Shown here one piece after another: positions 1 through 38,973 of a DNA stretch of 38,973 nucleotides. The DNA is taken from NCBI GenBank assembly GCA_018221125.1, contig JAAOYC010000032.1:1-38973 (forward strand), given 5' to 3'. The notes beneath the pieces were generated by a model. It worked only from the letters and a program-made list of their open reading frames with translations, was not told the origin of the DNA and did not search any database. Position 1 is the first letter of the stretch, and every line of letters begins with the position of its first letter. Made by a program: the position numbers and the translations under genes. The stretch comes from Candidatus Woesearchaeota archaeon (GTDB taxonomy: Archaea; Nanobdellota; Nanobdellia; Woesearchaeales; WJKL01).

Positions 1-192
1 CAGATACTGAAAGGTGTAAGATATCACATGGGAAGGTGGGCAAGTCCTGAGGCAGAAGCAACAAGAGCAGTGAAAGGGAGCACTGTTGAAAAGATTGTCC
101 AACTATCTGATTATATCTGCAGCAGAAAAATAGCTTCTTTTTTGCCTGGAGTAGAATTGAGTGAAAAAGTTATTAGGAATTATTTGAGATAA
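1..192 (+). CDS. HD-domain phosphohydrolase, C-terminal part (5' truncated by window edge)
   Basis: Frame 1 is open from base 1 to TAA at 190-192: QILKGVRYHMGRW...KIVQLSDYICSR. This resembles the H and late D motifs of HD proteins. Absent from the ORF track. Confidence 0.65.
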   Translation, partial: QILKGVRYHMGRWASPEAEATRAVKGSTVEKIVQLSDYICSRKIASFLPGVELSEKVIRNYLR

Positions 193-704
193 GGTCTCAT
201 TACTCCTAATTCATCTCTGGCAAGCTGGATTGGTCTTTCCAATTCTAAGAATTTTTCAAATGATATGATTAATCTGTCTTCATCAATCTCCAGAGTTCTT
301 TCATTATCTTCCCTGAATAAATGCAAAAGGTTTTCTCCTTGTTCATATGTTGATACGATTTCGGTTATATCTTTTGCTTCTGAGTAGATATCTGAATAAT
401 TGCCTGCTACTCTGATTAATTCAGGATATGCATTGATGTCATACAGCGCCCCAATAGCAGAGTAAACTGGTGTGTCTTCTTTTATTCCAAAACAAAGAAT
501 AGAATTATCCTGCGATACAAAAAAATCCAACACATCCTTAAGAGAACGATTTTTTAAAAGAGGTATTCTTCTTTTTACACTTGGAAAAAGAGGAAATGAT
601 TTCATTATTCTGTGTTCAATTATATCTCCCTCATCATCTCTAACAATTTCTTCTCCTTCCTTGCACTGGAAGATTACATCTGAAAGCGTGTATATTTCTC
701 TCAT
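180..704 (-). CDS. hypothetical protein (174 aa)
   Basis: ORF with AGGA upstream of ATG; last gene of the 1691->180 minus-strand run; overlaps the HD gene tail-to-tail by 13 bp. Confidence 0.7.
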   Translation of the reverse strand: MREIYTLSDVIFQCKEGEEIVRDDEGDIIEHRIMKSFPLFPSVKRRIPLLKNRSLKDVLDFFVSQDNSILCFGIKEDTPVYSAIGALYDINAYPELIRVAGNYSDIYSEAKDITEIVSTYEQGENLLHLFREDNERTLEIDEDRLIISFEKFLELERPIQLARDELGVMRPYLK

Positions 705-742
705 TTTAATATCCTAATATTTCTTCTTCATTTCTTCTAATT

Positions 743-946
743 TCATTTGCCTTCCTTCAAAACACGAGAAAATCTTTTAGATTTTCTGTGTCCCAAAAAA
801 CCTTCGGGTTTTTTTAGGATGTCCAAAGTCATTTTAACAATTGTTCCTGGTTTTAAGTTTTCCTCCAGGATTCTAGGTATAACTATGATAGACTGGGAGC
901 CATGCTTGGCAATTCTTTTGGTTAGGATGAATTGTGAATGTTTCAT
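743..946 (-). CDS. small AbrB/MazE-fold (DUF2080-like) DNA-binding protein
   Basis: KRIAKHGSQSIIVIPRILEENLKPGTIVKMTLD matches the swapped-hairpin AbrB/MazE pattern. Confidence 0.65.
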   Translation of the reverse strand: MKHSQFILTKRIAKHGSQSIIVIPRILEENLKPGTIVKMTLDILKKPEGFLGHRKSKRFSRVLKEGK

Positions 947-953
947 TTTTTAA

Positions 954-1691
954 TTAACTTAGTTCGGATTTTATCTTTTTTCTGTATATACATAAGGCAC
1001 GAGAAACTGACTTGCCATCCCTAACCAGGCTGCCATTGTGATAGAGTTTATTAAGCTTTTCAGCTATTAGTCTTGCACTGATAATTGGTCCCATCCTGTA
1101 TTCTGGAAGCTGTGATAATCCATGGGCAAACTCTTTTTCAGATAAAGTGCAGGAGGTTTTTGTAAAAATCCTGTCAATAAAAGGGGTGTATCCTTGTGCT
1201 CTCAAACCTTTAAGGCGGTATTCTCTTCTTTCTTCTGGTGATTTTGCAAAAAGGCCTTTCCCGCTCTCAAATGTCGCTGTGCCTCCTAATTGTCCTGCTT
1301 GGCTGCGCTTTTCTGATTTTCCTTCTTCACCAAAGTAGGATTCACTGTGGATACCGACTTTTCGGTCCAATATCCTCTTTCCAATATTTTTCCCTGGTTT
1401 TTTACACAGCATTTCTAATTCAGAGGGATCTGTAATAAGTCCTGTGCAGGGTTTAAAGCCAAACCCTCCCTTATGCCCTCTGATTGCCTGGCCAACTGCT
1501 TTTCTTGCTATGTTTGCAGATGCGCCATATTCTGATTCAACATTATACTTTTGGGTTATTTCAAAATTAAACATCCCATTCCTGTAATCTTCAGCTATCT
1601 CTGGGTGGTCTTTTATCAGGGCTTGTGCTACTTTGAGTATTTTTCTAATAGCTTTAATATGCTTATTGGTGATTGGTTTTTTATGTTTCAT
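954..1691 (-). CDS. basic hypothetical protein (245 aa), possible nucleic-acid binding
   Basis: Long Lys/Arg-rich ORF downstream of a BRE/TATA at 1752-1762. Confidence 0.75.
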   Translation of the reverse strand: MKHKKPITNKHIKAIRKILKVAQALIKDHPEIAEDYRNGMFNFEITQKYNVESEYGASANIARKAVGQAIRGHKGGFGFKPCTGLITDPSELEMLCKKPGKNIGKRILDRKVGIHSESYFGEEGKSEKRSQAGQLGGTATFESGKGLFAKSPEERREYRLKGLRAQGYTPFIDRIFTKTSCTLSEKEFAHGLSQLPEYRMGPIISARLIAEKLNKLYHNGSLVRDGKSVSRALCIYRKKIKSELS

Positions 1692-1724
1692 TTTCTTCTA
1701 AAAAAATATCTAGAACACGCTCTT

Positions 1725-1762
1725 TATGTATAGAGTATACATAGAATTTTGTTTATAAACCT
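1725..1762 (-). promoter_or_regulatory. BRE/TATA promoter with downstream palindrome
   Basis: AGGTTTATAAA on the minus strand at 1752-1762; perfect inverted repeat TATGTATA-GAG-TATACATA at 1725-1743. Confidence 0.6.
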
Positions 1763-1769
1763 GATGATT

Positions 1770-2141
1770 TTAGTCTTTAGGTCTTAAAATGGTTCCAGAA
1801 GTTCCAACATACTCGTATTGAGAAGGATCTAATTCTACATCTGCTGTTGTTTGCTTTTGCTGCTCTTCAAAATCTTTTCTGGATTTTTCATTATCATAAA
1901 GCTTTAGAAAAGTGGGAGAGACCATTGCATAAATTTTACCTTGAATTTCAACTTTGAAGTAATTATCCAGATTACGCTCTACTCTTCTTACTATTTTTGC
2001 TGATTCTTCTCTGCTGACTTCTTGTACAGGAACTTCATAATGTAGTGTTTCAGGCCTGTGAACAGGAGCCTCATCAAAATTCTGATTGTTTAACAAAAGA
2101 TCTATTGATTGTTGATCAATGAAATGTGTTTTTTCTGACAT
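1770..2141 (-). CDS. hypothetical protein (123 aa)
   Basis: ORF with AAGGTTTTTAAA promoter (2167-2178, minus) 25 bp upstream. Confidence 0.7.
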   Translation of the reverse strand: MSEKTHFIDQQSIDLLLNNQNFDEAPVHRPETLHYEVPVQEVSREESAKIVRRVERNLDNYFKVEIQGKIYAMVSPTFLKLYDNEKSRKDFEEQQKQTTADVELDPSQYEYVGTSGTILRPKD

Positions 2142-2184
2142 TGTAGAAAAATAAAGAATTTATTAGTTTAAAAACCTTCGTGAA

Positions 2185-2976
2185 TTACAATCTTTTTACT
2201 TCAATAGAAATAGCTGGTTCATTAACCCTGATATATCTAGGGCAGGTTGTGTATTCTAATCCATGCTCTTGACAGTAGTCTATTATTCTCTGCTTTATTT
2301 CATCGTCTTTAAATCCAATGACTACATTTATTCCGTCTTTGTCTTTGTGGATTACGTTAAAGCTTTGCAAGTCATCCAGAATCTGTTTTCTTTTTTCCCT
2401 GAATGTTTCCAGTCTTTTTGGAAGCTCATCAAATTTTGCCATTAAATCATCATACATGTGATCATCAAAATAAGAAGAATCAAAATCTTCATAGAATTTG
2501 TCATCATCTGTTGCAATAAATCCTCCATATTCTAAATTGACTGGCTTCCATTTTCCAAAACTGCCTATTAATAGATGGCCTATCTTTGCTGCATCTGTTC
2601 CTATGCTGCCAGAAACATCATTTACTAATATACATCCTTTTTTTCCGCAGATCTTGAAGATTTCTTCAATATTATCCATTGCAAAATAGCCTTGCATTGA
2701 ACATGTCAGTAAAATAGAATTTTTATCTGCTTTTTTCTCTAAATCATCCAAATCAATCAATCCTTGATTTGTTTTTACTTCTTTTATCTCTAAATCAAAC
2801 TTCTTTGGATATTTCTTGTAAGTCAACCATCCGCCCTGGTCTGGAATAAGAACAGTTGTTTTATCTAATTGTTTTGCTAAATCAAGAGCTATTTTTATTG
2901 CTTTGTTGCCTCTTTCAGCTAGCTGAATATGCTGTTTTCCAGTGAATTCCTTTAGCTTAGCAAGTATTCTTTCCAT
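2185..2976 (-). CDS. PLP-dependent transferase, DegT/DnrJ/StrS-like fold I
   Basis: ILVNDVSGSIG (PLP Asp) and GSFGKWKP (Schiff-base Lys) motifs; start moved to ATG 2976. Confidence 0.75.
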   Translation of the reverse strand: MERILAKLKEFTGKQHIQLAERGNKAIKIALDLAKQLDKTTVLIPDQGGWLTYKKYPKKFDLEIKEVKTNQGLIDLDDLEKKADKNSILLTCSMQGYFAMDNIEEIFKICGKKGCILVNDVSGSIGTDAAKIGHLLIGSFGKWKPVNLEYGGFIATDDDKFYEDFDSSYFDDHMYDDLMAKFDELPKRLETFREKRKQILDDLQSFNVIHKDKDGINVVIGFKDDEIKQRIIDYCQEHGLEYTTCPRYIRVNEPAISIEVKRL

Positions 2977-3016
2977 AACCACAAATAATATTAAGGCATA
3001 TATAAAACTTCTTGAT

Positions 3017-3517
3017 ATGACATACTACGATGAAATATCTTCGGGTTATGAGGAGCTGCATAAAGAAGAGCAGCTGAAAAAGATTAAGTTGATTTCTGAG
3101 CATCTGAAAGTTTCAAAAGAAGATAAGCTATTAGATGTTGGATGCGGAACAGGGCTTACAACAGAACCTTGGGATTGCAAAAGATATGGTATAGATCCTG
3201 CTCTTAAGTTGTTAGAAAGAGCTAGAAACAAAGATAAAATTGAATATAAACTAGCTCCTGCTGAGAAAATACCTTATGAAGATAATTTCTTTGATATTGT
3301 TATTTCAATAACAGCAATACAGAATTTTGAAGACATTGAAAAAGGATTGAAAGAGATAAAAAGAGTTGGAAAAGATAAGTTTGTTTTATCATTTTTAAAA
3401 AAATCTTCTAAAAGGGAGTTTATTGATGGAAAAATTAAAAAAATATTTAATATAATGGAAATTATAGAGGAAGAAAAGGATATGATTTATTTTGCAAAAA
3501 AAGCATCAGGTTTATAA
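3017..3517 (+). CDS. class I SAM-dependent methyltransferase
   Basis: LLDVGCGTG motif I, GIDP, IPYEDNFFDIV, EIKRVGK; likely start ATG 3017, divergent from the PLP gene. Confidence 0.9.
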   Translation: MTYYDEISSGYEELHKEEQLKKIKLISEHLKVSKEDKLLDVGCGTGLTTEPWDCKRYGIDPALKLLERARNKDKIEYKLAPAEKIPYEDNFFDIVISITAIQNFEDIEKGLKEIKRVGKDKFVLSFLKKSSKREFIDGKIKKIFNIMEIIEEEKDMIYFAKKASGL

Positions 3518-3539
3518 GTAAACTTTATTCCTCTTTTCT

Positions 3540-4916
3540 ATGATAGACTTAGGAGCTTTAACTGAAGATTTAAAGAGAAGAAATAAAGATATTTCTAAAG
3601 AAAAAGATAAAGAAATTAATAGATTAGTAAAAAAAAGAAAGAAAGAAGTAGAAAAAGTTGAAGCAAATTATGATAACCAAATTAGTTGGTTACAATCTGA
3701 TGCTCGACATCAAATAGGTAGTTCTAGAGATGAATATATGAGAAGAGTTTCTGGAGAAATAATAAAAGATCTTGAGCAAAGTTATGATGTTTTACAAGGA
3801 AGAAGTGGTTTAGCTGGTTTAACAGATGATGAGAAAATAAAAGCAGCAAAATTTAAAACTTTTTTAAGTGCAATGGAGATTGAAGATGAAAGTAAAGTTG
3901 ACGCAGCACTTAATGTTTTTGGTTTAAATCCTGATTTAAAAGAAGCAATGACTGGTGGTTCTTTGGATCATAGAGATATTGTTTCTTATATGGGTGCATC
4001 TAATAATTCATTTTACATGGTTGTGCCTGTTGTTAAAGGAAGTGATGATATACTTGCTCAAAGTTTAGAAGATAAAGTAAGTGGTATTTTAGAACATGGA
4101 CAAGTTACACCAGGTCATAGTGTGGATTTTGGTGGAAAAGGCCGTGTTGCAAGTGTTGCTGTGAGTAAGATTAAATTTAAATATGAATGTAGGCCTACAA
4201 ATGGATTTTTAGTATATCATGTTGAAATACCTGATAATAGTGATTCTAGTTTAATGATAAGTTTACAAAAATCATTAGTATCTAAATTAAGAGAATTACA
4301 ACCAGAAGAATTTGAAAAAATGAGATTAATTCATACAACAATGCCTATTGATGGTGATGTTATGGAATATTTCTTAAATCATTCAAGAAATGATATGTAT
4401 TCTTCTTCTGATATGGTAGAAGAATTAAAAGAAGCAGGAACTGAATATGTCTCTGTTGATAAAGTTGCAGAAATATTAAGCAGAGCACCACATGTTGTTA
4501 AAGGGTTGGCTACAAAAGGAAAACTTTCAAAAAATGATAATGGAGAAATTAGTGTTGAATCATTAGGATTATATTTAGGTGAAAATAAAAATGCTCCAGC
4601 AAAAAGAGCACCTTATGTTAGGGGCACATCAACAGGTGTATTAAATTTTAGTTCTCTTGATTTTGAAGAAAGAAAACAAGAAGCGTATTTAAGATTAGAG
4701 AAATATGGAGATGAACTTTCTAGCAGAGAAGCTAAAGATGTTCTTGGAGTTAAAAATATAACAAATAATTTAACAAGCAAACTTGCTAATAAAATAGGAG
4801 AAAAAAGATTTAAAGGAAGAAGACCATTTTATTTTGTTCCTAGAGATAAATTAAAAGCTTATATGGAAGCACGTACTCCAACAAATAGGGGTTGGAGACC
4901 TAAAAGTAATCTTTAG
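3540..4916 (+). CDS. hypothetical protein with N-terminal coiled coil and C-terminal MerR/excisionase-like HTH motifs
   Basis: YVSVDKVAEILS...VKGLATKGKL and ELSSREAKDVLG resemble HTH_17 repeats; promoter AGGTTTATAA at 3508-3517. Confidence 0.7.
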   Translation: MIDLGALTEDLKRRNKDISKEKDKEINRLVKKRKKEVEKVEANYDNQISWLQSDARHQIGSSRDEYMRRVSGEIIKDLEQSYDVLQGRSGLAGLTDDEKIKAAKFKTFLSAMEIEDESKVDAALNVFGLNPDLKEAMTGGSLDHRDIVSYMGASNNSFYMVVPVVKGSDDILAQSLEDKVSGILEHGQVTPGHSVDFGGKGRVASVAVSKIKFKYECRPTNGFLVYHVEIPDNSDSSLMISLQKSLVSKLRELQPEEFEKMRLIHTTMPIDGDVMEYFLNHSRNDMYSSSDMVEELKEAGTEYVSVDKVAEILSRAPHVVKGLATKGKLSKNDNGEISVESLGLYLGENKNAPAKRAPYVRGTSTGVLNFSSLDFEERKQEAYLRLEKYGDELSSREAKDVLGVKNITNNLTSKLANKIGEKRFKGRRPFYFVPRDKLKAYMEARTPTNRGWRPKSNL

Positions 4917-4970
4917 TTCTATTTTTTAGAAAAAATTTTTATAGATTATAAAAGAGAGAACTCATTGCAA

Positions 4971-5417
4971 TTAATCTTCTCCTTTAAATTTTCTAAATGA
5001 ATTCTGATATAAAAATAAACCATAACTTTTGCAAACTTCAGTTCCATACTCTTCAATATGAGCCTTATCTACATGTTCTAACTTAGAAATATTTAATTTA
5101 ATATTTTTTGCAGTATCATCATTATAGACAAAATCACTAAGAATATCCCAATCACCAAAATAAATTGACTTTAATTCAGGAGCGTTATCTTCAAGAAATT
5201 CTTCAAGCCCCTTTTTAATGCCTTTTTTTGTTTCAGATCTTAGAATCTGATATTGAGAATCATGTATATTATCACCAAAATAAAATTTTATATTGTCAAT
5301 AGGATAAAATTCATCTAAGAATCTGTCTTGTTCTTTATCCTCAAACTCTAATACCGCCTCTATAGACATATTACTACATAATCTTTCATTTTTTATAAAG
5401 CTTTCAGTAATACTCAT
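4971..5417 (-). CDS. acidic hypothetical protein (148 aa)
   Basis: ORF with AAGGT upstream and AGGTTTAAA promoter at 5477-5485 (minus). Confidence 0.65.
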   Translation of the reverse strand: MSITESFIKNERLCSNMSIEAVLEFEDKEQDRFLDEFYPIDNIKFYFGDNIHDSQYQILRSETKKGIKKGLEEFLEDNAPELKSIYFGDWDILSDFVYNDDTAKNIKLNISKLEHVDKAHIEEYGTEVCKSYGLFLYQNSFRKFKGED

Positions 5418-5539
5418 TTTCTAATACCTTAAAGAACCCCCTCCAAATAACTATAGATTCGATAGTAAACTAAGTATTTAAACCTAATGGATTTTATATA
5501 TTTAGAAAATATTATAAACTATTTAATTAATTCTATGTT

Positions 5540-6040
5540 ATGAAGGTTTCAGATGTAGCAAAACCAATGCAGGCAATTCTGGTCAGTTCTAGAGCAGAGA
5601 TCAAGACAAAGTTCTCTCCTGAGCCAGAAGTCAAAGATAATATCTTTACTCTTTGCTGGCATATGCCTGTTTCTTTTGACCCTCCTTTGTTTGCAATATC
5701 TGCTGGAAAGGCGAGATATTCTTCTAAATTAATAAAAGAATCAAAGGTATTTGTTGTTAATTTCATGGATCTAAAGCATGAGAAAGAAGTTGTTTTCTGC
5801 GGAACAAACAGCGGAGAGCATATTGATAAGTTTAAGGAGACAGGGCTGGAGAAAGAGGAAGCAGAGAAAATAGACTGTGTTAGGATAAAACAAGCATCTG
5901 GTTTTCTGGAATGCAAAGTTGTTAATGAAGTTGATGCAGGAGACCATATTGTGTTTATAGGAGAAGTTCTGAACATGGATCTAAAGAAAACAAAGAACAG
6001 GATGTTCTCTGAAGATGACAGATTTACTACAACTAAATAA
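5540..6040 (+). CDS. flavin reductase-like protein (flavoredoxin family)
   Basis: PVSFDPPLFAI, FVVNF, CGTNSG..IDKF, LECKV..EVDAGDHIVFIGEV. Confidence 0.9.
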   Translation: MKVSDVAKPMQAILVSSRAEIKTKFSPEPEVKDNIFTLCWHMPVSFDPPLFAISAGKARYSSKLIKESKVFVVNFMDLKHEKEVVFCGTNSGEHIDKFKETGLEKEEAEKIDCVRIKQASGFLECKVVNEVDAGDHIVFIGEVLNMDLKKTKNRMFSEDDRFTTTK

Positions 6041-6073
6041 AATTTATATATTAGAAAATATTTTGAAAATAAA

Positions 6074-6406
6074 ATGAAAGAATATCAGGAAAAATGCAGG
6101 CTTTCAGCAAAAAAGTTTGATACTGAAAAAGAGGAAATTTTTACATGGGGATTAGGCATAGCAGGAGAAGCAGGGGATGTTGCAAGTTGCATCAAGAAAA
6201 CATTTGCCCATGACAATGACCAAAAAAAAGGCATTAGAGAGAATATAGGGGATACTTTATGGTATGCTGCAATGATCTGCAACTTTTTTGGATGGGATAT
6301 GCAGGAAGTTTTAAATGAAAATGTTGCAAAACTTGAGAAGAGATATCCTAAAGGCTTTAAAATAGAAAAAGCAAAACGGGAAATGATTGACTGGGGTAAT
6401 AAATAA
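6074..6406 (+). CDS. MazG-like nucleotide pyrophosphohydrolase
   Basis: LGIAGEAGDV...KK...ENIGDTLWY...N..KLEKRYP. Confidence 0.85.
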   Translation: MKEYQEKCRLSAKKFDTEKEEIFTWGLGIAGEAGDVASCIKKTFAHDNDQKKGIRENIGDTLWYAAMICNFFGWDMQEVLNENVAKLEKRYPKGFKIEKAKREMIDWGNK

Positions 6407-6407
6407 A

Positions 6408-6908
6408 ATGAGTGTTGAAGATGTACAAAAAGTAAACCAATTGGCCCAAGAGCTGATAGAAAAAGGATTTGCAGCTGACAGAGAGGAAGCTGTAAAGAAA
6501 GCACAGGAAATGCTTAACAAGGAAATAACCAGTGCTGCCCAGGTAAAAGAGACAGATGAAAAGCAGAATATTGCTGCATCTGAAGTAAGTGATGATTCTT
6601 TAAAAAATATGATTGAAAGAGTAAAAGACCATGTTGCAAGGCAGTTTGAAGGATATAAGAATGCTCTTCTTGGCCTTGAGAAAGAGCTTCGTGCTTTAAA
6701 GCAGCAGGTTGAAGAGCTTAAATCAAGAGGTGTTTCCAGAACTGCAGCAGACAGAGGAATTGCTGAAAAGAAAGTTGAAGAAGCTGCTGAGCCTGATGAA
6801 GAGCCTATGAAAGTTGAGAAAGAAGAAGGAGAAGCTCATCCTAAAGTAGGAAGAAATAATCCAGATGATGTTTCTATAGAAAAGATGTTTTATTGTGGGA
6901 ATAAATAA
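6408..6908 (+). CDS. coiled-coil hypothetical protein
   Basis: Starts at ATG 6408 right after the MazG stop (TAAAATG); helical, ends DDVSIEKMFYCGNK. Confidence 0.8.
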   Translation: MSVEDVQKVNQLAQELIEKGFAADREEAVKKAQEMLNKEITSAAQVKETDEKQNIAASEVSDDSLKNMIERVKDHVARQFEGYKNALLGLEKELRALKQQVEELKSRGVSRTAADRGIAEKKVEEAAEPDEEPMKVEKEEGEAHPKVGRNNPDDVSIEKMFYCGNK

Positions 6909-6913
6909 AAGAA

Positions 6914-7297
6914 TTATTTAATCTTTAAAGCTTTTATTATCTTGTCAAGCTTTTCATTGATTATTTCAAGATCTTTGCCAGAATTTCTACTAGAACCACG
7001 TTTATCATGTTTTTCAAAACAATCACTGCAATAAACAGGCTTGCTTGAAGTTGGTTTGAAAGGAACTTCACATTCTTTTCCGCATTCAGAACAAATAACT
7101 TGAGTCATCTCAAGGTCACGCCTGTTGTTTCCAAAACGTTTAGGGCCTCTATCTCTACCTCTTCCAAAATCTCTTCCAGAGTCTCTTCTACCAGAACTTC
7201 TTCTGCCTCTGCCAGAATCTCTTCTACCTCTTCCTCCGCCGTTTTTAACGTGGTCTTCAAAGGTTTTTTCGCCTCTTGAACGTTCAAATCTTGCCAT
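6914..7297 (-). CDS. CxxC-x17-CxxC zinc-ribbon protein with RG-rich N-terminus
   Basis: CSECGKECEVPFKPTSSKPVYCSDC; RRDSGR-type low-complexity repeats; promoter AGGCTTATAAA at 7321-7331. Confidence 0.85.
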   Translation of the reverse strand: MARFERSRGEKTFEDHVKNGGGRGRRDSGRGRRSSGRRDSGRDFGRGRDRGPKRFGNNRRDLEMTQVICSECGKECEVPFKPTSSKPVYCSDCFEKHDKRGSSRNSGKDLEIINEKLDKIIKALKIK

Positions 7298-7357
7298 AAA
7301 TCAGTTAAAAAGAGGGTTAGTTTATAAGCCTATGCGAAATTGTGTTTTGGCGAATGA

Positions 7358-8095
7358 TTAATTCTTATTTGCATTATCCCAGATAAACTCAAAATAATGC
7401 TTGAAAGATTCTGCCATCTGCTTGTTTTTGATTAATATTGTGAAAGGCTTGTTTATTCCACCCATAAAAACAACTTTGTCTCCATAGATTATTGCTGGTG
7501 TTGTTGGAGAAAATTTTTTTGGAAAGAATCTATGATTTTGTTTTTTTCCAATTGATTCCAAGACTTTTCTTGTTTTCAGTTTTGAACTCCAGATTCCTCT
7601 GAAATCTCCTTTGTAAGAAAGCTTTTGTTTTTCTGCTTTGTTAACAATATGCATATAATAATAGCCAATGGATTCTACAGCTTTTCCAGTTGCTCCAAAG
7701 AAAAGAAATTCTTTTGCTTTTCCTGAAACTGCATCATTGAATGCATCATCTATTACTGTTTTTGCTCCTTCAATTCCATCGTATTGGTTAACAATACATT
7801 CTTCTGCTGGATTTTGATATAAAGCAGTTAACTGCGGAAGTATTTCTTTTATTGAATCTTGTTTTTCTTTTAATAAGCTTAATAATTTATTTGGATTTGA
7901 AGCAATGTAGATTCTTTTGTTTGATTTCAGGATATAAGATACTAATCCTTTTTCTATTAATTTAGTAAGAATATCATAGACTAATGTCCTGAATAAACCG
8001 CATTTTTCAGAGATATTGGTTGCGCCTGCTTGCTTTAGGTTAAGCAAAGTAAGATATACTTTTGCCTCGTTTTTTGTCAGTCCTTCTATATTCAT
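7358..8095 (-). CDS. TrmB-family transcriptional regulator
   Basis: GLTKNEAKVYLTLL...RTLVYDILTKLIEKGLVSY winged HTH, YDGIEG, C-terminal IIYGDKV...FEFIW. Confidence 0.9.
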   Translation of the reverse strand: MNIEGLTKNEAKVYLTLLNLKQAGATNISEKCGLFRTLVYDILTKLIEKGLVSYILKSNKRIYIASNPNKLLSLLKEKQDSIKEILPQLTALYQNPAEECIVNQYDGIEGAKTVIDDAFNDAVSGKAKEFLFFGATGKAVESIGYYYMHIVNKAEKQKLSYKGDFRGIWSSKLKTRKVLESIGKKQNHRFFPKKFSPTTPAIIYGDKVVFMGGINKPFTILIKNKQMAESFKHYFEFIWDNANKN

Positions 8096-8107
8096 GGCAA
8101 AGGGAAA

Positions 8108-8160
8108 TGAGGATTATTTATAAAGGTGTCATTAAATTTACGACATAGATTGAAAAATCA
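8108..8160. promoter_or_regulatory. divergent promoter with imperfect palindrome (candidate TrmB site)
   Basis: TTTATAAA followed by TGTC-ATTAAATTTAC-GACA between the TrmB and radical SAM genes. Confidence 0.45.
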
Positions 8161-8180
8161 AGTTCTTTGACTAAATAGGC

Positions 8181-9689
8181 ATGAGGTTAGAAAAAATAGT
8201 TTTAGTTGAATTAGATTCAGATTTGCCTAGTTTAGGAAAATTATTAGCAATGCCTAGATATGGAATTACTGCAATTGGGTCTATACTAGATGAAGCAGGA
8301 TATGATGTTAAAGTTTTATGTGATGTTTATGGAAAGGTTTCAATTGAAGAGATTCTTTCAGAAAATCCAGATTATATTTTATTTAATGGGATAAAGACAT
8401 CAATTGATAGAGTCAGAGCAATGGCTAATGAAGTTAGAGCAAAGACAGACAGTCCAATTATAATTGGAGGAGAAGAAGCAACAACATCCCCTGAAAATGT
8501 CCAGGATTTTGCAGATTATGTTGTTTTACATGAAGGAGATAAAACTATTTTAGATTTAATTAAGGCTTTGAAGTCTGGAGGAGAATTTTCTAAAATTAAA
8601 GGAATTATGTATAAGAAATCGGGAGGGTGGGTATATACTGGGAAACCAGAAAGAATTGAAGAAATTAATCATCATCTAAATCCAGAGATTTTTAGAGGTC
8701 TAAAAGATATTAAAAAAGGATTTTTAGCAAAATGGTTAAATATATCTGGGTTGCGTCTTATATCATTTCCAATTCAAACATCAAGGGGTTGTCCTTATGA
8801 ATGTAGTTTTTGTTCAAAAGATGCTCAGTTTGGCAAAAAAGGATATTTTGAAAGGGATATTGGTGATGTAATAGAAGATATAGATAGGGTTATGGAATAT
8901 TCAGGCATTACAGAATTCGCGATTGTGGATAATCTTTTTGGATATTCAAAGGAATATGCTAAAGAATTTTTTGAGAGAGTTATTGCTTATTTTGAAAAAC
9001 CTAAACCAAGATTTTCAGCTTTGATGCGAGCTGATCAATTCAAAGGATTTTCTGATGAGAATATTTCACTAATGAAAAAAGCTGGATTTAAAAGTGTTAA
9101 TCTAGGGATGGAGTCTATTAATCAAAAAACTCTAGACCAATATGATAAAGGAGAGGTTGTTGGAGATTATGATGCTGCTGTTAAAAGGTTGGATGCTCAT
9201 GATATTGCAGTGCTTGGGTCATTTGCAGTTGGAGGTGGTGAAGATAGGTTAGCAGATGTATATGGAATAGTGAATTTTGCAAGAAGATTAAAAATGAGGC
9301 AGATTCATTTGTATCCTTTTAGTATTACACCTGGAACTAAAGAATATAAAGAACATAAACATCTAGTTATCCCGAGTATCCCAGATAAATATTGGAATGG
9401 TCATGCTGTAACAATATTCCCTAAAAAAATGCTGCCTAGTGAATTACAAGAAACAACTTTTAATACCATGTGGAATTTTTATCGGTCTTATCATTTATCA
9501 CTTCCATTAAAAACCTTAATTCATAAATTTTTATTCTATACAATAGCAATTAGAAGAATTGAAAAATCATTAACCAGTCATCTTGATTTTTTAAAAACTA
9601 AAGAAGCAGAATTAATTGAGAAAGGCATTTATCAAAGAAGTTCTGAAGGTTGGGAATTAGATGAAGGGAAACTAATAAATAGTAGTTGA
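8181..9689 (+). CDS. B12-binding-domain radical SAM protein
   Basis: PIIIGGEEAT...ADYVVLHEGD cobalamin-domain motifs; IQTSRGCPYECSFC (CxxxCxxC); VDNLF; LGMES. Confidence 0.9.
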   Translation: MRLEKIVLVELDSDLPSLGKLLAMPRYGITAIGSILDEAGYDVKVLCDVYGKVSIEEILSENPDYILFNGIKTSIDRVRAMANEVRAKTDSPIIIGGEEATTSPENVQDFADYVVLHEGDKTILDLIKALKSGGEFSKIKGIMYKKSGGWVYTGKPERIEEINHHLNPEIFRGLKDIKKGFLAKWLNISGLRLISFPIQTSRGCPYECSFCSKDAQFGKKGYFERDIGDVIEDIDRVMEYSGITEFAIVDNLFGYSKEYAKEFFERVIAYFEKPKPRFSALMRADQFKGFSDENISLMKKAGFKSVNLGMESINQKTLDQYDKGEVVGDYDAAVKRLDAHDIAVLGSFAVGGGEDRLADVYGIVNFARRLKMRQIHLYPFSITPGTKEYKEHKHLVIPSIPDKYWNGHAVTIFPKKMLPSELQETTFNTMWNFYRSYHLSLPLKTLIHKFLFYTIAIRRIEKSLTSHLDFLKTKEAELIEKGIYQRSSEGWELDEGKLINSS

Positions 9690-9717
9690 TTCTAAATTAA
9701 CCAAAAGAGGTTGATAA

Positions 9718-10983
9718 ATGCTAGAGTATATTAATAGGAAGTACAAGCCAAAGCCAAATGACTTGGTTGCTGAGTACAGAGTAGAGCCAAACAGGATTTC
9801 TATTGAAAAGGCATGCGAGCATATTGCTGGGGAGTCGTCTATAGGGACATGGACTACTATTGCAACTATGAATGAGAAGATTGCAGCCAAGCTTAAGCCA
9901 AATGTTTATTCTATTGACAAGAAAACTAAAGAAGTGAAGATTGCTTATCCTGCTCAGCTGTTTGAAGCAGGGAACATGCCTCAGATATATTCAGCTATTG
10001 CAGGGAATATATTTGGGATGAAGGCTGTCAAGGGATTGAGATTACAAGATATTTCTTTTCCAAAATCCATTCTTGACAAGTTCTCAGGCCCAAAGTTTGG
10101 GATAAAAGGTATCAGAAAGCTGCTGAGAGTTAAAAAAAGGCCTTTAGTTGGGACTATTGTAAAGCCAAAGGTTGGATTGAATGAAAAACAGCATGCACAG
10201 GTTGCTTATGAATCATGGCTGGGTGGACTGGATGTTGTAAAGGATGATGAGAATCTGACATCCATGAGCTTTAATAATTTTGAAAAGAGGATCAAGCAGA
10301 CATTGAAGCTAAGAGACAAGGCTGAGAATGAGACAGGAGAAAAAAAGATATACATGCCAAATGTCACTGCTGAGACATCTGAGATGCTGGAGAGAGCAAA
10401 GTTTGTGAAAAAGCAGGGAGGAGAATATATCATGATTGATATCATCACTTGCGGCTGGTCTGGACTGCAGACTTTAAGAGATGCAAATTTAGGGATGGTT
10501 ATCCATGCTCACAGGGCAATGCATGGTGCTTTTACTGAGAATCCAAAGCATGGGATTTCCATGTTAACAATTGCAAAGACATCCAGGTTGATTGGAGTTG
10601 ACCAGATACATGTTGGCGCTATTTTAGGAAAGATGAAAGGTGGGGAAGAAGAGGTTGTTGCAATTGGAGAGGAGATTGAAGAAAAGATTATTCAGCCTGA
10701 CAAGGAAGACCATGTTCTGGCGCAGAAATGGCATAATATCAAGCCAGTATTAGCTGTCTGCTCTGGCGGATTAGAGCCAAGCAAGATCCCTGAGCTAGTT
10801 AAAGCAATGGGAAATGATATTGTGATGCAGTTTGGAGGGGGATGTCACGGGCATCCTGATGGAACTTTCTCTGGAGCAAAAGCAATAAGGCAGGCATTGG
10901 ATGCAGCAATGCAGAAAATACCTCTTTCTGAGTATGCTGAGTATCATAGTGAATTAAAGAAAGCATTGAAAAAGTGGAAGTGA
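9718..10983 (+). CDS. rbcL: ribulose-1,5-bisphosphate carboxylase/oxygenase large subunit, archaeal form III
   Basis: AGESSIGTW, GTIVKPKVGL, KDDEN carbamylation motif, HAHRAMHG, QIHVG..GKM, CSGG, FGGG.HGHP; catalytic residues appear intact. Confidence 0.96.
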   Translation: MLEYINRKYKPKPNDLVAEYRVEPNRISIEKACEHIAGESSIGTWTTIATMNEKIAAKLKPNVYSIDKKTKEVKIAYPAQLFEAGNMPQIYSAIAGNIFGMKAVKGLRLQDISFPKSILDKFSGPKFGIKGIRKLLRVKKRPLVGTIVKPKVGLNEKQHAQVAYESWLGGLDVVKDDENLTSMSFNNFEKRIKQTLKLRDKAENETGEKKIYMPNVTAETSEMLERAKFVKKQGGEYIMIDIITCGWSGLQTLRDANLGMVIHAHRAMHGAFTENPKHGISMLTIAKTSRLIGVDQIHVGAILGKMKGGEEEVVAIGEEIEEKIIQPDKEDHVLAQKWHNIKPVLAVCSGGLEPSKIPELVKAMGNDIVMQFGGGCHGHPDGTFSGAKAIRQALDAAMQKIPLSEYAEYHSELKKALKKWK

Positions 10984-11016
10984 AGGTTTTTATAGGTATA
11001 TAATTGCTCTTTTTCT

Positions 11017-11700
11017 ATGAATAAAAGATTAGTAAAATTACTAAAGCAGGATGGCAGGAGTATATTTCAGATAGCCGGAGAGATTGATATTGGAGGGAGC
11101 AATTTAAGCGAAAATATAAAGGGTGTTACTCCAAGATATGAAAATGCAGAGAAGATATGTGATTATTTTGGTGTTTCAATAGATTATTTGTTTCCAGGTG
11201 TTGAAGAGGATACTTCTAAAAACATAAGATTGATAGCAGCAAGAGAGAGAAAAGATAAGATACAATCAGAAGCTGCTGAAGAGATGGGCATATCCAGCTC
11301 ATTGCTGAGCAAATGTGAATGGAAAGGATATATTCCTAGTGAAAAGACAATGGGGATTATATGTGATTATTATGGTATCAGCAAGAAACGCTTATTTCCT
11401 GATTATAAGGATAAGAAACGAAAACTAGTGATAACTAAAGATGAAAATTCAAATAATGTATTGATAGAAGCAAGATTGGCGTTAGGATGGGGACAGAAAA
11501 AACTAGCAGAAGAAGTAAATGTTACTAAAGGTTATATCTGCCATCTGGAAAAAAATAGGTATTACCCAAGTGAAGATATGAAAGACATGATATGGGAAGT
11601 ATTAAATGATGAATATCAGGAAAGAGGACTTGATTTTGATATTAGTGCAGAAGAGCTTTTTTCAAGCAATTTAGAGGCTATTTTAGAGGCAAATAGTTGA
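11017..11700 (+). CDS. XRE-family regulator with three tandem HTH domains
   Basis: Three repeats of the Q..A...G/V.S...S..E....PS....I pattern, two ending ICDY.G.S...LFP; promoter AAGGTTTTTATA at 10983-10994. Confidence 0.85.
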   Translation: MNKRLVKLLKQDGRSIFQIAGEIDIGGSNLSENIKGVTPRYENAEKICDYFGVSIDYLFPGVEEDTSKNIRLIAARERKDKIQSEAAEEMGISSSLLSKCEWKGYIPSEKTMGIICDYYGISKKRLFPDYKDKKRKLVITKDENSNNVLIEARLALGWGQKKLAEEVNVTKGYICHLEKNRYYPSEDMKDMIWEVLNDEYQERGLDFDISAEELFSSNLEAILEANS

Positions 11701-11798
11701 AATTTCCATAAGCTTTATAAAAGACTGCTACTACTCTAGAATAAGAATTAGGGTGAATAGGTAATCAAGCTTGAAAAACTCCATGGAGGAAATTAAAA

Positions 11799-13214
11799 AT
11801 GAAGAAAAGCATATTAATGGTCATACTAATGGCTATAGCTCTGGTTTTCTGTATTTCTACTGTAAGTGCAGCTGTAACTGTTGAAAGCACATTCAGCTCA
11901 AGTGCACCTACTTTTGGAGATGAGAACCAGATGGCTAGTAATCCAAATGCAGATGATGTGGATGATGAGAATATCTATGATACAGGAGATGTTACTTTAA
12001 ATTCAACAGCTGCTGTAACAATAACAGGCATTTCTATCAGTCCTGCAAGTGGATTTAGTGAAAGTGACTTAAGTATCACAGTTGACGATTCAGACACAGC
12101 ACTTGCTGCTGGTGTTCCAGAAGCTGTTACATTAAAAGCAAGAATCCCTGAGGATCTGGATGCTGTTGATGACAATCTGGAAGAAGCTGCAATTAAGGTA
12201 GGAACTGCTACTATTACATTCAGCGACGCTTCAACTGCTTCTTTTGATGTATATATGCAGAGAAAGAACATGCTGGATATAGATGATATAGACATAATTG
12301 TTGATGATGATGAATCATATGACGAAGATGATAATATTGATGAACTAAAAGCTGGTTCTGTCATTGAAATCGAAGTTAACGTTGAAAACACATATGATGA
12401 TGACGATGATGATGTTGATATGGATGTTGAACTTACAGTTGAAATCGATGATGACAGTGATTTTGACATTGATGACGGAAATGATGTTGACTTAGATTCT
12501 GAAGAAGATGGAACTCTAGAAGCAACAGTAACAGTTGAAGACGGCATTGATGATGATGATTATGAAATGACTCTTTTTATAGAAGGAGATGACGAAAACG
12601 GCGCTAAACACGGTGCAGCTTTTGAAATTGACCTTGAAGTTGAAAGAAAGAGCCATGATCTGATAATCAAATCAACAAGTCTTGGATTCAGCACAATGAG
12701 CTGTTCAAAAGGACAAAACTCTGTTTATGTGAGGGTTTCCAATGATGGAAAGAATGATGAAGATGAATCTGCTGTTTATATCACAAACAGTGATTTAGGC
12801 ATTGATTTTTCCAAAGAAGACTTTGAGATTGAAGAACGTGATGACTGGTCAAAAACATTAACATTTGAAGTGCCTGACAGCCTGGCTGTAGGAATTTATC
12901 CGATTAGAATCAGAGTATACTACAGCGGAGATGAAGATGATGGTGTTTTAGCAGACCTGGTAGACATTGATCTTGAAATCAAAGCATGCAGCACAACTAC
13001 TATACCTGATACTGCACCTGAAGACCCTGTAACTGAAGAAGTTGTAGAAATTCCTGACGAAGTTCTTGAAGAATTCGGAATAACTGAAACAGTTGACAAA
13101 GGAAGCTTTACAGACAGCACAGCATTTATAGTCTTGCTTGTTGTATTGATCCTAGGAGCTGGCGCAGGAGTCGGAGTGTTAGTATTTTATCTGCTTAACA
13201 GCAAAGCTGATTAG
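11799..13214 (+). CDS. putative S-layer/cell-surface protein
   Basis: Sec signal (MKKSIL...VSA), very Asp/Glu-rich beta-sandwich-like body, Thr/Pro/Glu linker, C-terminal TM helix; GGAGG RBS, long leader and T-rich terminator. Confidence 0.7.
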   Translation: MKKSILMVILMAIALVFCISTVSAAVTVESTFSSSAPTFGDENQMASNPNADDVDDENIYDTGDVTLNSTAAVTITGISISPASGFSESDLSITVDDSDTALAAGVPEAVTLKARIPEDLDAVDDNLEEAAIKVGTATITFSDASTASFDVYMQRKNMLDIDDIDIIVDDDESYDEDDNIDELKAGSVIEIEVNVENTYDDDDDDVDMDVELTVEIDDDSDFDIDDGNDVDLDSEEDGTLEATVTVEDGIDDDDYEMTLFIEGDDENGAKHGAAFEIDLEVERKSHDLIIKSTSLGFSTMSCSKGQNSVYVRVSNDGKNDEDESAVYITNSDLGIDFSKEDFEIEERDDWSKTLTFEVPDSLAVGIYPIRIRVYYSGDEDDGVLADLVDIDLEIKACSTTTIPDTAPEDPVTEEVVEIPDEVLEEFGITETVDKGSFTDSTAFIVLLVVLILGAGAGVGVLVFYLLNSKAD

Positions 13215-13217
13215 AAC

Positions 13218-13247
13218 TTTTTTCTTTTCTTTTTTTCTTTTTTATTT
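13218..13247 (+). terminator. oligo-T archaeal terminator
   Basis: T-rich run directly after the S-layer-like gene stop. Confidence 0.6.
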
Positions 13248-13311
13248 ATCCTGTTAAAAACAAGAATCTTTATATAATTCTAAAACATATCATATCTGGG
13301 TGGAAGCATAG

Positions 13312-16300
13312 TTGAGAAAAAAACTATTCTTATTGGGACTAATTGTATTTCTACTATCCTTTTCGATAGTCATTAATGTTAATTCTGAAGTGTTATGCAA
13401 AGGAGATATAGTAGATGGTGTTTGCAAAGGAGCTGAGCTTGAAGGAGCTAAGATACATAAAGAGATTAGAGAAAGGATTGAAACCAGGCTTATTGAAAAA
13501 GATACAGGCAAAGAAGTAAAAAGAATTCTTATTGTTATGAAAAAAGGCAAATCATTTGATAAGAAAAGATTAGATGATAGAATAGGTTTTGTTGATAGAG
13601 CATTAAAGGCTGTTGGATTATCTCCAAAAGTAAAATTTAAAGAAAATATAAAGAATTTGGCAGTTATTGAATATGATTTAAGTGATCTGGATATCTTAAT
13701 AAAGATTAGCAAAGAGCCAGATGTTGGTTATATTATGGAAGAGCCTATTCTTTATTTAGCAACTTCTGATGTCACAAGGATAATTGGTTCTGATGATATA
13801 AATCTAGTAAGGGTTAATGCAACTCCTCTTGATGGAAAAGGATATACTGTTTGCCTGCTAGATAGTGGAGTTGATTATACGCATCCAGATCTGCAGGATT
13901 ATGTTATTCTAGGTCCTGATACCAGGGATGATGATGGTGATCCAATGGATTCTGAAGGTCATGGTACACATCTTGCAGGAGATATACATTCTGTTGCTCC
14001 TGAAGCTAAGATTGCTGCAGTTAGGGTTTGTCATACCAGTTGTGGACCTACAGACATGGCTCAAGGAGTTCAATGGTGTATTGATAATAAGGATCTGTAT
14101 AATATAACTGCAATAAGCATGAGTATACAGGATTTTGGAGGACATCCTGCTCCAAGTGGAGCTTGTCCTAGTTGGATGGATTCTGTATTAGAAGATGCTA
14201 AGAATGCCAGTCTGTTTACAGTTTCTGCTTCAGGAAATCAGGGCTATACAACTGGAATTGGTTATCCTGCATGTTCTCCTTATTCATATTCAACTGGAGC
14301 AACTGATGATTTGGATACAATAGACGGATCTTCAAACAGATATTTTAATCCTGGCTCAGGAAATCATCTTGATTTTTTTGCTCCTGGAGATAATGTTATC
14401 TCAACTAAGCTAGGAGGGGGTTATAGCGGAAAATCAGGGACATCAATAGCAACACCATTTGTTGCAGCAGCGTCTCTATTAATACATCAATATCATGCAT
14501 TAAATAGTTTAGCAACAGATCCAGATATAATAAGGGATTTGTTAAATGAGACAGGCAAAATAATTGGAAGCTGGCCAAGGATAGATGTCAAGGCAGCTGT
14601 TAATAAAGATGCATTGTATGATTGTGCTGAAAATTGGGTGCCTAATTCAAGTGAATGTGCTGGAGATTATAGAAACATGACTTATAATGATGCTAATGCC
14701 TGCGGCACAAGTTTCAATGTACCAGAAGATAATGGAACATCTATTTATTGCGGTTTATCAGAATGTGATTCAGGACTGGTAAATTATTGGAGCTTTGATG
14801 ATGGATATGCAGAAGACAGTGTTGGCAGCAGCAATGGAACAGAATATAATACTACAAATATAAAAGGCAAAATTGGAATTGGTAAGAGTTTTAACGGCAG
14901 CAGCTATATAACAGCAGATGGCTCAACTAGTTATGATATTTTTACTGTTGCGCTATGGGCAAGATTTAACAATCTGAATAATGACCAGGTTTTGGTTGCA
15001 AAACAGGATGGAACAGGAACTGGAGAAACCTGGCTTCTTTATGATAAAAATGATAATAAAATAGAATCCTGGCTTGGTGGTGCAAAAACATTTACAGGTT
15101 ATACACCTGCTGCAGATGATACTTTTAGGCTTTATACTTTAACATATGACAATGGTTGGGTAACAATGTATGTCAATGATATATTAATAGGAGGTCCATC
15201 AGCAAAAACAGAAGGAGATGCAACTGGAAATTTTGTTTTTGGTGCTAACAAGGATTTAGCTACTCAATTCCTGCATGGGGATATAGATGAAGTTGCTATT
15301 TTTGACAGTGCGTTATCATTAACAGAGATACAGAATATTTATAATAAAGGAGTAACTGAACATAATTACTGCATGAATGATTCTTATGAATGTTATTATA
15401 ATATTAAATGTGGAATAGATTATTATGAAGGATTCTATTGTTCAGCAGGGGATATTTATGATAATTTAACAAGCTATACATGCAACAGTCCTGGGACATC
15501 TGGTTCAAGCTGTTCAAATTCAACAATGCCTGTTTTAAAAGAATCCTGCAGTTATGGTTGCGATGCTGCGCAGTGTGTGGCTTGCTCTTTAGATAGTGAT
15601 TGCGGAACTGACTTCTATGAAGGATTATATTGTTCAGCAGGAGATGTTTATGATGATTTCACAAGCTATACATGCAATAATAATGGAACAGCATCTGCAA
15701 GCTGTTCAAGTTCAACAGCTCCTGTTTTGAATGAAACTTGCCCAGATACATGCACTAATGGAACATGTGATTCAGTTGAATGTTTCTCTGATACAGATTG
15801 CGGAACTGATTATTATGATATTTCATATTGTTCTAGCGGGGATGTTTATAATAATTTCACAGATTATACCTGCAATGATCCTGGAAATGCTAGTTCAAGT
15901 TGTTCAAATGCAACAACTCCTAATTTAAATGAGACTTGCAGTTATGGTTGTGATTTGGGATTTTGTGTTGCCTGCTCTTCAAACAGTGACTGTGGGGATA
16001 ATTTCTGGACAGGAAGCCGTTATTGCAGCGGAGGGGATGTGTGGCAGGATTATATGAAATATGTTTGTTATGATGATGGAACTGTTTCATCTTACTGCAA
16101 CAGCTCTTTTGGAGACAGGAGAAAGAGAGATTGTGATTATGGATGTTCTGATGGAGTTTGTTTAGATAATCCATCTGGTTATGATTGTTCTGTTGATTCA
16201 GATTGCGGAGCAGATGGTTTAGTTGGAGGGAGTTATTGTTCTGCAGGAGATGTTTATCAAAGCAGCAGAACATGGAGCTGCAATAATAATGGAACAGTTG

Positions 16301-16920
16301 ATGCTTACTGCAGTTATAGTGATGCTGCTCAATCAATTGAAAATTGCACTGGTAGTTGTGTAAATGGAGCTTGTGTAAGCAATATCTGCAATGTTGCTGC
16401 TGATTGTGGTGCGGATGATTGGGTAGGAAGTCCTTACTGCAATGGAACAGATATTTACCAAAGCTATAGAATGTGGAGTTGTGCTGTTCCTGGAACAGAC
16501 TCATGCAATTATACAGATGATGGCCAGTTAAATGAAACTTGTGCAGTGGATTGCCTGAATGGTGTTTGTGTTGATGCTGATGGAGAAAGCGGAAAAGATG
16601 TTGATGTAGGAGTTGCTAATTTCCATGTCCAGACAAATAATGTTAGTGCGGGTATTCCATTAACTGTTTTATTTAATCTTGATAATAATGGCAATGTTAC
16701 TATCAATGATATTGAATGGATCTTTGATAGTGATGAAGGTGCTGCTATCATAGGAGTTGTTTCTGAACTCAGGGCTGGAGAGAGTATCCTTATCATAAGA
16801 GATATAACTTATTCAGGTGCTGGAACATATTACCCAAGTGTGGTTGTTGACCCTGATAATAATATAGATGAATCAAATGAAGCAAATAATCAAGATAATC
16901 TTACTTTAATTATACCTTAA
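13312..16920 (+). CDS. secreted S8 subtilase with LamG domain, Cys-rich repeats and CARDB domain
   Basis: Signal peptide; triad LLDSGVD / GHGTHLAG / SGTSIATP; LamG motifs LVNYWSFD and GDIDEVAIFDSALS; VDPDNNIDESNEANN CARDB motif; TTG start. Confidence 0.9.
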   Translation: MRKKLFLLGLIVFLLSFSIVINVNSEVLCKGDIVDGVCKGAELEGAKIHKEIRERIETRLIEKDTGKEVKRILIVMKKGKSFDKKRLDDRIGFVDRALKAVGLSPKVKFKENIKNLAVIEYDLSDLDILIKISKEPDVGYIMEEPILYLATSDVTRIIGSDDINLVRVNATPLDGKGYTVCLLDSGVDYTHPDLQDYVILGPDTRDDDGDPMDSEGHGTHLAGDIHSVAPEAKIAAVRVCHTSCGPTDMAQGVQWCIDNKDLYNITAISMSIQDFGGHPAPSGACPSWMDSVLEDAKNASLFTVSASGNQGYTTGIGYPACSPYSYSTGATDDLDTIDGSSNRYFNPGSGNHLDFFAPGDNVISTKLGGGYSGKSGTSIATPFVAAASLLIHQYHALNSLATDPDIIRDLLNETGKIIGSWPRIDVKAAVNKDALYDCAENWVPNSSECAGDYRNMTYNDANACGTSFNVPEDNGTSIYCGLSECDSGLVNYWSFDDGYAEDSVGSSNGTEYNTTNIKGKIGIGKSFNGSSYITADGSTSYDIFTVALWARFNNLNNDQVLVAKQDGTGTGETWLLYDKNDNKIESWLGGAKTFTGYTPAADDTFRLYTLTYDNGWVTMYVNDILIGGPSAKTEGDATGNFVFGANKDLATQFLHGDIDEVAIFDSALSLTEIQNIYNKGVTEHNYCMNDSYECYYNIKCGIDYYEGFYCSAGDIYDNLTSYTCNSPGTSGSSCSNSTMPVLKESCSYGCDAAQCVACSLDSDCGTDFYEGLYCSAGDVYDDFTSYTCNNNGTASASCSSSTAPVLNETCPDTCTNGTCDSVECFSDTDCGTDYYDISYCSSGDVYNNFTDYTCNDPGNASSSCSNATTPNLNETCSYGCDLGFCVACSSNSDCGDNFWTGSRYCSGGDVWQDYMKYVCYDDGTVSSYCNSSFGDRRKRDCDYGCSDGVCLDNPSGYDCSVDSDCGADGLVGGSYCSAGDVYQSSRTWSCNNNGTVDAYCSYSDAAQSIENCTGSCVNGACVSNICNVAADCGADDWVGSPYCNGTDIYQSYRMWSCAVPGTDSCNYTDDGQLNETCAVDCLNGVCVDADGESGKDVDVGVANFHVQTNNVSAGIPLTVLFNLDNNGNVTINDIEWIFDSDEGAAIIGVVSELRAGESILIIRDITYSGAGTYYPSVVVDPDNNIDESNEANNQDNLTLIIP
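15391..16575 (+). repeat. six tandem ~63-70 aa Cys-rich repeats (8 Cys each)
   Basis: Consensus C-x5-CG.D....YCS.GDVY.....TC...GT....C.........ETC...C..G.CV repeated six times. Confidence 0.9.
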
Positions 16921-16927
16921 TTGGAGG

Positions 16928-17377
16928 ATGAAGAAAATGAAATTTAAGAAAGTCACTTTAACTGCAATTGTTTCAGCAATATTGGCTGCATCGCCTGGAT
17001 GTGGCGGTGGAGGAGGTGGAGGAGGAGGTAGTAACCCTCCAAATTATGCTACTGAAGTTGAAGGAGATAATCAACTTGCAGACACAGCAGATGCTTATTT
17101 AGCTGGTAGTGAGATTGAAAGCTATAGAAGCAATCCTTTAGTTGATGTAGTTGGAAATCAATTCAGAGTTGACCTTGAAGTTGTATTATCTGATGGAAGA
17201 ACAATCTTAATCTGGTATCAAGGAGAGAATGATGGAGAGCATCTTGATGAAAAAGGATTCATTGAATCAAAGAATGATGTTTATTGGGTTCAGATAAATC
17301 CTTGTCCAAAAGAAGATATCCCTGGTACATTGGATGAAATAAATATTGTTCATGATTGGGCTCAAGGAGAATATTAG
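16928..17377 (+). CDS. putative lipoprotein with poly-Gly linker
   Basis: Basic N-terminus, hydrophobic stretch, ASPG-C then nine Gly; GGAGG immediately before ATG, likely co-transcribed with the subtilase. Confidence 0.65.
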   Translation: MKKMKFKKVTLTAIVSAILAASPGCGGGGGGGGGSNPPNYATEVEGDNQLADTADAYLAGSEIESYRSNPLVDVVGNQFRVDLEVVLSDGRTILIWYQGENDGEHLDEKGFIESKNDVYWVQINPCPKEDIPGTLDEINIVHDWAQGEY

Positions 17378-17395
17378 TTTTTTTCTTTTTTATTT
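17378..17395 (+). terminator. oligo-T archaeal terminator
   Basis: T-rich run directly after the stop codon. Confidence 0.55.
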
Positions 17396-17455
17396 GTCCC
17401 TTAGTCTGGACTAAAAGTCCCGAAGGTTTATAAAGGGAATAAATTGGATATTTCT

Positions 17456-18424
17456 ATGGCATATAGTTTTGAAGAATTGAAACCACTGGAAACCCGAGAA
17501 ATTATTCACATCTCTCAGATGGGAGACAATAGAGATGAGAATGGTAATTTTTCTCTATTGAGAGGAAAGAAAAACACTTTTTTCTTTGAAAAAATGGGAG
17601 GATATGGAACAATTTACCGTCCATTTGAACCAGAAGTAGAAGAATCTCTTGATGATTTAGTTTCTTTTGTAAAAGAGGACTGCGCATCTGTAAATTTAAG
17701 ACATTTCCCCCCTTCTGTATTGGATAAGTATTTTTTTACAGTGATACCTCACGGAGGGACAAATAAACATTGGAGACTTTATCAAACACCTTTAACAGTT
17801 GAAGATTATGATGCTAAGCTTAAAAAATTCAGGAAGACTGGTTATGAGTATAGAGAATTAACTCCAGAAGATACACCTAAACTTATAGATTTGATCAAGG
17901 AATGGGCCAGAGGTAAAAAAGAAAGCGCAATGCGTGTATCGCTTGATTCTAATCTTGGAAGTGTACGAGATATTGATGAAAATATTGAAAAATTGCAAAA
18001 TATTCGCAGCGAAGTTGCATGGTTAGATTTTTTAGCAAGGGAACCCAAAGAATATGAAAAATTAATGGCTCAGCCATTAACTACTCTTTATGGAACTTTT
18101 AGAGATGGCCAGCTTTTATCATATATCTATACAGAAGGGAATGAATTCTTTATGGCTTTTCATTCCAGGGCTTCAAAAAGAGTGAATAGCAGATCTCCTC
18201 AAGAATTTTTAGATTTAGCAGTTGCAAGAGAATTTGCACAAAGAGGAGTTAAGAAATTTGACAGAGGATTTTTAAATATTAGAAAAGGGATGATCGGGCT
18301 TATTGAATACAAAAAGAAGTTTGGAGAGATAAAAGGAGCTATTGAAATAAATTGGGATGGTGTTTATTTGTGCAATTCTCCTGAATATAGATATTTACAA
18401 GAAAAAATTGATTTTAGTAATTGA
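17456..18424 (+). CDS. GNAT-fold protein resembling FemABX/DUF2156 transferases
   Basis: C-terminal FAQRGVKKFDRG...GLIEYKKKFG motif; start ATG 17456 lies 21 bp after AAGGTTTATAAA (17423-17434). Confidence 0.55.
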   Translation: MAYSFEELKPLETREIIHISQMGDNRDENGNFSLLRGKKNTFFFEKMGGYGTIYRPFEPEVEESLDDLVSFVKEDCASVNLRHFPPSVLDKYFFTVIPHGGTNKHWRLYQTPLTVEDYDAKLKKFRKTGYEYRELTPEDTPKLIDLIKEWARGKKESAMRVSLDSNLGSVRDIDENIEKLQNIRSEVAWLDFLAREPKEYEKLMAQPLTTLYGTFRDGQLLSYIYTEGNEFFMAFHSRASKRVNSRSPQEFLDLAVAREFAQRGVKKFDRGFLNIRKGMIGLIEYKKKFGEIKGAIEINWDGVYLCNSPEYRYLQEKIDFSN

Positions 18425-18468
18425 TTATTTCTCAATAAACTTCTGCATCCTATTTACAAAGTCTTCTG
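18425..18468 (-). repeat. orphan 44-bp copy of the 3' end of the MNT-HEPN gene (direct repeat with 19468-19511)
   Basis: 42/44 identical; reads EDFVNRMQKFIEK* on the minus strand. Confidence 0.95.
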
Positions 18469-19467
18469 TGAGATAAACGCCCGTATAAAACAAGGGATTT
18501 AACAATTAGGGGCTAAGAAGCAAATCAAATATGCACTGGTCACTGGACATGTGCCCGCAAGATATATAAATTAACTTATCTTATTAGTAAGTTATGAGTA
18601 AAGTAGATAATAAATTAGCTGTATTTCAGGGAAAACATATTAGAAAAATTTGGCATAATAATGAATGGTATTTTTCAGTAATTGATATTATAGATGCTTT
18701 AGATGCAAGTACTAGACCCAGAAAATATTGGTCTGATCTAAAAAAAAAACTTACTGAAGAAGGTTTTGAGTTGTCCGCAAAAATCGGACAACTGAAATTA
18801 GTGGCTTCTGATGGCAAATCTTACCTTACGGATTGTGTAAGTACCAAAAACACGTTTAGGATAATTCAATCTATTCCCTCTAAAAAAGCAGAACCTTTCA
18901 AACAATGGCTCGCAGAAGTAGGTTATCAAAGAGTACAAGAGATAGAAAATCCAGAACTTGCTCAGAAGCGAATGAAATCATTATACAAGGCAAAAGGTTA
19001 TTCTGATGAATGGATTGAGAAACGAGTTAGAGGTATTACAATAAGAGATGAATTGACTGATGAATGGGGTAAAAGGGGTGTAAAAACAAACAGGGAATAC
19101 TCTATTTTAACTGCAGAGATTTCTAAAACAACATTTGGTTTAACTCCTGGGGAATATCAAAAATTAAAAGGTCTCAAACACCAGAATTTAAGAGACCATA
19201 TGAATGATTTAGAATTAATATTTAATATGCTTGGAGAAGCTTCTACTACGAAGATTGCCAGGAATAAAGATGCACTTGGATTTGATGAAAACAAGACTGC
19301 TGCAAAAGGAAGAGGAGTGGTGGCAGGAGTAGCGAGAAAAGAATTAGAAAAAAGAAGTGGTGAGAAAGTAGTTAGTTCTGAGAATTATTTAGAAGCACCT
19401 GAAAAAGTAAAGAAGCTGAAGAATAAAAGAAAATCTTGAAGCAAAATTAATATAGATTTTAGTTGAT
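18469..19467. mobile_element. ~1.0-kb inserted block bounded by 44-bp direct repeats
   Basis: Contains only the Bro-N gene and its promoter; flanked by 18425-18468 and 19468-19511. Confidence 0.7.
18594..19439 (+). CDS. Bro-N domain protein (phage antirepressor-like)
   Basis: IRKIWHNNEWYFSVIDII, RKYWSDLK, ASDGKSYLTD, IIQSIPSKKAEPFKQWLA, NLRDHMNDLELIF. Confidence 0.85.
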   Translation: MSKVDNKLAVFQGKHIRKIWHNNEWYFSVIDIIDALDASTRPRKYWSDLKKKLTEEGFELSAKIGQLKLVASDGKSYLTDCVSTKNTFRIIQSIPSKKAEPFKQWLAEVGYQRVQEIENPELAQKRMKSLYKAKGYSDEWIEKRVRGITIRDELTDEWGKRGVKTNREYSILTAEISKTTFGLTPGEYQKLKGLKHQNLRDHMNDLELIFNMLGEASTTKIARNKDALGFDENKTAAKGRGVVAGVARKELEKRSGEKVVSSENYLEAPEKVKKLKNKRKS

Positions 19468-20274
19468 TTATTTCTCTATAAACTTCTGCATCCTGTTTAC
19501 AAAGTCTTCTGCTTCTTTGTAGAGTTTTTCATATTCAGGGCCTTTTATCTCTTTTATTTCCCTGTGCGTGATGCCTTTCATAAGCTTATAGAATCTGTCC
19601 ATTGTTTTTGCATATTTTGCTTCCAGCTTGTGCTCTTTGACAAGTCTTTTCTCCAGCAAGTCTCCTGCGTATTGAGGAGAAGGCGGTGTTTCGCCAATAT
19701 GCATCAATGCTGCATGGGTTGCATCAATAACAGCCCAGTATAAATCTAAAGTTGCCTGGAGTATATGCCATTTTGAGTTTAATAATGTTCTTGGAGCCCG
19801 TCCAAAATAAACCCAGACAGACTCTTTTGTTGGCTTTATCCTTCCCTGGATAAGTAATGCCTGCATTGGGTCAAAGAATCCTGTATCCAGCAATGCAATT
19901 CCATCTCTTAGGATGTTTATTGCAACAGGGTCTCCTGCCCTTAGATATTCCCAGAAAGATGTTATTGTCATTGATGTTACATGCAGACGAGTTGATACTT
20001 TTCCCAGTGTTTTTTCAACTATCAACCTATACACTTCTATTACTTCTCTTGTCATCCTTATTGACAAGTCATCCACTACAATAAGAACATCAATGTCTCC
20101 TTTCTGGCCAACAGGTGTCTTTTTTCTTGCTGCTGAGCCGAACAGAACAACTGCTTTTAAGAAATCTCCGAATTCGTTTTTTAATCTTTTTGCAAAAGAC
20201 TTTGCAGCTGCAATGTCTTCATTCGGATATTTAACTATGTTAGGATGAGCGCCTTTTTTTAGTGTGAATTTCAA
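19468..20274 (-). CDS. minimal nucleotidyltransferase-HEPN fusion protein
   Basis: LFGSAAR...GDIDVLIVVDD Pol-beta motif plus a helical HEPN-like C-terminus (YWAVIDATHAAL); TTG start with GAGGGAG RBS. Confidence 0.85.
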   Translation of the reverse strand: MKFTLKKGAHPNIVKYPNEDIAAAKSFAKRLKNEFGDFLKAVVLFGSAARKKTPVGQKGDIDVLIVVDDLSIRMTREVIEVYRLIVEKTLGKVSTRLHVTSMTITSFWEYLRAGDPVAINILRDGIALLDTGFFDPMQALLIQGRIKPTKESVWVYFGRAPRTLLNSKWHILQATLDLYWAVIDATHAALMHIGETPPSPQYAGDLLEKRLVKEHKLEAKYAKTMDRFYKLMKGITHREIKEIKGPEYEKLYKEAEDFVNRMQKFIEK

Positions 20275-20338
20275 ATCTATCTCCCTCTTTTATTGAAATT
20301 AGCATTAAATAGTATTTAAAAGTTGTGTTTTAATAAGA

Positions 20339-20496
20339 TTTACACAATGTGCTTCTTTCAGAACCACAAGTATAAAACTTTAGGTAAGTTTTACACAATT
20401 TGCTTCTTTCAATAAAGTTCATATCACTTTGCTCATGAACATACTTCATTTCAAAGAAATGAAGAACCACAAGTATAAAACTTTAGGTAAGTTTTA
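20339..20496. repeat. intergenic A-B-A'-hairpins-B repeat
   Basis: 22-bp unit at 20339-20360 and 20390-20411 (1 mismatch); identical 34-bp unit at 20360-20393 and 20463-20496; hairpin CTTCATTTC-AAA-GAAATGAAG at 20444-20464. Confidence 0.9.
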
Positions 20497-20504
20497 TATA
20501 TAAG

Positions 20505-20522
20505 TGAGACAAATTGGTCATA
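20505..20522. promoter_or_regulatory. candidate operator TGAGAC-N6-GTCATA
   Basis: Lies just downstream of TTTTATATA; matches the sites at 33461 and 33536. Confidence 0.5.
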
Positions 20523-20540
20523 TGAACATCTTAAAAATAG

Positions 20541-20572
20541 AAAGGTTTAAATAATTGGACTATTTAGTCCAA
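20541..20572 (+). promoter_or_regulatory. BRE/TATA plus perfect palindrome (likely MNT autorepression operator)
   Basis: AAAGGTTTAAATA at 20541-20553, then TTGGACTA-TT-TAGTCCAA at 20555-20572. Confidence 0.65.
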
Positions 20573-20585
20573 ATAGATTGACCAA

Positions 20586-21116
20586 ATGATGCAACTAAAT
20601 GAACTATTAGGAAACAAGGAATTGTTCAGGATACTTAATTTCTTTATATCTAATCCTACAAAAGAATTTTCTCAGACAGCGGTGCGAAAGAAGATAGGAA
20701 TCTCTAAAACTACCTTGATTAAATGGATAGATAAGTTAGAAAAAAATGAGTTATTGAATCTGAGAAAAATAGGAACATCAAACTTGTATAAGCTAAGCAG
20801 GGAGAATGTTATCATCAAGCAGATAAAGATATTAAAGAGTCTACTGCAACTAGGGCCTTTGAAAAGTATTGATGCAGAAATTTATGTATATGGAAGTGCT
20901 GCAAGGGGGGAAGATGCAGAAGATAGTGATATTGATATCATGTTGATAGGAAAATTGAACAGGAAAGATGTAATTGAAGATATTGACAGGCTGGCTAAAA
21001 AAATAAAACGAAAGATAAGTTTCAAGATATTTGATAGGATAGAATGGTCAAAGATTGCAAGAGAAGATAATCCTTTTTATGAAAGAGTTGAAAAAGATAA
21101 GATAAGATTAGGATGA
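20586..21116 (+). CDS. wHTH-MNT nucleotidyltransferase (antitoxin-like)
   Basis: N-terminal wHTH; YGSAARGED..DSDIDI motif. Confidence 0.9.
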   Translation: MMQLNELLGNKELFRILNFFISNPTKEFSQTAVRKKIGISKTTLIKWIDKLEKNELLNLRKIGTSNLYKLSRENVIIKQIKILKSLLQLGPLKSIDAEIYVYGSAARGEDAEDSDIDIMLIGKLNRKDVIEDIDRLAKKIKRKISFKIFDRIEWSKIAREDNPFYERVEKDKIRLG

Positions 21117-21535
21117 ATATAAGAAAAGCGATTGAGGAGAGATTTTTAGAAAAAATTGAGATGGATAATGAATTGATTAGCAAGGAATTTGATGAGTCTG
21201 CCTATGATTTTGAAAAAGCACAAAAAGCTTTTGAAGAAGAAGATTACAAGTGGAGCATTGTGAAAAGTTATTATTCTGTATTCCATTCAGCAAAAGCAAT
21301 GTTGTTTGCATTAGGATTGAAAGAAAGAAAACATTTTGCAATAAGTATAGTATTAGAAGATCTTAACTTAAGAGGCAAATTAGAATCAATCTATGTAAAT
21401 GATTTTAAAGCAGCTAGTTCTGCAAGAGAAGATGCTGATTATCATTATTCTTATTCAAAGAAATCTGCACTGCATATTTTAGAGATTGCAGAAGAATTTA
21501 ATGATAAGATGGAAAAATTAGTAAAAGAGCTGTAA
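21113..21535 (+). CDS. HEPN domain protein (toxin-like partner of MNT)
   Basis: YYSVFHSAKAML and REDADYH motifs; ATGA overlap with the MNT gene. Confidence 0.88.
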   Translation: MNIRKAIEERFLEKIEMDNELISKEFDESAYDFEKAQKAFEEEDYKWSIVKSYYSVFHSAKAMLFALGLKERKHFAISIVLEDLNLRGKLESIYVNDFKAASSAREDADYHYSYSKKSALHILEIAEEFNDKMEKLVKEL

Positions 21536-21536
21536 A

Positions 21537-22184
21537 ATGGCTAAGGAAGATCTAGAGAAAGTATTGAAGAAGAAAGTTGAGCCTTTGCTAGAAGAATCAA
21601 TGCACAAGATTTTAGGTGTAACTATTTCTGAGTTTGGGAAAGATATCACTGACAGTATTGAGAAAAATCCTTTGATTGCCTATGATATTGATATTAGATT
21701 GGGTTTTAAGGCAGCAAAAAAACTGTTCAAGAAGCAGTTCTTGACAAGGATGCTGCAGACTAATTTTGGAAACATCTCTGCTGTTGCAAAAGTAACTGAA
21801 TTAGACAGGAGAAGCGTGCATAGAGCTGTAAAGGAATTGGGAATAGGAATAAAAGGGATTAGAAGAGATATGATTAAAGCTGATTATTATCGTCGAGAAG
21901 CTGTTGGAGAGATATTGAAAGGGACTTTGGACAGTTATAAGACAGTGATCAGGCCTGGAAAGCTAGAGAATATGTATGAGAATGTTGACAAGATAAGCTT
22001 TGATATTGTGAAAGAACTACCTGCAATAGAGATGAGCTGGGATGCTGCTGAGAAGATGTTTGAAATCCAGTATTTTGAGAAAGCACTTAAGGAGAATAAA
22101 GGCAATGTTTCCAGAACAGCGCGTAGAATAGGTTTAAGATATGAAACTTTGCATAGGAAGCTGAAGAAGTTAGGGTTGAAGTAG
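21537..22184 (+). CDS. tandem Fis-type (HTH_8) DNA-binding protein
   Basis: GNISAVAKVTELDRRSVHRAVKELG and GNVSRTARRIGLRYETLHRKLKKLG. Confidence 0.8.
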   Translation: MAKEDLEKVLKKKVEPLLEESMHKILGVTISEFGKDITDSIEKNPLIAYDIDIRLGFKAAKKLFKKQFLTRMLQTNFGNISAVAKVTELDRRSVHRAVKELGIGIKGIRRDMIKADYYRREAVGEILKGTLDSYKTVIRPGKLENMYENVDKISFDIVKELPAIEMSWDAAEKMFEIQYFEKALKENKGNVSRTARRIGLRYETLHRKLKKLGLK

Positions 22185-22185
22185 A

Positions 22186-22776
22186 TTAAGATGAATATTT
22201 TTGAATGAATTCTTCTACTTTGCTGTTGAAAAGATTTTCAGTTTCTTGTTCTTGTTGTTCTTGGATCTTCTTATAATGCTTTACAATAGGAATATGAAGT
22301 ACAGCAGGTATAATCCCTCCCACAATAGCTCCTAAAACTGAACCAGCTGGGGCAGCAACATAAGCAATATTCTGGCTTTCTGTTAAGTAGTCAGCTAAAG
22401 TTCCTGCACCGATTGCTCCTCCAATATAACCAGCTACTGCAAATGTTATGCATGATGCTATAGCACTATATCCTGGAAGAGTGGGTGTGTCTTCTATATT
22501 TTCTTTAAGCATATCCCTTAAGTTTGGCAATTCTGATAATTCTTTTCCCCAGTTAGGAATTGAAAGGGTTTTTTCACTAAGTGAAGCATTCCTTATTGAA
22601 TGATAATGAACTATTTGACAAAACTCTTCATAATAATCTTTACCAAGTCCTTTAAGTTCATTTGCAACATGAGATTTAAGATTTTCTAAATCTGATTCTT
22701 CTAAACCCCATGAATCGGAATTTAATCTAAGAGAATCCCAAGCCTCCATTGCTGGTGTAATTATTTCCATTAACAT
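22186..22776 (-). CDS. ORFan array gene 10; Gly/Ala-rich two-helix membrane protein
   Basis: Hydrophobic GxxxG-rich hairpin (AVAGYIGGAIGAG; AGSVLGAIVGGII). Confidence 0.8.
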   Translation of the reverse strand: MLMEIITPAMEAWDSLRLNSDSWGLEESDLENLKSHVANELKGLGKDYYEEFCQIVHYHSIRNASLSEKTLSIPNWGKELSELPNLRDMLKENIEDTPTLPGYSAIASCITFAVAGYIGGAIGAGTLADYLTESQNIAYVAAPAGSVLGAIVGGIIPAVLHIPIVKHYKKIQEQQEQETENLFNSKVEEFIQKYSS

Positions 22777-22779
22777 TTT

Positions 22780-23064
22780 TTATTCTCCTTCAGTCATATC
22801 TGCCAATAATATTGCAAGTCCTCCAACAACTTCATCTCTTTCTCTGAGTCTCTGTTCATATCCAAAACGGTTTTTAGGGTTAGGATTATTGAATTTAAAT
22901 GTAACATTTTGAAAATAGTTTCCACAATCCTCTGCTTTTACTTCTACGTAATTTCCATAAGATTCTAGCCGTCTACCACTGTGTAGTCTGTTTGGATGTT
23001 GTGTAAGATAGAATCTTACCTGATCCATCTGTTCCCAATTCAATCCATCTACTTTTATTTTCAT
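22780..23064 (-). CDS. ORFan array gene 9 (94 aa)
   Basis: Likely start ATG 23064; ends EGE* inside the junction motif. Confidence 0.75.
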   Translation of the reverse strand: MKIKVDGLNWEQMDQVRFYLTQHPNRLHSGRRLESYGNYVEVKAEDCGNYFQNVTFKFNNPNPKNRFGYEQRLRERDEVVGGLAILLADMTEGE

Positions 23065-23068
23065 CTTT

Positions 23069-23557
23069 TTATTTATCACTGCCTAAAATATCTTCAACCC
23101 CTTTTGATAAAGGTCTTTCAACAATACTTCTTTCTATCTCTTTTGCTTCCTCAGAAGTTATTGGTTCTGTCCAAAAATGTTCGCCTATACTGGCTTTCAT
23201 TTGCTTTACTACTTCATCAGCATATAATTTCCTTATTGCTCCACAAGGTTGATCTCTGCCCTCTTTGTATAATGCAACATATTCTTCTGTTATTTTTTCT
23301 TCGCCTCTTAATAATTTCAGCACTGCTGCAATCTTTTTAGGATTACGTTCACTTATCTTATCCATCAGTTCGCCTCTTTCTGACAGTTTTTTGCCTACTA
23401 ATAAATCTGCAATAGGTGGATTATGATAATATAGTGAAACAGGTTTTCCATCTTCATAGTGTACTATCACTGCAGTTGTCTCTTCTGGGATTAAACCAGT
23501 TTTGTCTGTGCCATCTATTGCATACGTTTCCTTAACTAATCTAGATTCTATTGTCAT
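23069..23557 (-). CDS. ORFan array gene 8 (162 aa)
   Basis: Start reassigned to ATG 23557, which follows TGAGGTTAAAA and removes a 34-bp overlap. Confidence 0.75.
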   Translation of the reverse strand: MTIESRLVKETYAIDGTDKTGLIPEETTAVIVHYEDGKPVSLYYHNPPIADLLVGKKLSERGELMDKISERNPKKIAAVLKLLRGEEKITEEYVALYKEGRDQPCGAIRKLYADEVVKQMKASIGEHFWTEPITSEEAKEIERSIVERPLSKGVEDILGSDK

Positions 23558-23565
23558 TTTTAACC

Positions 23566-24444
23566 TCATGGGTCTAACATAAACAATCTTTTTCTCCATT
23601 TAGGGTTTAGTAAAACATCTCCGTAATTTTCTACAAGTCTAACTGAATCTTCAAATAGATTATCTGCTTGGATAAGCAAAGATGGCGCATCATAAGATAA
23701 GCAAGGCCCATCAAATTCTTGCAGCATTTCAACTAATTCAGATTTAGCTTTGTCTATTCCTGGATTATCTGGTGCATTGATTTTTCCCAGACATACTGTA
23801 CCTACGCAAGATTGCGTTATAGGAGATTCTCCATTTATTACATGGAAACCTGAGTAAATATCAGGCAATGTGCTTTTTAGTTCATGTAATTTCTCATGCA
23901 TTTTTGCAAGTGTTTCTTTTCTGTCAATAACTAGAGCTTCACATTCTTCTACTCTGCTAAAATTCTCTTCTGGATTTTCCAAGACTCTTTTAAGAGTTCT
24001 ATAAAGACGTAATGGTGAAGGGCTATCCTCCAAATCTTCAATATTTGCTGCATCAATGATATAACCCACTCTTAAAAGTCTTGCAGCGCTGTTAGTGACT
24101 TCCCTATTACAAGCATCACCAAGACCAAAACGTCTTGCAATTCTTTCAGCAAGTTCCCTTTCCTCATCAGTAGCTCCTGGATAATTTTCAAGCAAATCTA
24201 AATAAGCGCTTAAAGGCTCTGTGTATTCTTTTTTTGATTTGCCTTCTCCATCTATAAGAACTTTCATATCACCGGGCTTTACTTTTAATTCTCCTGCATG
24301 TTCTTTGACTATTCTGTCTACTTTTCTGCCGATATCAACTACATCCTGGGATTTACAGCTAAAATATACACTGTCTACCCAAAACTGATCATTTGCATCT
24401 ATGCAATATACATTTGGTTTTACTACATCAAATTTTATTTCCAT
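23566..24444 (-). CDS. ORFan array gene 7 (292 aa)
   Basis: Long ORF preceded by AAAGGTGAATAAAAATG. Confidence 0.8.
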   Translation of the reverse strand: MEIKFDVVKPNVYCIDANDQFWVDSVYFSCKSQDVVDIGRKVDRIVKEHAGELKVKPGDMKVLIDGEGKSKKEYTEPLSAYLDLLENYPGATDEERELAERIARRFGLGDACNREVTNSAARLLRVGYIIDAANIEDLEDSPSPLRLYRTLKRVLENPEENFSRVEECEALVIDRKETLAKMHEKLHELKSTLPDIYSGFHVINGESPITQSCVGTVCLGKINAPDNPGIDKAKSELVEMLQEFDGPCLSYDAPSLLIQADNLFEDSVRLVENYGDVLLNPKWRKRLFMLDP

Positions 24445-24446
24445 TT

Positions 24447-24947
24447 TTATTCACCTTTATCAAGAAGAGCTCCATAATTAATCAACCAGGGATGCTCTTG
24501 TACAAATTCATTGAATAATTCCTTGAATCTTTCTCCTAATTCCTCGAATTGCTGGTAATATAATTCAGTGTGTCTTTTAATTGCAGGCGTGGTATGTTCT
24601 GGATTCTGGACTTTAATGCAGTTCACACCCATTTCTCTTGCTGATTCTATAATATACTGCTCAAAATCTACAAAAGACTTGTCTTCCTGAGATGGATATT
24701 CATATTCTTCGACTGCCATTGTTACATATTGACTTACGTGTGAGGCTACTGACACCTCTTTGCTGCCAATGTTTACTTTATTTCCCGCACCAATGATAAC
24801 TCCAATAAGTGCCTTAGCCTCATAGCCTACTCCCTTTTCAGGATCAAATCCATAAACAATAACACTTGGTCTTAATCCACCTTCGAATTCTACCTTATAT
24901 TCTAAACTAATTTCTTCTTTTCTTGGTTCTTGTGTTTCTTCTGTCAT
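24447..24947 (-). CDS. ORFan array gene 6 (166 aa)
   Basis: Starts MTEE, ends DKGE*. Confidence 0.8.
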   Translation of the reverse strand: MTEETQEPRKEEISLEYKVEFEGGLRPSVIVYGFDPEKGVGYEAKALIGVIIGAGNKVNIGSKEVSVASHVSQYVTMAVEEYEYPSQEDKSFVDFEQYIIESAREMGVNCIKVQNPEHTTPAIKRHTELYYQQFEELGERFKELFNEFVQEHPWLINYGALLDKGE

Positions 24948-24950
24948 TTT

Positions 24951-25373
24951 TTATTCACCTTTTGAGTCAGGTGCTTTAAGTTCAGCTTTTGCGTCAAGTA
25001 CTTGAAGTTCACCTGCATATTGTCTTACTCTATAATAACCATCTTTGAAATCGCAAAAGAATTCTTTTACCATATCTACATAATCATATCCTATAGTAAC
25101 TCCTAAACCAAATCCCACTCCTAGAGTCAATAAAGTTGCTAAATCACTGCTTTCAAATGCATAGTGGGTAAAAGTTGCGACACCACTTAAAACAGCAACA
25201 GGCAAAGCAACTCCGCCAACTGCTTTTAGAAAGCTCTTGTTTCTCTCGCTTTTAGCTTCACCTAAACAATCTTCTATTCCTTCTCTCTTCTTAAGATTAT
25301 CCAAAGCTTGATCTAACTTTTCTGTATCAATTTTTTCATTGAGGTTTGAATAGTCTCCTTCTGGACATTTCAT
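24951..25373 (-). CDS. ORFan array gene 5; two-helix membrane protein
   Basis: Hydrophobic hairpin with LGVGFGLGVTIG; ends KGE*. Confidence 0.8.
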   Translation of the reverse strand: MKCPEGDYSNLNEKIDTEKLDQALDNLKKREGIEDCLGEAKSERNKSFLKAVGGVALPVAVLSGVATFTHYAFESSDLATLLTLGVGFGLGVTIGYDYVDMVKEFFCDFKDGYYRVRQYAGELQVLDAKAELKAPDSKGE

Positions 25374-25843
25374 TCTTCATCACCTACTTTTGTTCTAGAA
25401 ACATAAAACTGCGCTGTTGCGTGCATAGAATATTCAACCTTTTTTGATTTTTCCCAAAGGTTGTTGAAAATATAATCATCTATAACATCTGGTTTTATAT
25501 TACCCATTATATCACTATCTTCTGTGCGTGCATCAAGATCTACTGGAGGTCTGACTTCTTGTTCAACAAAATTAACACTAAAATAAGGAACTCCTAATTC
25601 TTCTGCCATACGCATTGAAGAACGAAATATTTCTCCTGAGCCATATTCCTCCCTGATTCTTTTAGAGGGCATAGATACAATATAATTTCTTGGACCTAGA
25701 TAAGCAGAGCTGACCATTGTCAATTCATCTGGTTCAATCTTGTCATCAAGTGTTTTTGCAAAGTAGAAACGATCTAATTCAGCTAGTCTGAATACTCCGT
25801 CTTTCAAAACAATTAATTGTGGTTTTGGTTTTTCTTCTGTCAT
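25370..25843 (-). CDS. ORFan array gene 4 (157 aa)
   Basis: Starts MTEE; ATGA overlap with the next gene. Confidence 0.8.
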   Translation of the reverse strand: MTEEKPKPQLIVLKDGVFRLAELDRFYFAKTLDDKIEPDELTMVSSAYLGPRNYIVSMPSKRIREEYGSGEIFRSSMRMAEELGVPYFSVNFVEQEVRPPVDLDARTEDSDIMGNIKPDVIDDYIFNNLWEKSKKVEYSMHATAQFYVSRTKVGDEE

Positions 25844-25850
25844 TTTTTAT

Positions 25851-26477
25851 TCACCTGTATCCTAATCCTACTATTGGAAGTGCATATTGCACTATAACAT
25901 TTCCTTGTTCATCCAGAACCTGGAAACCTAGAATTGAAACTGATTTACCTAAAAATTCTTTCAGAGAAATTAAATTTAATTTTTCTTCTGGAAAGCGTGG
26001 TTCTAAAGATGATTCTAGTTGGTTAAGTTTTTCAAGTGGTGGATCCTTTATGAGTTCAAAATTATCGTATGGTTCATTTTCAGGGAGTAGATCTTTTTTT
26101 TCTATTTTTTCAAGCAGTGGAATTCTTTTTTCTATTTTATCTCTGTCAAAAAACTCTTCAAGAGAAGATAAATTTTCTTCTCGATAATTAGGTTGGTCTT
26201 TTATGACTAATTCAGGAAAGTGTTTAAGTCTTATATCATCATATAAATCAAGTGAATAAACAACTACTCTTGCTCCTAAACCAATTCTTAATGGAATATC
26301 CATTCTAAAAGGCTCTTCATGCCCTTCCAGTCTGAACTCCAGGCTTCCCTGATGTTTAACAGCATAGCTATCCATACCTAAGAATTTTTTAGCTTCTATC
26401 TGCTCATGAGATGACTCCTGTACAACTCTTCCTTCTGTATGAGGAATTTCCTTACCATCTAAATATAGTCTTTCCAT
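25851..26477 (-). CDS. ORFan array gene 3 (208 aa)
   Basis: Junction motif on both sides. Confidence 0.8.
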   Translation of the reverse strand: MERLYLDGKEIPHTEGRVVQESSHEQIEAKKFLGMDSYAVKHQGSLEFRLEGHEEPFRMDIPLRIGLGARVVVYSLDLYDDIRLKHFPELVIKDQPNYREENLSSLEEFFDRDKIEKRIPLLEKIEKKDLLPENEPYDNFELIKDPPLEKLNQLESSLEPRFPEEKLNLISLKEFLGKSVSILGFQVLDEQGNVIVQYALPIVGLGYR

Positions 26478-26480
26478 TTT

Positions 26481-26861
26481 TTATTCACCTTTATCAATAC
26501 CAATTCCATATATTTGAATAGAATCTCCATATGCTGTAACTTCTCTTCCTTTTAGAACAGACAAATCTTCTCCTAAAGTTCCTGTATCGCAAAGAAATGA
26601 AGCAATCCTCTCTAAGCCTGCGATTGGAAGACTTGCATGGGTACCAGATTCAGATATTTCTACATATAATCCAGATTGTTCAGAATCAATCTTTTGCCTG
26701 TCACATTTAATTCTTTCAACAACTCTGCCTGGGCCAATTTGGAAAAAATAAGCATCAGCAATTGTTGCTTCTTGTGATTTAGCATTAGCTAAATCTGCTT
26801 CAGTAATATCTCTATTTGATGGTGTGTATACCCTTTGATTGTTGAATTCGAATGTTTTCAT
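26481..26861 (-). CDS. ORFan array gene 2 (126 aa)
   Basis: Ends DKGE*. Confidence 0.8.
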   Translation of the reverse strand: MKTFEFNNQRVYTPSNRDITEADLANAKSQEATIADAYFFQIGPGRVVERIKCDRQKIDSEQSGLYVEISESGTHASLPIAGLERIASFLCDTGTLGEDLSVLKGREVTAYGDSIQIYGIGIDKGE

Positions 26862-26864
26862 TTT

Positions 26865-27236
26865 TTATCCCCATCGCTCTGATTTTTCACTGCTGATATC
26901 TGTCCTACCAGGATTCATTTTAGAATATCCAAAAGTAATTAGTATATCCTCTCTAGCTTTTCTTAACTGTTCTCTGTCTTCTCCTAATAGAACTAATGCA
27001 GTCAATACATCACCATCCTGAGCACCATGAACATACTGGGTTCCATCAAAATGATCTTTTCTAAATACAGCATCTCTAAATTCAACTTGGCAGCCATATT
27101 GTTCAGCTACAAAACTAAATGTTGGCCTTATTCCACTTCCTTTGAGATATCTATTATCTAATACTGCGTCTGTTGAAACGTGTCCATAAACTACTATTTC
27201 CTGTAATGTTTTTTCTTGAGTTTCATTTGTTTCCAT
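26865..27236 (-). CDS. ORFan array gene 1 (123 aa)
   Basis: Preceded by AAAGGTGATAAAAAATG and a promoter at 27299-27309. Confidence 0.8.
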   Translation of the reverse strand: METNETQEKTLQEIVVYGHVSTDAVLDNRYLKGSGIRPTFSFVAEQYGCQVEFRDAVFRKDHFDGTQYVHGAQDGDVLTALVLLGEDREQLRKAREDILITFGYSKMNPGRTDISSEKSERWG

Positions 27237-27277
27237 TTTTTATCACCTTTTGTTGTTATTTAATCACTTCTCAGTAA

Positions 27278-27386
27278 GTATATAGATTTCAAGCATATGT
27301 ATAAACCTTGTTATTATAGAATATAGATTAGTATATATGTATATACAAGCGAAAGGTTTAAATAGTTCTAGGATTTATCTATACAT
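27278..27386. promoter_or_regulatory. divergent promoters with repeated TATAGA/TATATAC boxes
   Basis: AAGGTTTATAC (minus, 27299-27309) and AAAGGTTTAAATA (plus, 27352-27364); TATAGA occurs several times. Confidence 0.6.
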
Positions 27387-28286
27387 ATGAAGAGAAAAAT
27401 CGTAAAACAAGGGGCAGCAACTATGACTATTAGCCTGCCTGCTCCATGGATTAAGAAATTCAGCTTAAAAGAAGGAGATGAGCTTAATATAGAGGAAGTT
27501 GGAAGCAGTATCAATATAACAACTGAGAAGGCTATGGGCAAGAGAAGGATAGAGCTGGATGCAAAAGAGCTTGGTTTTTTCACTAAAAATGAGCTAGGGC
27601 ATCTGTATTTTCTTGGTTTTGATGAAGTGATTATTCATTTTAAGAATAAAGAAGTGCTAAACCAGATAAAAAGCAGGCTGCCTGACTGCATTGGATATGA
27701 GATTATAGACCAGACTGAGGATAAGATAGTGATAAAAAGCATATCAAGCGAGTTAGAAACAGAATTTGACAATATCTTAAGAAAGGTATTTCTGATGCTA
27801 AAAGAGATGGGAGACAGTGTCTATGATGCATTAAAAAACAATGAATTTTCAAGATTAAAACAAATAAGAGATATGGAATCAATAAACAACAAATTTACTG
27901 CTTTTTTAACAAGATTGTTGTCTAAAAAAGGATATAAAAGGCCAGAAAGAAGCCTGCAGGCGTATGACATGATGCAAAACTTAGAAAGAACTGCTGATGT
28001 GTACAAGTATATATGTGATGATTTTATAAATAGGAAGAAAGCAGTTGATAAAGATGTTTTAGAATTATTAAACAAGATAAATGATTATTATAAACTGTTA
28101 TATGAAATCTTCTACAAGTTTGATCCTGAGAAAAAGACAGCATTATATGGAGACAGGCATGCATTGAAAGAGCAGGCTGATAAATTCCTGAAATCAGGCA
28201 AAGAAGTTGTTCTAAGCCATCATTTGATTGAGCTGTTAGAAAGGATATATAACACAGCTGGTTCTTATTTAGCTATGAGTATTTAA
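27387..28286 (+). CDS. archaeal AbrB-PhoU family regulator
   Basis: MKRKIVKQGAATMTISLP..WIKK..LKEGDEL AbrB domain; LYFLGFDEV, IGYEIIDQ and LERTAD PhoU-like helices. Confidence 0.88.
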   Translation: MKRKIVKQGAATMTISLPAPWIKKFSLKEGDELNIEEVGSSINITTEKAMGKRRIELDAKELGFFTKNELGHLYFLGFDEVIIHFKNKEVLNQIKSRLPDCIGYEIIDQTEDKIVIKSISSELETEFDNILRKVFLMLKEMGDSVYDALKNNEFSRLKQIRDMESINNKFTAFLTRLLSKKGYKRPERSLQAYDMMQNLERTADVYKYICDDFINRKKAVDKDVLELLNKINDYYKLLYEIFYKFDPEKKTALYGDRHALKEQADKFLKSGKEVVLSHHLIELLERIYNTAGSYLAMSI

Positions 28287-29860
28287 GCTGCTGGAACTAC
28301 AACAAGAGGTTCTTTATATTGCTTGTATGCTTTGTAGTTTTCTGCTGTTTGTTTTAGTATTTCAACAGGAGATTCTGCTGCAAAGTCTACTAAAGAAGTT
28401 CTAAGATTTGAAAGCATTCCTGCTTCAGCTGGATTTTGTGTTAAAGCACCGTCTATCATGCTGATTGCTTTTTCAAAATATAATTTGCATTTTTGCATCT
28501 GTTCATCTTTTACTTTTGGATGTTCTTTTGCAAATATGATTGCTCCTCCGCATTTGTCAATCTGGTCATTGATCAAGGAGTATCTTAATGCTGTAGATAA
28601 CCAAGTATTAGGAAGCAATAATGGAGTTTTATGTTCTGCTGAGTGTTCATTATGTTTGTCAACATACATGTGCAGCATATCTCTTGAAAATTCAGCTGGG
28701 TCCATGTCAGACCTGTCTCTTATTACAGAGTTTGTGAATCTTGCCAAGTCATCAAATTTCCTTCCTATTTTTGCTGCTTCATAATCTACAATAAAGCATT
28801 CTTCTTCTGACATTCTGCAGTTTCCTATGTGGAAATCTCCGTGTGTGAAATGTCTTGGGTCAAATGTTTTAGTAAAAGCAGAGTAAGCCTGCATTAAATC
28901 GTGAGCTTGAGGACTTACGATTACAGAATTACCTGATACAGGCGTTACAAATCTGCTTCTAAATTGAGTATTATAGTCAGTTAGTTCTAATGACAAGCCA
29001 TAATGTTCTCTTAATTCTGGCAAGTTCAATGAAGCCAGAACATGGATCTGTGATATCTTGTCTAAAGCTTTTCCGCATGCATCTAGAACTTCTGAGTCAG
29101 AACCTTGTTTTACAACATTTCTTAATTCCTGTTCACCAACATGATTAATAAGCAATCTTGTGTTTCTGTCATAGATTGTGTGTGTCTTGATTCCTAAATC
29201 ATTCAAGAATTGAGGAAGAATTTCTTCTTTTTCATCTGCATCTTTTGCAACAATATGTAATTGTTTTAATGCTCCATTTTCTTCATATTCAAATGTTAAG
29301 ATATCAACATTATGCTGGGACTGGTCTGCTAAGCTTACTATTCCTGAATATCTTATTCCAGGATGCTCTTGTGCAAGCATTGCTAATACTGGCTTGTATT
29401 CATCTGGCAAAGAACTTTCTGCAGTTTCTAATGAAACTGCTGCTTTTGTTTTAGGTGCTTCTGATTCTTTTTTAACAGAATAACCGGCTTTAGTATAATT
29501 ACCTAAAAGTTTTTCTAATGATTCAATGTTTTCTTTGTTATTAAATATGTATTCCTTCATTTCTTCTTTGTCATAGGATGTGTACTTCTCTTTAAATTTA
29601 GAATATTGTTCTATTTGAGGGATATAATACTGATTGAATTCTTCTGGATTTTCCTCTAATTGGTTATAAACAATAGAATCTAGATCTTTTATTTTATGAT
29701 TTAGACTATTATGGTTTATATTCTCTTTTTTGATTTTCTTAGAGTTTTCATTGAGAAAAGAACTGTAATAGATCTCAATATTTTTTAGAATACTAGGTTC
29801 ATAATTATTTTCCTTCTTGCTAAAACCATCTATAATTATTTCTTCTAGTGATTTATCCAT
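28283..29860 (-). CDS. APH/choline kinase-like phosphotransferase
   Basis: IVAK lysine, THGDFHIGN Brenner motif, IVDYE, DDLARF; long charged N-terminal extension. Confidence 0.85.
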   Translation of the reverse strand: MDKSLEEIIIDGFSKKENNYEPSILKNIEIYYSSFLNENSKKIKKENINHNSLNHKIKDLDSIVYNQLEENPEEFNQYYIPQIEQYSKFKEKYTSYDKEEMKEYIFNNKENIESLEKLLGNYTKAGYSVKKESEAPKTKAAVSLETAESSLPDEYKPVLAMLAQEHPGIRYSGIVSLADQSQHNVDILTFEYEENGALKQLHIVAKDADEKEEILPQFLNDLGIKTHTIYDRNTRLLINHVGEQELRNVVKQGSDSEVLDACGKALDKISQIHVLASLNLPELREHYGLSLELTDYNTQFRSRFVTPVSGNSVIVSPQAHDLMQAYSAFTKTFDPRHFTHGDFHIGNCRMSEEECFIVDYEAAKIGRKFDDLARFTNSVIRDRSDMDPAEFSRDMLHMYVDKHNEHSAEHKTPLLLPNTWLSTALRYSLINDQIDKCGGAIIFAKEHPKVKDEQMQKCKLYFEKAISMIDGALTQNPAEAGMLSNLRTSLVDFAAESPVEILKQTAENYKAYKQYKEPLVVVPAA

Positions 29861-29890
29861 AAGTCCTCATGAATTTAGAGGTATTACTCC

Positions 29891-29931
29891 TTTATAAACC
29901 TTTCGGTTTTTCACTACTAAAGGGTGGTTAC
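29891..29931 (-). promoter_or_regulatory. extended promoter motif shared with 35558-35597
   Basis: Minus strand reads GTAACCACCCTTTAGTAGTGAAAAACCGAAAGGTTTATAAA. Confidence 0.65.
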
Positions 29932-29935
29932 GTTA

Positions 29936-30727
29936 TTACTGCAGTGATCCTTCTAATATTTTTTCTAGTTTTCTAAAATTCCACCAGTTTCTTATATGTC
30001 CTTTAACATCTATTAAAGAATTAATAATTTCAATGTCAATATATGCCTGCATATCTAATTTTACATGAACTGTTCCTGTTCTGTAATAAGCTGAGGAGTC
30101 TCTTTTTAATAATTCTTCAACATCAATATCAAGTGTCATAGAAGGGTCAATCTTTTTTCCGTTTTTTATTGTTAAAGCAGTTGTTTCCCATGGAATCCAT
30201 TTACCGTTTGAATAAAGTTCAACCCATGCATGGCAAACCCATCCTTTTATATGTTTACTATAACTAAGACCTTCTGCAAGTCTAACAAGATTTCTCATCT
30301 TAGGGCATTCTGTTTTTGTAGATAATACAACAAACATTGAATAAGTCAGTGCTGCATATTCATCACAATCTCCTTCTCCTTTTTTAAAACTTCTTTCTAA
30401 ATCAAGCCCGTCTGTCATTTCATAATCCTGGATTGTTTCTGCAATCATATTAGCATATTTAAGCCATCCAATTGTTTTTTCTTCTAAAGAAGGGTTTTCA
30501 TTTTCATAAGGAAAATCATATTTTGAGAAATGAAAAAAAGATTCAGTTTTTTTATTGATTGTTATTGTAGGTTGTGATTGTTCTGCTTTTTTTTGGAGAT
30601 AAAAGTAATCAATGGGTATGCTTGAAGCAACATTTGCAATATAAAAAAGTCCTAAAAAACCTATTATGGATCTTACATATTTTCTAAATCTATTTTTTTT
30701 CTTAAGTTTCTGTTCTAAGTCATCCAT
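29936..30727 (-). CDS. membrane-anchored transglutaminase-like cysteine protease
   Basis: GDCDEYA, HAWVEL, WIPWET triad; N-terminal TM; start ATG 30727 lies 21 bp after TTTATAAA. Confidence 0.85.
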   Translation of the reverse strand: MDDLEQKLKKKNRFRKYVRSIIGFLGLFYIANVASSIPIDYFYLQKKAEQSQPTITINKKTESFFHFSKYDFPYENENPSLEEKTIGWLKYANMIAETIQDYEMTDGLDLERSFKKGEGDCDEYAALTYSMFVVLSTKTECPKMRNLVRLAEGLSYSKHIKGWVCHAWVELYSNGKWIPWETTALTIKNGKKIDPSMTLDIDVEELLKRDSSAYYRTGTVHVKLDMQAYIDIEIINSLIDVKGHIRNWWNFRKLEKILEGSLQ

Positions 30728-30767
30728 GCTTAAACACATATTAAATGATTTATAAAGATTGGCGTAT

Positions 30768-30812
30768 TATGAAACATTGCATAGAAAGCTGAAGAAATTA
30801 GGGTTGAAATAG
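30768..30812 (+). repeat. orphan 45-bp copy of the 3' end of the Fis-like gene (direct repeat with 22140-22184)
   Basis: 41/45 identical; reads YETLHRKLKKLGLK*. Confidence 0.95.
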
Positions 30813-31571
30813 TTACCTTACTCCAGCAACATTTCTTGAAGATTTTCTGCTTTCAGAAATAATATGAATTTCTCCACTTGAGTCTATTTGAAGAGAGACT
30901 TTTCTTATATATTTGGAGGGGTCTCTTAATACATTATTATCTTTAACAAAGATGGTTGCCAATGTAGGATACATTACTGGTCCGTTTGGGATTTTTAAAA
31001 CAGTAGTTTCGTATGGAATCCATTTTCCCTTTAATTTGATTTCAAGATAAGCATGTTCACCCCCTGAAACGCCTTCAGTAAATTTAGCATAATCCCTTAA
31101 TTCAGTAAGTTTTAGTCTTTCAGTTATTGCAAAGAACTGTGTGTATGTCATTTCAGCATATGTTTCGCAATCTCCTTTGGCTCTTTTTAATGCTTTATCT
31201 GGGTCATAGCCTCTTGTTACTTCATAATCTATTCTTGAGTCTACGATTATATTAGCAAGTTTTAGACATTCAATTGTTTTTCTTTCTAATTCAGAATATT
31301 TTCCAGTTGCTTCAGGAGTGCTAAACCCATTTTCAGCATAATATGATAAATCAATACCTGAAAAACCTATTTTTTCCTGCAGTTCTTTTGACTGGACCCG
31401 CTCTGCTCTTCTATTAAGGCGTGCTGCTTGTCTTCTGCTTGGAATTACATTGTATTTTTGGTTTACATTGTGTAAATAACAGCCGCTGGAAATAATCGCA
31501 GCTGCTGAAAGAATCCATGGAGTTGCAGCATGGTCCCAAATATATTTGACAGTTTCTGTGAACTTTCCCAT
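30813..31571 (-). CDS. transglutaminase-like cysteine protease (paralog)
   Basis: GDCETYA, HAYLEI, WIPYETT; N-terminal hydrophobic segment ending SSGC. Confidence 0.85.
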   Translation of the reverse strand: MGKFTETVKYIWDHAATPWILSAAAIISSGCYLHNVNQKYNVIPSRRQAARLNRRAERVQSKELQEKIGFSGIDLSYYAENGFSTPEATGKYSELERKTIECLKLANIIVDSRIDYEVTRGYDPDKALKRAKGDCETYAEMTYTQFFAITERLKLTELRDYAKFTEGVSGGEHAYLEIKLKGKWIPYETTVLKIPNGPVMYPTLATIFVKDNNVLRDPSKYIRKVSLQIDSSGEIHIISESRKSSRNVAGVR

Positions 31572-31602
31572 AATAAAATAATGTTTTAGTAATTTATAAA
31601 CC

Positions 31603-31740
31603 TTAGGGATTTAAATGTCTAGTAGAAAATAATTTCATTACTGAAAGATATGTGCCTACATCCTTAGAAAGTTTTTGCAGAGCATCAGCAATTCCTTCTG
31701 CCACAAAACCATCTATTGATTCTGTACTGAAAACTCCCAT
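31603..31740 (-). pseudogene. 45-aa ORF or truncated gene
   Basis: MGVFSTESIDGFVAEG... with TTTATAAA about 22 bp upstream; its stop overlaps the next gene's BRE/TATA. Confidence 0.45.
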
Positions 31741-31774
31741 AAAGATAGTAAATTTAAGGTTTTTTATAAAGCTT

Positions 31775-33400
31775 TTAGAATTTGATAAAAAATCCTGCAT
31801 TGATTGATTCTGTTTCTTCTGGATCTCCTCCATAATCTTCTTCTTCTCTTTGGTAATTAACAGTAAATCCTTTTTTTCCTGAATTTATATAGAGTCCTGC
31901 AGTAATGCCTTGTTTATCTGGGCAGAATTCATAATCAGAAACAGTTTTGTATATTCCTAAATCTATTCCAATATCCTTGCTGCCTATTTTTACATCTGCT
32001 CCAAACTCTTTTTCCCATGGCCTGTGCATAAAATAAGATTCAACTGAAAGATTTGCTTTATTGAACTTGACAAGAGCTCCTACTCCTGCTTCATAAAGGC
32101 CTGGTTTGACATGTTCTGCTCCAACTTCATAAAAATCAGCAAACTGGACAACAACATATGGCTTGATATCTGCTGCTTCTGTCTTTGCATTGTAAGAACC
32201 CACAGCTCCAATCATCCATTCTTTATTAAGCATATCATCAGCTGTCCTGATTAGAGTAGCGGCAACCTTTCCTCCTATGCTAAATCCCTGTTCATTATTT
32301 GTAGACATAGATGAACTAATAGTTAATCCATATACGTCATTATTGTCTATTTCTAAGTCATGATGGATTTTTCCATAGATTAACCCTGCAGTCATGTCAC
32401 TGTCCATATCACTTTCTGATGATTTCATTGCATATCCAAAGTGAATCAAATCCAGGTGTTTTAATGGAGAAGACTCACTTCCTCTTACTGTTCCTATTTT
32501 TGCAAAAAAGCCGTTATGATTTAATTTAGCTGAATCAACATAGTCTCCTTTATCTAAGGTGATTATTGTACCTTTTTCCTCTTTAACTCCATGAAGCAGT
32601 AAATCTTTAAGAGGCTTGAAACAAGGATCATAATCCAGGAAATCAAAAAGATGCTTCCCATCATCTGTAATCAGCTTGTATTTCATTTTACCGTCTTCTA
32701 AAAACATATGCTCAAATGAAGCTGTTCCAATATTTTTTTGATAAGCTTCAAGAGTTTTTTTAACATTGTTTGTATTAGTCAATAGAATATGTTCATAATC
32801 AATAACAGCAAGTCCATTATCCAGTTTTACCAATGAATAAAGATGGCCTTTTCCTTTTCTGTTTCCTGAAATTGCTGCAGATTCCATGCCCAGATCATCT
32901 GCAAGCTTTTCAATGAATGAATGAATATGTACGCAGTCTCCAATTGGTCTTTCATTTCCAGTGTTTAATGAATACTGCAATGCTGAAAAAAATGAGTTTT
33001 GAGAAACTAATTCGTCTTCTGATGTTTCATAATTAAATTCCTCTGCAAATCCTGCAATAGCTGCAAACAAAGCAATGTTTTGGCTGTCTGAAAGTGTTCC
33101 AGCTCTTTGCACAAGCTCCTGATATGAATTGATGTTATTGTCTCTTATATCATTCATTACATCTTCTACCTGAATTTCTTCTGGATTTGTTAAAAAAAGG
33201 ATATTTGGAACAAGGTCTAGCTGCGACATTCCCCTTATATATGTTGAATCTCCTGTTACATAACTTGTTTTTTTTGGCTTTGTTTCTGTCTTATAATTGA
33301 CTTTGACTTCTATTGATTCTTCAGAAGCTGCACTAGTGATAAACATACCTGCTGCTAGTACTGCAGCTGCTATTCCCTTGACAATGCTTTCTAATCCCAT
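31775..33400 (-). CDS. secreted transglutaminase-like protein with beta-strand-rich C-terminal half
   Basis: Signal peptide (..TSAA/S); GDCVHIH, GHLYSLV, VIDY triad; alternating-hydrophobic strands ending NAGFFIKF. Confidence 0.75.
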   Translation of the reverse strand: MGLESIVKGIAAAVLAAGMFITSAASEESIEVKVNYKTETKPKKTSYVTGDSTYIRGMSQLDLVPNILFLTNPEEIQVEDVMNDIRDNNINSYQELVQRAGTLSDSQNIALFAAIAGFAEEFNYETSEDELVSQNSFFSALQYSLNTGNERPIGDCVHIHSFIEKLADDLGMESAAISGNRKGKGHLYSLVKLDNGLAVIDYEHILLTNTNNVKKTLEAYQKNIGTASFEHMFLEDGKMKYKLITDDGKHLFDFLDYDPCFKPLKDLLLHGVKEEKGTIITLDKGDYVDSAKLNHNGFFAKIGTVRGSESSPLKHLDLIHFGYAMKSSESDMDSDMTAGLIYGKIHHDLEIDNNDVYGLTISSSMSTNNEQGFSIGGKVAATLIRTADDMLNKEWMIGAVGSYNAKTEAADIKPYVVVQFADFYEVGAEHVKPGLYEAGVGALVKFNKANLSVESYFMHRPWEKEFGADVKIGSKDIGIDLGIYKTVSDYEFCPDKQGITAGLYINSGKKGFTVNYQREEEDYGGDPEETESINAGFFIKF

Positions 33401-33423
33401 AGAAATAAGTTATTTTAGAGCAA

Positions 33424-33553
33424 TATAAACCTCAGTTGTAGTTATAAGTACAACAAAGGATATGACTTTTTTGTCACAGATTTGGATAGTTTTATACACT
33501 AGTATTTATAAGTCTAGAAATCATATATACTATAGTGTGATATTAGTGTCACA
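33424..33553. promoter_or_regulatory. divergent promoter region with three palindromes
   Basis: GTTGTA-N8-TACAAC (33435-33454), TATGAC-N6-GTCACA (33461-33478), TGTGAT-N6-GTCACA (33536-33553); TATA boxes near 33424 (minus) and 33505 (plus). Confidence 0.6.
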
Positions 33554-33694
33554 TCCAAGAGGAAAGAATATGGTATGGTTTGATGCAAGTTTAAGATTTC
33601 AGATGTGTGAAAGTGGTATAAGTGGTCATGTTGTAACACCACCAATCAAAACTAGCATTAGCTCTATAAGCGGGTTTACACCAGGTGGCCAATA

Positions 33695-34543
33695 ATGTCC
33701 TATTCAATCAATTGCGGAGATAGTGGAGGCTGCGGTTACAGCAGCAATGGAGGAAGTGCAGGTTATTCTACAAGGGATTCTGAAAACACAGAAAATTATG
33801 GTTTAGAAGGTGTTCTTGGAAAATATAGCGGAAGCAGTGGAGGAGGCAATGTCTATTCTGGAAATGATATCTCTTATATGATTGCAGCAGAGCCTGCTCA
33901 GTTCAGATCAAGTGGATTCTATGATTTTGATAATGTAAAAAAAGAAGTTTATTCAGACAATTATAAAACAAATAAAAGAATTTCTGAAACATATTCTCAT
34001 TCAGTAGATGATTTTCTTAATCCAGAAAGGCCAAAAACTGTTTTTGTTGGAAAAGCCAATGAAATCAAAGAATTTGTTGAAGAGACATTTTTCAAATTAA
34101 CAGGAAGAGATTTTCCAGATGATGTTGTTGTCAGAATAGTGACTGATGAAGAGATAAAGAAGATGCATCCTGGCAATGTCTTAGGATTTGCATTGAACAG
34201 AAAACATCTTGGATTGGTTTCAGAGATATTTGTCAAGAATGATATGCTGGACAGATTGATGATTACACTTGGGCATGAATTAGGGCATGTGTTGACTAGA
34301 AGATTATCTGATAATAAAGATGAAGAAGCAAAGGCATTTGCATTCAGCTTAGCCTGGATGAAAAAGATCAAAGAGGAGAATATTGCAAACTTATCAACTT
34401 CAATACAATTAGATGCTCCTGCTAAGAACGGGCTGCATGATGTTGCCTTGGATTTTGTCTTAGGATTGATAAATAAGGGAAGAGAGGCATTTGATGTCTG
34501 GAAAGATATTGTAAAAGGTTTTGTGAGAGTGGGAGCATGGTAA
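33695..34543 (+). CDS. zincin-like metallopeptidase domain protein
   Basis: TLGHELGH (HExxH) followed by EEAKAFAF; Gly/Ser-rich N-terminus. Confidence 0.75.
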   Translation: MSYSINCGDSGGCGYSSNGGSAGYSTRDSENTENYGLEGVLGKYSGSSGGGNVYSGNDISYMIAAEPAQFRSSGFYDFDNVKKEVYSDNYKTNKRISETYSHSVDDFLNPERPKTVFVGKANEIKEFVEETFFKLTGRDFPDDVVVRIVTDEEIKKMHPGNVLGFALNRKHLGLVSEIFVKNDMLDRLMITLGHELGHVLTRRLSDNKDEEAKAFAFSLAWMKKIKEENIANLSTSIQLDAPAKNGLHDVALDFVLGLINKGREAFDVWKDIVKGFVRVGAW

Positions 34544-34851
34544 GTGCTTCTGAGCAGTATACTGCTATGCAAGCAATAACTAAACAATATGAATTAACTC
34601 CAATTCCTAATCCTGGAAAAGATTACGAAAGCGGCAATTCAAAGTTTAATTATGTTGCTATGCTAGACAAACCTTATCAAGGAAGAGCTGTAATCGACAA
34701 TCCTGCTGTGCAGGAAAAAGAGAAACCTAGAGTTCAATATAATTCTAGTGAAAGAATAATAGACCTGCCTCAAATGTCTCATAAGAAGAATGATAATCTT
34801 AGTGAAAGAATTTTAAGCCTGCCTCAAATGTTCTATAAGCAGAGTGCTTAG
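34537..34851 (+). CDS. hypothetical protein with an 18-aa-period C-terminal repeat
   Basis: SERIIDLPQMSHK / SERILSLPQMFYK; GGAG before ATG. Confidence 0.65.
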   Translation: MVSASEQYTAMQAITKQYELTPIPNPGKDYESGNSKFNYVAMLDKPYQGRAVIDNPAVQEKEKPRVQYNSSERIIDLPQMSHKKNDNLSERILSLPQMFYKQSA

Positions 34852-34889
34852 CAAAAAACATTTAAATTGGAATTTCTTACTGTTTCTAT

Positions 34890-35555
34890 ATGAGATTAGG
34901 TGAATTAAGAGCAGTATTTGGCAGCAGGATAAAGGCTTTGGAGATATTTTTTCTAATGTATGGGCTAAAGCCTGTTGTAAGGCAGGGATTTTATGATAAT
35001 GAGATAGGAAGAGTAAAGGAGTTCTGCAGGAGCAAAGGCTTAGCCTGGGAGATAGCCCCTTATAAAGTTGTTCTTGCTGACCCTGACAGTAAGTTCTCTA
35101 ATAAAGGTTTTAAAGCAAGGATTGATGATCCCAGGAGAGGGATGTATTTTGTCTATATATCTAAAGATGAAAGAAAGGCAACAGAGGCAAAAATCTATGA
35201 GATGAAGAATGATCACAGAAGATTAGGAGAAGCACTAGGATATCCTGACTGCTGTGTTGAGTTTTTTGTCAAGAATGAGCCAGAAAGAAGAAGACTGGAT
35301 AATAATTATGTTATTCCTGCTTTAAGGAATTCACAAGGAGTAAGATTTCCTTATTACACTAATGTCTGCAAAAGACACAAAGATGCTGCTTTTCTAAGCC
35401 ATTTTCCTCATTCTTTTGAATGCACAGCATCAATTGAAATGGCAAAAAAATGCTTTAAGATGCTGAGCGAGCTAGAGCCAGACACAGCAATGATGTTAGT
35501 AAGAGAGCTGAAAGGAAGAGTAAGGATTGGAAGCAGGGAGATTGAGTTTTATTGA
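34890..35555 (+). CDS. DUF483-like protein
   Basis: LGEALGYPDCCVEFF motif and SHFPHSFEC. Confidence 0.7.
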   Translation: MRLGELRAVFGSRIKALEIFFLMYGLKPVVRQGFYDNEIGRVKEFCRSKGLAWEIAPYKVVLADPDSKFSNKGFKARIDDPRRGMYFVYISKDERKATEAKIYEMKNDHRRLGEALGYPDCCVEFFVKNEPERRRLDNNYVIPALRNSQGVRFPYYTNVCKRHKDAAFLSHFPHSFECTASIEMAKKCFKMLSELEPDTAMMLVRELKGRVRIGSREIEFY

Positions 35556-35557
35556 TT

Positions 35558-35597
35558 GTAGCCCCGTTTTAGTAGTTAAAACCCAAAGGTTTATAAA
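35558..35597 (+). promoter_or_regulatory. extended promoter motif shared with 29891-29931
   Basis: GTAGCCCCGTTTTAGTAGTTAAAACCCAAAGGTTTATAAA. Confidence 0.65.
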
Positions 35598-35630
35598 TAA
35601 AGATAACTAATCTATTTTAGTGATTTTAAG

Positions 35631-36353
35631 ATGTTTTTAACTGTTAAACCTCAAGAAGGCAAAGGACTCGAAAATGCTATTAATGTTAGCAGCCACGGGA
35701 CTAAGCCATATAATAGATTCAGTCCATTTACTTACTCTACAGATATTCTAATACCTGTGCCTGAACAGGATGATATTTATGCAAACAGCGTGGAATCAAT
35801 ATGGCAGGGGCTTAAGCTAATTGACAAACAGGTTGATTTTGAGAGGTTTACTAAAAAGCCAAAAAAAAGAAGGGGAAATGTCCAAGGGCACATGTATGGC
35901 AAGAATATTCTGGATATTGTTTCTGCAAGAGAGCAGATATACAAACCTTCTTATCTTTTTTATGTTGAAAATTTTGTTCCATCTGAGATAAAAGAAGATG
36001 TTCTTGCAAAGGCGCTTGAACACGAGGTTGCCTTTTATGATGTTGAATCAAATATAAACATTAAAGATATTTCTGCTCCGCTGGCTCATTCAGTTTTCCT
36101 AAAAATGTTTTTTGATGACTATTTGGGAAGAAGGCTGGAAGATGTTAGAACAAATATAGACGGCGAATATCAAAAACAGGAATTTAAGCATGAGACACTG
36201 GCAGAGCCATTGGCAAGGGCATTGAGATTATATGCGGACTCTTCTGAAGTTGACAAGATGCTAATGGAACATTTGCTGGCAAAAGAGCATGATTTAGACA
36301 AGTTCCATAAAAGATATTATTCTAATCTGTTAGAAAAGATAAATTCCTTATAG
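35631..36353 (+). CDS. DUF6939/NADAR-like protein
   Basis: FSPF, NSVESIWQGLK, AREQIYKPSY, PLAH motifs. Confidence 0.6.
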   Translation: MFLTVKPQEGKGLENAINVSSHGTKPYNRFSPFTYSTDILIPVPEQDDIYANSVESIWQGLKLIDKQVDFERFTKKPKKRRGNVQGHMYGKNILDIVSAREQIYKPSYLFYVENFVPSEIKEDVLAKALEHEVAFYDVESNINIKDISAPLAHSVFLKMFFDDYLGRRLEDVRTNIDGEYQKQEFKHETLAEPLARALRLYADSSEVDKMLMEHLLAKEHDLDKFHKRYYSNLLEKINSL

Positions 36354-37334
36354 CTGATCTAATTTCTTCCGCAGGATGTAATACCCTTTTCTTTGAATAA
36401 GATTGTGAAGAGTTATGTCTCCTTCTGCTGCAAAGTGAGTTGGCCTGTTCTTCTCAAACTTCATCCACATCCTGCTGGCAGGATAAATTATCTTCACAAT
36501 TATGACATCTGTTGCTGCGCCGGATCCTACCAGATGCCTGATTTGCATTTCACTCATTCTAGAATAATCCATTGGCTCTAGCAGATAGATATAAGGATCA
36601 AGCTTGTTCTTTCTCAAAAACGCCTTATCATGTTCAATTATGTCTGCTGCATCCTTGTTTGTAAAATGATACCCTAGGATTTCTACATTAGTTCCTTTTA
36701 ATGTGCAGCCCTGCACAGGTCTCGAATCCCTGAATATCTGGTTTCCTTTTATTTCCACAGTGATTTTGTTTGAAACCAGACTTCCTTTCTCAATCAGTTT
36801 AGCAAGCCTGACATAGTCTCCCTTTATCCCTTTTCCGGGCTTTATACTCTGATATTCCTCTATGTTTTTCAGATATTCTGTAAAACATTTCTCCAGCTCC
36901 TGCAGCAAGACAACCATCTGCCTTATTCCTTGGCTGTAAGCAGAATCTACCTCATTTTTTAATTGCTCCCAGTCTAATGGGGTTTTATCCAATATAACAG
37001 ATATTGTGCCTTTTTCTCCTAGCCATGGATTGGAAAGCTTTGAGATTATATTATTTTCGTAGATTTTTATTTGCCCTTCAATCTGATTTATTTTTGATAC
37101 AAATATAGAGTCTAGTCTCTTCAGAGTATCAAGAAGATGTATCAATTTTTCTTCAAACCTGTGCTCTCTCTTTAATGTCCTTGAGCAGGCATTTGCATAT
37201 ACTCTTGACTGCGCTTCGTTTCTTGAGCTAACAAATTTTTTTAATTTTTCAAGAAAATGGGATTCAAGCATTATCCATTTCTTTTCCCTTTCAATCAGCC
37301 TGATTATTTTTTTGATGGCATCTATTGTTTCCAT
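36348..37334 (-). CDS. helical N-terminal domain plus C-terminal ADP-ribosyltransferase-like domain
   Basis: GYHFT....A..I....F....PYIYL...EGDITL; start ATG 37334 couples to the TrmB stop (TAATG). Confidence 0.55.
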   Translation of the reverse strand: METIDAIKKIIRLIEREKKWIMLESHFLEKLKKFVSSRNEAQSRVYANACSRTLKREHRFEEKLIHLLDTLKRLDSIFVSKINQIEGQIKIYENNIISKLSNPWLGEKGTISVILDKTPLDWEQLKNEVDSAYSQGIRQMVVLLQELEKCFTEYLKNIEEYQSIKPGKGIKGDYVRLAKLIEKGSLVSNKITVEIKGNQIFRDSRPVQGCTLKGTNVEILGYHFTNKDAADIIEHDKAFLRKNKLDPYIYLLEPMDYSRMSEMQIRHLVGSGAATDVIIVKIIYPASRMWMKFEKNRPTHFAAEGDITLHNLIQRKGYYILRKKLDQL

Positions 37335-38059
37335 TATTCTTTTCCAACCTTCCAAAGCAATTCAAATAATTTTCTTTCTGTTTCAGCAATTTCTTTGTTG
37401 TCTATAATAACTCCAATAGAATTCTCTTTTTCAAAGGTTAAGGTTGCAACTTTATTGCCATAGATTATCTTTGTTGTTGGCAATCTTTCATTGATGAATT
37501 TTAAGTCAACAGATTTTCGAGGATTTTTCTTCTGGTAATTCCTCATTCTTTTGCAGTCTAATGTTATTACTTTGGAAAACATCCCAAGTTTTCTCTTTTT
37601 CCTGATAAAATGAGGAAAATAAAAAGGCAGAGCATCCATGAAATTAGGGTCTGCTATAAACCATGTTTCTTTTTTGTGCTTTAATATATCTTCTAAGACT
37701 GTTTTTAGGCCAGCAATGCCTTCATATAATTCTATAGCAGGCTTTGCTTTTACTGATTCTTTTAATGCTTCTAATTCAGGAAGGATTGATTTAAGTTTAA
37801 CCTCTTTTTCCTGCAAATCACCCAGGAATTTTCTAGGAGCAGCTGATTCAAAATATTTAACTCCTGACTTTATAACATAGCTAACTAATCCTTTTTCCTG
37901 AAGATATTTCAAAACATCATAGCAAGTTACCCTATTAAGCCTGGATTTTTTTGCAATTGCATTGACTGCTGACTGGCCTAAGGATAATAGAGTAAGATAT
38001 ACTTTTATTTCCTTGTCTGATAATCCTAAATCCCTTAAGATTGCTTGTTTTTCAGGCAT
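37334..38059 (-). CDS. TrmB-family transcriptional regulator
   Basis: LGLSDKEIKVYLTLL...RVTCYDVLKYLQEKGLVSY, YEGIAG, IIYGNKV...FELLW. Confidence 0.9.
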   Translation of the reverse strand: MPEKQAILRDLGLSDKEIKVYLTLLSLGQSAVNAIAKKSRLNRVTCYDVLKYLQEKGLVSYVIKSGVKYFESAAPRKFLGDLQEKEVKLKSILPELEALKESVKAKPAIELYEGIAGLKTVLEDILKHKKETWFIADPNFMDALPFYFPHFIRKKRKLGMFSKVITLDCKRMRNYQKKNPRKSVDLKFINERLPTTKIIYGNKVATLTFEKENSIGVIIDNKEIAETERKLFELLWKVGKE

Positions 38060-38083
38060 TTTAGGTTATTTTATGTTTAAATC

Positions 38084-38124
38084 TATATAAAGTTGTCGAT
38101 TTTCTACAACAAAGGTTAATAAAA
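38084..38124. promoter_or_regulatory. divergent promoter with palindrome (candidate TrmB site)
   Basis: GTTGT-N9-ACAAC (38092-38110) between two TATA-like boxes. Confidence 0.55.
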
Positions 38125-38175
38125 CAAGTTGTGCTAACTAGTTAGTAAGGAAAGGGAATTAATGAGGAAAATAAA

Positions 38176-38661
38176 ATGGAAAGAATAACACAAAAGGAAT
38201 TGATTGGAAAGTTACAAAAAGGAGATTATAAACTAAATGATCTTTTTATTAGTGAAGTTATTGTACTTGATGATACCTTGTGGGGATTAGAAAACGGAGT
38301 TTACAAACCACTAGGTGAATTACAAATAGCTATGCAATATTCCAATGGAACATACCAAAATGCACATAATGAACCAAGTTATACCGCATATGATATGCTT
38401 TCAGTACTTAGCCATGATTTTTCTAATGGGACTATCTCCAGATACGATGACGGTTCTCCTTCTAACTTAGAGGATCATGTTGGTTACATAAAAGAAAAAC
38501 ATTTATTCGTACGTTCAGAGGGTCAAAGTGGTATCATAAGTGCCAGAAGAGTTATACAAGAATTTATCACCAAATTTTTAGATGTGTATCAAAAAAGGCA
38601 CGAATTGAAAAATGATGAGGCTAAAGAATGTCTTCAAAAAAGCTTTGTAAAATATGACTAA
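38176..38661 (+). CDS. hypothetical protein (161 aa)
   Basis: GAGG RBS; divergent from TrmB. Confidence 0.7.
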   Translation: MERITQKELIGKLQKGDYKLNDLFISEVIVLDDTLWGLENGVYKPLGELQIAMQYSNGTYQNAHNEPSYTAYDMLSVLSHDFSNGTISRYDDGSPSNLEDHVGYIKEKHLFVRSEGQSGIISARRVIQEFITKFLDVYQKRHELKNDEAKECLQKSFVKYD

Positions 38662-38687
38662 AAGAATTATTAGATAGGTGATAAAAT

Positions 38688-38973
38688 ATGGAAAATGAAA
38701 ACCAAAAATTTCAAGAAGCAGTAGATTACTTTAATCAGAAGCTCAAAGAAGCAGGAGTAGAAGAACTTAGAATTGACTGTTACCAGTGTGATGATGTGCT
38801 GCTACTTAGCTACCTCCTTCCTGAATCTGATACAGGAAGAAGTATGACTTTATTCATGGACTTGAAAGATCCAATTTTTTTACGAGGCATTTCTGGCAGA
38901 GCTGAGACTCTTGCAGAAATAGTAGATAAAGGCAGTTTAGGACATGTGCTAGTGCAGTCAGACGGATGTAACG
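38688..38973 (+). CDS. hypothetical protein, 3' truncated by window edge
   Basis: GGTGA RBS, then MENENQKFQEAVDYF... open to the end of the window. Confidence 0.7.
   Translation, partial: MENENQKFQEAVDYFNQKLKEAGVEELRIDCYQCDDVLLLSYLLPESDTGRSMTLFMDLKDPIFLRGISGRAETLAEIVDKGSLGHVLVQSDGCN

What the first reader, a model, noticed from the sequence alone, without database searches (positions are those of the whole stretch)
18425..30812. Recurrent cargo insertion at gene 3' ends leaving 44-45 bp synonymous-only scars: candidate integrase-free gene capture mechanism
Seen: two unrelated genes within 12 kb each have their last 44-45 nt, ending exactly at the stop codon, duplicated beyond a cargo block. 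All 6 mismatches are synonymous third-codon changes (about (1/3)^6 by chance). In both cases the adjacent cargo gene is convergent with the host gene, the far cargo end carries a promoter facing the host gene, and the orphan copy abuts the stop codon of the next convergent gene with a 0 bp gap. Established: integrative elements often restore a target gene's 3' end, but normally encode an integrase; none is present here. Inference: both copies were functional alleles from different strains. The near-identical scar length suggests a dedicated, trans-acting or homology-anchored mechanism that adds cargo at stop codons.
Basis: partly seen in the sequence, partly recalled or inferred. Interest (0 to 1): 0.85.

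Follow-up and report, generated by a model that had tools for sequence, protein, structure and literature searches.

The report
Recombination scars beside inserted gene blocks
Two conserved genes of a tiny-genome archaeon each had extra genes spliced in just before their stop codon, stranding the old 44-45-base gene end behind the insert; this looks like ordinary recombination between related lineages, not a new gene-capture machine.

Summary
The last 44 nt of gene B (19468..20274, -) and the last 45 nt of gene C (21537..22184, +) recur as orphans at 18425-18468 and 30768-30812, beyond 1.0 kb and 8.6 kb of cargo. All 6 mismatches are synonymous.

It recurs. There is a third case in this genome (57 nt) and others in relatives (68, 72, 73 nt). 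Intergenic or promoter duplications of 19-70 nt also flank single selfish genes. Over six gene-end pairs, 38 of 48 mismatches are synonymous against 9.5 expected, so the copies are alleles.

In one relative the working gene end is foreign to the rest of its gene, and the foreign tract starts about 20 nt upstream of the repeat. Relatives show empty sites. Part of the 8.6-kb cargo is the usual neighbour of C in other genera. No cargo encodes a recombinase. The repeats share no core, and the repeat edge in gene C differs between genomes.

Best reading: homologous exchange in the conserved gene plus one illegitimate joint. The orphan is the resident gene end, still attached to its resident neighbour. 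The fixed-length, dedicated-mechanism idea is not supported.

Earlier notes of this scan describe similar scars in other CPR/DPANN genomes. Interest is moderate.

The parts
17444..18424 (+). Gene A, 326 aa, an accessory gene. It is the resident neighbour whose stop codon abuts orphan 1.
   Evidence: ORF. No family hit in Pfam, NCBIfam or PADLOC. Found in 2 of 41 genomes including G000.
18425..18468 (-). Orphan copy of the last 44 nt of gene B, including its stop codon.
   Evidence: 42 of 44 nt identical, both mismatches synonymous. The frame is broken upstream.
18469..18593 (+). Cargo 1 leader and promoter. It holds the exact 16-mer CACTGGTCACTGGACA at 18534-18549 and a TATA-like box at 18562-18571.
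   Evidence: 20 exact copies in G000 and none of the reversed control.
18594..19439 (+). Cargo 1 gene: Bro-N domain protein of the PADLOC family PDC-S13 (phage-defence candidate).
   Evidence: Pfam Bro-N, E 3.2e-11. PDC-S13, E 1e-116, full length. Present in 93 of 201 genomes of the order, often in several copies and often broken. Up to 64% identical to genes on bacterial plasmids.
19440..19467 (.). 28-nt spacer, possibly a decayed remnant of an A-like 3' end. Support is weak.
   Evidence: the best local block, AATATAGAT-TTTA, is reached by 29 of 5000 random windows and 150 of 5000 shuffles. Further colinear blocks, TTTAGT and TGA, were seen by eye.
19468..20274 (-). Gene B, a conserved nucleotidyltransferase-domain protein. 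Its last 44 nt (19468-19511) are the working repeat copy.
   Evidence: Pfam NTP_transf_2. Present in 41 of 41 genomes.
20586..21535 (+). MNT-like nucleotidyltransferase (20586..21116) and HEPN (21113..21535) pair directly upstream of C. The pair is variably present in relatives.
   Evidence: (PDC-M05A, E 1.1e-25). Present in G006, G003 and G008. Not seen in the G001, G002 and G009 loci.
21537..22184 (+). Gene C, a Fis-type HTH_8 regulator. Its last 45 nt (22140-22184) are the working repeat copy.
   Evidence: Pfam HTH_8, E 2.3e-13. Present in 21 of 41 genomes.
22186..27236 (-). Cargo 2, part 1: ten tightly packed ORFs (c1-c10) with no family assignment, convergent with C.
   Evidence: c4 was found in 1 of 201 order genomes, G000 only, and has 2 homologues in the 5.8-billion-protein set. 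c8 is remotely like the gene next to C in G002 and G007 (hhalign probability 73%, E 3.1e-5).
27387..28286 (+). Cargo 2: AbrB/MazE-PhoU regulator.
   Evidence: A 63% identical copy lies 4.7 kb downstream of C in G007 (G007 is unpublished).
28283..29860 (-). Cargo 2: APH-like kinase-fold protein.
   Evidence: Pfam APH, E 1.2e-4, just under the cut-off. A 40% identical copy lies at a contig edge in G007.
29936..30739 (-). Cargo 2: transglutaminase-core protein TG1, a paralogue of D.
   Evidence: 31% identical to D over 211 aa, E 3.7e-30.
30740..30767 (.). 28 nt between the TG1 start and the orphan. It contains the novel joint and a TATA-like box (seen by eye).
30768..30812 (+). Orphan copy of the last 45 nt of gene C, including its stop codon.
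   Evidence: 41 of 45 nt identical, all 4 mismatches synonymous.
30813..33400 (-). D (30813..31571), a 76-aa ORF and a 541-aa protein. This is the older accessory block between the orphan and the next conserved gene (33695..34543).
   Evidence: D is found in 2 of 41 genomes including G000. G001 and G005 have C followed directly by the homologue of 33695..34543 (both unpublished).

Best explanation
These are scars of recombination at two hot spots for gene gain, behind the conserved genes B and C. The organism is a tiny-genome archaeon; an earlier scan note calls it Woesearchaeota, and I did not test that.

Proposed mechanism:
1. DNA came in from a related lineage. It carried that lineage's version of the conserved gene's end plus whatever lay downstream of it.
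2. One side was joined by homologous exchange inside the conserved gene.
3. The other side was joined by a single illegitimate, or very short-homology, joint 44-73 nt upstream of the resident stop codon.
4. This could be one-ended double-strand-break repair followed by end joining, homology-facilitated illegitimate recombination, or a single crossover of a circularised fragment.

Outcome: the incoming DNA supplies the working gene end. The resident end survives as an orphan, still attached to its resident downstream neighbour. Repeated events stack cargo behind the conserved gene.

No element-encoded or dedicated recombinase is required.

Shown: the anatomy, the recurrence, the allelic nature of the copies, empty sites in relatives, one mosaic gene, and the absence of a recombinase in the cargo.

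Inferred: the order of events, the kind of joint and the enzymes.
For: 1. Recurrence with variable length.
- A peptide-level scan of G000 finds exactly 3 orphan gene ends: C11 twice and C10.
- Relatives add G009 at 72 nt, G150 at 68 nt and G182 at 73 nt.
- 6 of 19 Bro-N loci from other genomes have flanking repeats of 19-73 nt, each matching its own local site.

2. Allelic copies.
- 38 of 48 mismatches over six pairs are synonymous, against 9.5 expected. 0 of 20,000 random trials reach 38.

3. Incoming gene end.
- Up to position -108, G009's gene C follows its congener G006 at 104 informative sites and G001 at 24.
- In the last 108 nt it follows G001 at 16 sites and G006 at 5.
- The switch lies near -95, upstream of the repeat edge at -72.

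4. Empty sites.
- G001 has the lipoprotein gene convergent with B, and C followed directly by the homologue of 33695..34543. G005 likewise for C.
- G006 and G005 have the C10 target gene next to its conserved neighbour.

5. Cargo 2 is partly the normal neighbourhood of C elsewhere.
- AbrB-PhoU at 63% identity and the APH-like gene at 40% in G007.
- c8 is remotely homologous to the gene beside C in G002 and G007.

6. No recombinase in the cargo.
- In the 5 family relatives that had any PF00589 hit, the hits lie on contigs other than the one carrying B and C. G002 had no hit at all.

7. No common core among the repeats.
- The best pairing of unrelated targets has P = 0.02-0.04 before correction for 15 comparisons.

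8. Short exact runs.
- The longest exact runs inside the repeats, counted by eye, are 17 nt (pair 1), 11 nt (pair 2) and 14 nt (G009).
- These are below the 25-35 bp minimal processing segment quoted for bacterial RecA (PMC6382021, passages read).
- A crossover inside the repeat is therefore unlikely, and exchange further upstream fits better.
Against: - No donor genome, excision circle or sibling strain with the exact pre-insertion junctions (A against B, or C against D) was found. No sequencing run was listed and two metagenome scans found nothing.
- The illegitimate joint is inferred. Microhomology cannot be checked without the donor.
- All 3 G000 orphans abut the neighbour's stop codon with 0 bp. 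Only 14 of 157 crudely called convergent ORF pairs do so. The model does not predict this.
- Lengths of 44 and 45 nt here, plus a 44-nt case in another genome reported by an unchecked earlier scan note, form a small cluster.
- A complete genome of the same order, G035, has no clear scar, so the process is not universal.
- The repeats around the LAGLIDADG gene on contig C39 are identical apart from one 1-nt indel (69 of 70). A duplicative insertion in place fits them as well as anything.
- MEPS values come from bacteria, not archaea.
Confidence: 0.55

Rival explanations
1. The inserts are integrative elements or cassettes moved by a tyrosine recombinase. The recombinase either acts in trans or was lost from the element. 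The repeats are attL and attR, and the element-borne att carries a replacement gene end, as in e14 and phage 21 at icd.
For: - Direct repeats that restore a gene's 3' end are the classic signature of such elements. For e14, a 163-bp duplicated icd end is supplied by the prophage (PMC6379469, passages read).
- G000 has two PF00589 genes. One is a 406-aa integrase beside tRNA-Lys at a contig edge.
- Low identity between the copies (75% in G009) is easier for a site-specific enzyme than for homologous recombination within the repeat.
- Repeats of 44-73 nt are in the usual att range (recalled, not tested).
Against: - No integrase in any cargo examined.
- Recombinase genes of 5 relatives lie on other contigs.
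- The same cargo family, Bro-N, carries a different, locally matching repeat in each genome.
- Gene C has different repeat edges in G000 and G009.
- No shared core among the repeats.
- The incoming tract in G009 extends beyond the repeat.
- Part of cargo 2 is syntenic with C in other genera.
Confidence: 0.2
2. The process is nuclease-driven and homing-like. A site-specific endonuclease, for example one of the free-standing LAGLIDADG enzymes, cuts susceptible alleles of conserved genes near their 3' end. Repair from a resistant allele with synonymous changes drags the neighbouring cargo in. Where the downstream regions differ, the second end is joined without homology, which leaves the orphan.
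For: - G000 has 6 free-standing LAGLIDADG_3 genes.
- One of them, on contig C39, is itself flanked by a 70-nt repeat that includes 14 nt of a tRNA 3' end.
- These genes and the Bro-N genes share an exact 16-mer promoter element with MCM, Hef, XPD-like, Cas4-like and Dam genes.
- The synonymous-only differences and the conversion tract upstream of the joint in G009 fit marker co-conversion.
Against: - Neither cargo 1, cargo 2 nor the G009 cargo encodes a recognisable nuclease.
- The Bro-N protein model was too poor to use (pLDDT 49.7), and its C-terminal half is predicted helical.
- No mismatch lies in the first 8 nt (pair 2) or 16 nt (pair 1) beside the joint, where a target half-site would be.
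- No target site is known.
Confidence: 0.12
3. The insertion was duplicative and happened in place, for example by a replication template switch or by staggered breaks filled in. This gives identical repeats at first. Later allele replacement by ordinary recombination produces the synonymous differences.
For: - Repeats are identical or nearly so around the C39 LAGLIDADG gene (69 of 70) and in L053 (22 of 22).
- In pair 1 the spacer after the Bro-N stop may be a decayed copy of A's 3' end. If so, about 85 nt spanning the A|B junction was duplicated in one step (weak).
- Promoter duplications (L046, L053, C39) show that the process is not tied to stop codons.
Against: - It needs a second event to explain the allelic differences.
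- In G009 the switch of parentage lies close to the repeat edge, which later, unrelated recombination would not predict.
- The outer repeat edge coincides with the stop codon in 5 of 6 gene-end cases, which a random stagger would not give.
Confidence: 0.1
4. The structure is an assembly chimera of two co-occurring strains, joined at shared sequence.
For: The genome is a 68-contig, 78.6%-complete metagenome bin, and the two copies look like alleles of closely related strains.
Against: - The orphan-to-cargo joints are novel sequences that must exist in reads.
- The repeats are imperfect, with exact runs of at most 17 nt, which is poor ground for a graph mis-join.
- The same anatomy occurs in independent assemblies: G009, G150 and G182.
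Confidence: 0.03

Closest known systems
Insertion-duplication by homologous plus illegitimate recombination: homology-facilitated illegitimate recombination (de Vries and Wackernagel 2002, as cited in PMC6382021), one-ended break repair, or Campbell-type single crossover of a circular fragment
   Same: One junction lies in a homologous anchor gene and the other is a novel joint. No element-encoded enzyme is involved. Cargo of any kind is carried. The anchor segment is duplicated.
   Different: - The process was described in transformable bacteria in the laboratory. Here it is inferred from natural archaeal genomes.
- The duplication of the anchor's last 44-73 nt, with an allelic replacement end, recurs at hot spots.
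- The joint type and the enzymes were not tested.
e14 / phage 21 integration into the 3' end of icd in E. coli (PMC6379469, passages read; Hill et al. 1989 as cited there)
   Same: The incoming DNA supplies a replacement 3' end of a protein gene. The displaced resident end remains as a pseudo-fragment beyond the insert. The differences are conservative or synonymous.
   Different: Those elements encode their own integrase and use one fixed att. Here the cargo has no integrase, the repeat edges vary, and the same cargo family has a different repeat at each site.
CIMEs (cis-mobilizable elements: integrase-less remnants flanked by attL and attR). Recalled, and named in an earlier scan note.
   Same: Integrase-less cargo bracketed by direct repeats at a gene end. 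Stacking at one site.
   Different: A CIME needs a related integrase-bearing element that uses the same att. None was found at these sites in the relatives examined.
PeSL-mediated modular shuffling in T4-type phages (named in earlier scan note e1-3822008; paper not read here)
   Same: Small gene cassettes with their own promoter are shuffled into hyperplastic regions. A repeated promoter element (the 16-mer) flanks many selfish genes, and it forms part of the repeat around the C39 LAGLIDADG gene.
   Different: The two window repeats are gene ends, not the shared promoter element. The host is a cellular genome, not a phage.
Free-standing homing-endonuclease genes that insert at gene 3' ends and carry a duplicated replacement end, known in fungal mitochondria (for example Allomyces atp6; recalled, not read here)
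   Same: A replacement gene end arrives with a selfish gene, and the displaced original end lies downstream.
   Different: The cargo in the window has no recognisable nuclease. Only the C39 case carries a LAGLIDADG gene, and its repeat is a tRNA end plus a promoter.

Membership tests
Integrase-encoding integrative element (e14/phage 21 or archaeal provirus type) | Integrase or recombinase gene inside the element | tested here: not met
   The 20 ORFs from 17444 to 31571 gave no hit in Pfam. The subsets scanned in NCBIfam and PHROGs gave none. The only PF00589 genes of G000 lie on contigs C2 and C33.
Integrase-encoding integrative element (e14/phage 21 or archaeal provirus type) | Direct repeats (attL/attR) overlapping the target gene's 3' end and restoring it | tested here: met
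Integrase-encoding integrative element (e14/phage 21 or archaeal provirus type) | Fixed att edge and core at independent insertions in the same target | tested here: not met
   In gene C the repeat edge is at -45 in G000 and at -72 in G009. No shared core among the repeats.
Integrase-encoding integrative element (e14/phage 21 or archaeal provirus type) | Excision to a circle or regeneration of an empty site | not testable with these tools
   No sequencing run was listed.
CIME (integrase-less, cis-mobilizable remnant) | A related integrase-bearing element uses the same att in relatives | tested here: not met
   The islands behind B and C in G001, G002, G005, G006, G007 and G009 show no integrase-like ORF by eye. 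These island ORFs were not scanned against Pfam, apart from the G009 HEPN-like ORF. PF00589 hits of relatives lie on other contigs. Contigs are fragmented, so this test is weak.
Integron gene cassette | IntI with attI next to the array; attC at each cassette end | tested here: not met
   There is no PF00589 gene on the window contig. The attC fold was not tested. The repeats are copies of the host gene end, which integrons do not produce.
Transposon or insertion sequence | Transposase, terminal inverted repeats, and a target-site duplication of fixed short length | tested here: not met
   No transposase. The Cas12f1-like_TNB (TnpB/Cas12f zinc-ribbon) family gave only a sub-threshold hit elsewhere in the genome. 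No inverted repeat at the cargo ends among the 25 pairs listed. Repeat length is 19-73 nt and variable.
Free-standing homing endonuclease gene | A nuclease domain (LAGLIDADG, GIY-YIG, HNH, PD-(D/E)XK) in the inserted gene | tested here: not met
   Cargo 1 has only a Bro-N domain. Its model has pLDDT 49.7 and is unusable. The PDB profile search gave 0 hits. The feature is met only for the separate C39 insertion (LAGLIDADG_3, E 2.8e-11).
Homology-anchored insertion-duplication (HFIR, one-ended repair or Campbell-type) | An allelic (foreign) tract in the anchor gene ending at the insert | tested here: met
   G009 gene C: 104 sites follow G006 and 24 follow G001 up to -108, against 5 and 16 in the last 108 nt. 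Synonymous bias of 38 of 48. Not testable for the two window genes, because no close sibling is available.
Homology-anchored insertion-duplication (HFIR, one-ended repair or Campbell-type) | Empty site in relatives | tested here: met
   G001 and G005 (both unpublished) for B and C. G006 and G005 for the C10 target. These are other species, not sibling strains.
Homology-anchored insertion-duplication (HFIR, one-ended repair or Campbell-type) | Microhomology at the illegitimate joint; dependence on RadA | not testable with these tools
   The donor sequence is unknown and the organism is uncultivated.
PADLOC PDC-S13 (phage-defence candidate; cargo 1 gene) | Full-length match to the family profile | tested here: met
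   E 1e-116, residues 5-278 against profile positions 4-279 of 286. The defence function itself is untested.

The most novel reading that the evidence does not exclude
Tiny-genome archaea (and, going by unchecked scan notes, CPR bacteria) may have a semi-dedicated route of gene gain aimed at the last 45-75 nt of conserved genes.

In this reading, breaks made near stop codons are repaired from cleavage-resistant alleles of related lineages. The breaks might come from the free-standing LAGLIDADG nucleases, which share a 16-mer promoter regulon with MCM, Hef, XPD-like and Cas4-like genes. Repair drags in whatever lies downstream and stacks it behind the conserved gene.

The cluster of 44-45-nt scars and the 0-bp junctions in 3 of 3 cases would then reflect a real constraint of that machinery.
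Probability: 0.12. Interest if true: 0.75.

Novelty: new member of a known kind. Interest (0 to 1): 0.36.

Why it matters
Tiny-genome archaea carry few classical mobile elements, yet their gene content varies strongly between relatives. These scars show where and how genes are added.

- Genes are added behind conserved anchor genes.
- The added DNA comes from related lineages and brings its own gene end.
- The scars give a readable order of acquisitions: the orphan separates older cargo from newer cargo.
- They also give a handle on donors, through the allele of the working gene end.

The cargo includes a widely travelling defence-candidate gene, PDC-S13. It is up to 64% identical to genes on bacterial plasmids.

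If the process proves general in DPANN and CPR organisms, it would explain gene gain without integrases in these lineages. As it stands, this is a clean and recurrent example of known recombination outcomes.

Tried and rejected
- Sequencing runs for 17000-23000: none was listed. Reads, empty-site variants and circle junctions could therefore not be examined.
- Metagenome scans with proteins A and D found no relative.
- A viral-contig scan with the c4 alignment found nothing.
- The genome-contig scan found one Pacearchaeota locus that carries c4 alone, which was uninformative.
- The Bro-N structure prediction gave pLDDT 49.7. I did not send it to a fold search, because low-confidence models give meaningless matches. 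The PDB profile search gave 0 hits. NCBIfam gave no hit, so my recalled DinD likeness stays untested.
- A shared core between the B and C repeats was rejected: P = 0.027 before correction for 15 comparisons.
- A split SSV-type integrase across the att site was rejected by reading the ORFs at both cargo 2 ends.
- The tRNA-like stretch in the C10 cargo gave no hit with ARAGORN or with Rfam at gathering score, so I make no claim for it.
- The A-remnant in the 28-nt spacer has only weak support.
- Census of a complete relative, G035 (774 kb): no clear orphan among 12 candidate rows. One pair, at 135216 and 135632, lies beside a masked stretch and could not be judged.
- Paper searches found no description of such scars in DPANN archaea. 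That is four searches of an open-access library, and it is no proof of absence.
- Supplementary files of papers were not consulted.

Full report
WHAT IS THERE

The window is a whole 38,973-bp contig (C11) of a 964,591-bp, 68-contig, 78.6%-complete genome. An earlier scan note calls the organism a Woesearchaeota archaeon; I did not test the taxonomy.

- 18425-18468 against 19468-19511, 44 nt with 2 mismatches.
- 22140-22184 against 30768-30812, 45 nt with 4 mismatches.

Each pair ends at the stop codon of a long ORF. The two copies of each pair encode the same peptide. All six mismatches are third-position and synonymous. Similarity stops abruptly at both repeat edges.

The working copies belong to two genes:
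- Gene B, 19468..20274 (-), a nucleotidyltransferase-domain protein present in 41 of 41 genomes searched.
- Gene C, 21537..22184 (+), a Fis-type HTH regulator present in 21 of 41.

The orphans abut the stop codons of genes A and D with no base between them.

Cargo 1 is a single gene for a Bro-N protein with its own promoter. Cargo 2 is 8.6 kb and contains:
- ten packed ORFs without any family assignment,
- an AbrB-PhoU regulator,
- an APH-like kinase-fold protein,
- a transglutaminase-core protein.

No recombinase was found in either cargo.

IT IS RECURRENT AND NOT OF FIXED LENGTH

A self-BLAST of the genome and a peptide-level scan for 'gene end followed by stop, outside a long frame' find exactly three orphan gene ends in G000. 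These are the two in the window and one on contig C10.

In the C10 case:
- About 57 nt of the end of a 134-aa regulator gene lie stranded 780 bp away.
- The orphan again directly abuts the stop codon of a convergent accessory gene.
- A second, 27-nt partial copy lies 125 nt further on.

In relatives:
- G009 has its own orphan of gene C, about 72 nt long, behind a nucleotidyltransferase/HEPN-like gene pair.
- Of 19 loci from other genomes that carry the Bro-N cargo gene, 6 have flanking direct repeats.
- Two of these are 68 and 73 nt of the 3' end of a neighbouring gene.
- One is a decayed 19-nt version at the same target as the 73-nt case.
- Three are 21, 22 and 33 nt of intergenic or promoter sequence.

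In G000 a LAGLIDADG gene on contig C39 is bracketed by a 70-nt repeat. That repeat consists of 14 nt of a tRNA 3' end plus a promoter.

A complete genome of the same order, G035, has no clear case.

Lengths therefore run from 19 to 73 nt, and 44 against 45 is most simply a coincidence. I record that as a small unexplained cluster.

THE COPIES ARE ALLELES, AND THE WORKING COPY IS THE INCOMING ONE

Over six gene-end pairs, 38 of 48 mismatches are synonymous, against 9.5 expected for random substitutions. None of 20,000 trials reached 38.

In G009 the body of gene C follows its congener G006. In the last 108 nt it follows the G001 type instead:

| Region of G009 gene C | Sites following G006 | Sites following G001 |
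|---|---|---|
| up to -108 | 104 | 24 |
| last 108 nt | 5 | 16 |

The change of parentage lies near -95, about 20 nt upstream of the repeat edge. The orphan is closest to the G006 allele, at 59 of 72 nt. So the insert arrived together with a foreign gene end, and the orphan is the displaced resident end.

In G000 the two copies of each pair are closer to each other (42/44 and 41/45) than to any relative (at most 40). This points to closely related donors.

THE SITES ARE HOT SPOTS, AND PART OF THE CARGO IS NOT FOREIGN

G001 and G005 are both unpublished; these statements rest on them.
- G001 has the lipoprotein gene convergent with B.
- G001 and G005 both have C followed directly by the homologue of 33695..34543.
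- Everything between those genes in G000 is therefore accessory.

Genes A and D, which touch the orphans, are themselves rare. Each is found in 2 of 41 genomes including G000.

The slot behind C varies between genomes:
- no genes in G001 and G005,
- three genes in G002,
- a toxin-antitoxin-like pair plus two genes in G009,
- about nine in G007,
- about seventeen in G000.

Cargo 2 overlaps this variable neighbourhood:
- G007 (unpublished) has a 63% identical AbrB-PhoU gene 4.7 kb behind C and a 40% identical APH-like gene at a contig edge.
- c8 is remotely homologous to the gene next to C in G002 and G007 (hhalign probability 73%, E 3.1e-5).
- G007 and G009 share a nucleotidyltransferase/HEPN-like pair right after C.

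Cargo 2 thus looks like another lineage's version of the region behind C. It does not look like a discrete mobile element.

The Bro-N gene is different in kind. It is a highly mobile accessory gene:
- It is a full-length match to PADLOC PDC-S13 (E 1e-116).
- It is present in 93 of 201 genomes of the order, with up to 13 matches per genome, many of them with internal stops.
- It is up to 64% identical to genes on bacterial plasmids.

MECHANISM

The anatomy is: conserved gene with incoming end | cargo | novel joint | resident end | resident neighbour.

This is what results if the following happens:
1. A break or an invading strand in the 3' part of the conserved gene is processed with homologous DNA of a related lineage.
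2. Synthesis or exchange runs through that lineage's gene end into its different downstream region.
3. The far end is then joined without homology to the resident DNA, 44-73 nt before the resident stop.

The result follows equally from one-ended break repair with end joining, from homology-facilitated illegitimate recombination, or from a single crossover of a circularised fragment. I cannot separate these three.

The longest exact runs inside the repeats, counted by eye, are 17, 11 and 14 nt. These are below the 25-35 bp quoted for bacterial RecA (PMC6382021, passages read). Together with the G009 tract starting upstream of the repeat, this speaks for exchange upstream of the repeat rather than inside it.

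RIVALS

A recombinase acting in trans remains possible.
- G000 has a Xer-like gene and a 406-aa integrase beside tRNA-Lys.
- Against it: the same cargo family has a different local repeat in every genome. Gene C has two different repeat edges. The repeats share no core. Recombinase genes of relatives lie on other contigs.

A homing-like, nuclease-triggered version is the boldest reading that the data allow.
- The genome has six free-standing LAGLIDADG genes.
- No nuclease is in the window's cargo.

Duplicative insertion in place fits the near-identical repeats on C39. It may also fit pair 1, if the 28-nt spacer is a decayed copy of A's end (weak).

Assembly chimerism is unlikely. The joints are novel sequence, and the pattern recurs in independent assemblies.

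UNEXPLAINED

All three G000 orphans touch the neighbour's stop codon with 0 bp. Only 14 of 157 crudely called convergent ORF pairs do so.

One possibility is selection. At such tight junctions only joints inside the conserved gene spare the neighbour, so scars are seen preferentially there. This was not tested.

COMPARISON AND VERDICT

The closest known cases are insertion-duplication by homologous plus illegitimate recombination, and the e14/phage 21 replacement of the icd end (PMC6379469, passages read). The cases here differ from the latter in lacking an integrase and a fixed att.

Earlier notes of this scan (unchecked AI notes) describe similar orphan gene ends of 25-223 nt in other CPR and DPANN genomes, and a variable cassette stack behind tfb in this same genome. 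The phenomenon has therefore been found before by this scan on other DNA.

I file it as a new member of a known kind, of moderate interest.

Noticed in passing
window 18534-18549, and 19 other places in G000 (for example C35 3292, C47 8111, C61 39850 and 39897, C28 456-471, C14 10802, C39 2036 and 2929): An exact 16-mer, CACTGGTCACTGGACA, lies about 10-14 nt upstream of a TATA-like box in 20 promoters. It drives MCM, a Hef-like helicase-nuclease, an XPD-like helicase, a Cas4-like nuclease, a Dam-type methylase, a nucleotidyltransferase, six free-standing LAGLIDADG genes, two Bro-N genes and a stretch upstream of tRNA-Phe. The exact 16-mer occurs in 11 of 41 related genomes (5-14 copies in five family members, 1-5 in five genomes of other families). 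The reversed control occurs 0 times. It looks like a replication and repair regulon that selfish genes have joined. The binding factor is unknown.
   Followed up: partly
G000 contig C39 2015-2977 (locus L067): A free-standing LAGLIDADG_3 gene (2085..2885, -) is bracketed by a 70-nt repeat that is identical apart from one 1-nt indel. The repeat consists of 14 nt of an intron-containing tRNA's 3' end (tRNA at 2964-3128, -) plus the 16-mer promoter. The insertion duplicated the promoter that now drives both the endonuclease gene and the downstream nucleotidyltransferase gene.
   Followed up: partly
window 18594-19439: The Bro-N / PDC-S13 gene is 64% identical over 96% of its length to a gene on a plasmid of the amoeba endosymbiont Candidatus Paracaedimonas acanthamoebae. 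It is 44-55% identical to genes on Haliscomenobacter, Arcobacter, Chlorohelix, Parabacteroides and Phocaeicola plasmids. This suggests cross-domain transfer of a defence-candidate gene.
   Followed up: partly
window 20334-20496: The B-to-nucleotidyltransferase intergenic region holds a 34-nt exact repeat (20360-20393 and 20463-20496) and a 27-nt 93% repeat (20334-20360 and 20385-20411). Their role is unknown.
   Followed up: no
G000 contig C10 28893-28989 (locus L072): Between the 57-nt orphan and a second 27-nt partial copy of the same gene end lie two copies of the perfect palindrome ATGTGCACAT. A 16-mer promoter follows, driving a stretch that looks tRNA-like by eye but was not recognised by ARAGORN or Rfam.
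   Followed up: partly
G000 contig C33 481-1879 (locus L121): A 406-aa tyrosine integrase (PF00589, E 1e-20) with a C-terminal zinc-ribbon-like motif lies beside tRNA-Lys at a contig edge. It is probably an integrated element cut off by the assembly.
   Followed up: no
window 29936-33400: There are two, possibly three, neighbouring transglutaminase-core proteins: TG1, D and perhaps the 541-aa protein. TG1 and D are 31% identical and sit on either side of the orphan. They are fast-evolving, probably surface proteins.
   Followed up: partly
window 9718-10983: This ORF looks like a form III RuBisCO large subunit by eye. It was not tested.
   Followed up: no
G035 (complete relative) about 135216-135632: An identical C-terminal peptide of at least 27 aa occurs twice, 416 nt apart, beside a masked stretch. 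It could be another orphan gene end or a repeat, and it could not be judged.
   Followed up: no

Follow-up and report, generated by a model that had tools for sequence, protein, structure and literature searches.

Termination-reinitiation operons of archaea and bacteria (Huber et al. 2019, PMC6728339; 2023, PMC10666635) have genes that overlap by 4 nt or lie a few nt apart, with the Shine-Dalgarno (SD) sequence in the upstream reading frame and the stop beside the restart codon; such coupling works only where genes overlap or stand very close together, and it shows an enrichment for subunits of complexes. The array of ten genes analysed here is likewise co-oriented with overlapping or few-nt gaps, but where those operons usually have distances of -4 or -1 nt and encode conserved complex subunits, the array has mostly +2 to +8 nt and encodes orphans, and its junction sequence itself is nearly invariant. 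The PeSLs in hyperplastic regions of T4-type phages are likewise short, repeated signals for expression that flank orphans where relatives differ, and the mechanism proposed for them is recombination between the repeated signals with no dedicated recombinase (Arbiol et al. 2010, PMC2839356). PeSLs in that account are promoter plus terminator stem-loops, hence transcriptional, with mini-circles and PeSL-bounded indels shown experimentally, whereas the signal of the array is translational, its host is a cellular archaeon and neither an indel nor a circle has been seen for it.

Mobile integrons (IntI, attI, a Pc promoter and attC-bounded cassettes) share with the array a conserved promoter-proximal platform and co-oriented, unrelated, mostly promoterless genes of variable content. 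The attC sites of integrons are imperfect palindromes of about 60-120 nt; the array, with gaps of at most 8 nt, has neither these between its genes nor attI, no recombinase domain was found among the open reading frames of the window (the whole stretch of DNA analysed, 38,973 nt), and what is repeated is a module of about 16 nt for ribosome binding and stop, behind a platform formed by the divergent promoter of a regulator. Replacement-type flexible islands and integrative elements at gene 3' ends have an empty site in congeners, a direct repeat of the target end and toxin-antitoxin-like neighbours. The island around the array shares all three features and differs in having no integrase, no tRNA target and a host-like composition. 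A further counterpart was found in the same genome, where nine genes behind tfb on contig C15 share the GGTGAAT[AG]...ATG spelling, the orphan content, the replacement in relatives and a homology break at the first ATG; there the tfb gene provides the platform with its 3' end, in contrast to the divergent AbrB-PhoU promoter of the ten-gene array.

Ten orphan genes and their junctions

27248-27234, minus strand: J0, AGGTGATAAAAAATG, in the 5' UTR, leading g1
26865..27236, minus strand: g1, acidic orphan of 123 aa, first gene of the operon
Upstream of g2: J1, ggggaTAAaaaATG, clear SD absent
26481..26861, minus strand: g2, orphan of 126 aa, C-terminus IDKGE-stop
26478..26510, minus strand: J2 (g2/g3), 33-nt repeat copy, 85% against J6, including the final six g2 codons
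25851..26477, minus strand: g3, orphan of 208 aa with an internal 30-nt tandem repeat
25820..25856, minus strand: J3 (g3/g4), 37-nt repeat copy, 92% against J5, 26 nt exact
25370..25843, minus strand: g4, orphan of 157 aa, N-terminus MTEE, overlapping g5 by ATGA
24951..25373, minus strand: g5, orphan of 140 aa, two hydrophobic segments, C-terminus DSKGE-stop
24924..24960, minus strand: J5 (g5/g6), the other 37-nt repeat copy, holding AGGTGAATAAAAAATGACAGAAGAAA
24447..24947, minus strand: g6, orphan of 166 aa, N-terminus MTEE, C-terminus LDKGE-stop
24444..24476, minus strand: J6 (g6/g7), 33-nt repeat copy including the final six g6 codons
23566..24444, minus strand: g7, 292 aa, conserved C-terminus LDP-stop, followed by the non-consensus junction TGAggttaaaaATG
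23069..23557, minus strand: g8, orphan of 162 aa
22780..23064, minus strand: g9, orphan of 94 aa, C-terminus MTEGE-stop
22186..22776, minus strand: g10, orphan of 196 aa, two hydrophobic glycine-rich segments, last gene of the operon

The sequence-only reading had described ten co-oriented genes of no recognisable family separated by 8 bp or less, and this description held. All ten lie on the minus strand between 27236 and 22186, with gaps of 3, 3, 7, -4, 3, 2, 8, 4 and 3 nt from g1 to g10, and the stop of g10 is 1 nt away from that of a convergent HTH_8 gene. The starts of g8 and g9 are ambiguous (a longer frame begins at 23599 for g8 and a GTG at 23079 for g9), the public call for g8 being the 162-aa form. 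Eight products are acidic and soluble and two are small membrane proteins, and the codon scores of the genes are host-typical (32nd-77th percentile). None of the ten proteins reached a Pfam cut-off, and searches of PHROGs and PADLOC gave only one weak PHROGs match, for g5 (E 0.0078). Relatives were sought for five of the ten (g3, g6, g7, g8 and g10) in large databases or 300 genomes, and four of these five had none: g3 in 1.84 billion representatives, g6 in 5.8 billion clusters, g8 in billions of proteins, and g10 in 300 genomes, where a 72-aa match at E 1.2e-4 was the one marginal exception. The database clusters in the g6, g7 and g8 searches held one member sequence each. Of the five, only g7 has relatives, at 34-38% identity; they stand as solitary genes in Pacearchaeota and on metagenome contigs, and none was found in viral contigs. 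Conservation of g7 extends to its last residues (F288, D291, P292), and its structure model, the only one made for the array, had a pLDDT of 67.8 and no fold match.

Judged from its spelling, the repeated junction is a putative module for termination-reinitiation coupling, composed of a 6-nt SD (AGGTGA), the stop of the upstream gene, an all-A spacer and ATG. The SD motifs claimed to lie inside upstream frames were recovered, with SDs of at least 5 nt at seven of the nine internal junctions, as well as at J0, and the protein ends listed in that reading proved to be the KGE and EGE termini of g2, g5, g6 and g9. The stop of g3 is the TGA within the SD of the next gene, and at J5 every one of the three frames meets a stop, in the TGA of the SD, the TAA or the ATGA. 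As the assembly of the array has no 16S gene, the 16S 3' end was read in the family member G007, where GGATCACCTCCT is a canonical anti-SD.

The form GGTGA(A)TAAAAA(A)ATG precedes five array starts, and the genome scan that the sequence-only reading proposed (pattern GGTGA[AT][AT]AAAAA?ATG) returned eight sites in 965 kb, those five lying within the 5-kb array. A search of 301 genomes of the order found the exact 16-mer AGGTGAATRAAAAATG in 28, most of which have it once; this genome has four copies, the highest number in the sample, and the reversed sequence used as a control had no matches. The genome contains 125 copies of TAAAAATG and 69 of TAAAAAATG. GGTGAAT was found at 7/15 tight orphan-array junctions against 3/243 others when the two arrays were pooled, a contrast that is partly circular as the motif itself led to the second array (the AbrB-PhoU array alone gives 4/9). 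Equal conservation at ribosomal-protein junctions had been named as part of what would refute the cassette idea, and the motif was far denser in the array than in the operons for ribosomal proteins, purine, NAD and redox functions. Complete copies of the motif, or variants one position off, stand before aEF-2, within the exosome operon and at Ham1/HIT and NadE/NUDIX in the same genome; the motif also lies between purine genes in G010. Because near-identical copies precede housekeeping genes, the motif is not a dedicated recombination site, and translation signalling alone can therefore bring it about and maintain it.

The 26-bp identical repeat reported at two junctions is real and is embedded in the 37-nt J3/J5 repeat, both genes behind it starting MTEE as claimed, and the one-indel difference noted between two other junctions is a single A between J2 and J6. 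The top junction pairs of the array have longest identical runs of 26, 18, 16 and 14 nt, compared with a median of 5, a 99th percentile of 11 and a maximum of 18 in the longest aligned runs of 1830 pairs of GGTGA-led starts outside both arrays. Identity beyond the SD-stop-start appears to consist of these two repeat pairs, the extra length of which we estimate to be weakly significant.

A conserved platform with replaced genes

27237..27386, no strand: divergent control region of 150 nt, putative promoters and operator
27350-27364, plus strand: TATA-like box, putative promoter of the leaderless AbrB-PhoU gene
27311-27344: 34-nt invariant element in the divergent control region, putative operator
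27307-27296 and 27289-27279, minus strand: TATA-like elements, putative promoter of the array
27387..28286, plus strand: AbrB(SpoVT/MazE-fold)-PhoU regulator, divergent from the array
28283..29860, minus strand: APH-like kinase, 525 aa, convergent with the regulator, 4-nt overlap
22185..33460, no strand: island of 11.3 kb, absent from same-genus G001 and from G005
22140..22184, plus strand: 45-nt direct repeat copy 1, 3' end of the HTH_8 (Fis-type) gene
30768..30812, plus strand: 45-nt direct repeat copy 2, 91%, displaced HTH_8 gene end

The array is led by a 5' UTR in the control region that ends in J0, and the regulator belongs to a family that is multi-copy in the order. The 34-nt element was matched in G000 (33/34), G007 (34/34), G010 (34/34) and G093 (29/34), and the APH-like kinase is co-conserved with the regulator in G010 and G093. 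At orthologous AbrB-PhoU loci in G007, G010 and G093, entirely different genes follow the same leader, so that content varies behind a conserved platform as in integrons. Compared with each other, G007 and G010 were 53/60 and 49/60 identical up to AAGGTGAATGAAAAATG and random beyond it, homology covering the promoter and 5' UTR and ending at the ATG of the first junction. The tfb platform has the same break at its first ATG, so that on two platforms the break among relatives, none of them close strains, falls at the first junction's ATG; the gene sets of the tfb and AbrB-PhoU arrays have no sequence similarity to one another. Besides the array, the regulator and the kinase, the island contains two transglutaminase-like genes and a 541-aa gene.

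Alternative explanations

The integron-like proposal was borne out in part: exchangeable, unrelated genes on a fixed expression platform are indicated by the differing loci of G007, G010 and G093, by the solitary g7 relatives and by the tfb break, but the motif also marks housekeeping junctions. In its full form, the proposal makes the 16-37-nt junctions sites of short-homology recombination at which genes or pairs would be inserted, deleted or swapped junction to junction, possibly via small circles; this would amount to an integron, or a T4-type PeSL system, that works with no integrase, and we consider it unlikely. In its favour, the J3/J5 direct repeats lie precisely at the two ends of an 896-bp unit of two genes, the J2/J6 repeats enclose four genes, within-array junction similarity lies above all the background pairs, the breakpoints in relatives fall at the first junction's ATG on two independent platforms, and each array has its own spelling variants. 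In G010 a junction is followed by a mere 8-codon frame and then another junction, possibly a scar; in G007 one paralogous cassette pair is common to two arrays; and the junction with an ATGA end closes all three frames, so that whatever frame lies upstream would be terminated. PeSL-mediated shuffling with mini-circles provides a precedent (PMC2839356). Yet neither an indel from junction to junction nor a circle or joint turned up, the reads examined being the contigs of a single low-depth run, the ten genes are absent from the other arrays examined, where no cassette shared with the AbrB-PhoU array was found at a different position, stable housekeeping junctions carry the motif, selection retaining an expression signal would likewise leave the breakpoint at ATG, and the identity outside the core motif is weakly significant.

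We regard as a little less probable still that an 8.6-kb element, made up of the array with the regulator, the kinase and one of the transglutaminase-like genes, was inserted in the HTH_8 3' end, in which case uniform junctions would mirror the element's own history and not that of the chromosome. The direct repeat of the gene end flanks 22185-30812, the site is empty in G001 and G005, and copy 2 resembles the gene end of G001 more closely than copy 1 does, as it should if a substitute gene end came in with the element; orthologous regulator and kinase occur in a different genus (G007, G010) and not in same-genus G001 and G002, and the neighbouring genes (MNT/HEPN pairs, Bro-N) are typical of islands. 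Against this, neither the segment nor the rest of the 39-kb contig was found to encode an integrase or transposase (the two PF00589 tyrosine recombinases of the genome are on C2 and C33 only), codon usage is host-typical, phage relatives were not found in PHROGs or, for g7, in viral contigs, and the tfb array has the same junctions with no such repeats known there. G007 has the same regulator and HTH_8 neighbourhood, which suggests that the island has long been resident and was not inserted recently, and insertion would account for location but not for junction uniformity. Descent of all ten genes from one duplicated unit, with junctions and first and last codons kept while the bodies diverged beyond recognition, is very improbable: g4 and g6 share MTEE and the 37-nt repeat, g2 and g6 share YG...DKGE, and g5 and g10 each have two glycine-rich hydrophobic segments, but the best pair in all-against-all BLASTP reached just E 0.058, lengths run from 94 to 292 aa, and full-length g7 relatives stand alone in other genomes.

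The explanation that we favour, and hold to be probable, is a single polycistronic operon of ten orphan genes in a hypervariable slot, in which the junctions are SD-stop-start restart signals and genes are replaced behind a conserved platform. The repeated junction would then be mainly a strong ribosome restart signal, its role as a recombination site being unproven. Transcription would start from a promoter in the 150-nt divergent region common to the array and AbrB-PhoU, the 34-nt element conserved across genera being most likely the AbrB-PhoU operator, and ribosomes would pass from frame to frame by termination-reinitiation. A 5-7-nt SD, mostly AGGTGA, in the last codons of the upstream gene would pair with the canonical 16S end ...GAUCACCUCCU, the stop would stand 2-8 nt ahead of the next ATG or in an ATGA overlap, and all other positions would be A. 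Junctions may look alike because AAAGGTGAATAAAAAATG is the locally optimal SD-stop-start spelling and the C-terminal tails of orphans, being unconstrained, are free to become ...KGE-stop; g7, the sole gene with a conserved C-terminus, has a deviant junction, in keeping with such constraint. Some observations sit less easily with this operon model: selection alone gives no obvious reason why orphan arrays exceed highly expressed conserved operons in exact consensus, the array-specific spellings (TAA in the AbrB-PhoU array, TGA in G007:C19) resemble within-array copying, the two repeat pairs reach 10-18 nt past the SD-stop-start into coding sequence, and the first genes of G007, with no upstream frame, still have a stop-like TAA or TGA in the spacer.

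The host is a small, 35%-GC DPANN (Woesearchaeota-type) archaeon and the ten genes are lineage-specific. Comparison of the loci supports a cassette-like turnover of the array genes, in which the regulator, promoter, leader and first SD would be kept while the genes behind them are replaced wholesale between relatives, and the products would probably be accessory factors for conflict or host interaction, with a sensor-regulator controlling their synthesis in fixed proportions.

The ten-gene array and its junctions

The ten co-oriented genes that the sequence-only reading had described as lacking any recognisable family and as separated by gaps of 8 nt or less were recovered as such: ten minus-strand ORFs (g1 to g10) occupy 27236 to 22186, with successive gaps of 3, 3, 7, -4, 3, 2, 8, 4 and 3 nt, and 0/10 encoded proteins reached the Pfam cut-off. 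They form a tightly coupled operon of orphan genes. Their codon-usage scores lay between the 32nd and 77th percentile of the 1077 gene calls of this genome (G000; 964,591 bp in 68 contigs, 35% GC), and the proteins are acidic throughout (pI 4.7-6.1), with 8/10 soluble and with two hydrophobic glycine-rich segments in each of g5 and g10. PADLOC gave no match for any of the ten and PHROGs nothing except a weak match to g5 (E 0.0078), while paralogues were found neither among the ten (best pair E 0.058) nor elsewhere in G000. Because of a 30-nt tandem duplication in g3 (26077-26136, 80%), the orphan protein that it encodes carries an internal repeat of 10 residues. Neither Rfam families nor tRNAs were detected in the window, which also encodes a form-III RuBisCO, TrmB regulators and MNT/HEPN pairs.

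Junctions of the array
J0, minus strand, 5' UTR junction before g1: aaaaGGTGATAAAAAATG
J1, minus strand, g1 to g2: ggggaTAAaaaATG
J2, minus strand, g2 to g3: gataaaGGTGAATAAAAAATG
J3, minus strand, g3 to g4: acaGGTGAATAAAAAATGACA
J4, minus strand, g4 to g5: GGTGATGAAGAATGA
J5, minus strand, g5 to g6: aaaGGTGAATAAAAAATGACA
J6, minus strand, g6 to g7: gataaaGGTGAATAAAAATG
J7, minus strand, g7 to g8: TGAGGTTAAAAATG
J8, minus strand, g8 to g9: GTGATAAATAAAAAGATG
J9, minus strand, g9 to g10: GGAGAATAAAAAATG

Both repeat pairs reported earlier among these junctions were present, one of 37 nt (92% identical, including an exact core of 26 nt) and the other of 33 nt (85%); the J3/J5 pair brackets g4-g5. 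As the 16S 3' end is canonical (GGATCACCTCCT, read in the family member G007, the G000 assembly containing no 16S), AGGTGA is a 6-nt Shine-Dalgarno (SD) sequence, with the remaining motif bases unpaired with rRNA, and a special 16S tail complementary to GGTGAAT was rejected on the same canonical tail. Junction bases outside the SD, stop and start are all A, and a module ending in ATGA holds stops in three frames, namely TGA within the SD (g3), TAA (g2, g5, g6, g9) and a TGA that shares bases with the ATG (as for g4 at J4). Such an SD-stop-start layout is a termination-reinitiation arrangement, and the array is probably translated in this way. Coupling is described in one published study (PMC10666635) as requiring overlaps or very short distances.

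The AbrB-PhoU platform and the genes behind it

Divergent from the array lies a gene for an AbrB-PhoU regulator (27387-28286), itself convergent with an APH-like kinase gene by a 4-nt overlap. AbrB-PhoU is a multi-copy family (119/151 genomes of the order, with six matches in G000), in which the upstream neighbour was divergent in 33/42 loci and the downstream neighbour, a gene of ~450-500 aa, was convergent in 36/42, often overlapping by a few nt. An APH-like kinase domain was seen in the convergent partner here and on contig C45 of G007; as a partner homologous to the window kinase was conserved only in close orthologues (6/44 loci), the module does not universally include the kinase. Close orthologues of this regulator copy are found in G010 (77%), on contig C19 of G007 (63%) and in G093 (60%), and the same-genus genomes G001 and G002 carry AbrB-PhoU paralogues only (33-34%). 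G001, G005, G007 and G010 are unpublished genomes.

Within the 150-nt control region, a 34-nt element (27311-27344, core TATACATATATACTAATCTATATTCTATAATAA) is identical at 33-34/34 positions across G000, G007 and G010, which span two genera, and at 29/34 in G093, from another family, while the proteins flanking it are only 60-77% identical. It is present once in G000, with no second copy found, and sits between TATA-like boxes facing both directions. This suggested that the element is a candidate AbrB-PhoU operator, through which the regulator may control the array. Across these alignments the platform of regulator, promoter and leader is conserved.

Promoter and 5' UTR match between G007 and G010, members of one genus, at 53/60 and 49/60 positions through AAGGTGAATGAAAAATG, past which the alignment drops to chance and the encoded proteins are unrelated. 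At a second array in G000 (orphan genes behind tfb, contig C15), homology to G001 and G002 (81-82%) likewise stops where the first array gene begins, at its ATG, a weaker case because the stop-to-ATG distance is only ~15 nt. As judged from these comparisons, the genes behind the platform are replaced wholesale between relatives. G007 carries a four-gene array on C19 and three further arrays on C45, each next to an AbrB-PhoU paralogue and joined by the same junction in array-specific spellings, and the array proteins of G007 and G010 had no Pfam family (0/15). Searched by blastn in 41 relatives, the array matched stretches of no more than 45 nt, the best of which (in G005) was rejected as an array relative, being a chance match within an RNA polymerase subunit gene.

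The C45 region (locus L056, 1-19000) places three AbrB-PhoU paralogues in 19 kb, each transcribed divergently from an orphan array that has this same junction, and a Fic-domain gene between arrays; no DNA counterpart of these 19 kb was found in the congeneric G010 except short motifs. At the G010 locus (L053, contig C92, ~4320-4360), the conserved leader and full junction motif are followed by an 8-codon ORF (MNKRRNEK, then stop). Its TGA overlaps the start codon, ATG, of the following gene, before which lies a separate GGAGG junction. The short ORF either encodes a leader peptide or is what remains of a cassette that was lost.

None of the ten genes recurred in the loci of relatives that were compared. 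No relative was found for g3 among 1.84 billion representatives, for g6 or g8 among 5.8 billion clusters, or for g10 in 300 genomes of the order except one marginal 72-aa match; matches to g10 in the ESM Atlas were all to unnamed clusters. Two related clusters (34-38% identity) were obtained for g7, whose relatives are solitary genes in Pacearchaeota and metagenome contigs, with AT-rich upstream sequence lacking an SD and without the other nine genes nearby; none was found in viral contigs. With g7 relatives solitary and g3, g6, g8 and g10 without clear relatives, the array is a mosaic and not a conserved pathway. The clusters of array proteins each had a single member, from a single contig, and paralogous cassettes across arrays were limited to one pair, both arrays being in G007. 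Foldseek matches to a g7 model (pLDDT 67.8, built on a 4-sequence alignment) did not improve on E 0.049, and VIA-align matches were confined to helical hairpins (Z up to 6.5). The array proteins probably have accessory or interaction roles.

A variable island and a 45-nt direct repeat

DNA comparison showed that 22185-33460 is missing from G001, where sequence homologous to window 33461 and beyond follows the stop of the HTH_8 gene (the convergent neighbour at the g10 end) within 2 nt. The site is empty in G005 too, and G002 has three other genes there. The array lies in an island that a congener lacks. A 45-nt direct repeat (91%; 22140-22184 and 30768-30812) duplicates the 3' end of the HTH_8 gene and brackets 22185-30812; the array, the regulator, the kinase and one of the transglutaminase-like genes lie in these 8.6 kb. 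Compared with the in-gene copy, the distal one is nearer to the HTH_8 gene end of G001, a pattern that reads as the signature of an insertion that would have supplied a new gene end. No integrase was found within the repeat-bounded segment or on the 39-kb contig.

The displaced HTH_8 gene end lies between two tandem transglutaminase-like paralogues (29936-30739 and 30813-31571, with a 75-nt stretch 75% identical), of which one is inside the repeat-bounded segment and the other outside. Directly upstream of HTH_8, 18594-21535 holds a Bro-N gene and then three nucleotidyltransferase/HEPN-type genes (MNT/HEPN-like pairs); the nucleotidyltransferase and HTH_8 genes are the family-wide conserved left flank of the variable slot. 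An element at 29881-29910 and 31583-31612 was rejected as a mobile repeat, since in the orientation of the genes that follow it reads GAAAGGTTTATAAA, like a generic BRE/TATA promoter; this motif of ~30-60 nt lies upstream of minus-strand genes and has many short matches in relatives' contigs, family-wide.

Translation signal or site of gene exchange

An SD of at least 5 nt precedes 264/1077 gene starts of G000 (~1/4), and its 258 tight co-oriented junctions have diverse SDs (GGAGG, GAGGT, AGGTG) and diverse spacers. The sequence-only reading had named equal conservation of the motif in the ribosomal-protein operon as evidence against itself; junctions in that operon (S13-S4-S11-RpoD-L13-S9-RpoN) proved heterogeneous, as did those of purine, NAD and redox operons. 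GGTGAAT occurred at 7/15 tight junctions in the two orphan arrays compared to 3/243 others (Fisher 5e-8), a contrast inflated because the second array was found through the motif; this array alone has 4/9. Between starts of this array, aligned stretches are identical over 26, 18, 16 and 14 positions, at or beyond the extreme tail of 1830 background start pairs (median 5, maximum 18). The junction is in part more than the ordinary signal of G000. Remaining motif sites in G000 are housekeeping: before aEF-2, at the Rrp41/Rrp42 exosome junction, at Ham1-HIT and at NadE-NUDIX. At two of these (C68 ~13948, an unknown 126-aa gene then aEF-2, and C21 ~1296, Ham1 then HIT) the junction carries GATAAAGGTGAATAA, and the upstream proteins consequently also end in DKGE. 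The exact motif joins two purine-synthesis genes in G010, and the exact 16-mer is sporadic in the order (28/301 genomes, mostly one per genome). Its presence at such junctions and its scatter through the order mark it as a translation signal that is good in general; the unusual feature is how densely it occurs in orphan arrays.

The earlier proposal that single genes are gained, lost or reordered by recombination between junctions is doubtful on these data. It draws on the uniformity of junctions within the array, the repeats bracketing g4-g5 and the homology breakpoints at the ATG, but single-member clusters and one low-depth run showed neither indels bounded by junctions nor circles nor moved cassettes, and the motif also occurs at stable housekeeping junctions, so that a recombination role is unnecessary to explain it. 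That run (X1, a sediment run, probably of the source sample; depth ~4-5, contigs only, region in pieces) gave no joints, indels or variants at that depth, and one of its contigs matches only 24432-24464 (J6), with differing flanks; a second run yielded almost nothing. A simple reason for the density of the motif in orphan arrays is constraint, with orphan C-termini free to become KGE; g7 is conserved to its last residues among its relatives, and the junction after it is deviant, built around its own TGA. In the fullest form of the recombination proposal, which we consider improbable, the 16-nt SD-stop-start module with a few flanking codons (26-37 nt) would, in this archaeal family, double as a recombinase-free splice point, at which short-homology recombination would plug in, swap and remove orphan genes on regulator-anchored platforms; the J3/J5 repeat around g4-g5 would be the footprint of one insertion. 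Compared to integrons and PeSLs, this would be an analogue built on a translational signal, in a cellular genome.

How the numerous orphan genes of DPANN archaea arise and turn over is poorly understood. In the present case AbrB-PhoU, its putative operator, the leader and the SD make up a conserved sensor-regulator platform that appears to drive wholly different gene sets from one relative to the next, the sequences parting exactly at the first start codon. This is indicative of a defined slot for expressing accessory genes, one that can be reused. Should junctions also mediate exchange, this would be a minimal gene-capture system without a dedicated recombinase; even without such a role, the near-perfect module of three-frame stop, SD and start would be a natural portable coupling element. 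The arrays may also mark the sites at which these symbionts encode lineage-specific, probably interaction-related proteins.

Follow-up and report, generated by a model that had tools for sequence, protein, structure and literature searches.

The window, i.e. the whole stretch of 38,973 nucleotides that was analysed, comes from a Woesearchaeota archaeon and carries on its minus strand a gene for a protein of 541 amino acids. An export-signal-like N-terminus, a predicted beta-barrel and a putative cysteine enzyme domain are joined in this single chain. Two genes for transglutaminase-core proteins lie downstream, and a TATA-like box precedes the start codon. The features are, by window position:

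31775..33400 (-): whole gene, 541 aa plus stop, from the ORF list, ATG start
33422..33429 (-): TATA-like box TTTATATT, 22-29 nt before the ATG; consensus match only
33323..33400 (-): export-signal-like segment, residues 1-26 (short polar start, hydrophobic core, SAAS/EES)
33236..33313 (-): two predicted N-terminal barrel strands, residues 30-55 (DSSP strands 30-39 and 47-55)
32591..33187 (-): inserted, putative transglutaminase-fold cysteine protease-like domain, residues 72-270
32933..32935 (-): Cys156 codon; the residue, a putative nucleophile, starts helix 156-169
32843..32845 (-): His186 codon; the residue lies in strand 184-193
32798..32800 (-): codon of Asp201, at the end of strand 196-201
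31778..32569 (-): predicted main barrel body, residues 278-541, sixteen antiparallel strands (DSSP on the AlphaFold2 model)
31778..31801 (-): last strand NAGFFIKF, residues 534-541, with terminal Phe, read from the sequence
30813..31571 (-): downstream membrane-anchored transglutaminase-core protein, 252 aa (PF01841, E 1e-4, 23 bits, at the cut-off)
29936..30739 (-): second transglutaminase-core paralogue, 267 aa (PF01841, E 3.9e-5)
30768..30812 (+): 45-nt copy of the 3' end of an HTH_8 gene, a direct repeat 91% identical to 22140-22184

The gene and its surroundings

A hydrophobic, transmembrane-like stretch occurs in the 541-aa protein at residues 1-27 only. In the AlphaFold2 (AF2) model this export-signal-like segment forms a helix (residues 3-19) of low confidence, and a heuristic criterion finds an N-terminal hydrophobic segment in 65 of 72 family members. 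Signal peptidase would be expected to cleave near residue 26. A preliminary description of this DNA had proposed a signal peptide and a native archaeal promoter, and the gene agrees with both: a signal-peptide-like N-terminus is present as the sole hydrophobic window of the protein, and the TATA-like box, at -29 to -22, lies where the TTTAWA motifs of this genome pile up. Upstream of 565 ORFs of at least 200 aa with 100 nt of preceding sequence, TTTAWA starts cluster at -35 to -26 before the ORF starts, with 133 occurrences in these two 5-nt bins as compared to 9-26 in each of the other 17 bins. The box is a predicted promoter by consensus match only.

The 252-aa neighbour has no significant similarity to the focal protein and is missed by the focal domain HMM even at E 10; to judge from the sequences, it is a separate subfamily. 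The 267-aa paralogue is 31% identical to this neighbour (E 9e-32).

The focal gene lies in an 11.3-kb stretch that is absent from a genome of the same genus, beside a repeat-flanked insertion, and is here part of a strain-variable island. The 45-nt copy of the HTH_8 gene end marks the left edge of a 2.65-kb segment holding the gene; a third copy of the repeat near 33460 was not found. In the unpublished same-genus genome the end of the HTH gene abuts the equivalent of window position 33461. A contig joint 30811>33460 in a second sequencing run, with 20 letters on its short side, may represent the empty-site form and was counted only together with the same-genus genome. Assembled contigs of one run, labelled RNA-Seq, probably DNA and possibly the source sample itself, cover both island borders without difference. 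The GC content of 2-kb windows over the gene is 0.32-0.35, that of the contig overall 0.30-0.37.

A predicted barrel with an inserted enzyme domain

The AF2 model, built on an alignment of 72 sequences, reached a mean pLDDT of 93.7 and a pTM of 0.90 for the full-length protein, all five models being at or above 92.5. Outside the enzyme domain DSSP assigns 18 strands, two before it and sixteen after it, with a helix at residues 262-270 as the only one ahead of the sixteen. All loops of the predicted barrel are short (2-8 residues). How many strands there are, that they close into a barrel, how thick the belt is and where the enzyme lies with respect to the pore were derived from secondary structure and topology of this model. 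Averaged over the 72 members, 16 of 19 DSSP strands have one face that is 0.58-0.80 hydrophobic and another that is 0.03-0.45; the alternation is clean in strand 30-39. The lumen-facing residues E437, G441, E463 and G467 are kept in 60-72 of the 72 members, which argues that the barrel interior is constrained too.

All 50 neighbours listed by VIA-align are bacterial outer-membrane or mitochondrial barrels (best Z 14.5). Alignments to them start at model residues 24-30 and span residues 24-541. Foldseek against the PDB returned 198 matches at E<=1e-3, and those listed at the top are outer-membrane barrels or barrel-containing machines, among them LptD (1.5e-7), EspP (5.7e-6), BrkA (1.6e-5) and AlgE; OmpG matches with a TM-score on the target of 0.53-0.59 at an rmsd of 6-7 A. 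The C-terminal residue is F or Y in 44 of the 72 aligned members, and an aromatic residue falls within the last four in 53. Counted over all 142 family hits, 64 end in F and 19 in Y. The Gly position near the C-terminus shifts by one between family members. The predicted structure has the even strand number, the lipid-facing alternating hydrophobic residues and the C-terminal aromatic residue of outer-membrane barrels, and with high confidence we predict a barrel of the outer-membrane type; it would be closed and antiparallel, with 16-18 strands.

A barrel with a terminal Phe had been read from the sequence beforehand, with a soluble beta-sandwich as the outcome that would speak against it. 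Structure prediction gave the outer-membrane-type barrel, with barrel neighbours in both Foldseek and VIA-align. The strand peptides quoted at that time (FSIGGKVAA, MIGAVGSYN, AGVGALVKF, FGADVKIG, IDLGIYK and ITAGLYIN) and the end NAGFFIKF are all in the translation. The strand region after the enzyme domain is present as described; its description as a purely C-terminal barrel has to be amended, as strands 30-39 and 47-55 precede the enzyme.

Folded alone, residues 56-277 gave a mean pLDDT of 92.3. For the enzyme domain alone, VIA-align found LapG (4fgo; Z 9.1, 133 residues aligned, rmsd 3.6), vasohibin (6j4s; Z 8.5), CPR-C4 (7pjo; Z 8.2), 3kd4 (Z 8.0), TglA (Z 7.9), 3isr (Z 7.1), TG3, TG2 and FXIII (Z 7.1-7.0) and PeiP and PeiW (Z 6.4 and 6.3), values that are moderate given a typical best chance level of 7-8 for this program. 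Foldseek placed 3isr at 8.9e-4 and LapG at 2.5e-3. The G-D-C motif with Cys156, as well as His186 and Asp201, are present as the preliminary description had stated for a transglutaminase-like domain, and the fold matches LapG and transglutaminases. In the model the triad has the order Cys-His-Asp; by DSSP a helix begins at the Cys, and the strands that follow carry the His and the Asp. Cys156 is found in 72/72 aligned members and is the sole invariant column of an 85-row alignment; His186 is kept in 71 of 72, and residue 201 is Asp in 57, Asn in 12 and Glu in 2. The 541-aa protein does not match PF01841, and a single one of the 72 members does (E 0.0077). Since the cut-off of this profile is missed, we file the domain at the superfamily (fold) level only. 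The model and the conserved residues support a putative transglutaminase-fold Cys-His-Asp protease or transamidase domain.

As two barrel strands precede it, the enzyme domain is an insertion into the predicted 16-18-stranded barrel; sitting in the turn between strands 2 and 3, it would lie on the same side as both chain termini. This arrangement does not fit the autotransporter-like architecture proposed before. In type Va autotransporters the whole passenger comes before a barrel of 12 strands, whose pore is threaded by a helix. EspP (3slo) and BrkA (3qq2) share with the focal protein a signal peptide and the combination of an enzyme-like domain and a barrel in one chain, and their barrels appear among its Foldseek matches. 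Unlike them, the focal protein has two strands before the domain and sixteen after it, and its better matches are 16-18-stranded barrels. There is no autotransporter match in Pfam: at E<=0.01 the 72 members together match seven families, and PF03797 is not one of them.

The closest barrels are the C-terminal domain of PgaA (4y25; Z 14.5), OccAB1 of the OprD family (5dl5; Z 14.3), the TpsB proteins CdiB (6wil; Z 13.8) and FhaC (4ql0; Z 13.5), and PelB (9h80; Z 13.7). With 244-269 residues aligned at an rmsd of 4.0-4.8 A, they share the alternating hydrophobic face and the terminal aromatic residue. The focal protein differs from them by short loops, by the enzyme inserted in the first turn and by an archaeal host without Omp85; identity is 4-10%, with no Pfam or PDB sequence match.

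LapG, the best structural match of the inserted domain, has the same Cys-His-Asp order, at 14% identity and with no sequence-level match; it occurs free in the periplasm and is not joined to a barrel. CPR-C4 and the vasohibins share the fold at 7-8% identity and are free-standing and barrel-less. The CPR-C4 cysteine protease likewise comes from ultra-small uncultured organisms (PMC9108980). Possibly the same idea is realised in Spirochaetota proteins of approximately 429 aa in an ESM Atlas cluster, annotated as transglutaminase-like domain-containing and DUF2715. Their feature score of 0.81 is below the 0.9 level and makes them a lead only; HMM-level similarity to the focal protein was not seen. 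DUF2715 is a treponemal outer-membrane barrel family, possibly joined there to a transglutaminase-like domain, and its members have been listed as candidate outer-membrane barrels (PMC13749626).

Family distribution and archaeal context

At E<=1e-3, 142 cluster representatives match the focal protein, 85 of them at E<=1e-30, and the family is therefore far beyond chance. Both domains are found in 104 of the 142 clusters; the nine barrel-only hits are fragments of 86-280 aa. Pfam holds no family for the focal protein at E<=0.1 except for an unrelated 13.5-bit match, NCBIfam and PHROGs hold none, and neither the protein nor the profile found a meaningful match among PDB sequences. The gene family is currently unannotated.

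Homologues were surveyed for their taxonomic range. All named full-length members are Pacearchaeota, Woesearchaeota or Nanoarchaeota, i.e. DPANN archaea; most hits are unnamed. Related loci in GTDB are Pace- or Woesearchaeota MAGs in seven of seven cases, and at six distinct related loci the gene directly follows a TrmB gene. In one annotated related locus, genes for the proteasome, FttA, a presenilin-type SPP and TrmB flank it on one side; on the other side are those for the CCA-adding enzyme, OapC, OapB and a GTPase. The genome under study encodes TBP, and its contig carries TrmB and DUF483 genes; an archaeal SSU rRNA was not found in this incomplete genome. TBP, TrmB, DUF483 and the seven archaeal loci speak for an archaeal contig rather than the bacterial or chimeric one envisaged as the counter-case. 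Acquisition from bacteria, also suggested at the outset, is not supported: among the named full-length homologues none is bacterial, most hits being unnamed. The family does include a member from Brennerbacteria.

Within the phylum the family is present in 6 of 401 sampled genomes, this one included, and in none of ten other genomes of the same taxonomic family. Such rarity argues against a core role in the envelope or in any machinery of symbiosis. A word-indexed homologue search found one relative only, and a 72-row profile added none.

In textbooks, transmembrane beta-barrels are the mark of outer membranes, whether of bacteria, mitochondria or plastids, and depend on Omp85-type insertases. 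For these archaea no membrane beyond their own cell membrane is known, and an outer membrane is not on record. PF01103 (Omp85/BamA) is absent from this genome (78.6% complete) and from five carrier genomes (91-100% complete), of which one is a single contig; seven diderm bacteria searched in the same way as controls were positive. None of the six genomes searched hence pairs the barrel with an Omp85/BamA insertase, which is consistent with the premise of the preliminary description that archaea are not known to have BAM.

Family-domain HMMs found no paralogue of the focal protein in this genome, even at E 10. A heuristic screen for a signal peptide with a terminal aromatic residue flagged four more ORFs, none of which we judged to be a barrel; three of them resemble, by motif, proteins of the signal peptidase I type. 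By the heuristic and HMM scans, the focal protein is the only barrel candidate in the genome. Another carrier genome holds a small OMP_b-brl match above the Pfam cut-off. Searches of the literature on barrels and porins of DPANN and other archaea, including Woesearchaeota and Nanoarchaeota, retrieved no description of such a protein. The nearest statement is a single sentence that mentions a possible PopA relative in Altiarchaeales; it comes from a paper on a porin-like 'lipid-trapping' superfamily of bacteria, which may have a distant relative among archaea (PMC12228718).

Where the protein may act

We tentatively favour, as the best explanation, a barrel enzyme that is embedded in lipid independently of BAM and acts at the cell surface or where the cell touches a partner. 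Sec would export the protein, and signal peptidase would remove residues 1 to approximately 26. The barrel would then fold into a lipid layer without BamA; we infer self-insertion because outer-membrane-type barrels are able to fold into bilayers in vitro. Fold and conserved triad suggest that the thiol enzyme would stay on the barrel-entry side, where it may cut or cross-link surface proteins. Since the carriers are ultra-small Pace- and Woesearchaeota, the contact zone with a partner cell would be the most likely site of action. There the barrel, in the partner's membrane or in an interface lipid layer, could act as a conduit or an anchor, and the enzyme would remodel the surface. Several points count against this explanation: only the cell's own membrane is known for these archaea and no host for this organism, the family is rare, an open 18-strand pore in the partner's cytoplasmic membrane would be lethal unless gated, and Asn replaces Asp201 in 12 of 72 members.

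The barrel might instead reside in the archaeon's own envelope, either in an undescribed outer lipid layer or in or under the S-layer, as a channel or as an anchor holding the protease in a pseudo-periplasm, comparable to LapG in the bacterial periplasm. The enzyme would lie on the side of the chain termini, which is the periplasmic side in bacterial barrels, its best match is the periplasmic protease LapG, and the OMP_b-brl match mentioned above points in the same direction. We nevertheless consider this location rather unlikely, given six genomes without Omp85, a single barrel candidate by heuristic and HMM scans in this genome, same-genus genomes without the gene and a presence in 6 of 401 genomes, too rare for a structural component of the envelope. 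A protein that does not enter a membrane at all would accord with the lack of known insertion machinery in these genomes and with the short loops, which are unlike those of many porins. Such a soluble, secreted or surface-tethered protein would bind lipid or other hydrophobic cargo in its barrel or oligomerise by its hydrophobic face, and it could be a lipid-scavenging device of an organism unable to make its own lipids. The bacterial 'lipid-trapping' superfamily, with its possible distant archaeal relative (PMC12228718), offers a parallel. This reading is unlikely in view of the 50 of 50 listed structural neighbours that are integral membrane barrels, and of the outward hydrophobic dyad that is conserved over nearly all strands. 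Moreover, we are not aware of any soluble barrel of 16-18 strands whose exterior is hydrophobic, which counts against it as well.

That the gene is a bacterial outer-membrane gene, either misassembled or misbinned here or transferred recently, and is functionless in the archaeon seems highly improbable. The island absent from the same-genus genome beside a repeat-flanked insertion, the bacterial look of signal peptide and terminal Phe, and the weak ESM Atlas lead to Spirochaetota proteins could be taken in its favour. They are outweighed by the archaeal core genes on both sides of related loci, archaeal in seven of seven cases, by the restriction of named full-length members to DPANN, and by a promoter box whose sequence and position fit this genome. 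Both island borders are covered by contigs of the run, even if that may be the source sample, GC lies within the contig range, and conservation of the triad and of the lumen residues extends across 72 members that have diverged.

The favoured surface or contact-zone enzyme can be extended to a conjecture that we ourselves regard as rather doubtful, namely that ultra-small DPANN episymbionts, and perhaps CPR bacteria, export self-inserting, BAM-independent thiol-protease barrels of the outer-membrane type into the partner membrane. There the barrel would let metabolites or lipids through under the control of a gate, and at the contact site the enzyme would cleave the surface layer of the partner or cross-link it. 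If true, such proteins would form a new class of devices for attack or attachment between cells, and would be the first functional barrels of this transmembrane type to originate in archaea.

What the analysis adds is a conserved, confidently predicted barrel family native to archaea without a recorded outer membrane or an Omp85 gene. It raises the questions of which membrane holds the barrel, by which route it arrives there and what the built-in cysteine enzyme cuts. The protein is small enough to be expressed, refolded and tested in liposomes. The organism is tiny and probably host-dependent. Since the carriers are uncultured and probably host-dependent Pace- and Woesearchaeota, the protein is a concrete candidate for a molecular interface between DPANN archaea and their partners.

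Predicted fold of the focal protein

The focal gene, which a preliminary description had read as coding for an autotransporter-like protein with a signal peptide, a Cys protease domain and a C-terminal barrel, is contained in one frame preceded by a promoter-like box:

31775..33400, minus strand: focal ORF, a single 541-aa reading frame with an ATG start
22-29 nt upstream of the focal ATG: promoter-like box TTTATATT, a consensus match rather than a mapped promoter

All peptides quoted in that description were found in the translation, and the C-terminus reads NAGFFIKF. Residues 1-27 hold the sole hydrophobic stretch of helix length. AlphaFold2, run on a 72-sequence alignment of the family, gave a model with a mean pLDDT of 93.7 and a pTM of 0.90, all five models reaching at least 92.5:

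residues 3-19: N-terminal helix, of low confidence in the model
residues 30-39 and 47-55: first two strands, before the alpha/beta domain
residues 72-270: alpha/beta domain
residues 278-540: sixteen antiparallel strands of 8-17 residues each, linked by 2-8 residues

The top PDB matches listed by Foldseek were outer-membrane barrels or barrel-containing machines, among them LptD (1.5e-7), OmpG (TM-score on target 0.53-0.59, rmsd 6-7 A), EspP, BrkA, porins and AlgE. An independent structural search of 48,161 chains listed bacterial outer-membrane or mitochondrial barrels as all of its best 50 matches, headed by PgaA (Z 14.5, 247 aligned, rmsd 4.0), OccAB1 (14.3), CdiB (13.8), PelB (13.7) and FhaC (13.5). 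Most structural alignments run over model residues 24-541 and thus include the two N-terminal strands in the barrel. DSSP assigns 18 strands to the model, cautiously to be taken as 16-18; closure of the barrel and placement of the inserted domain are likewise predicted. Of the 72 aligned members, 44 have F or Y as their final residue, and 53 have an aromatic among the last four.

With its insertion point behind strand 2 and the two chain ends in the barrel, the domain should sit on the termini side, which in bacterial barrels is the side of entry into the membrane. In autotransporters an N-terminal passenger is followed by a 12-stranded barrel whose pore holds a helix. The focal protein, in contrast, carries its enzyme after strand 2 and not as an N-terminal passenger, and neither it nor any of the 72 members matched an autotransporter profile. 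The label autotransporter-like is therefore dropped; judged from the model, a large barrel into which an enzyme is built describes the architecture better.

Modelled alone from an 85-row alignment, residues 56-277 reached a mean pLDDT of 92.3. All structural neighbours of this inserted domain have the transglutaminase/papain-like thiol enzyme fold. The best match is LapG (Z 9.1, 133 aligned, rmsd 3.6), followed by vasohibin (8.5), the CPR protease CPR-C4 (8.2), BDI_1141 (8.0), TglA (7.9), the putative Cytophaga protease 3isr (Z 7.1; Foldseek 8.9e-4), transglutaminases 2 and 3 and factor XIII (Z about 7) and the pseudomurein endoisopeptidases PeiP and PeiW (6.4 and 6.3). Z values of this size are moderate, yet the match list is coherent and the modelled triad is placed as the fold requires. 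Cys156, in a G-D-C motif, stands at a helix start in the model, with His186 and Asp201 on the following two strands. Cys156 is conserved in 72/72 members, His186 in 71/72 and Asp201 in 57/72 (Asn in a further 12). The PF01841 transglutaminase-core profile did not match the focal protein and matched one of the 72 members at E 0.0077; at the sequence level the domain is outside this Pfam family. Two genes downstream of the focal gene do touch it:

30813..31571, minus strand: transglutaminase-core gene, borderline PF01841 match, one N-terminal hydrophobic anchor
29936..30739, minus strand: transglutaminase-core gene, borderline PF01841 match, one N-terminal hydrophobic anchor

Their products are tandem paralogues (31% identity), and no sequence relation of either to the focal domain was found.

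An archaeal family and a promoter-like box of the host's kind

HMMER, run exhaustively against 1.84 billion cluster representatives, returned 142 relatives at E<=1e-3, of which 85 reach E<=1e-30. Most of the relatives are 510-620 aa long and align end to end. Family-derived HMMs detected enzyme and barrel parts together in 104 of the 142. Nine were barrel-only, all fragments of 86-280 aa; the 29 enzyme-only relatives comprised 16 of at most 376 aa and 13 that were longer and more distant. The few members named by NCBI come from Pacearchaeota, Nanoarchaeota and Woesearchaeota, plus one CPR bacterium and one deltaproteobacterial protein. Alignment of the CPR member (Brennerbacteria, 560 aa) is confined to the enzyme domain plus the first strands (hhalign probability 97%), and the deltaproteobacterial protein (1562 aa) has only the enzyme domain in common with the family. 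The family is rare: six of 401 sampled genomes of the phylum carry it, the host genome included, and the focal gene was found in none of ten other genomes of the same GTDB family.

Scanning one genome per prokaryotic species confirmed seven loci, all in 'Candidatus Pacearchaeota' or 'Woesearchaeota' MAGs, from several projects and on contigs of at most 96 kb. In six distinct loci (L010-L014 and L016; L002 duplicates L012) the barrel gene lies immediately 3' of a TrmB-family gene on the same strand. These neighbours encode 257-304 aa and end just before, or overlap, the barrel-gene start; they may be dedicated regulators of it. A CCA-adding-enzyme gene family occupies the opposite flank in 5/6. 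In L014, which is annotated, one flank holds the proteasome, FttA/aCPSF1, a presenilin-type signal-peptide peptidase and TrmB, the other the archaeal CCA-adding enzyme, OapC, OapB and a GTPase. The window has its TrmB homologue at 37334-38059, 4 kb from the focal gene. With 7/7 loci in such MAGs and archaeal core genes at their flanks, bacterial contamination or chimerism is untenable for the family, and a bacterial stray or relic is a highly improbable account of the focal gene.

Among 565 ORFs of the host genome (at least 200 aa, with 100 nt upstream), TTTAWA occurs 133 times between -35 and -26 (two bins of 5 nt), versus 9-26 times in each of the other 17 bins. TTTATATT lies at the spacing where these motifs cluster and so gives the focal gene a promoter-like box typical of the organism; as a consensus match, it is in keeping with the native archaeal promoter proposed earlier. 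Immediately past the focal stop codon, a TTTATAAAAA box lies about 25 nt upstream of an ATG at 31740. This ATG starts a 45-codon frame (31603-31740, minus strand) within the listed 76-aa ORF 31603-31833; the frame may be a small separate gene or a mere spacer ahead of the next gene.

A variable island and its host genome

The host genome (0.96 Mb, 68 contigs) is 78.6% complete and 0.25% contaminated, encodes TBP and includes the window as an entire contig. Besides two TrmB regulators and a DUF483 protein, the contig encodes:

8181..9689: B12-binding radical SAM gene, upstream of the RuBisCO gene
9718..10983, plus strand: type III RuBisCO (TIGR03326, E 3e-181)
11799..16920, plus strand: surface-protein cluster, comprising a 471-aa protein that matches the NCBIfam PACE-CTERM putative S-layer protein model weakly and below the cut-off, then a 1202-aa subtilase bearing laminin-G and CARDB domains
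22140..22184 and 30768..30812: 45-nt direct repeat, 91% identical, copying the 3' end of the Fis-type HTH gene 21537-22184

The repeats flank 8.6 kb (22185-30767) with about 12 genes, among which there is hardly any Pfam match and no PHROG match. The segment looks like an integrated element targeting the HTH gene 3' end; no integrase was recognised in it. The next 2.65 kb, to position 33460, consist of the focal gene and one transglutaminase paralogue. The three genes with thiol-enzyme folds (29936-30739, 30813-31571 and the focal gene) are consecutive, the first lying inside and the second outside the repeat-flanked element.

The whole 11.3-kb stretch 22185-33460 is missing from a same-genus genome, G001, whose HTH gene end adjoins the equivalent of 33461; G001 is unpublished, and this absence is taken from it. 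A second same-genus genome has three unrelated genes (448, 245 and 251 aa) in its place. The HTH_8 gene and the conserved gene 33695-34543 border this hypervariable slot. Contigs of one sequencing run, which may be the source sample, span both island borders without difference; in another run a contig joins 30811 to 33460, its short side having only 20 letters. Absence or replacement within the genus and the repeat-flanked setting mark the focal gene as accessory and locally mobile. In the phylum as a whole, the family is an old archaeal one. The gene at 33695-34543 (plus strand) is transcribed divergently and encodes a 282-aa HELGH-motif protein with a weak Peptidase_M48 match (E 0.06), conserved in both same-genus genomes at 59-65% identity. 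The next gene, a small one (34537-34851, plus strand), includes a tandem duplication of 54 nt (34739-34846, 80% identical).

Possible site and mode of action

The focal ORF is a real gene of a conserved family in an archaeal context, with predicted barrel and thiol-enzyme folds, a conserved triad and no Omp85 found. Omp85/BamA (PF01103) was not found in the host genome or in any of five carrier genomes of 91-100% completeness, of which one is a single 1.3-Mb contig; 7/7 diderm control bacteria gave a match in this search. As for other barrels, which the preliminary description had proposed to seek, neither HMMs nor a crude heuristic found a second one in the host genome. In the carrier G040 (100% complete), ORF C18:17300-17755 matches Pfam OMP_b-brl above the cut-off (37.9 bits), a second, small barrel type within the same archaeal order.

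Tentatively, we favour a BAM-independent, lipid-embedded barrel enzyme at the cell surface. The protein would be exported by Sec and its signal cleaved, the barrel would fold into a lipid layer without an insertase, and the thiol enzyme would act on surface proteins. In 16 of 19 strands across the family one face is 58-80% hydrophobic and the other 3-45%, the pattern expected for a lipid-facing barrel wall. The protein might instead reside in an outer layer of the archaeon's own that has yet to be described, a reading we hold to be rather unlikely. The lumen-facing E437, G441, E463 and G467 are conserved in 60-72 of the 72 members, so the barrel interior is constrained besides the wall. A non-membrane barrel binding lipid or cargo appears unlikely too, and slightly more so than an own outer layer. 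Three ORFs of 159-175 aa in the host genome (C44:270-749; C63:9879-10972), each with an N-terminal anchor, have motifs that by eye we take to resemble type I signal peptidases; if this is right, the enzyme cleaving export signals is present there in three copies.

The barrel fold and the thiol-enzyme fold are each already known. The nearest published mention in the literature searched is a single sentence about a PopA relative that may exist in Altiarchaeales (PMC12228718). That literature contains neither the combination of barrel and enzyme nor the insertion topology nor, most notably, a family of outer-membrane-type barrels native to archaea. For a lipid-embedded surface enzyme, the reduced genomes of the carriers would make contact with a partner cell the most likely site of action.
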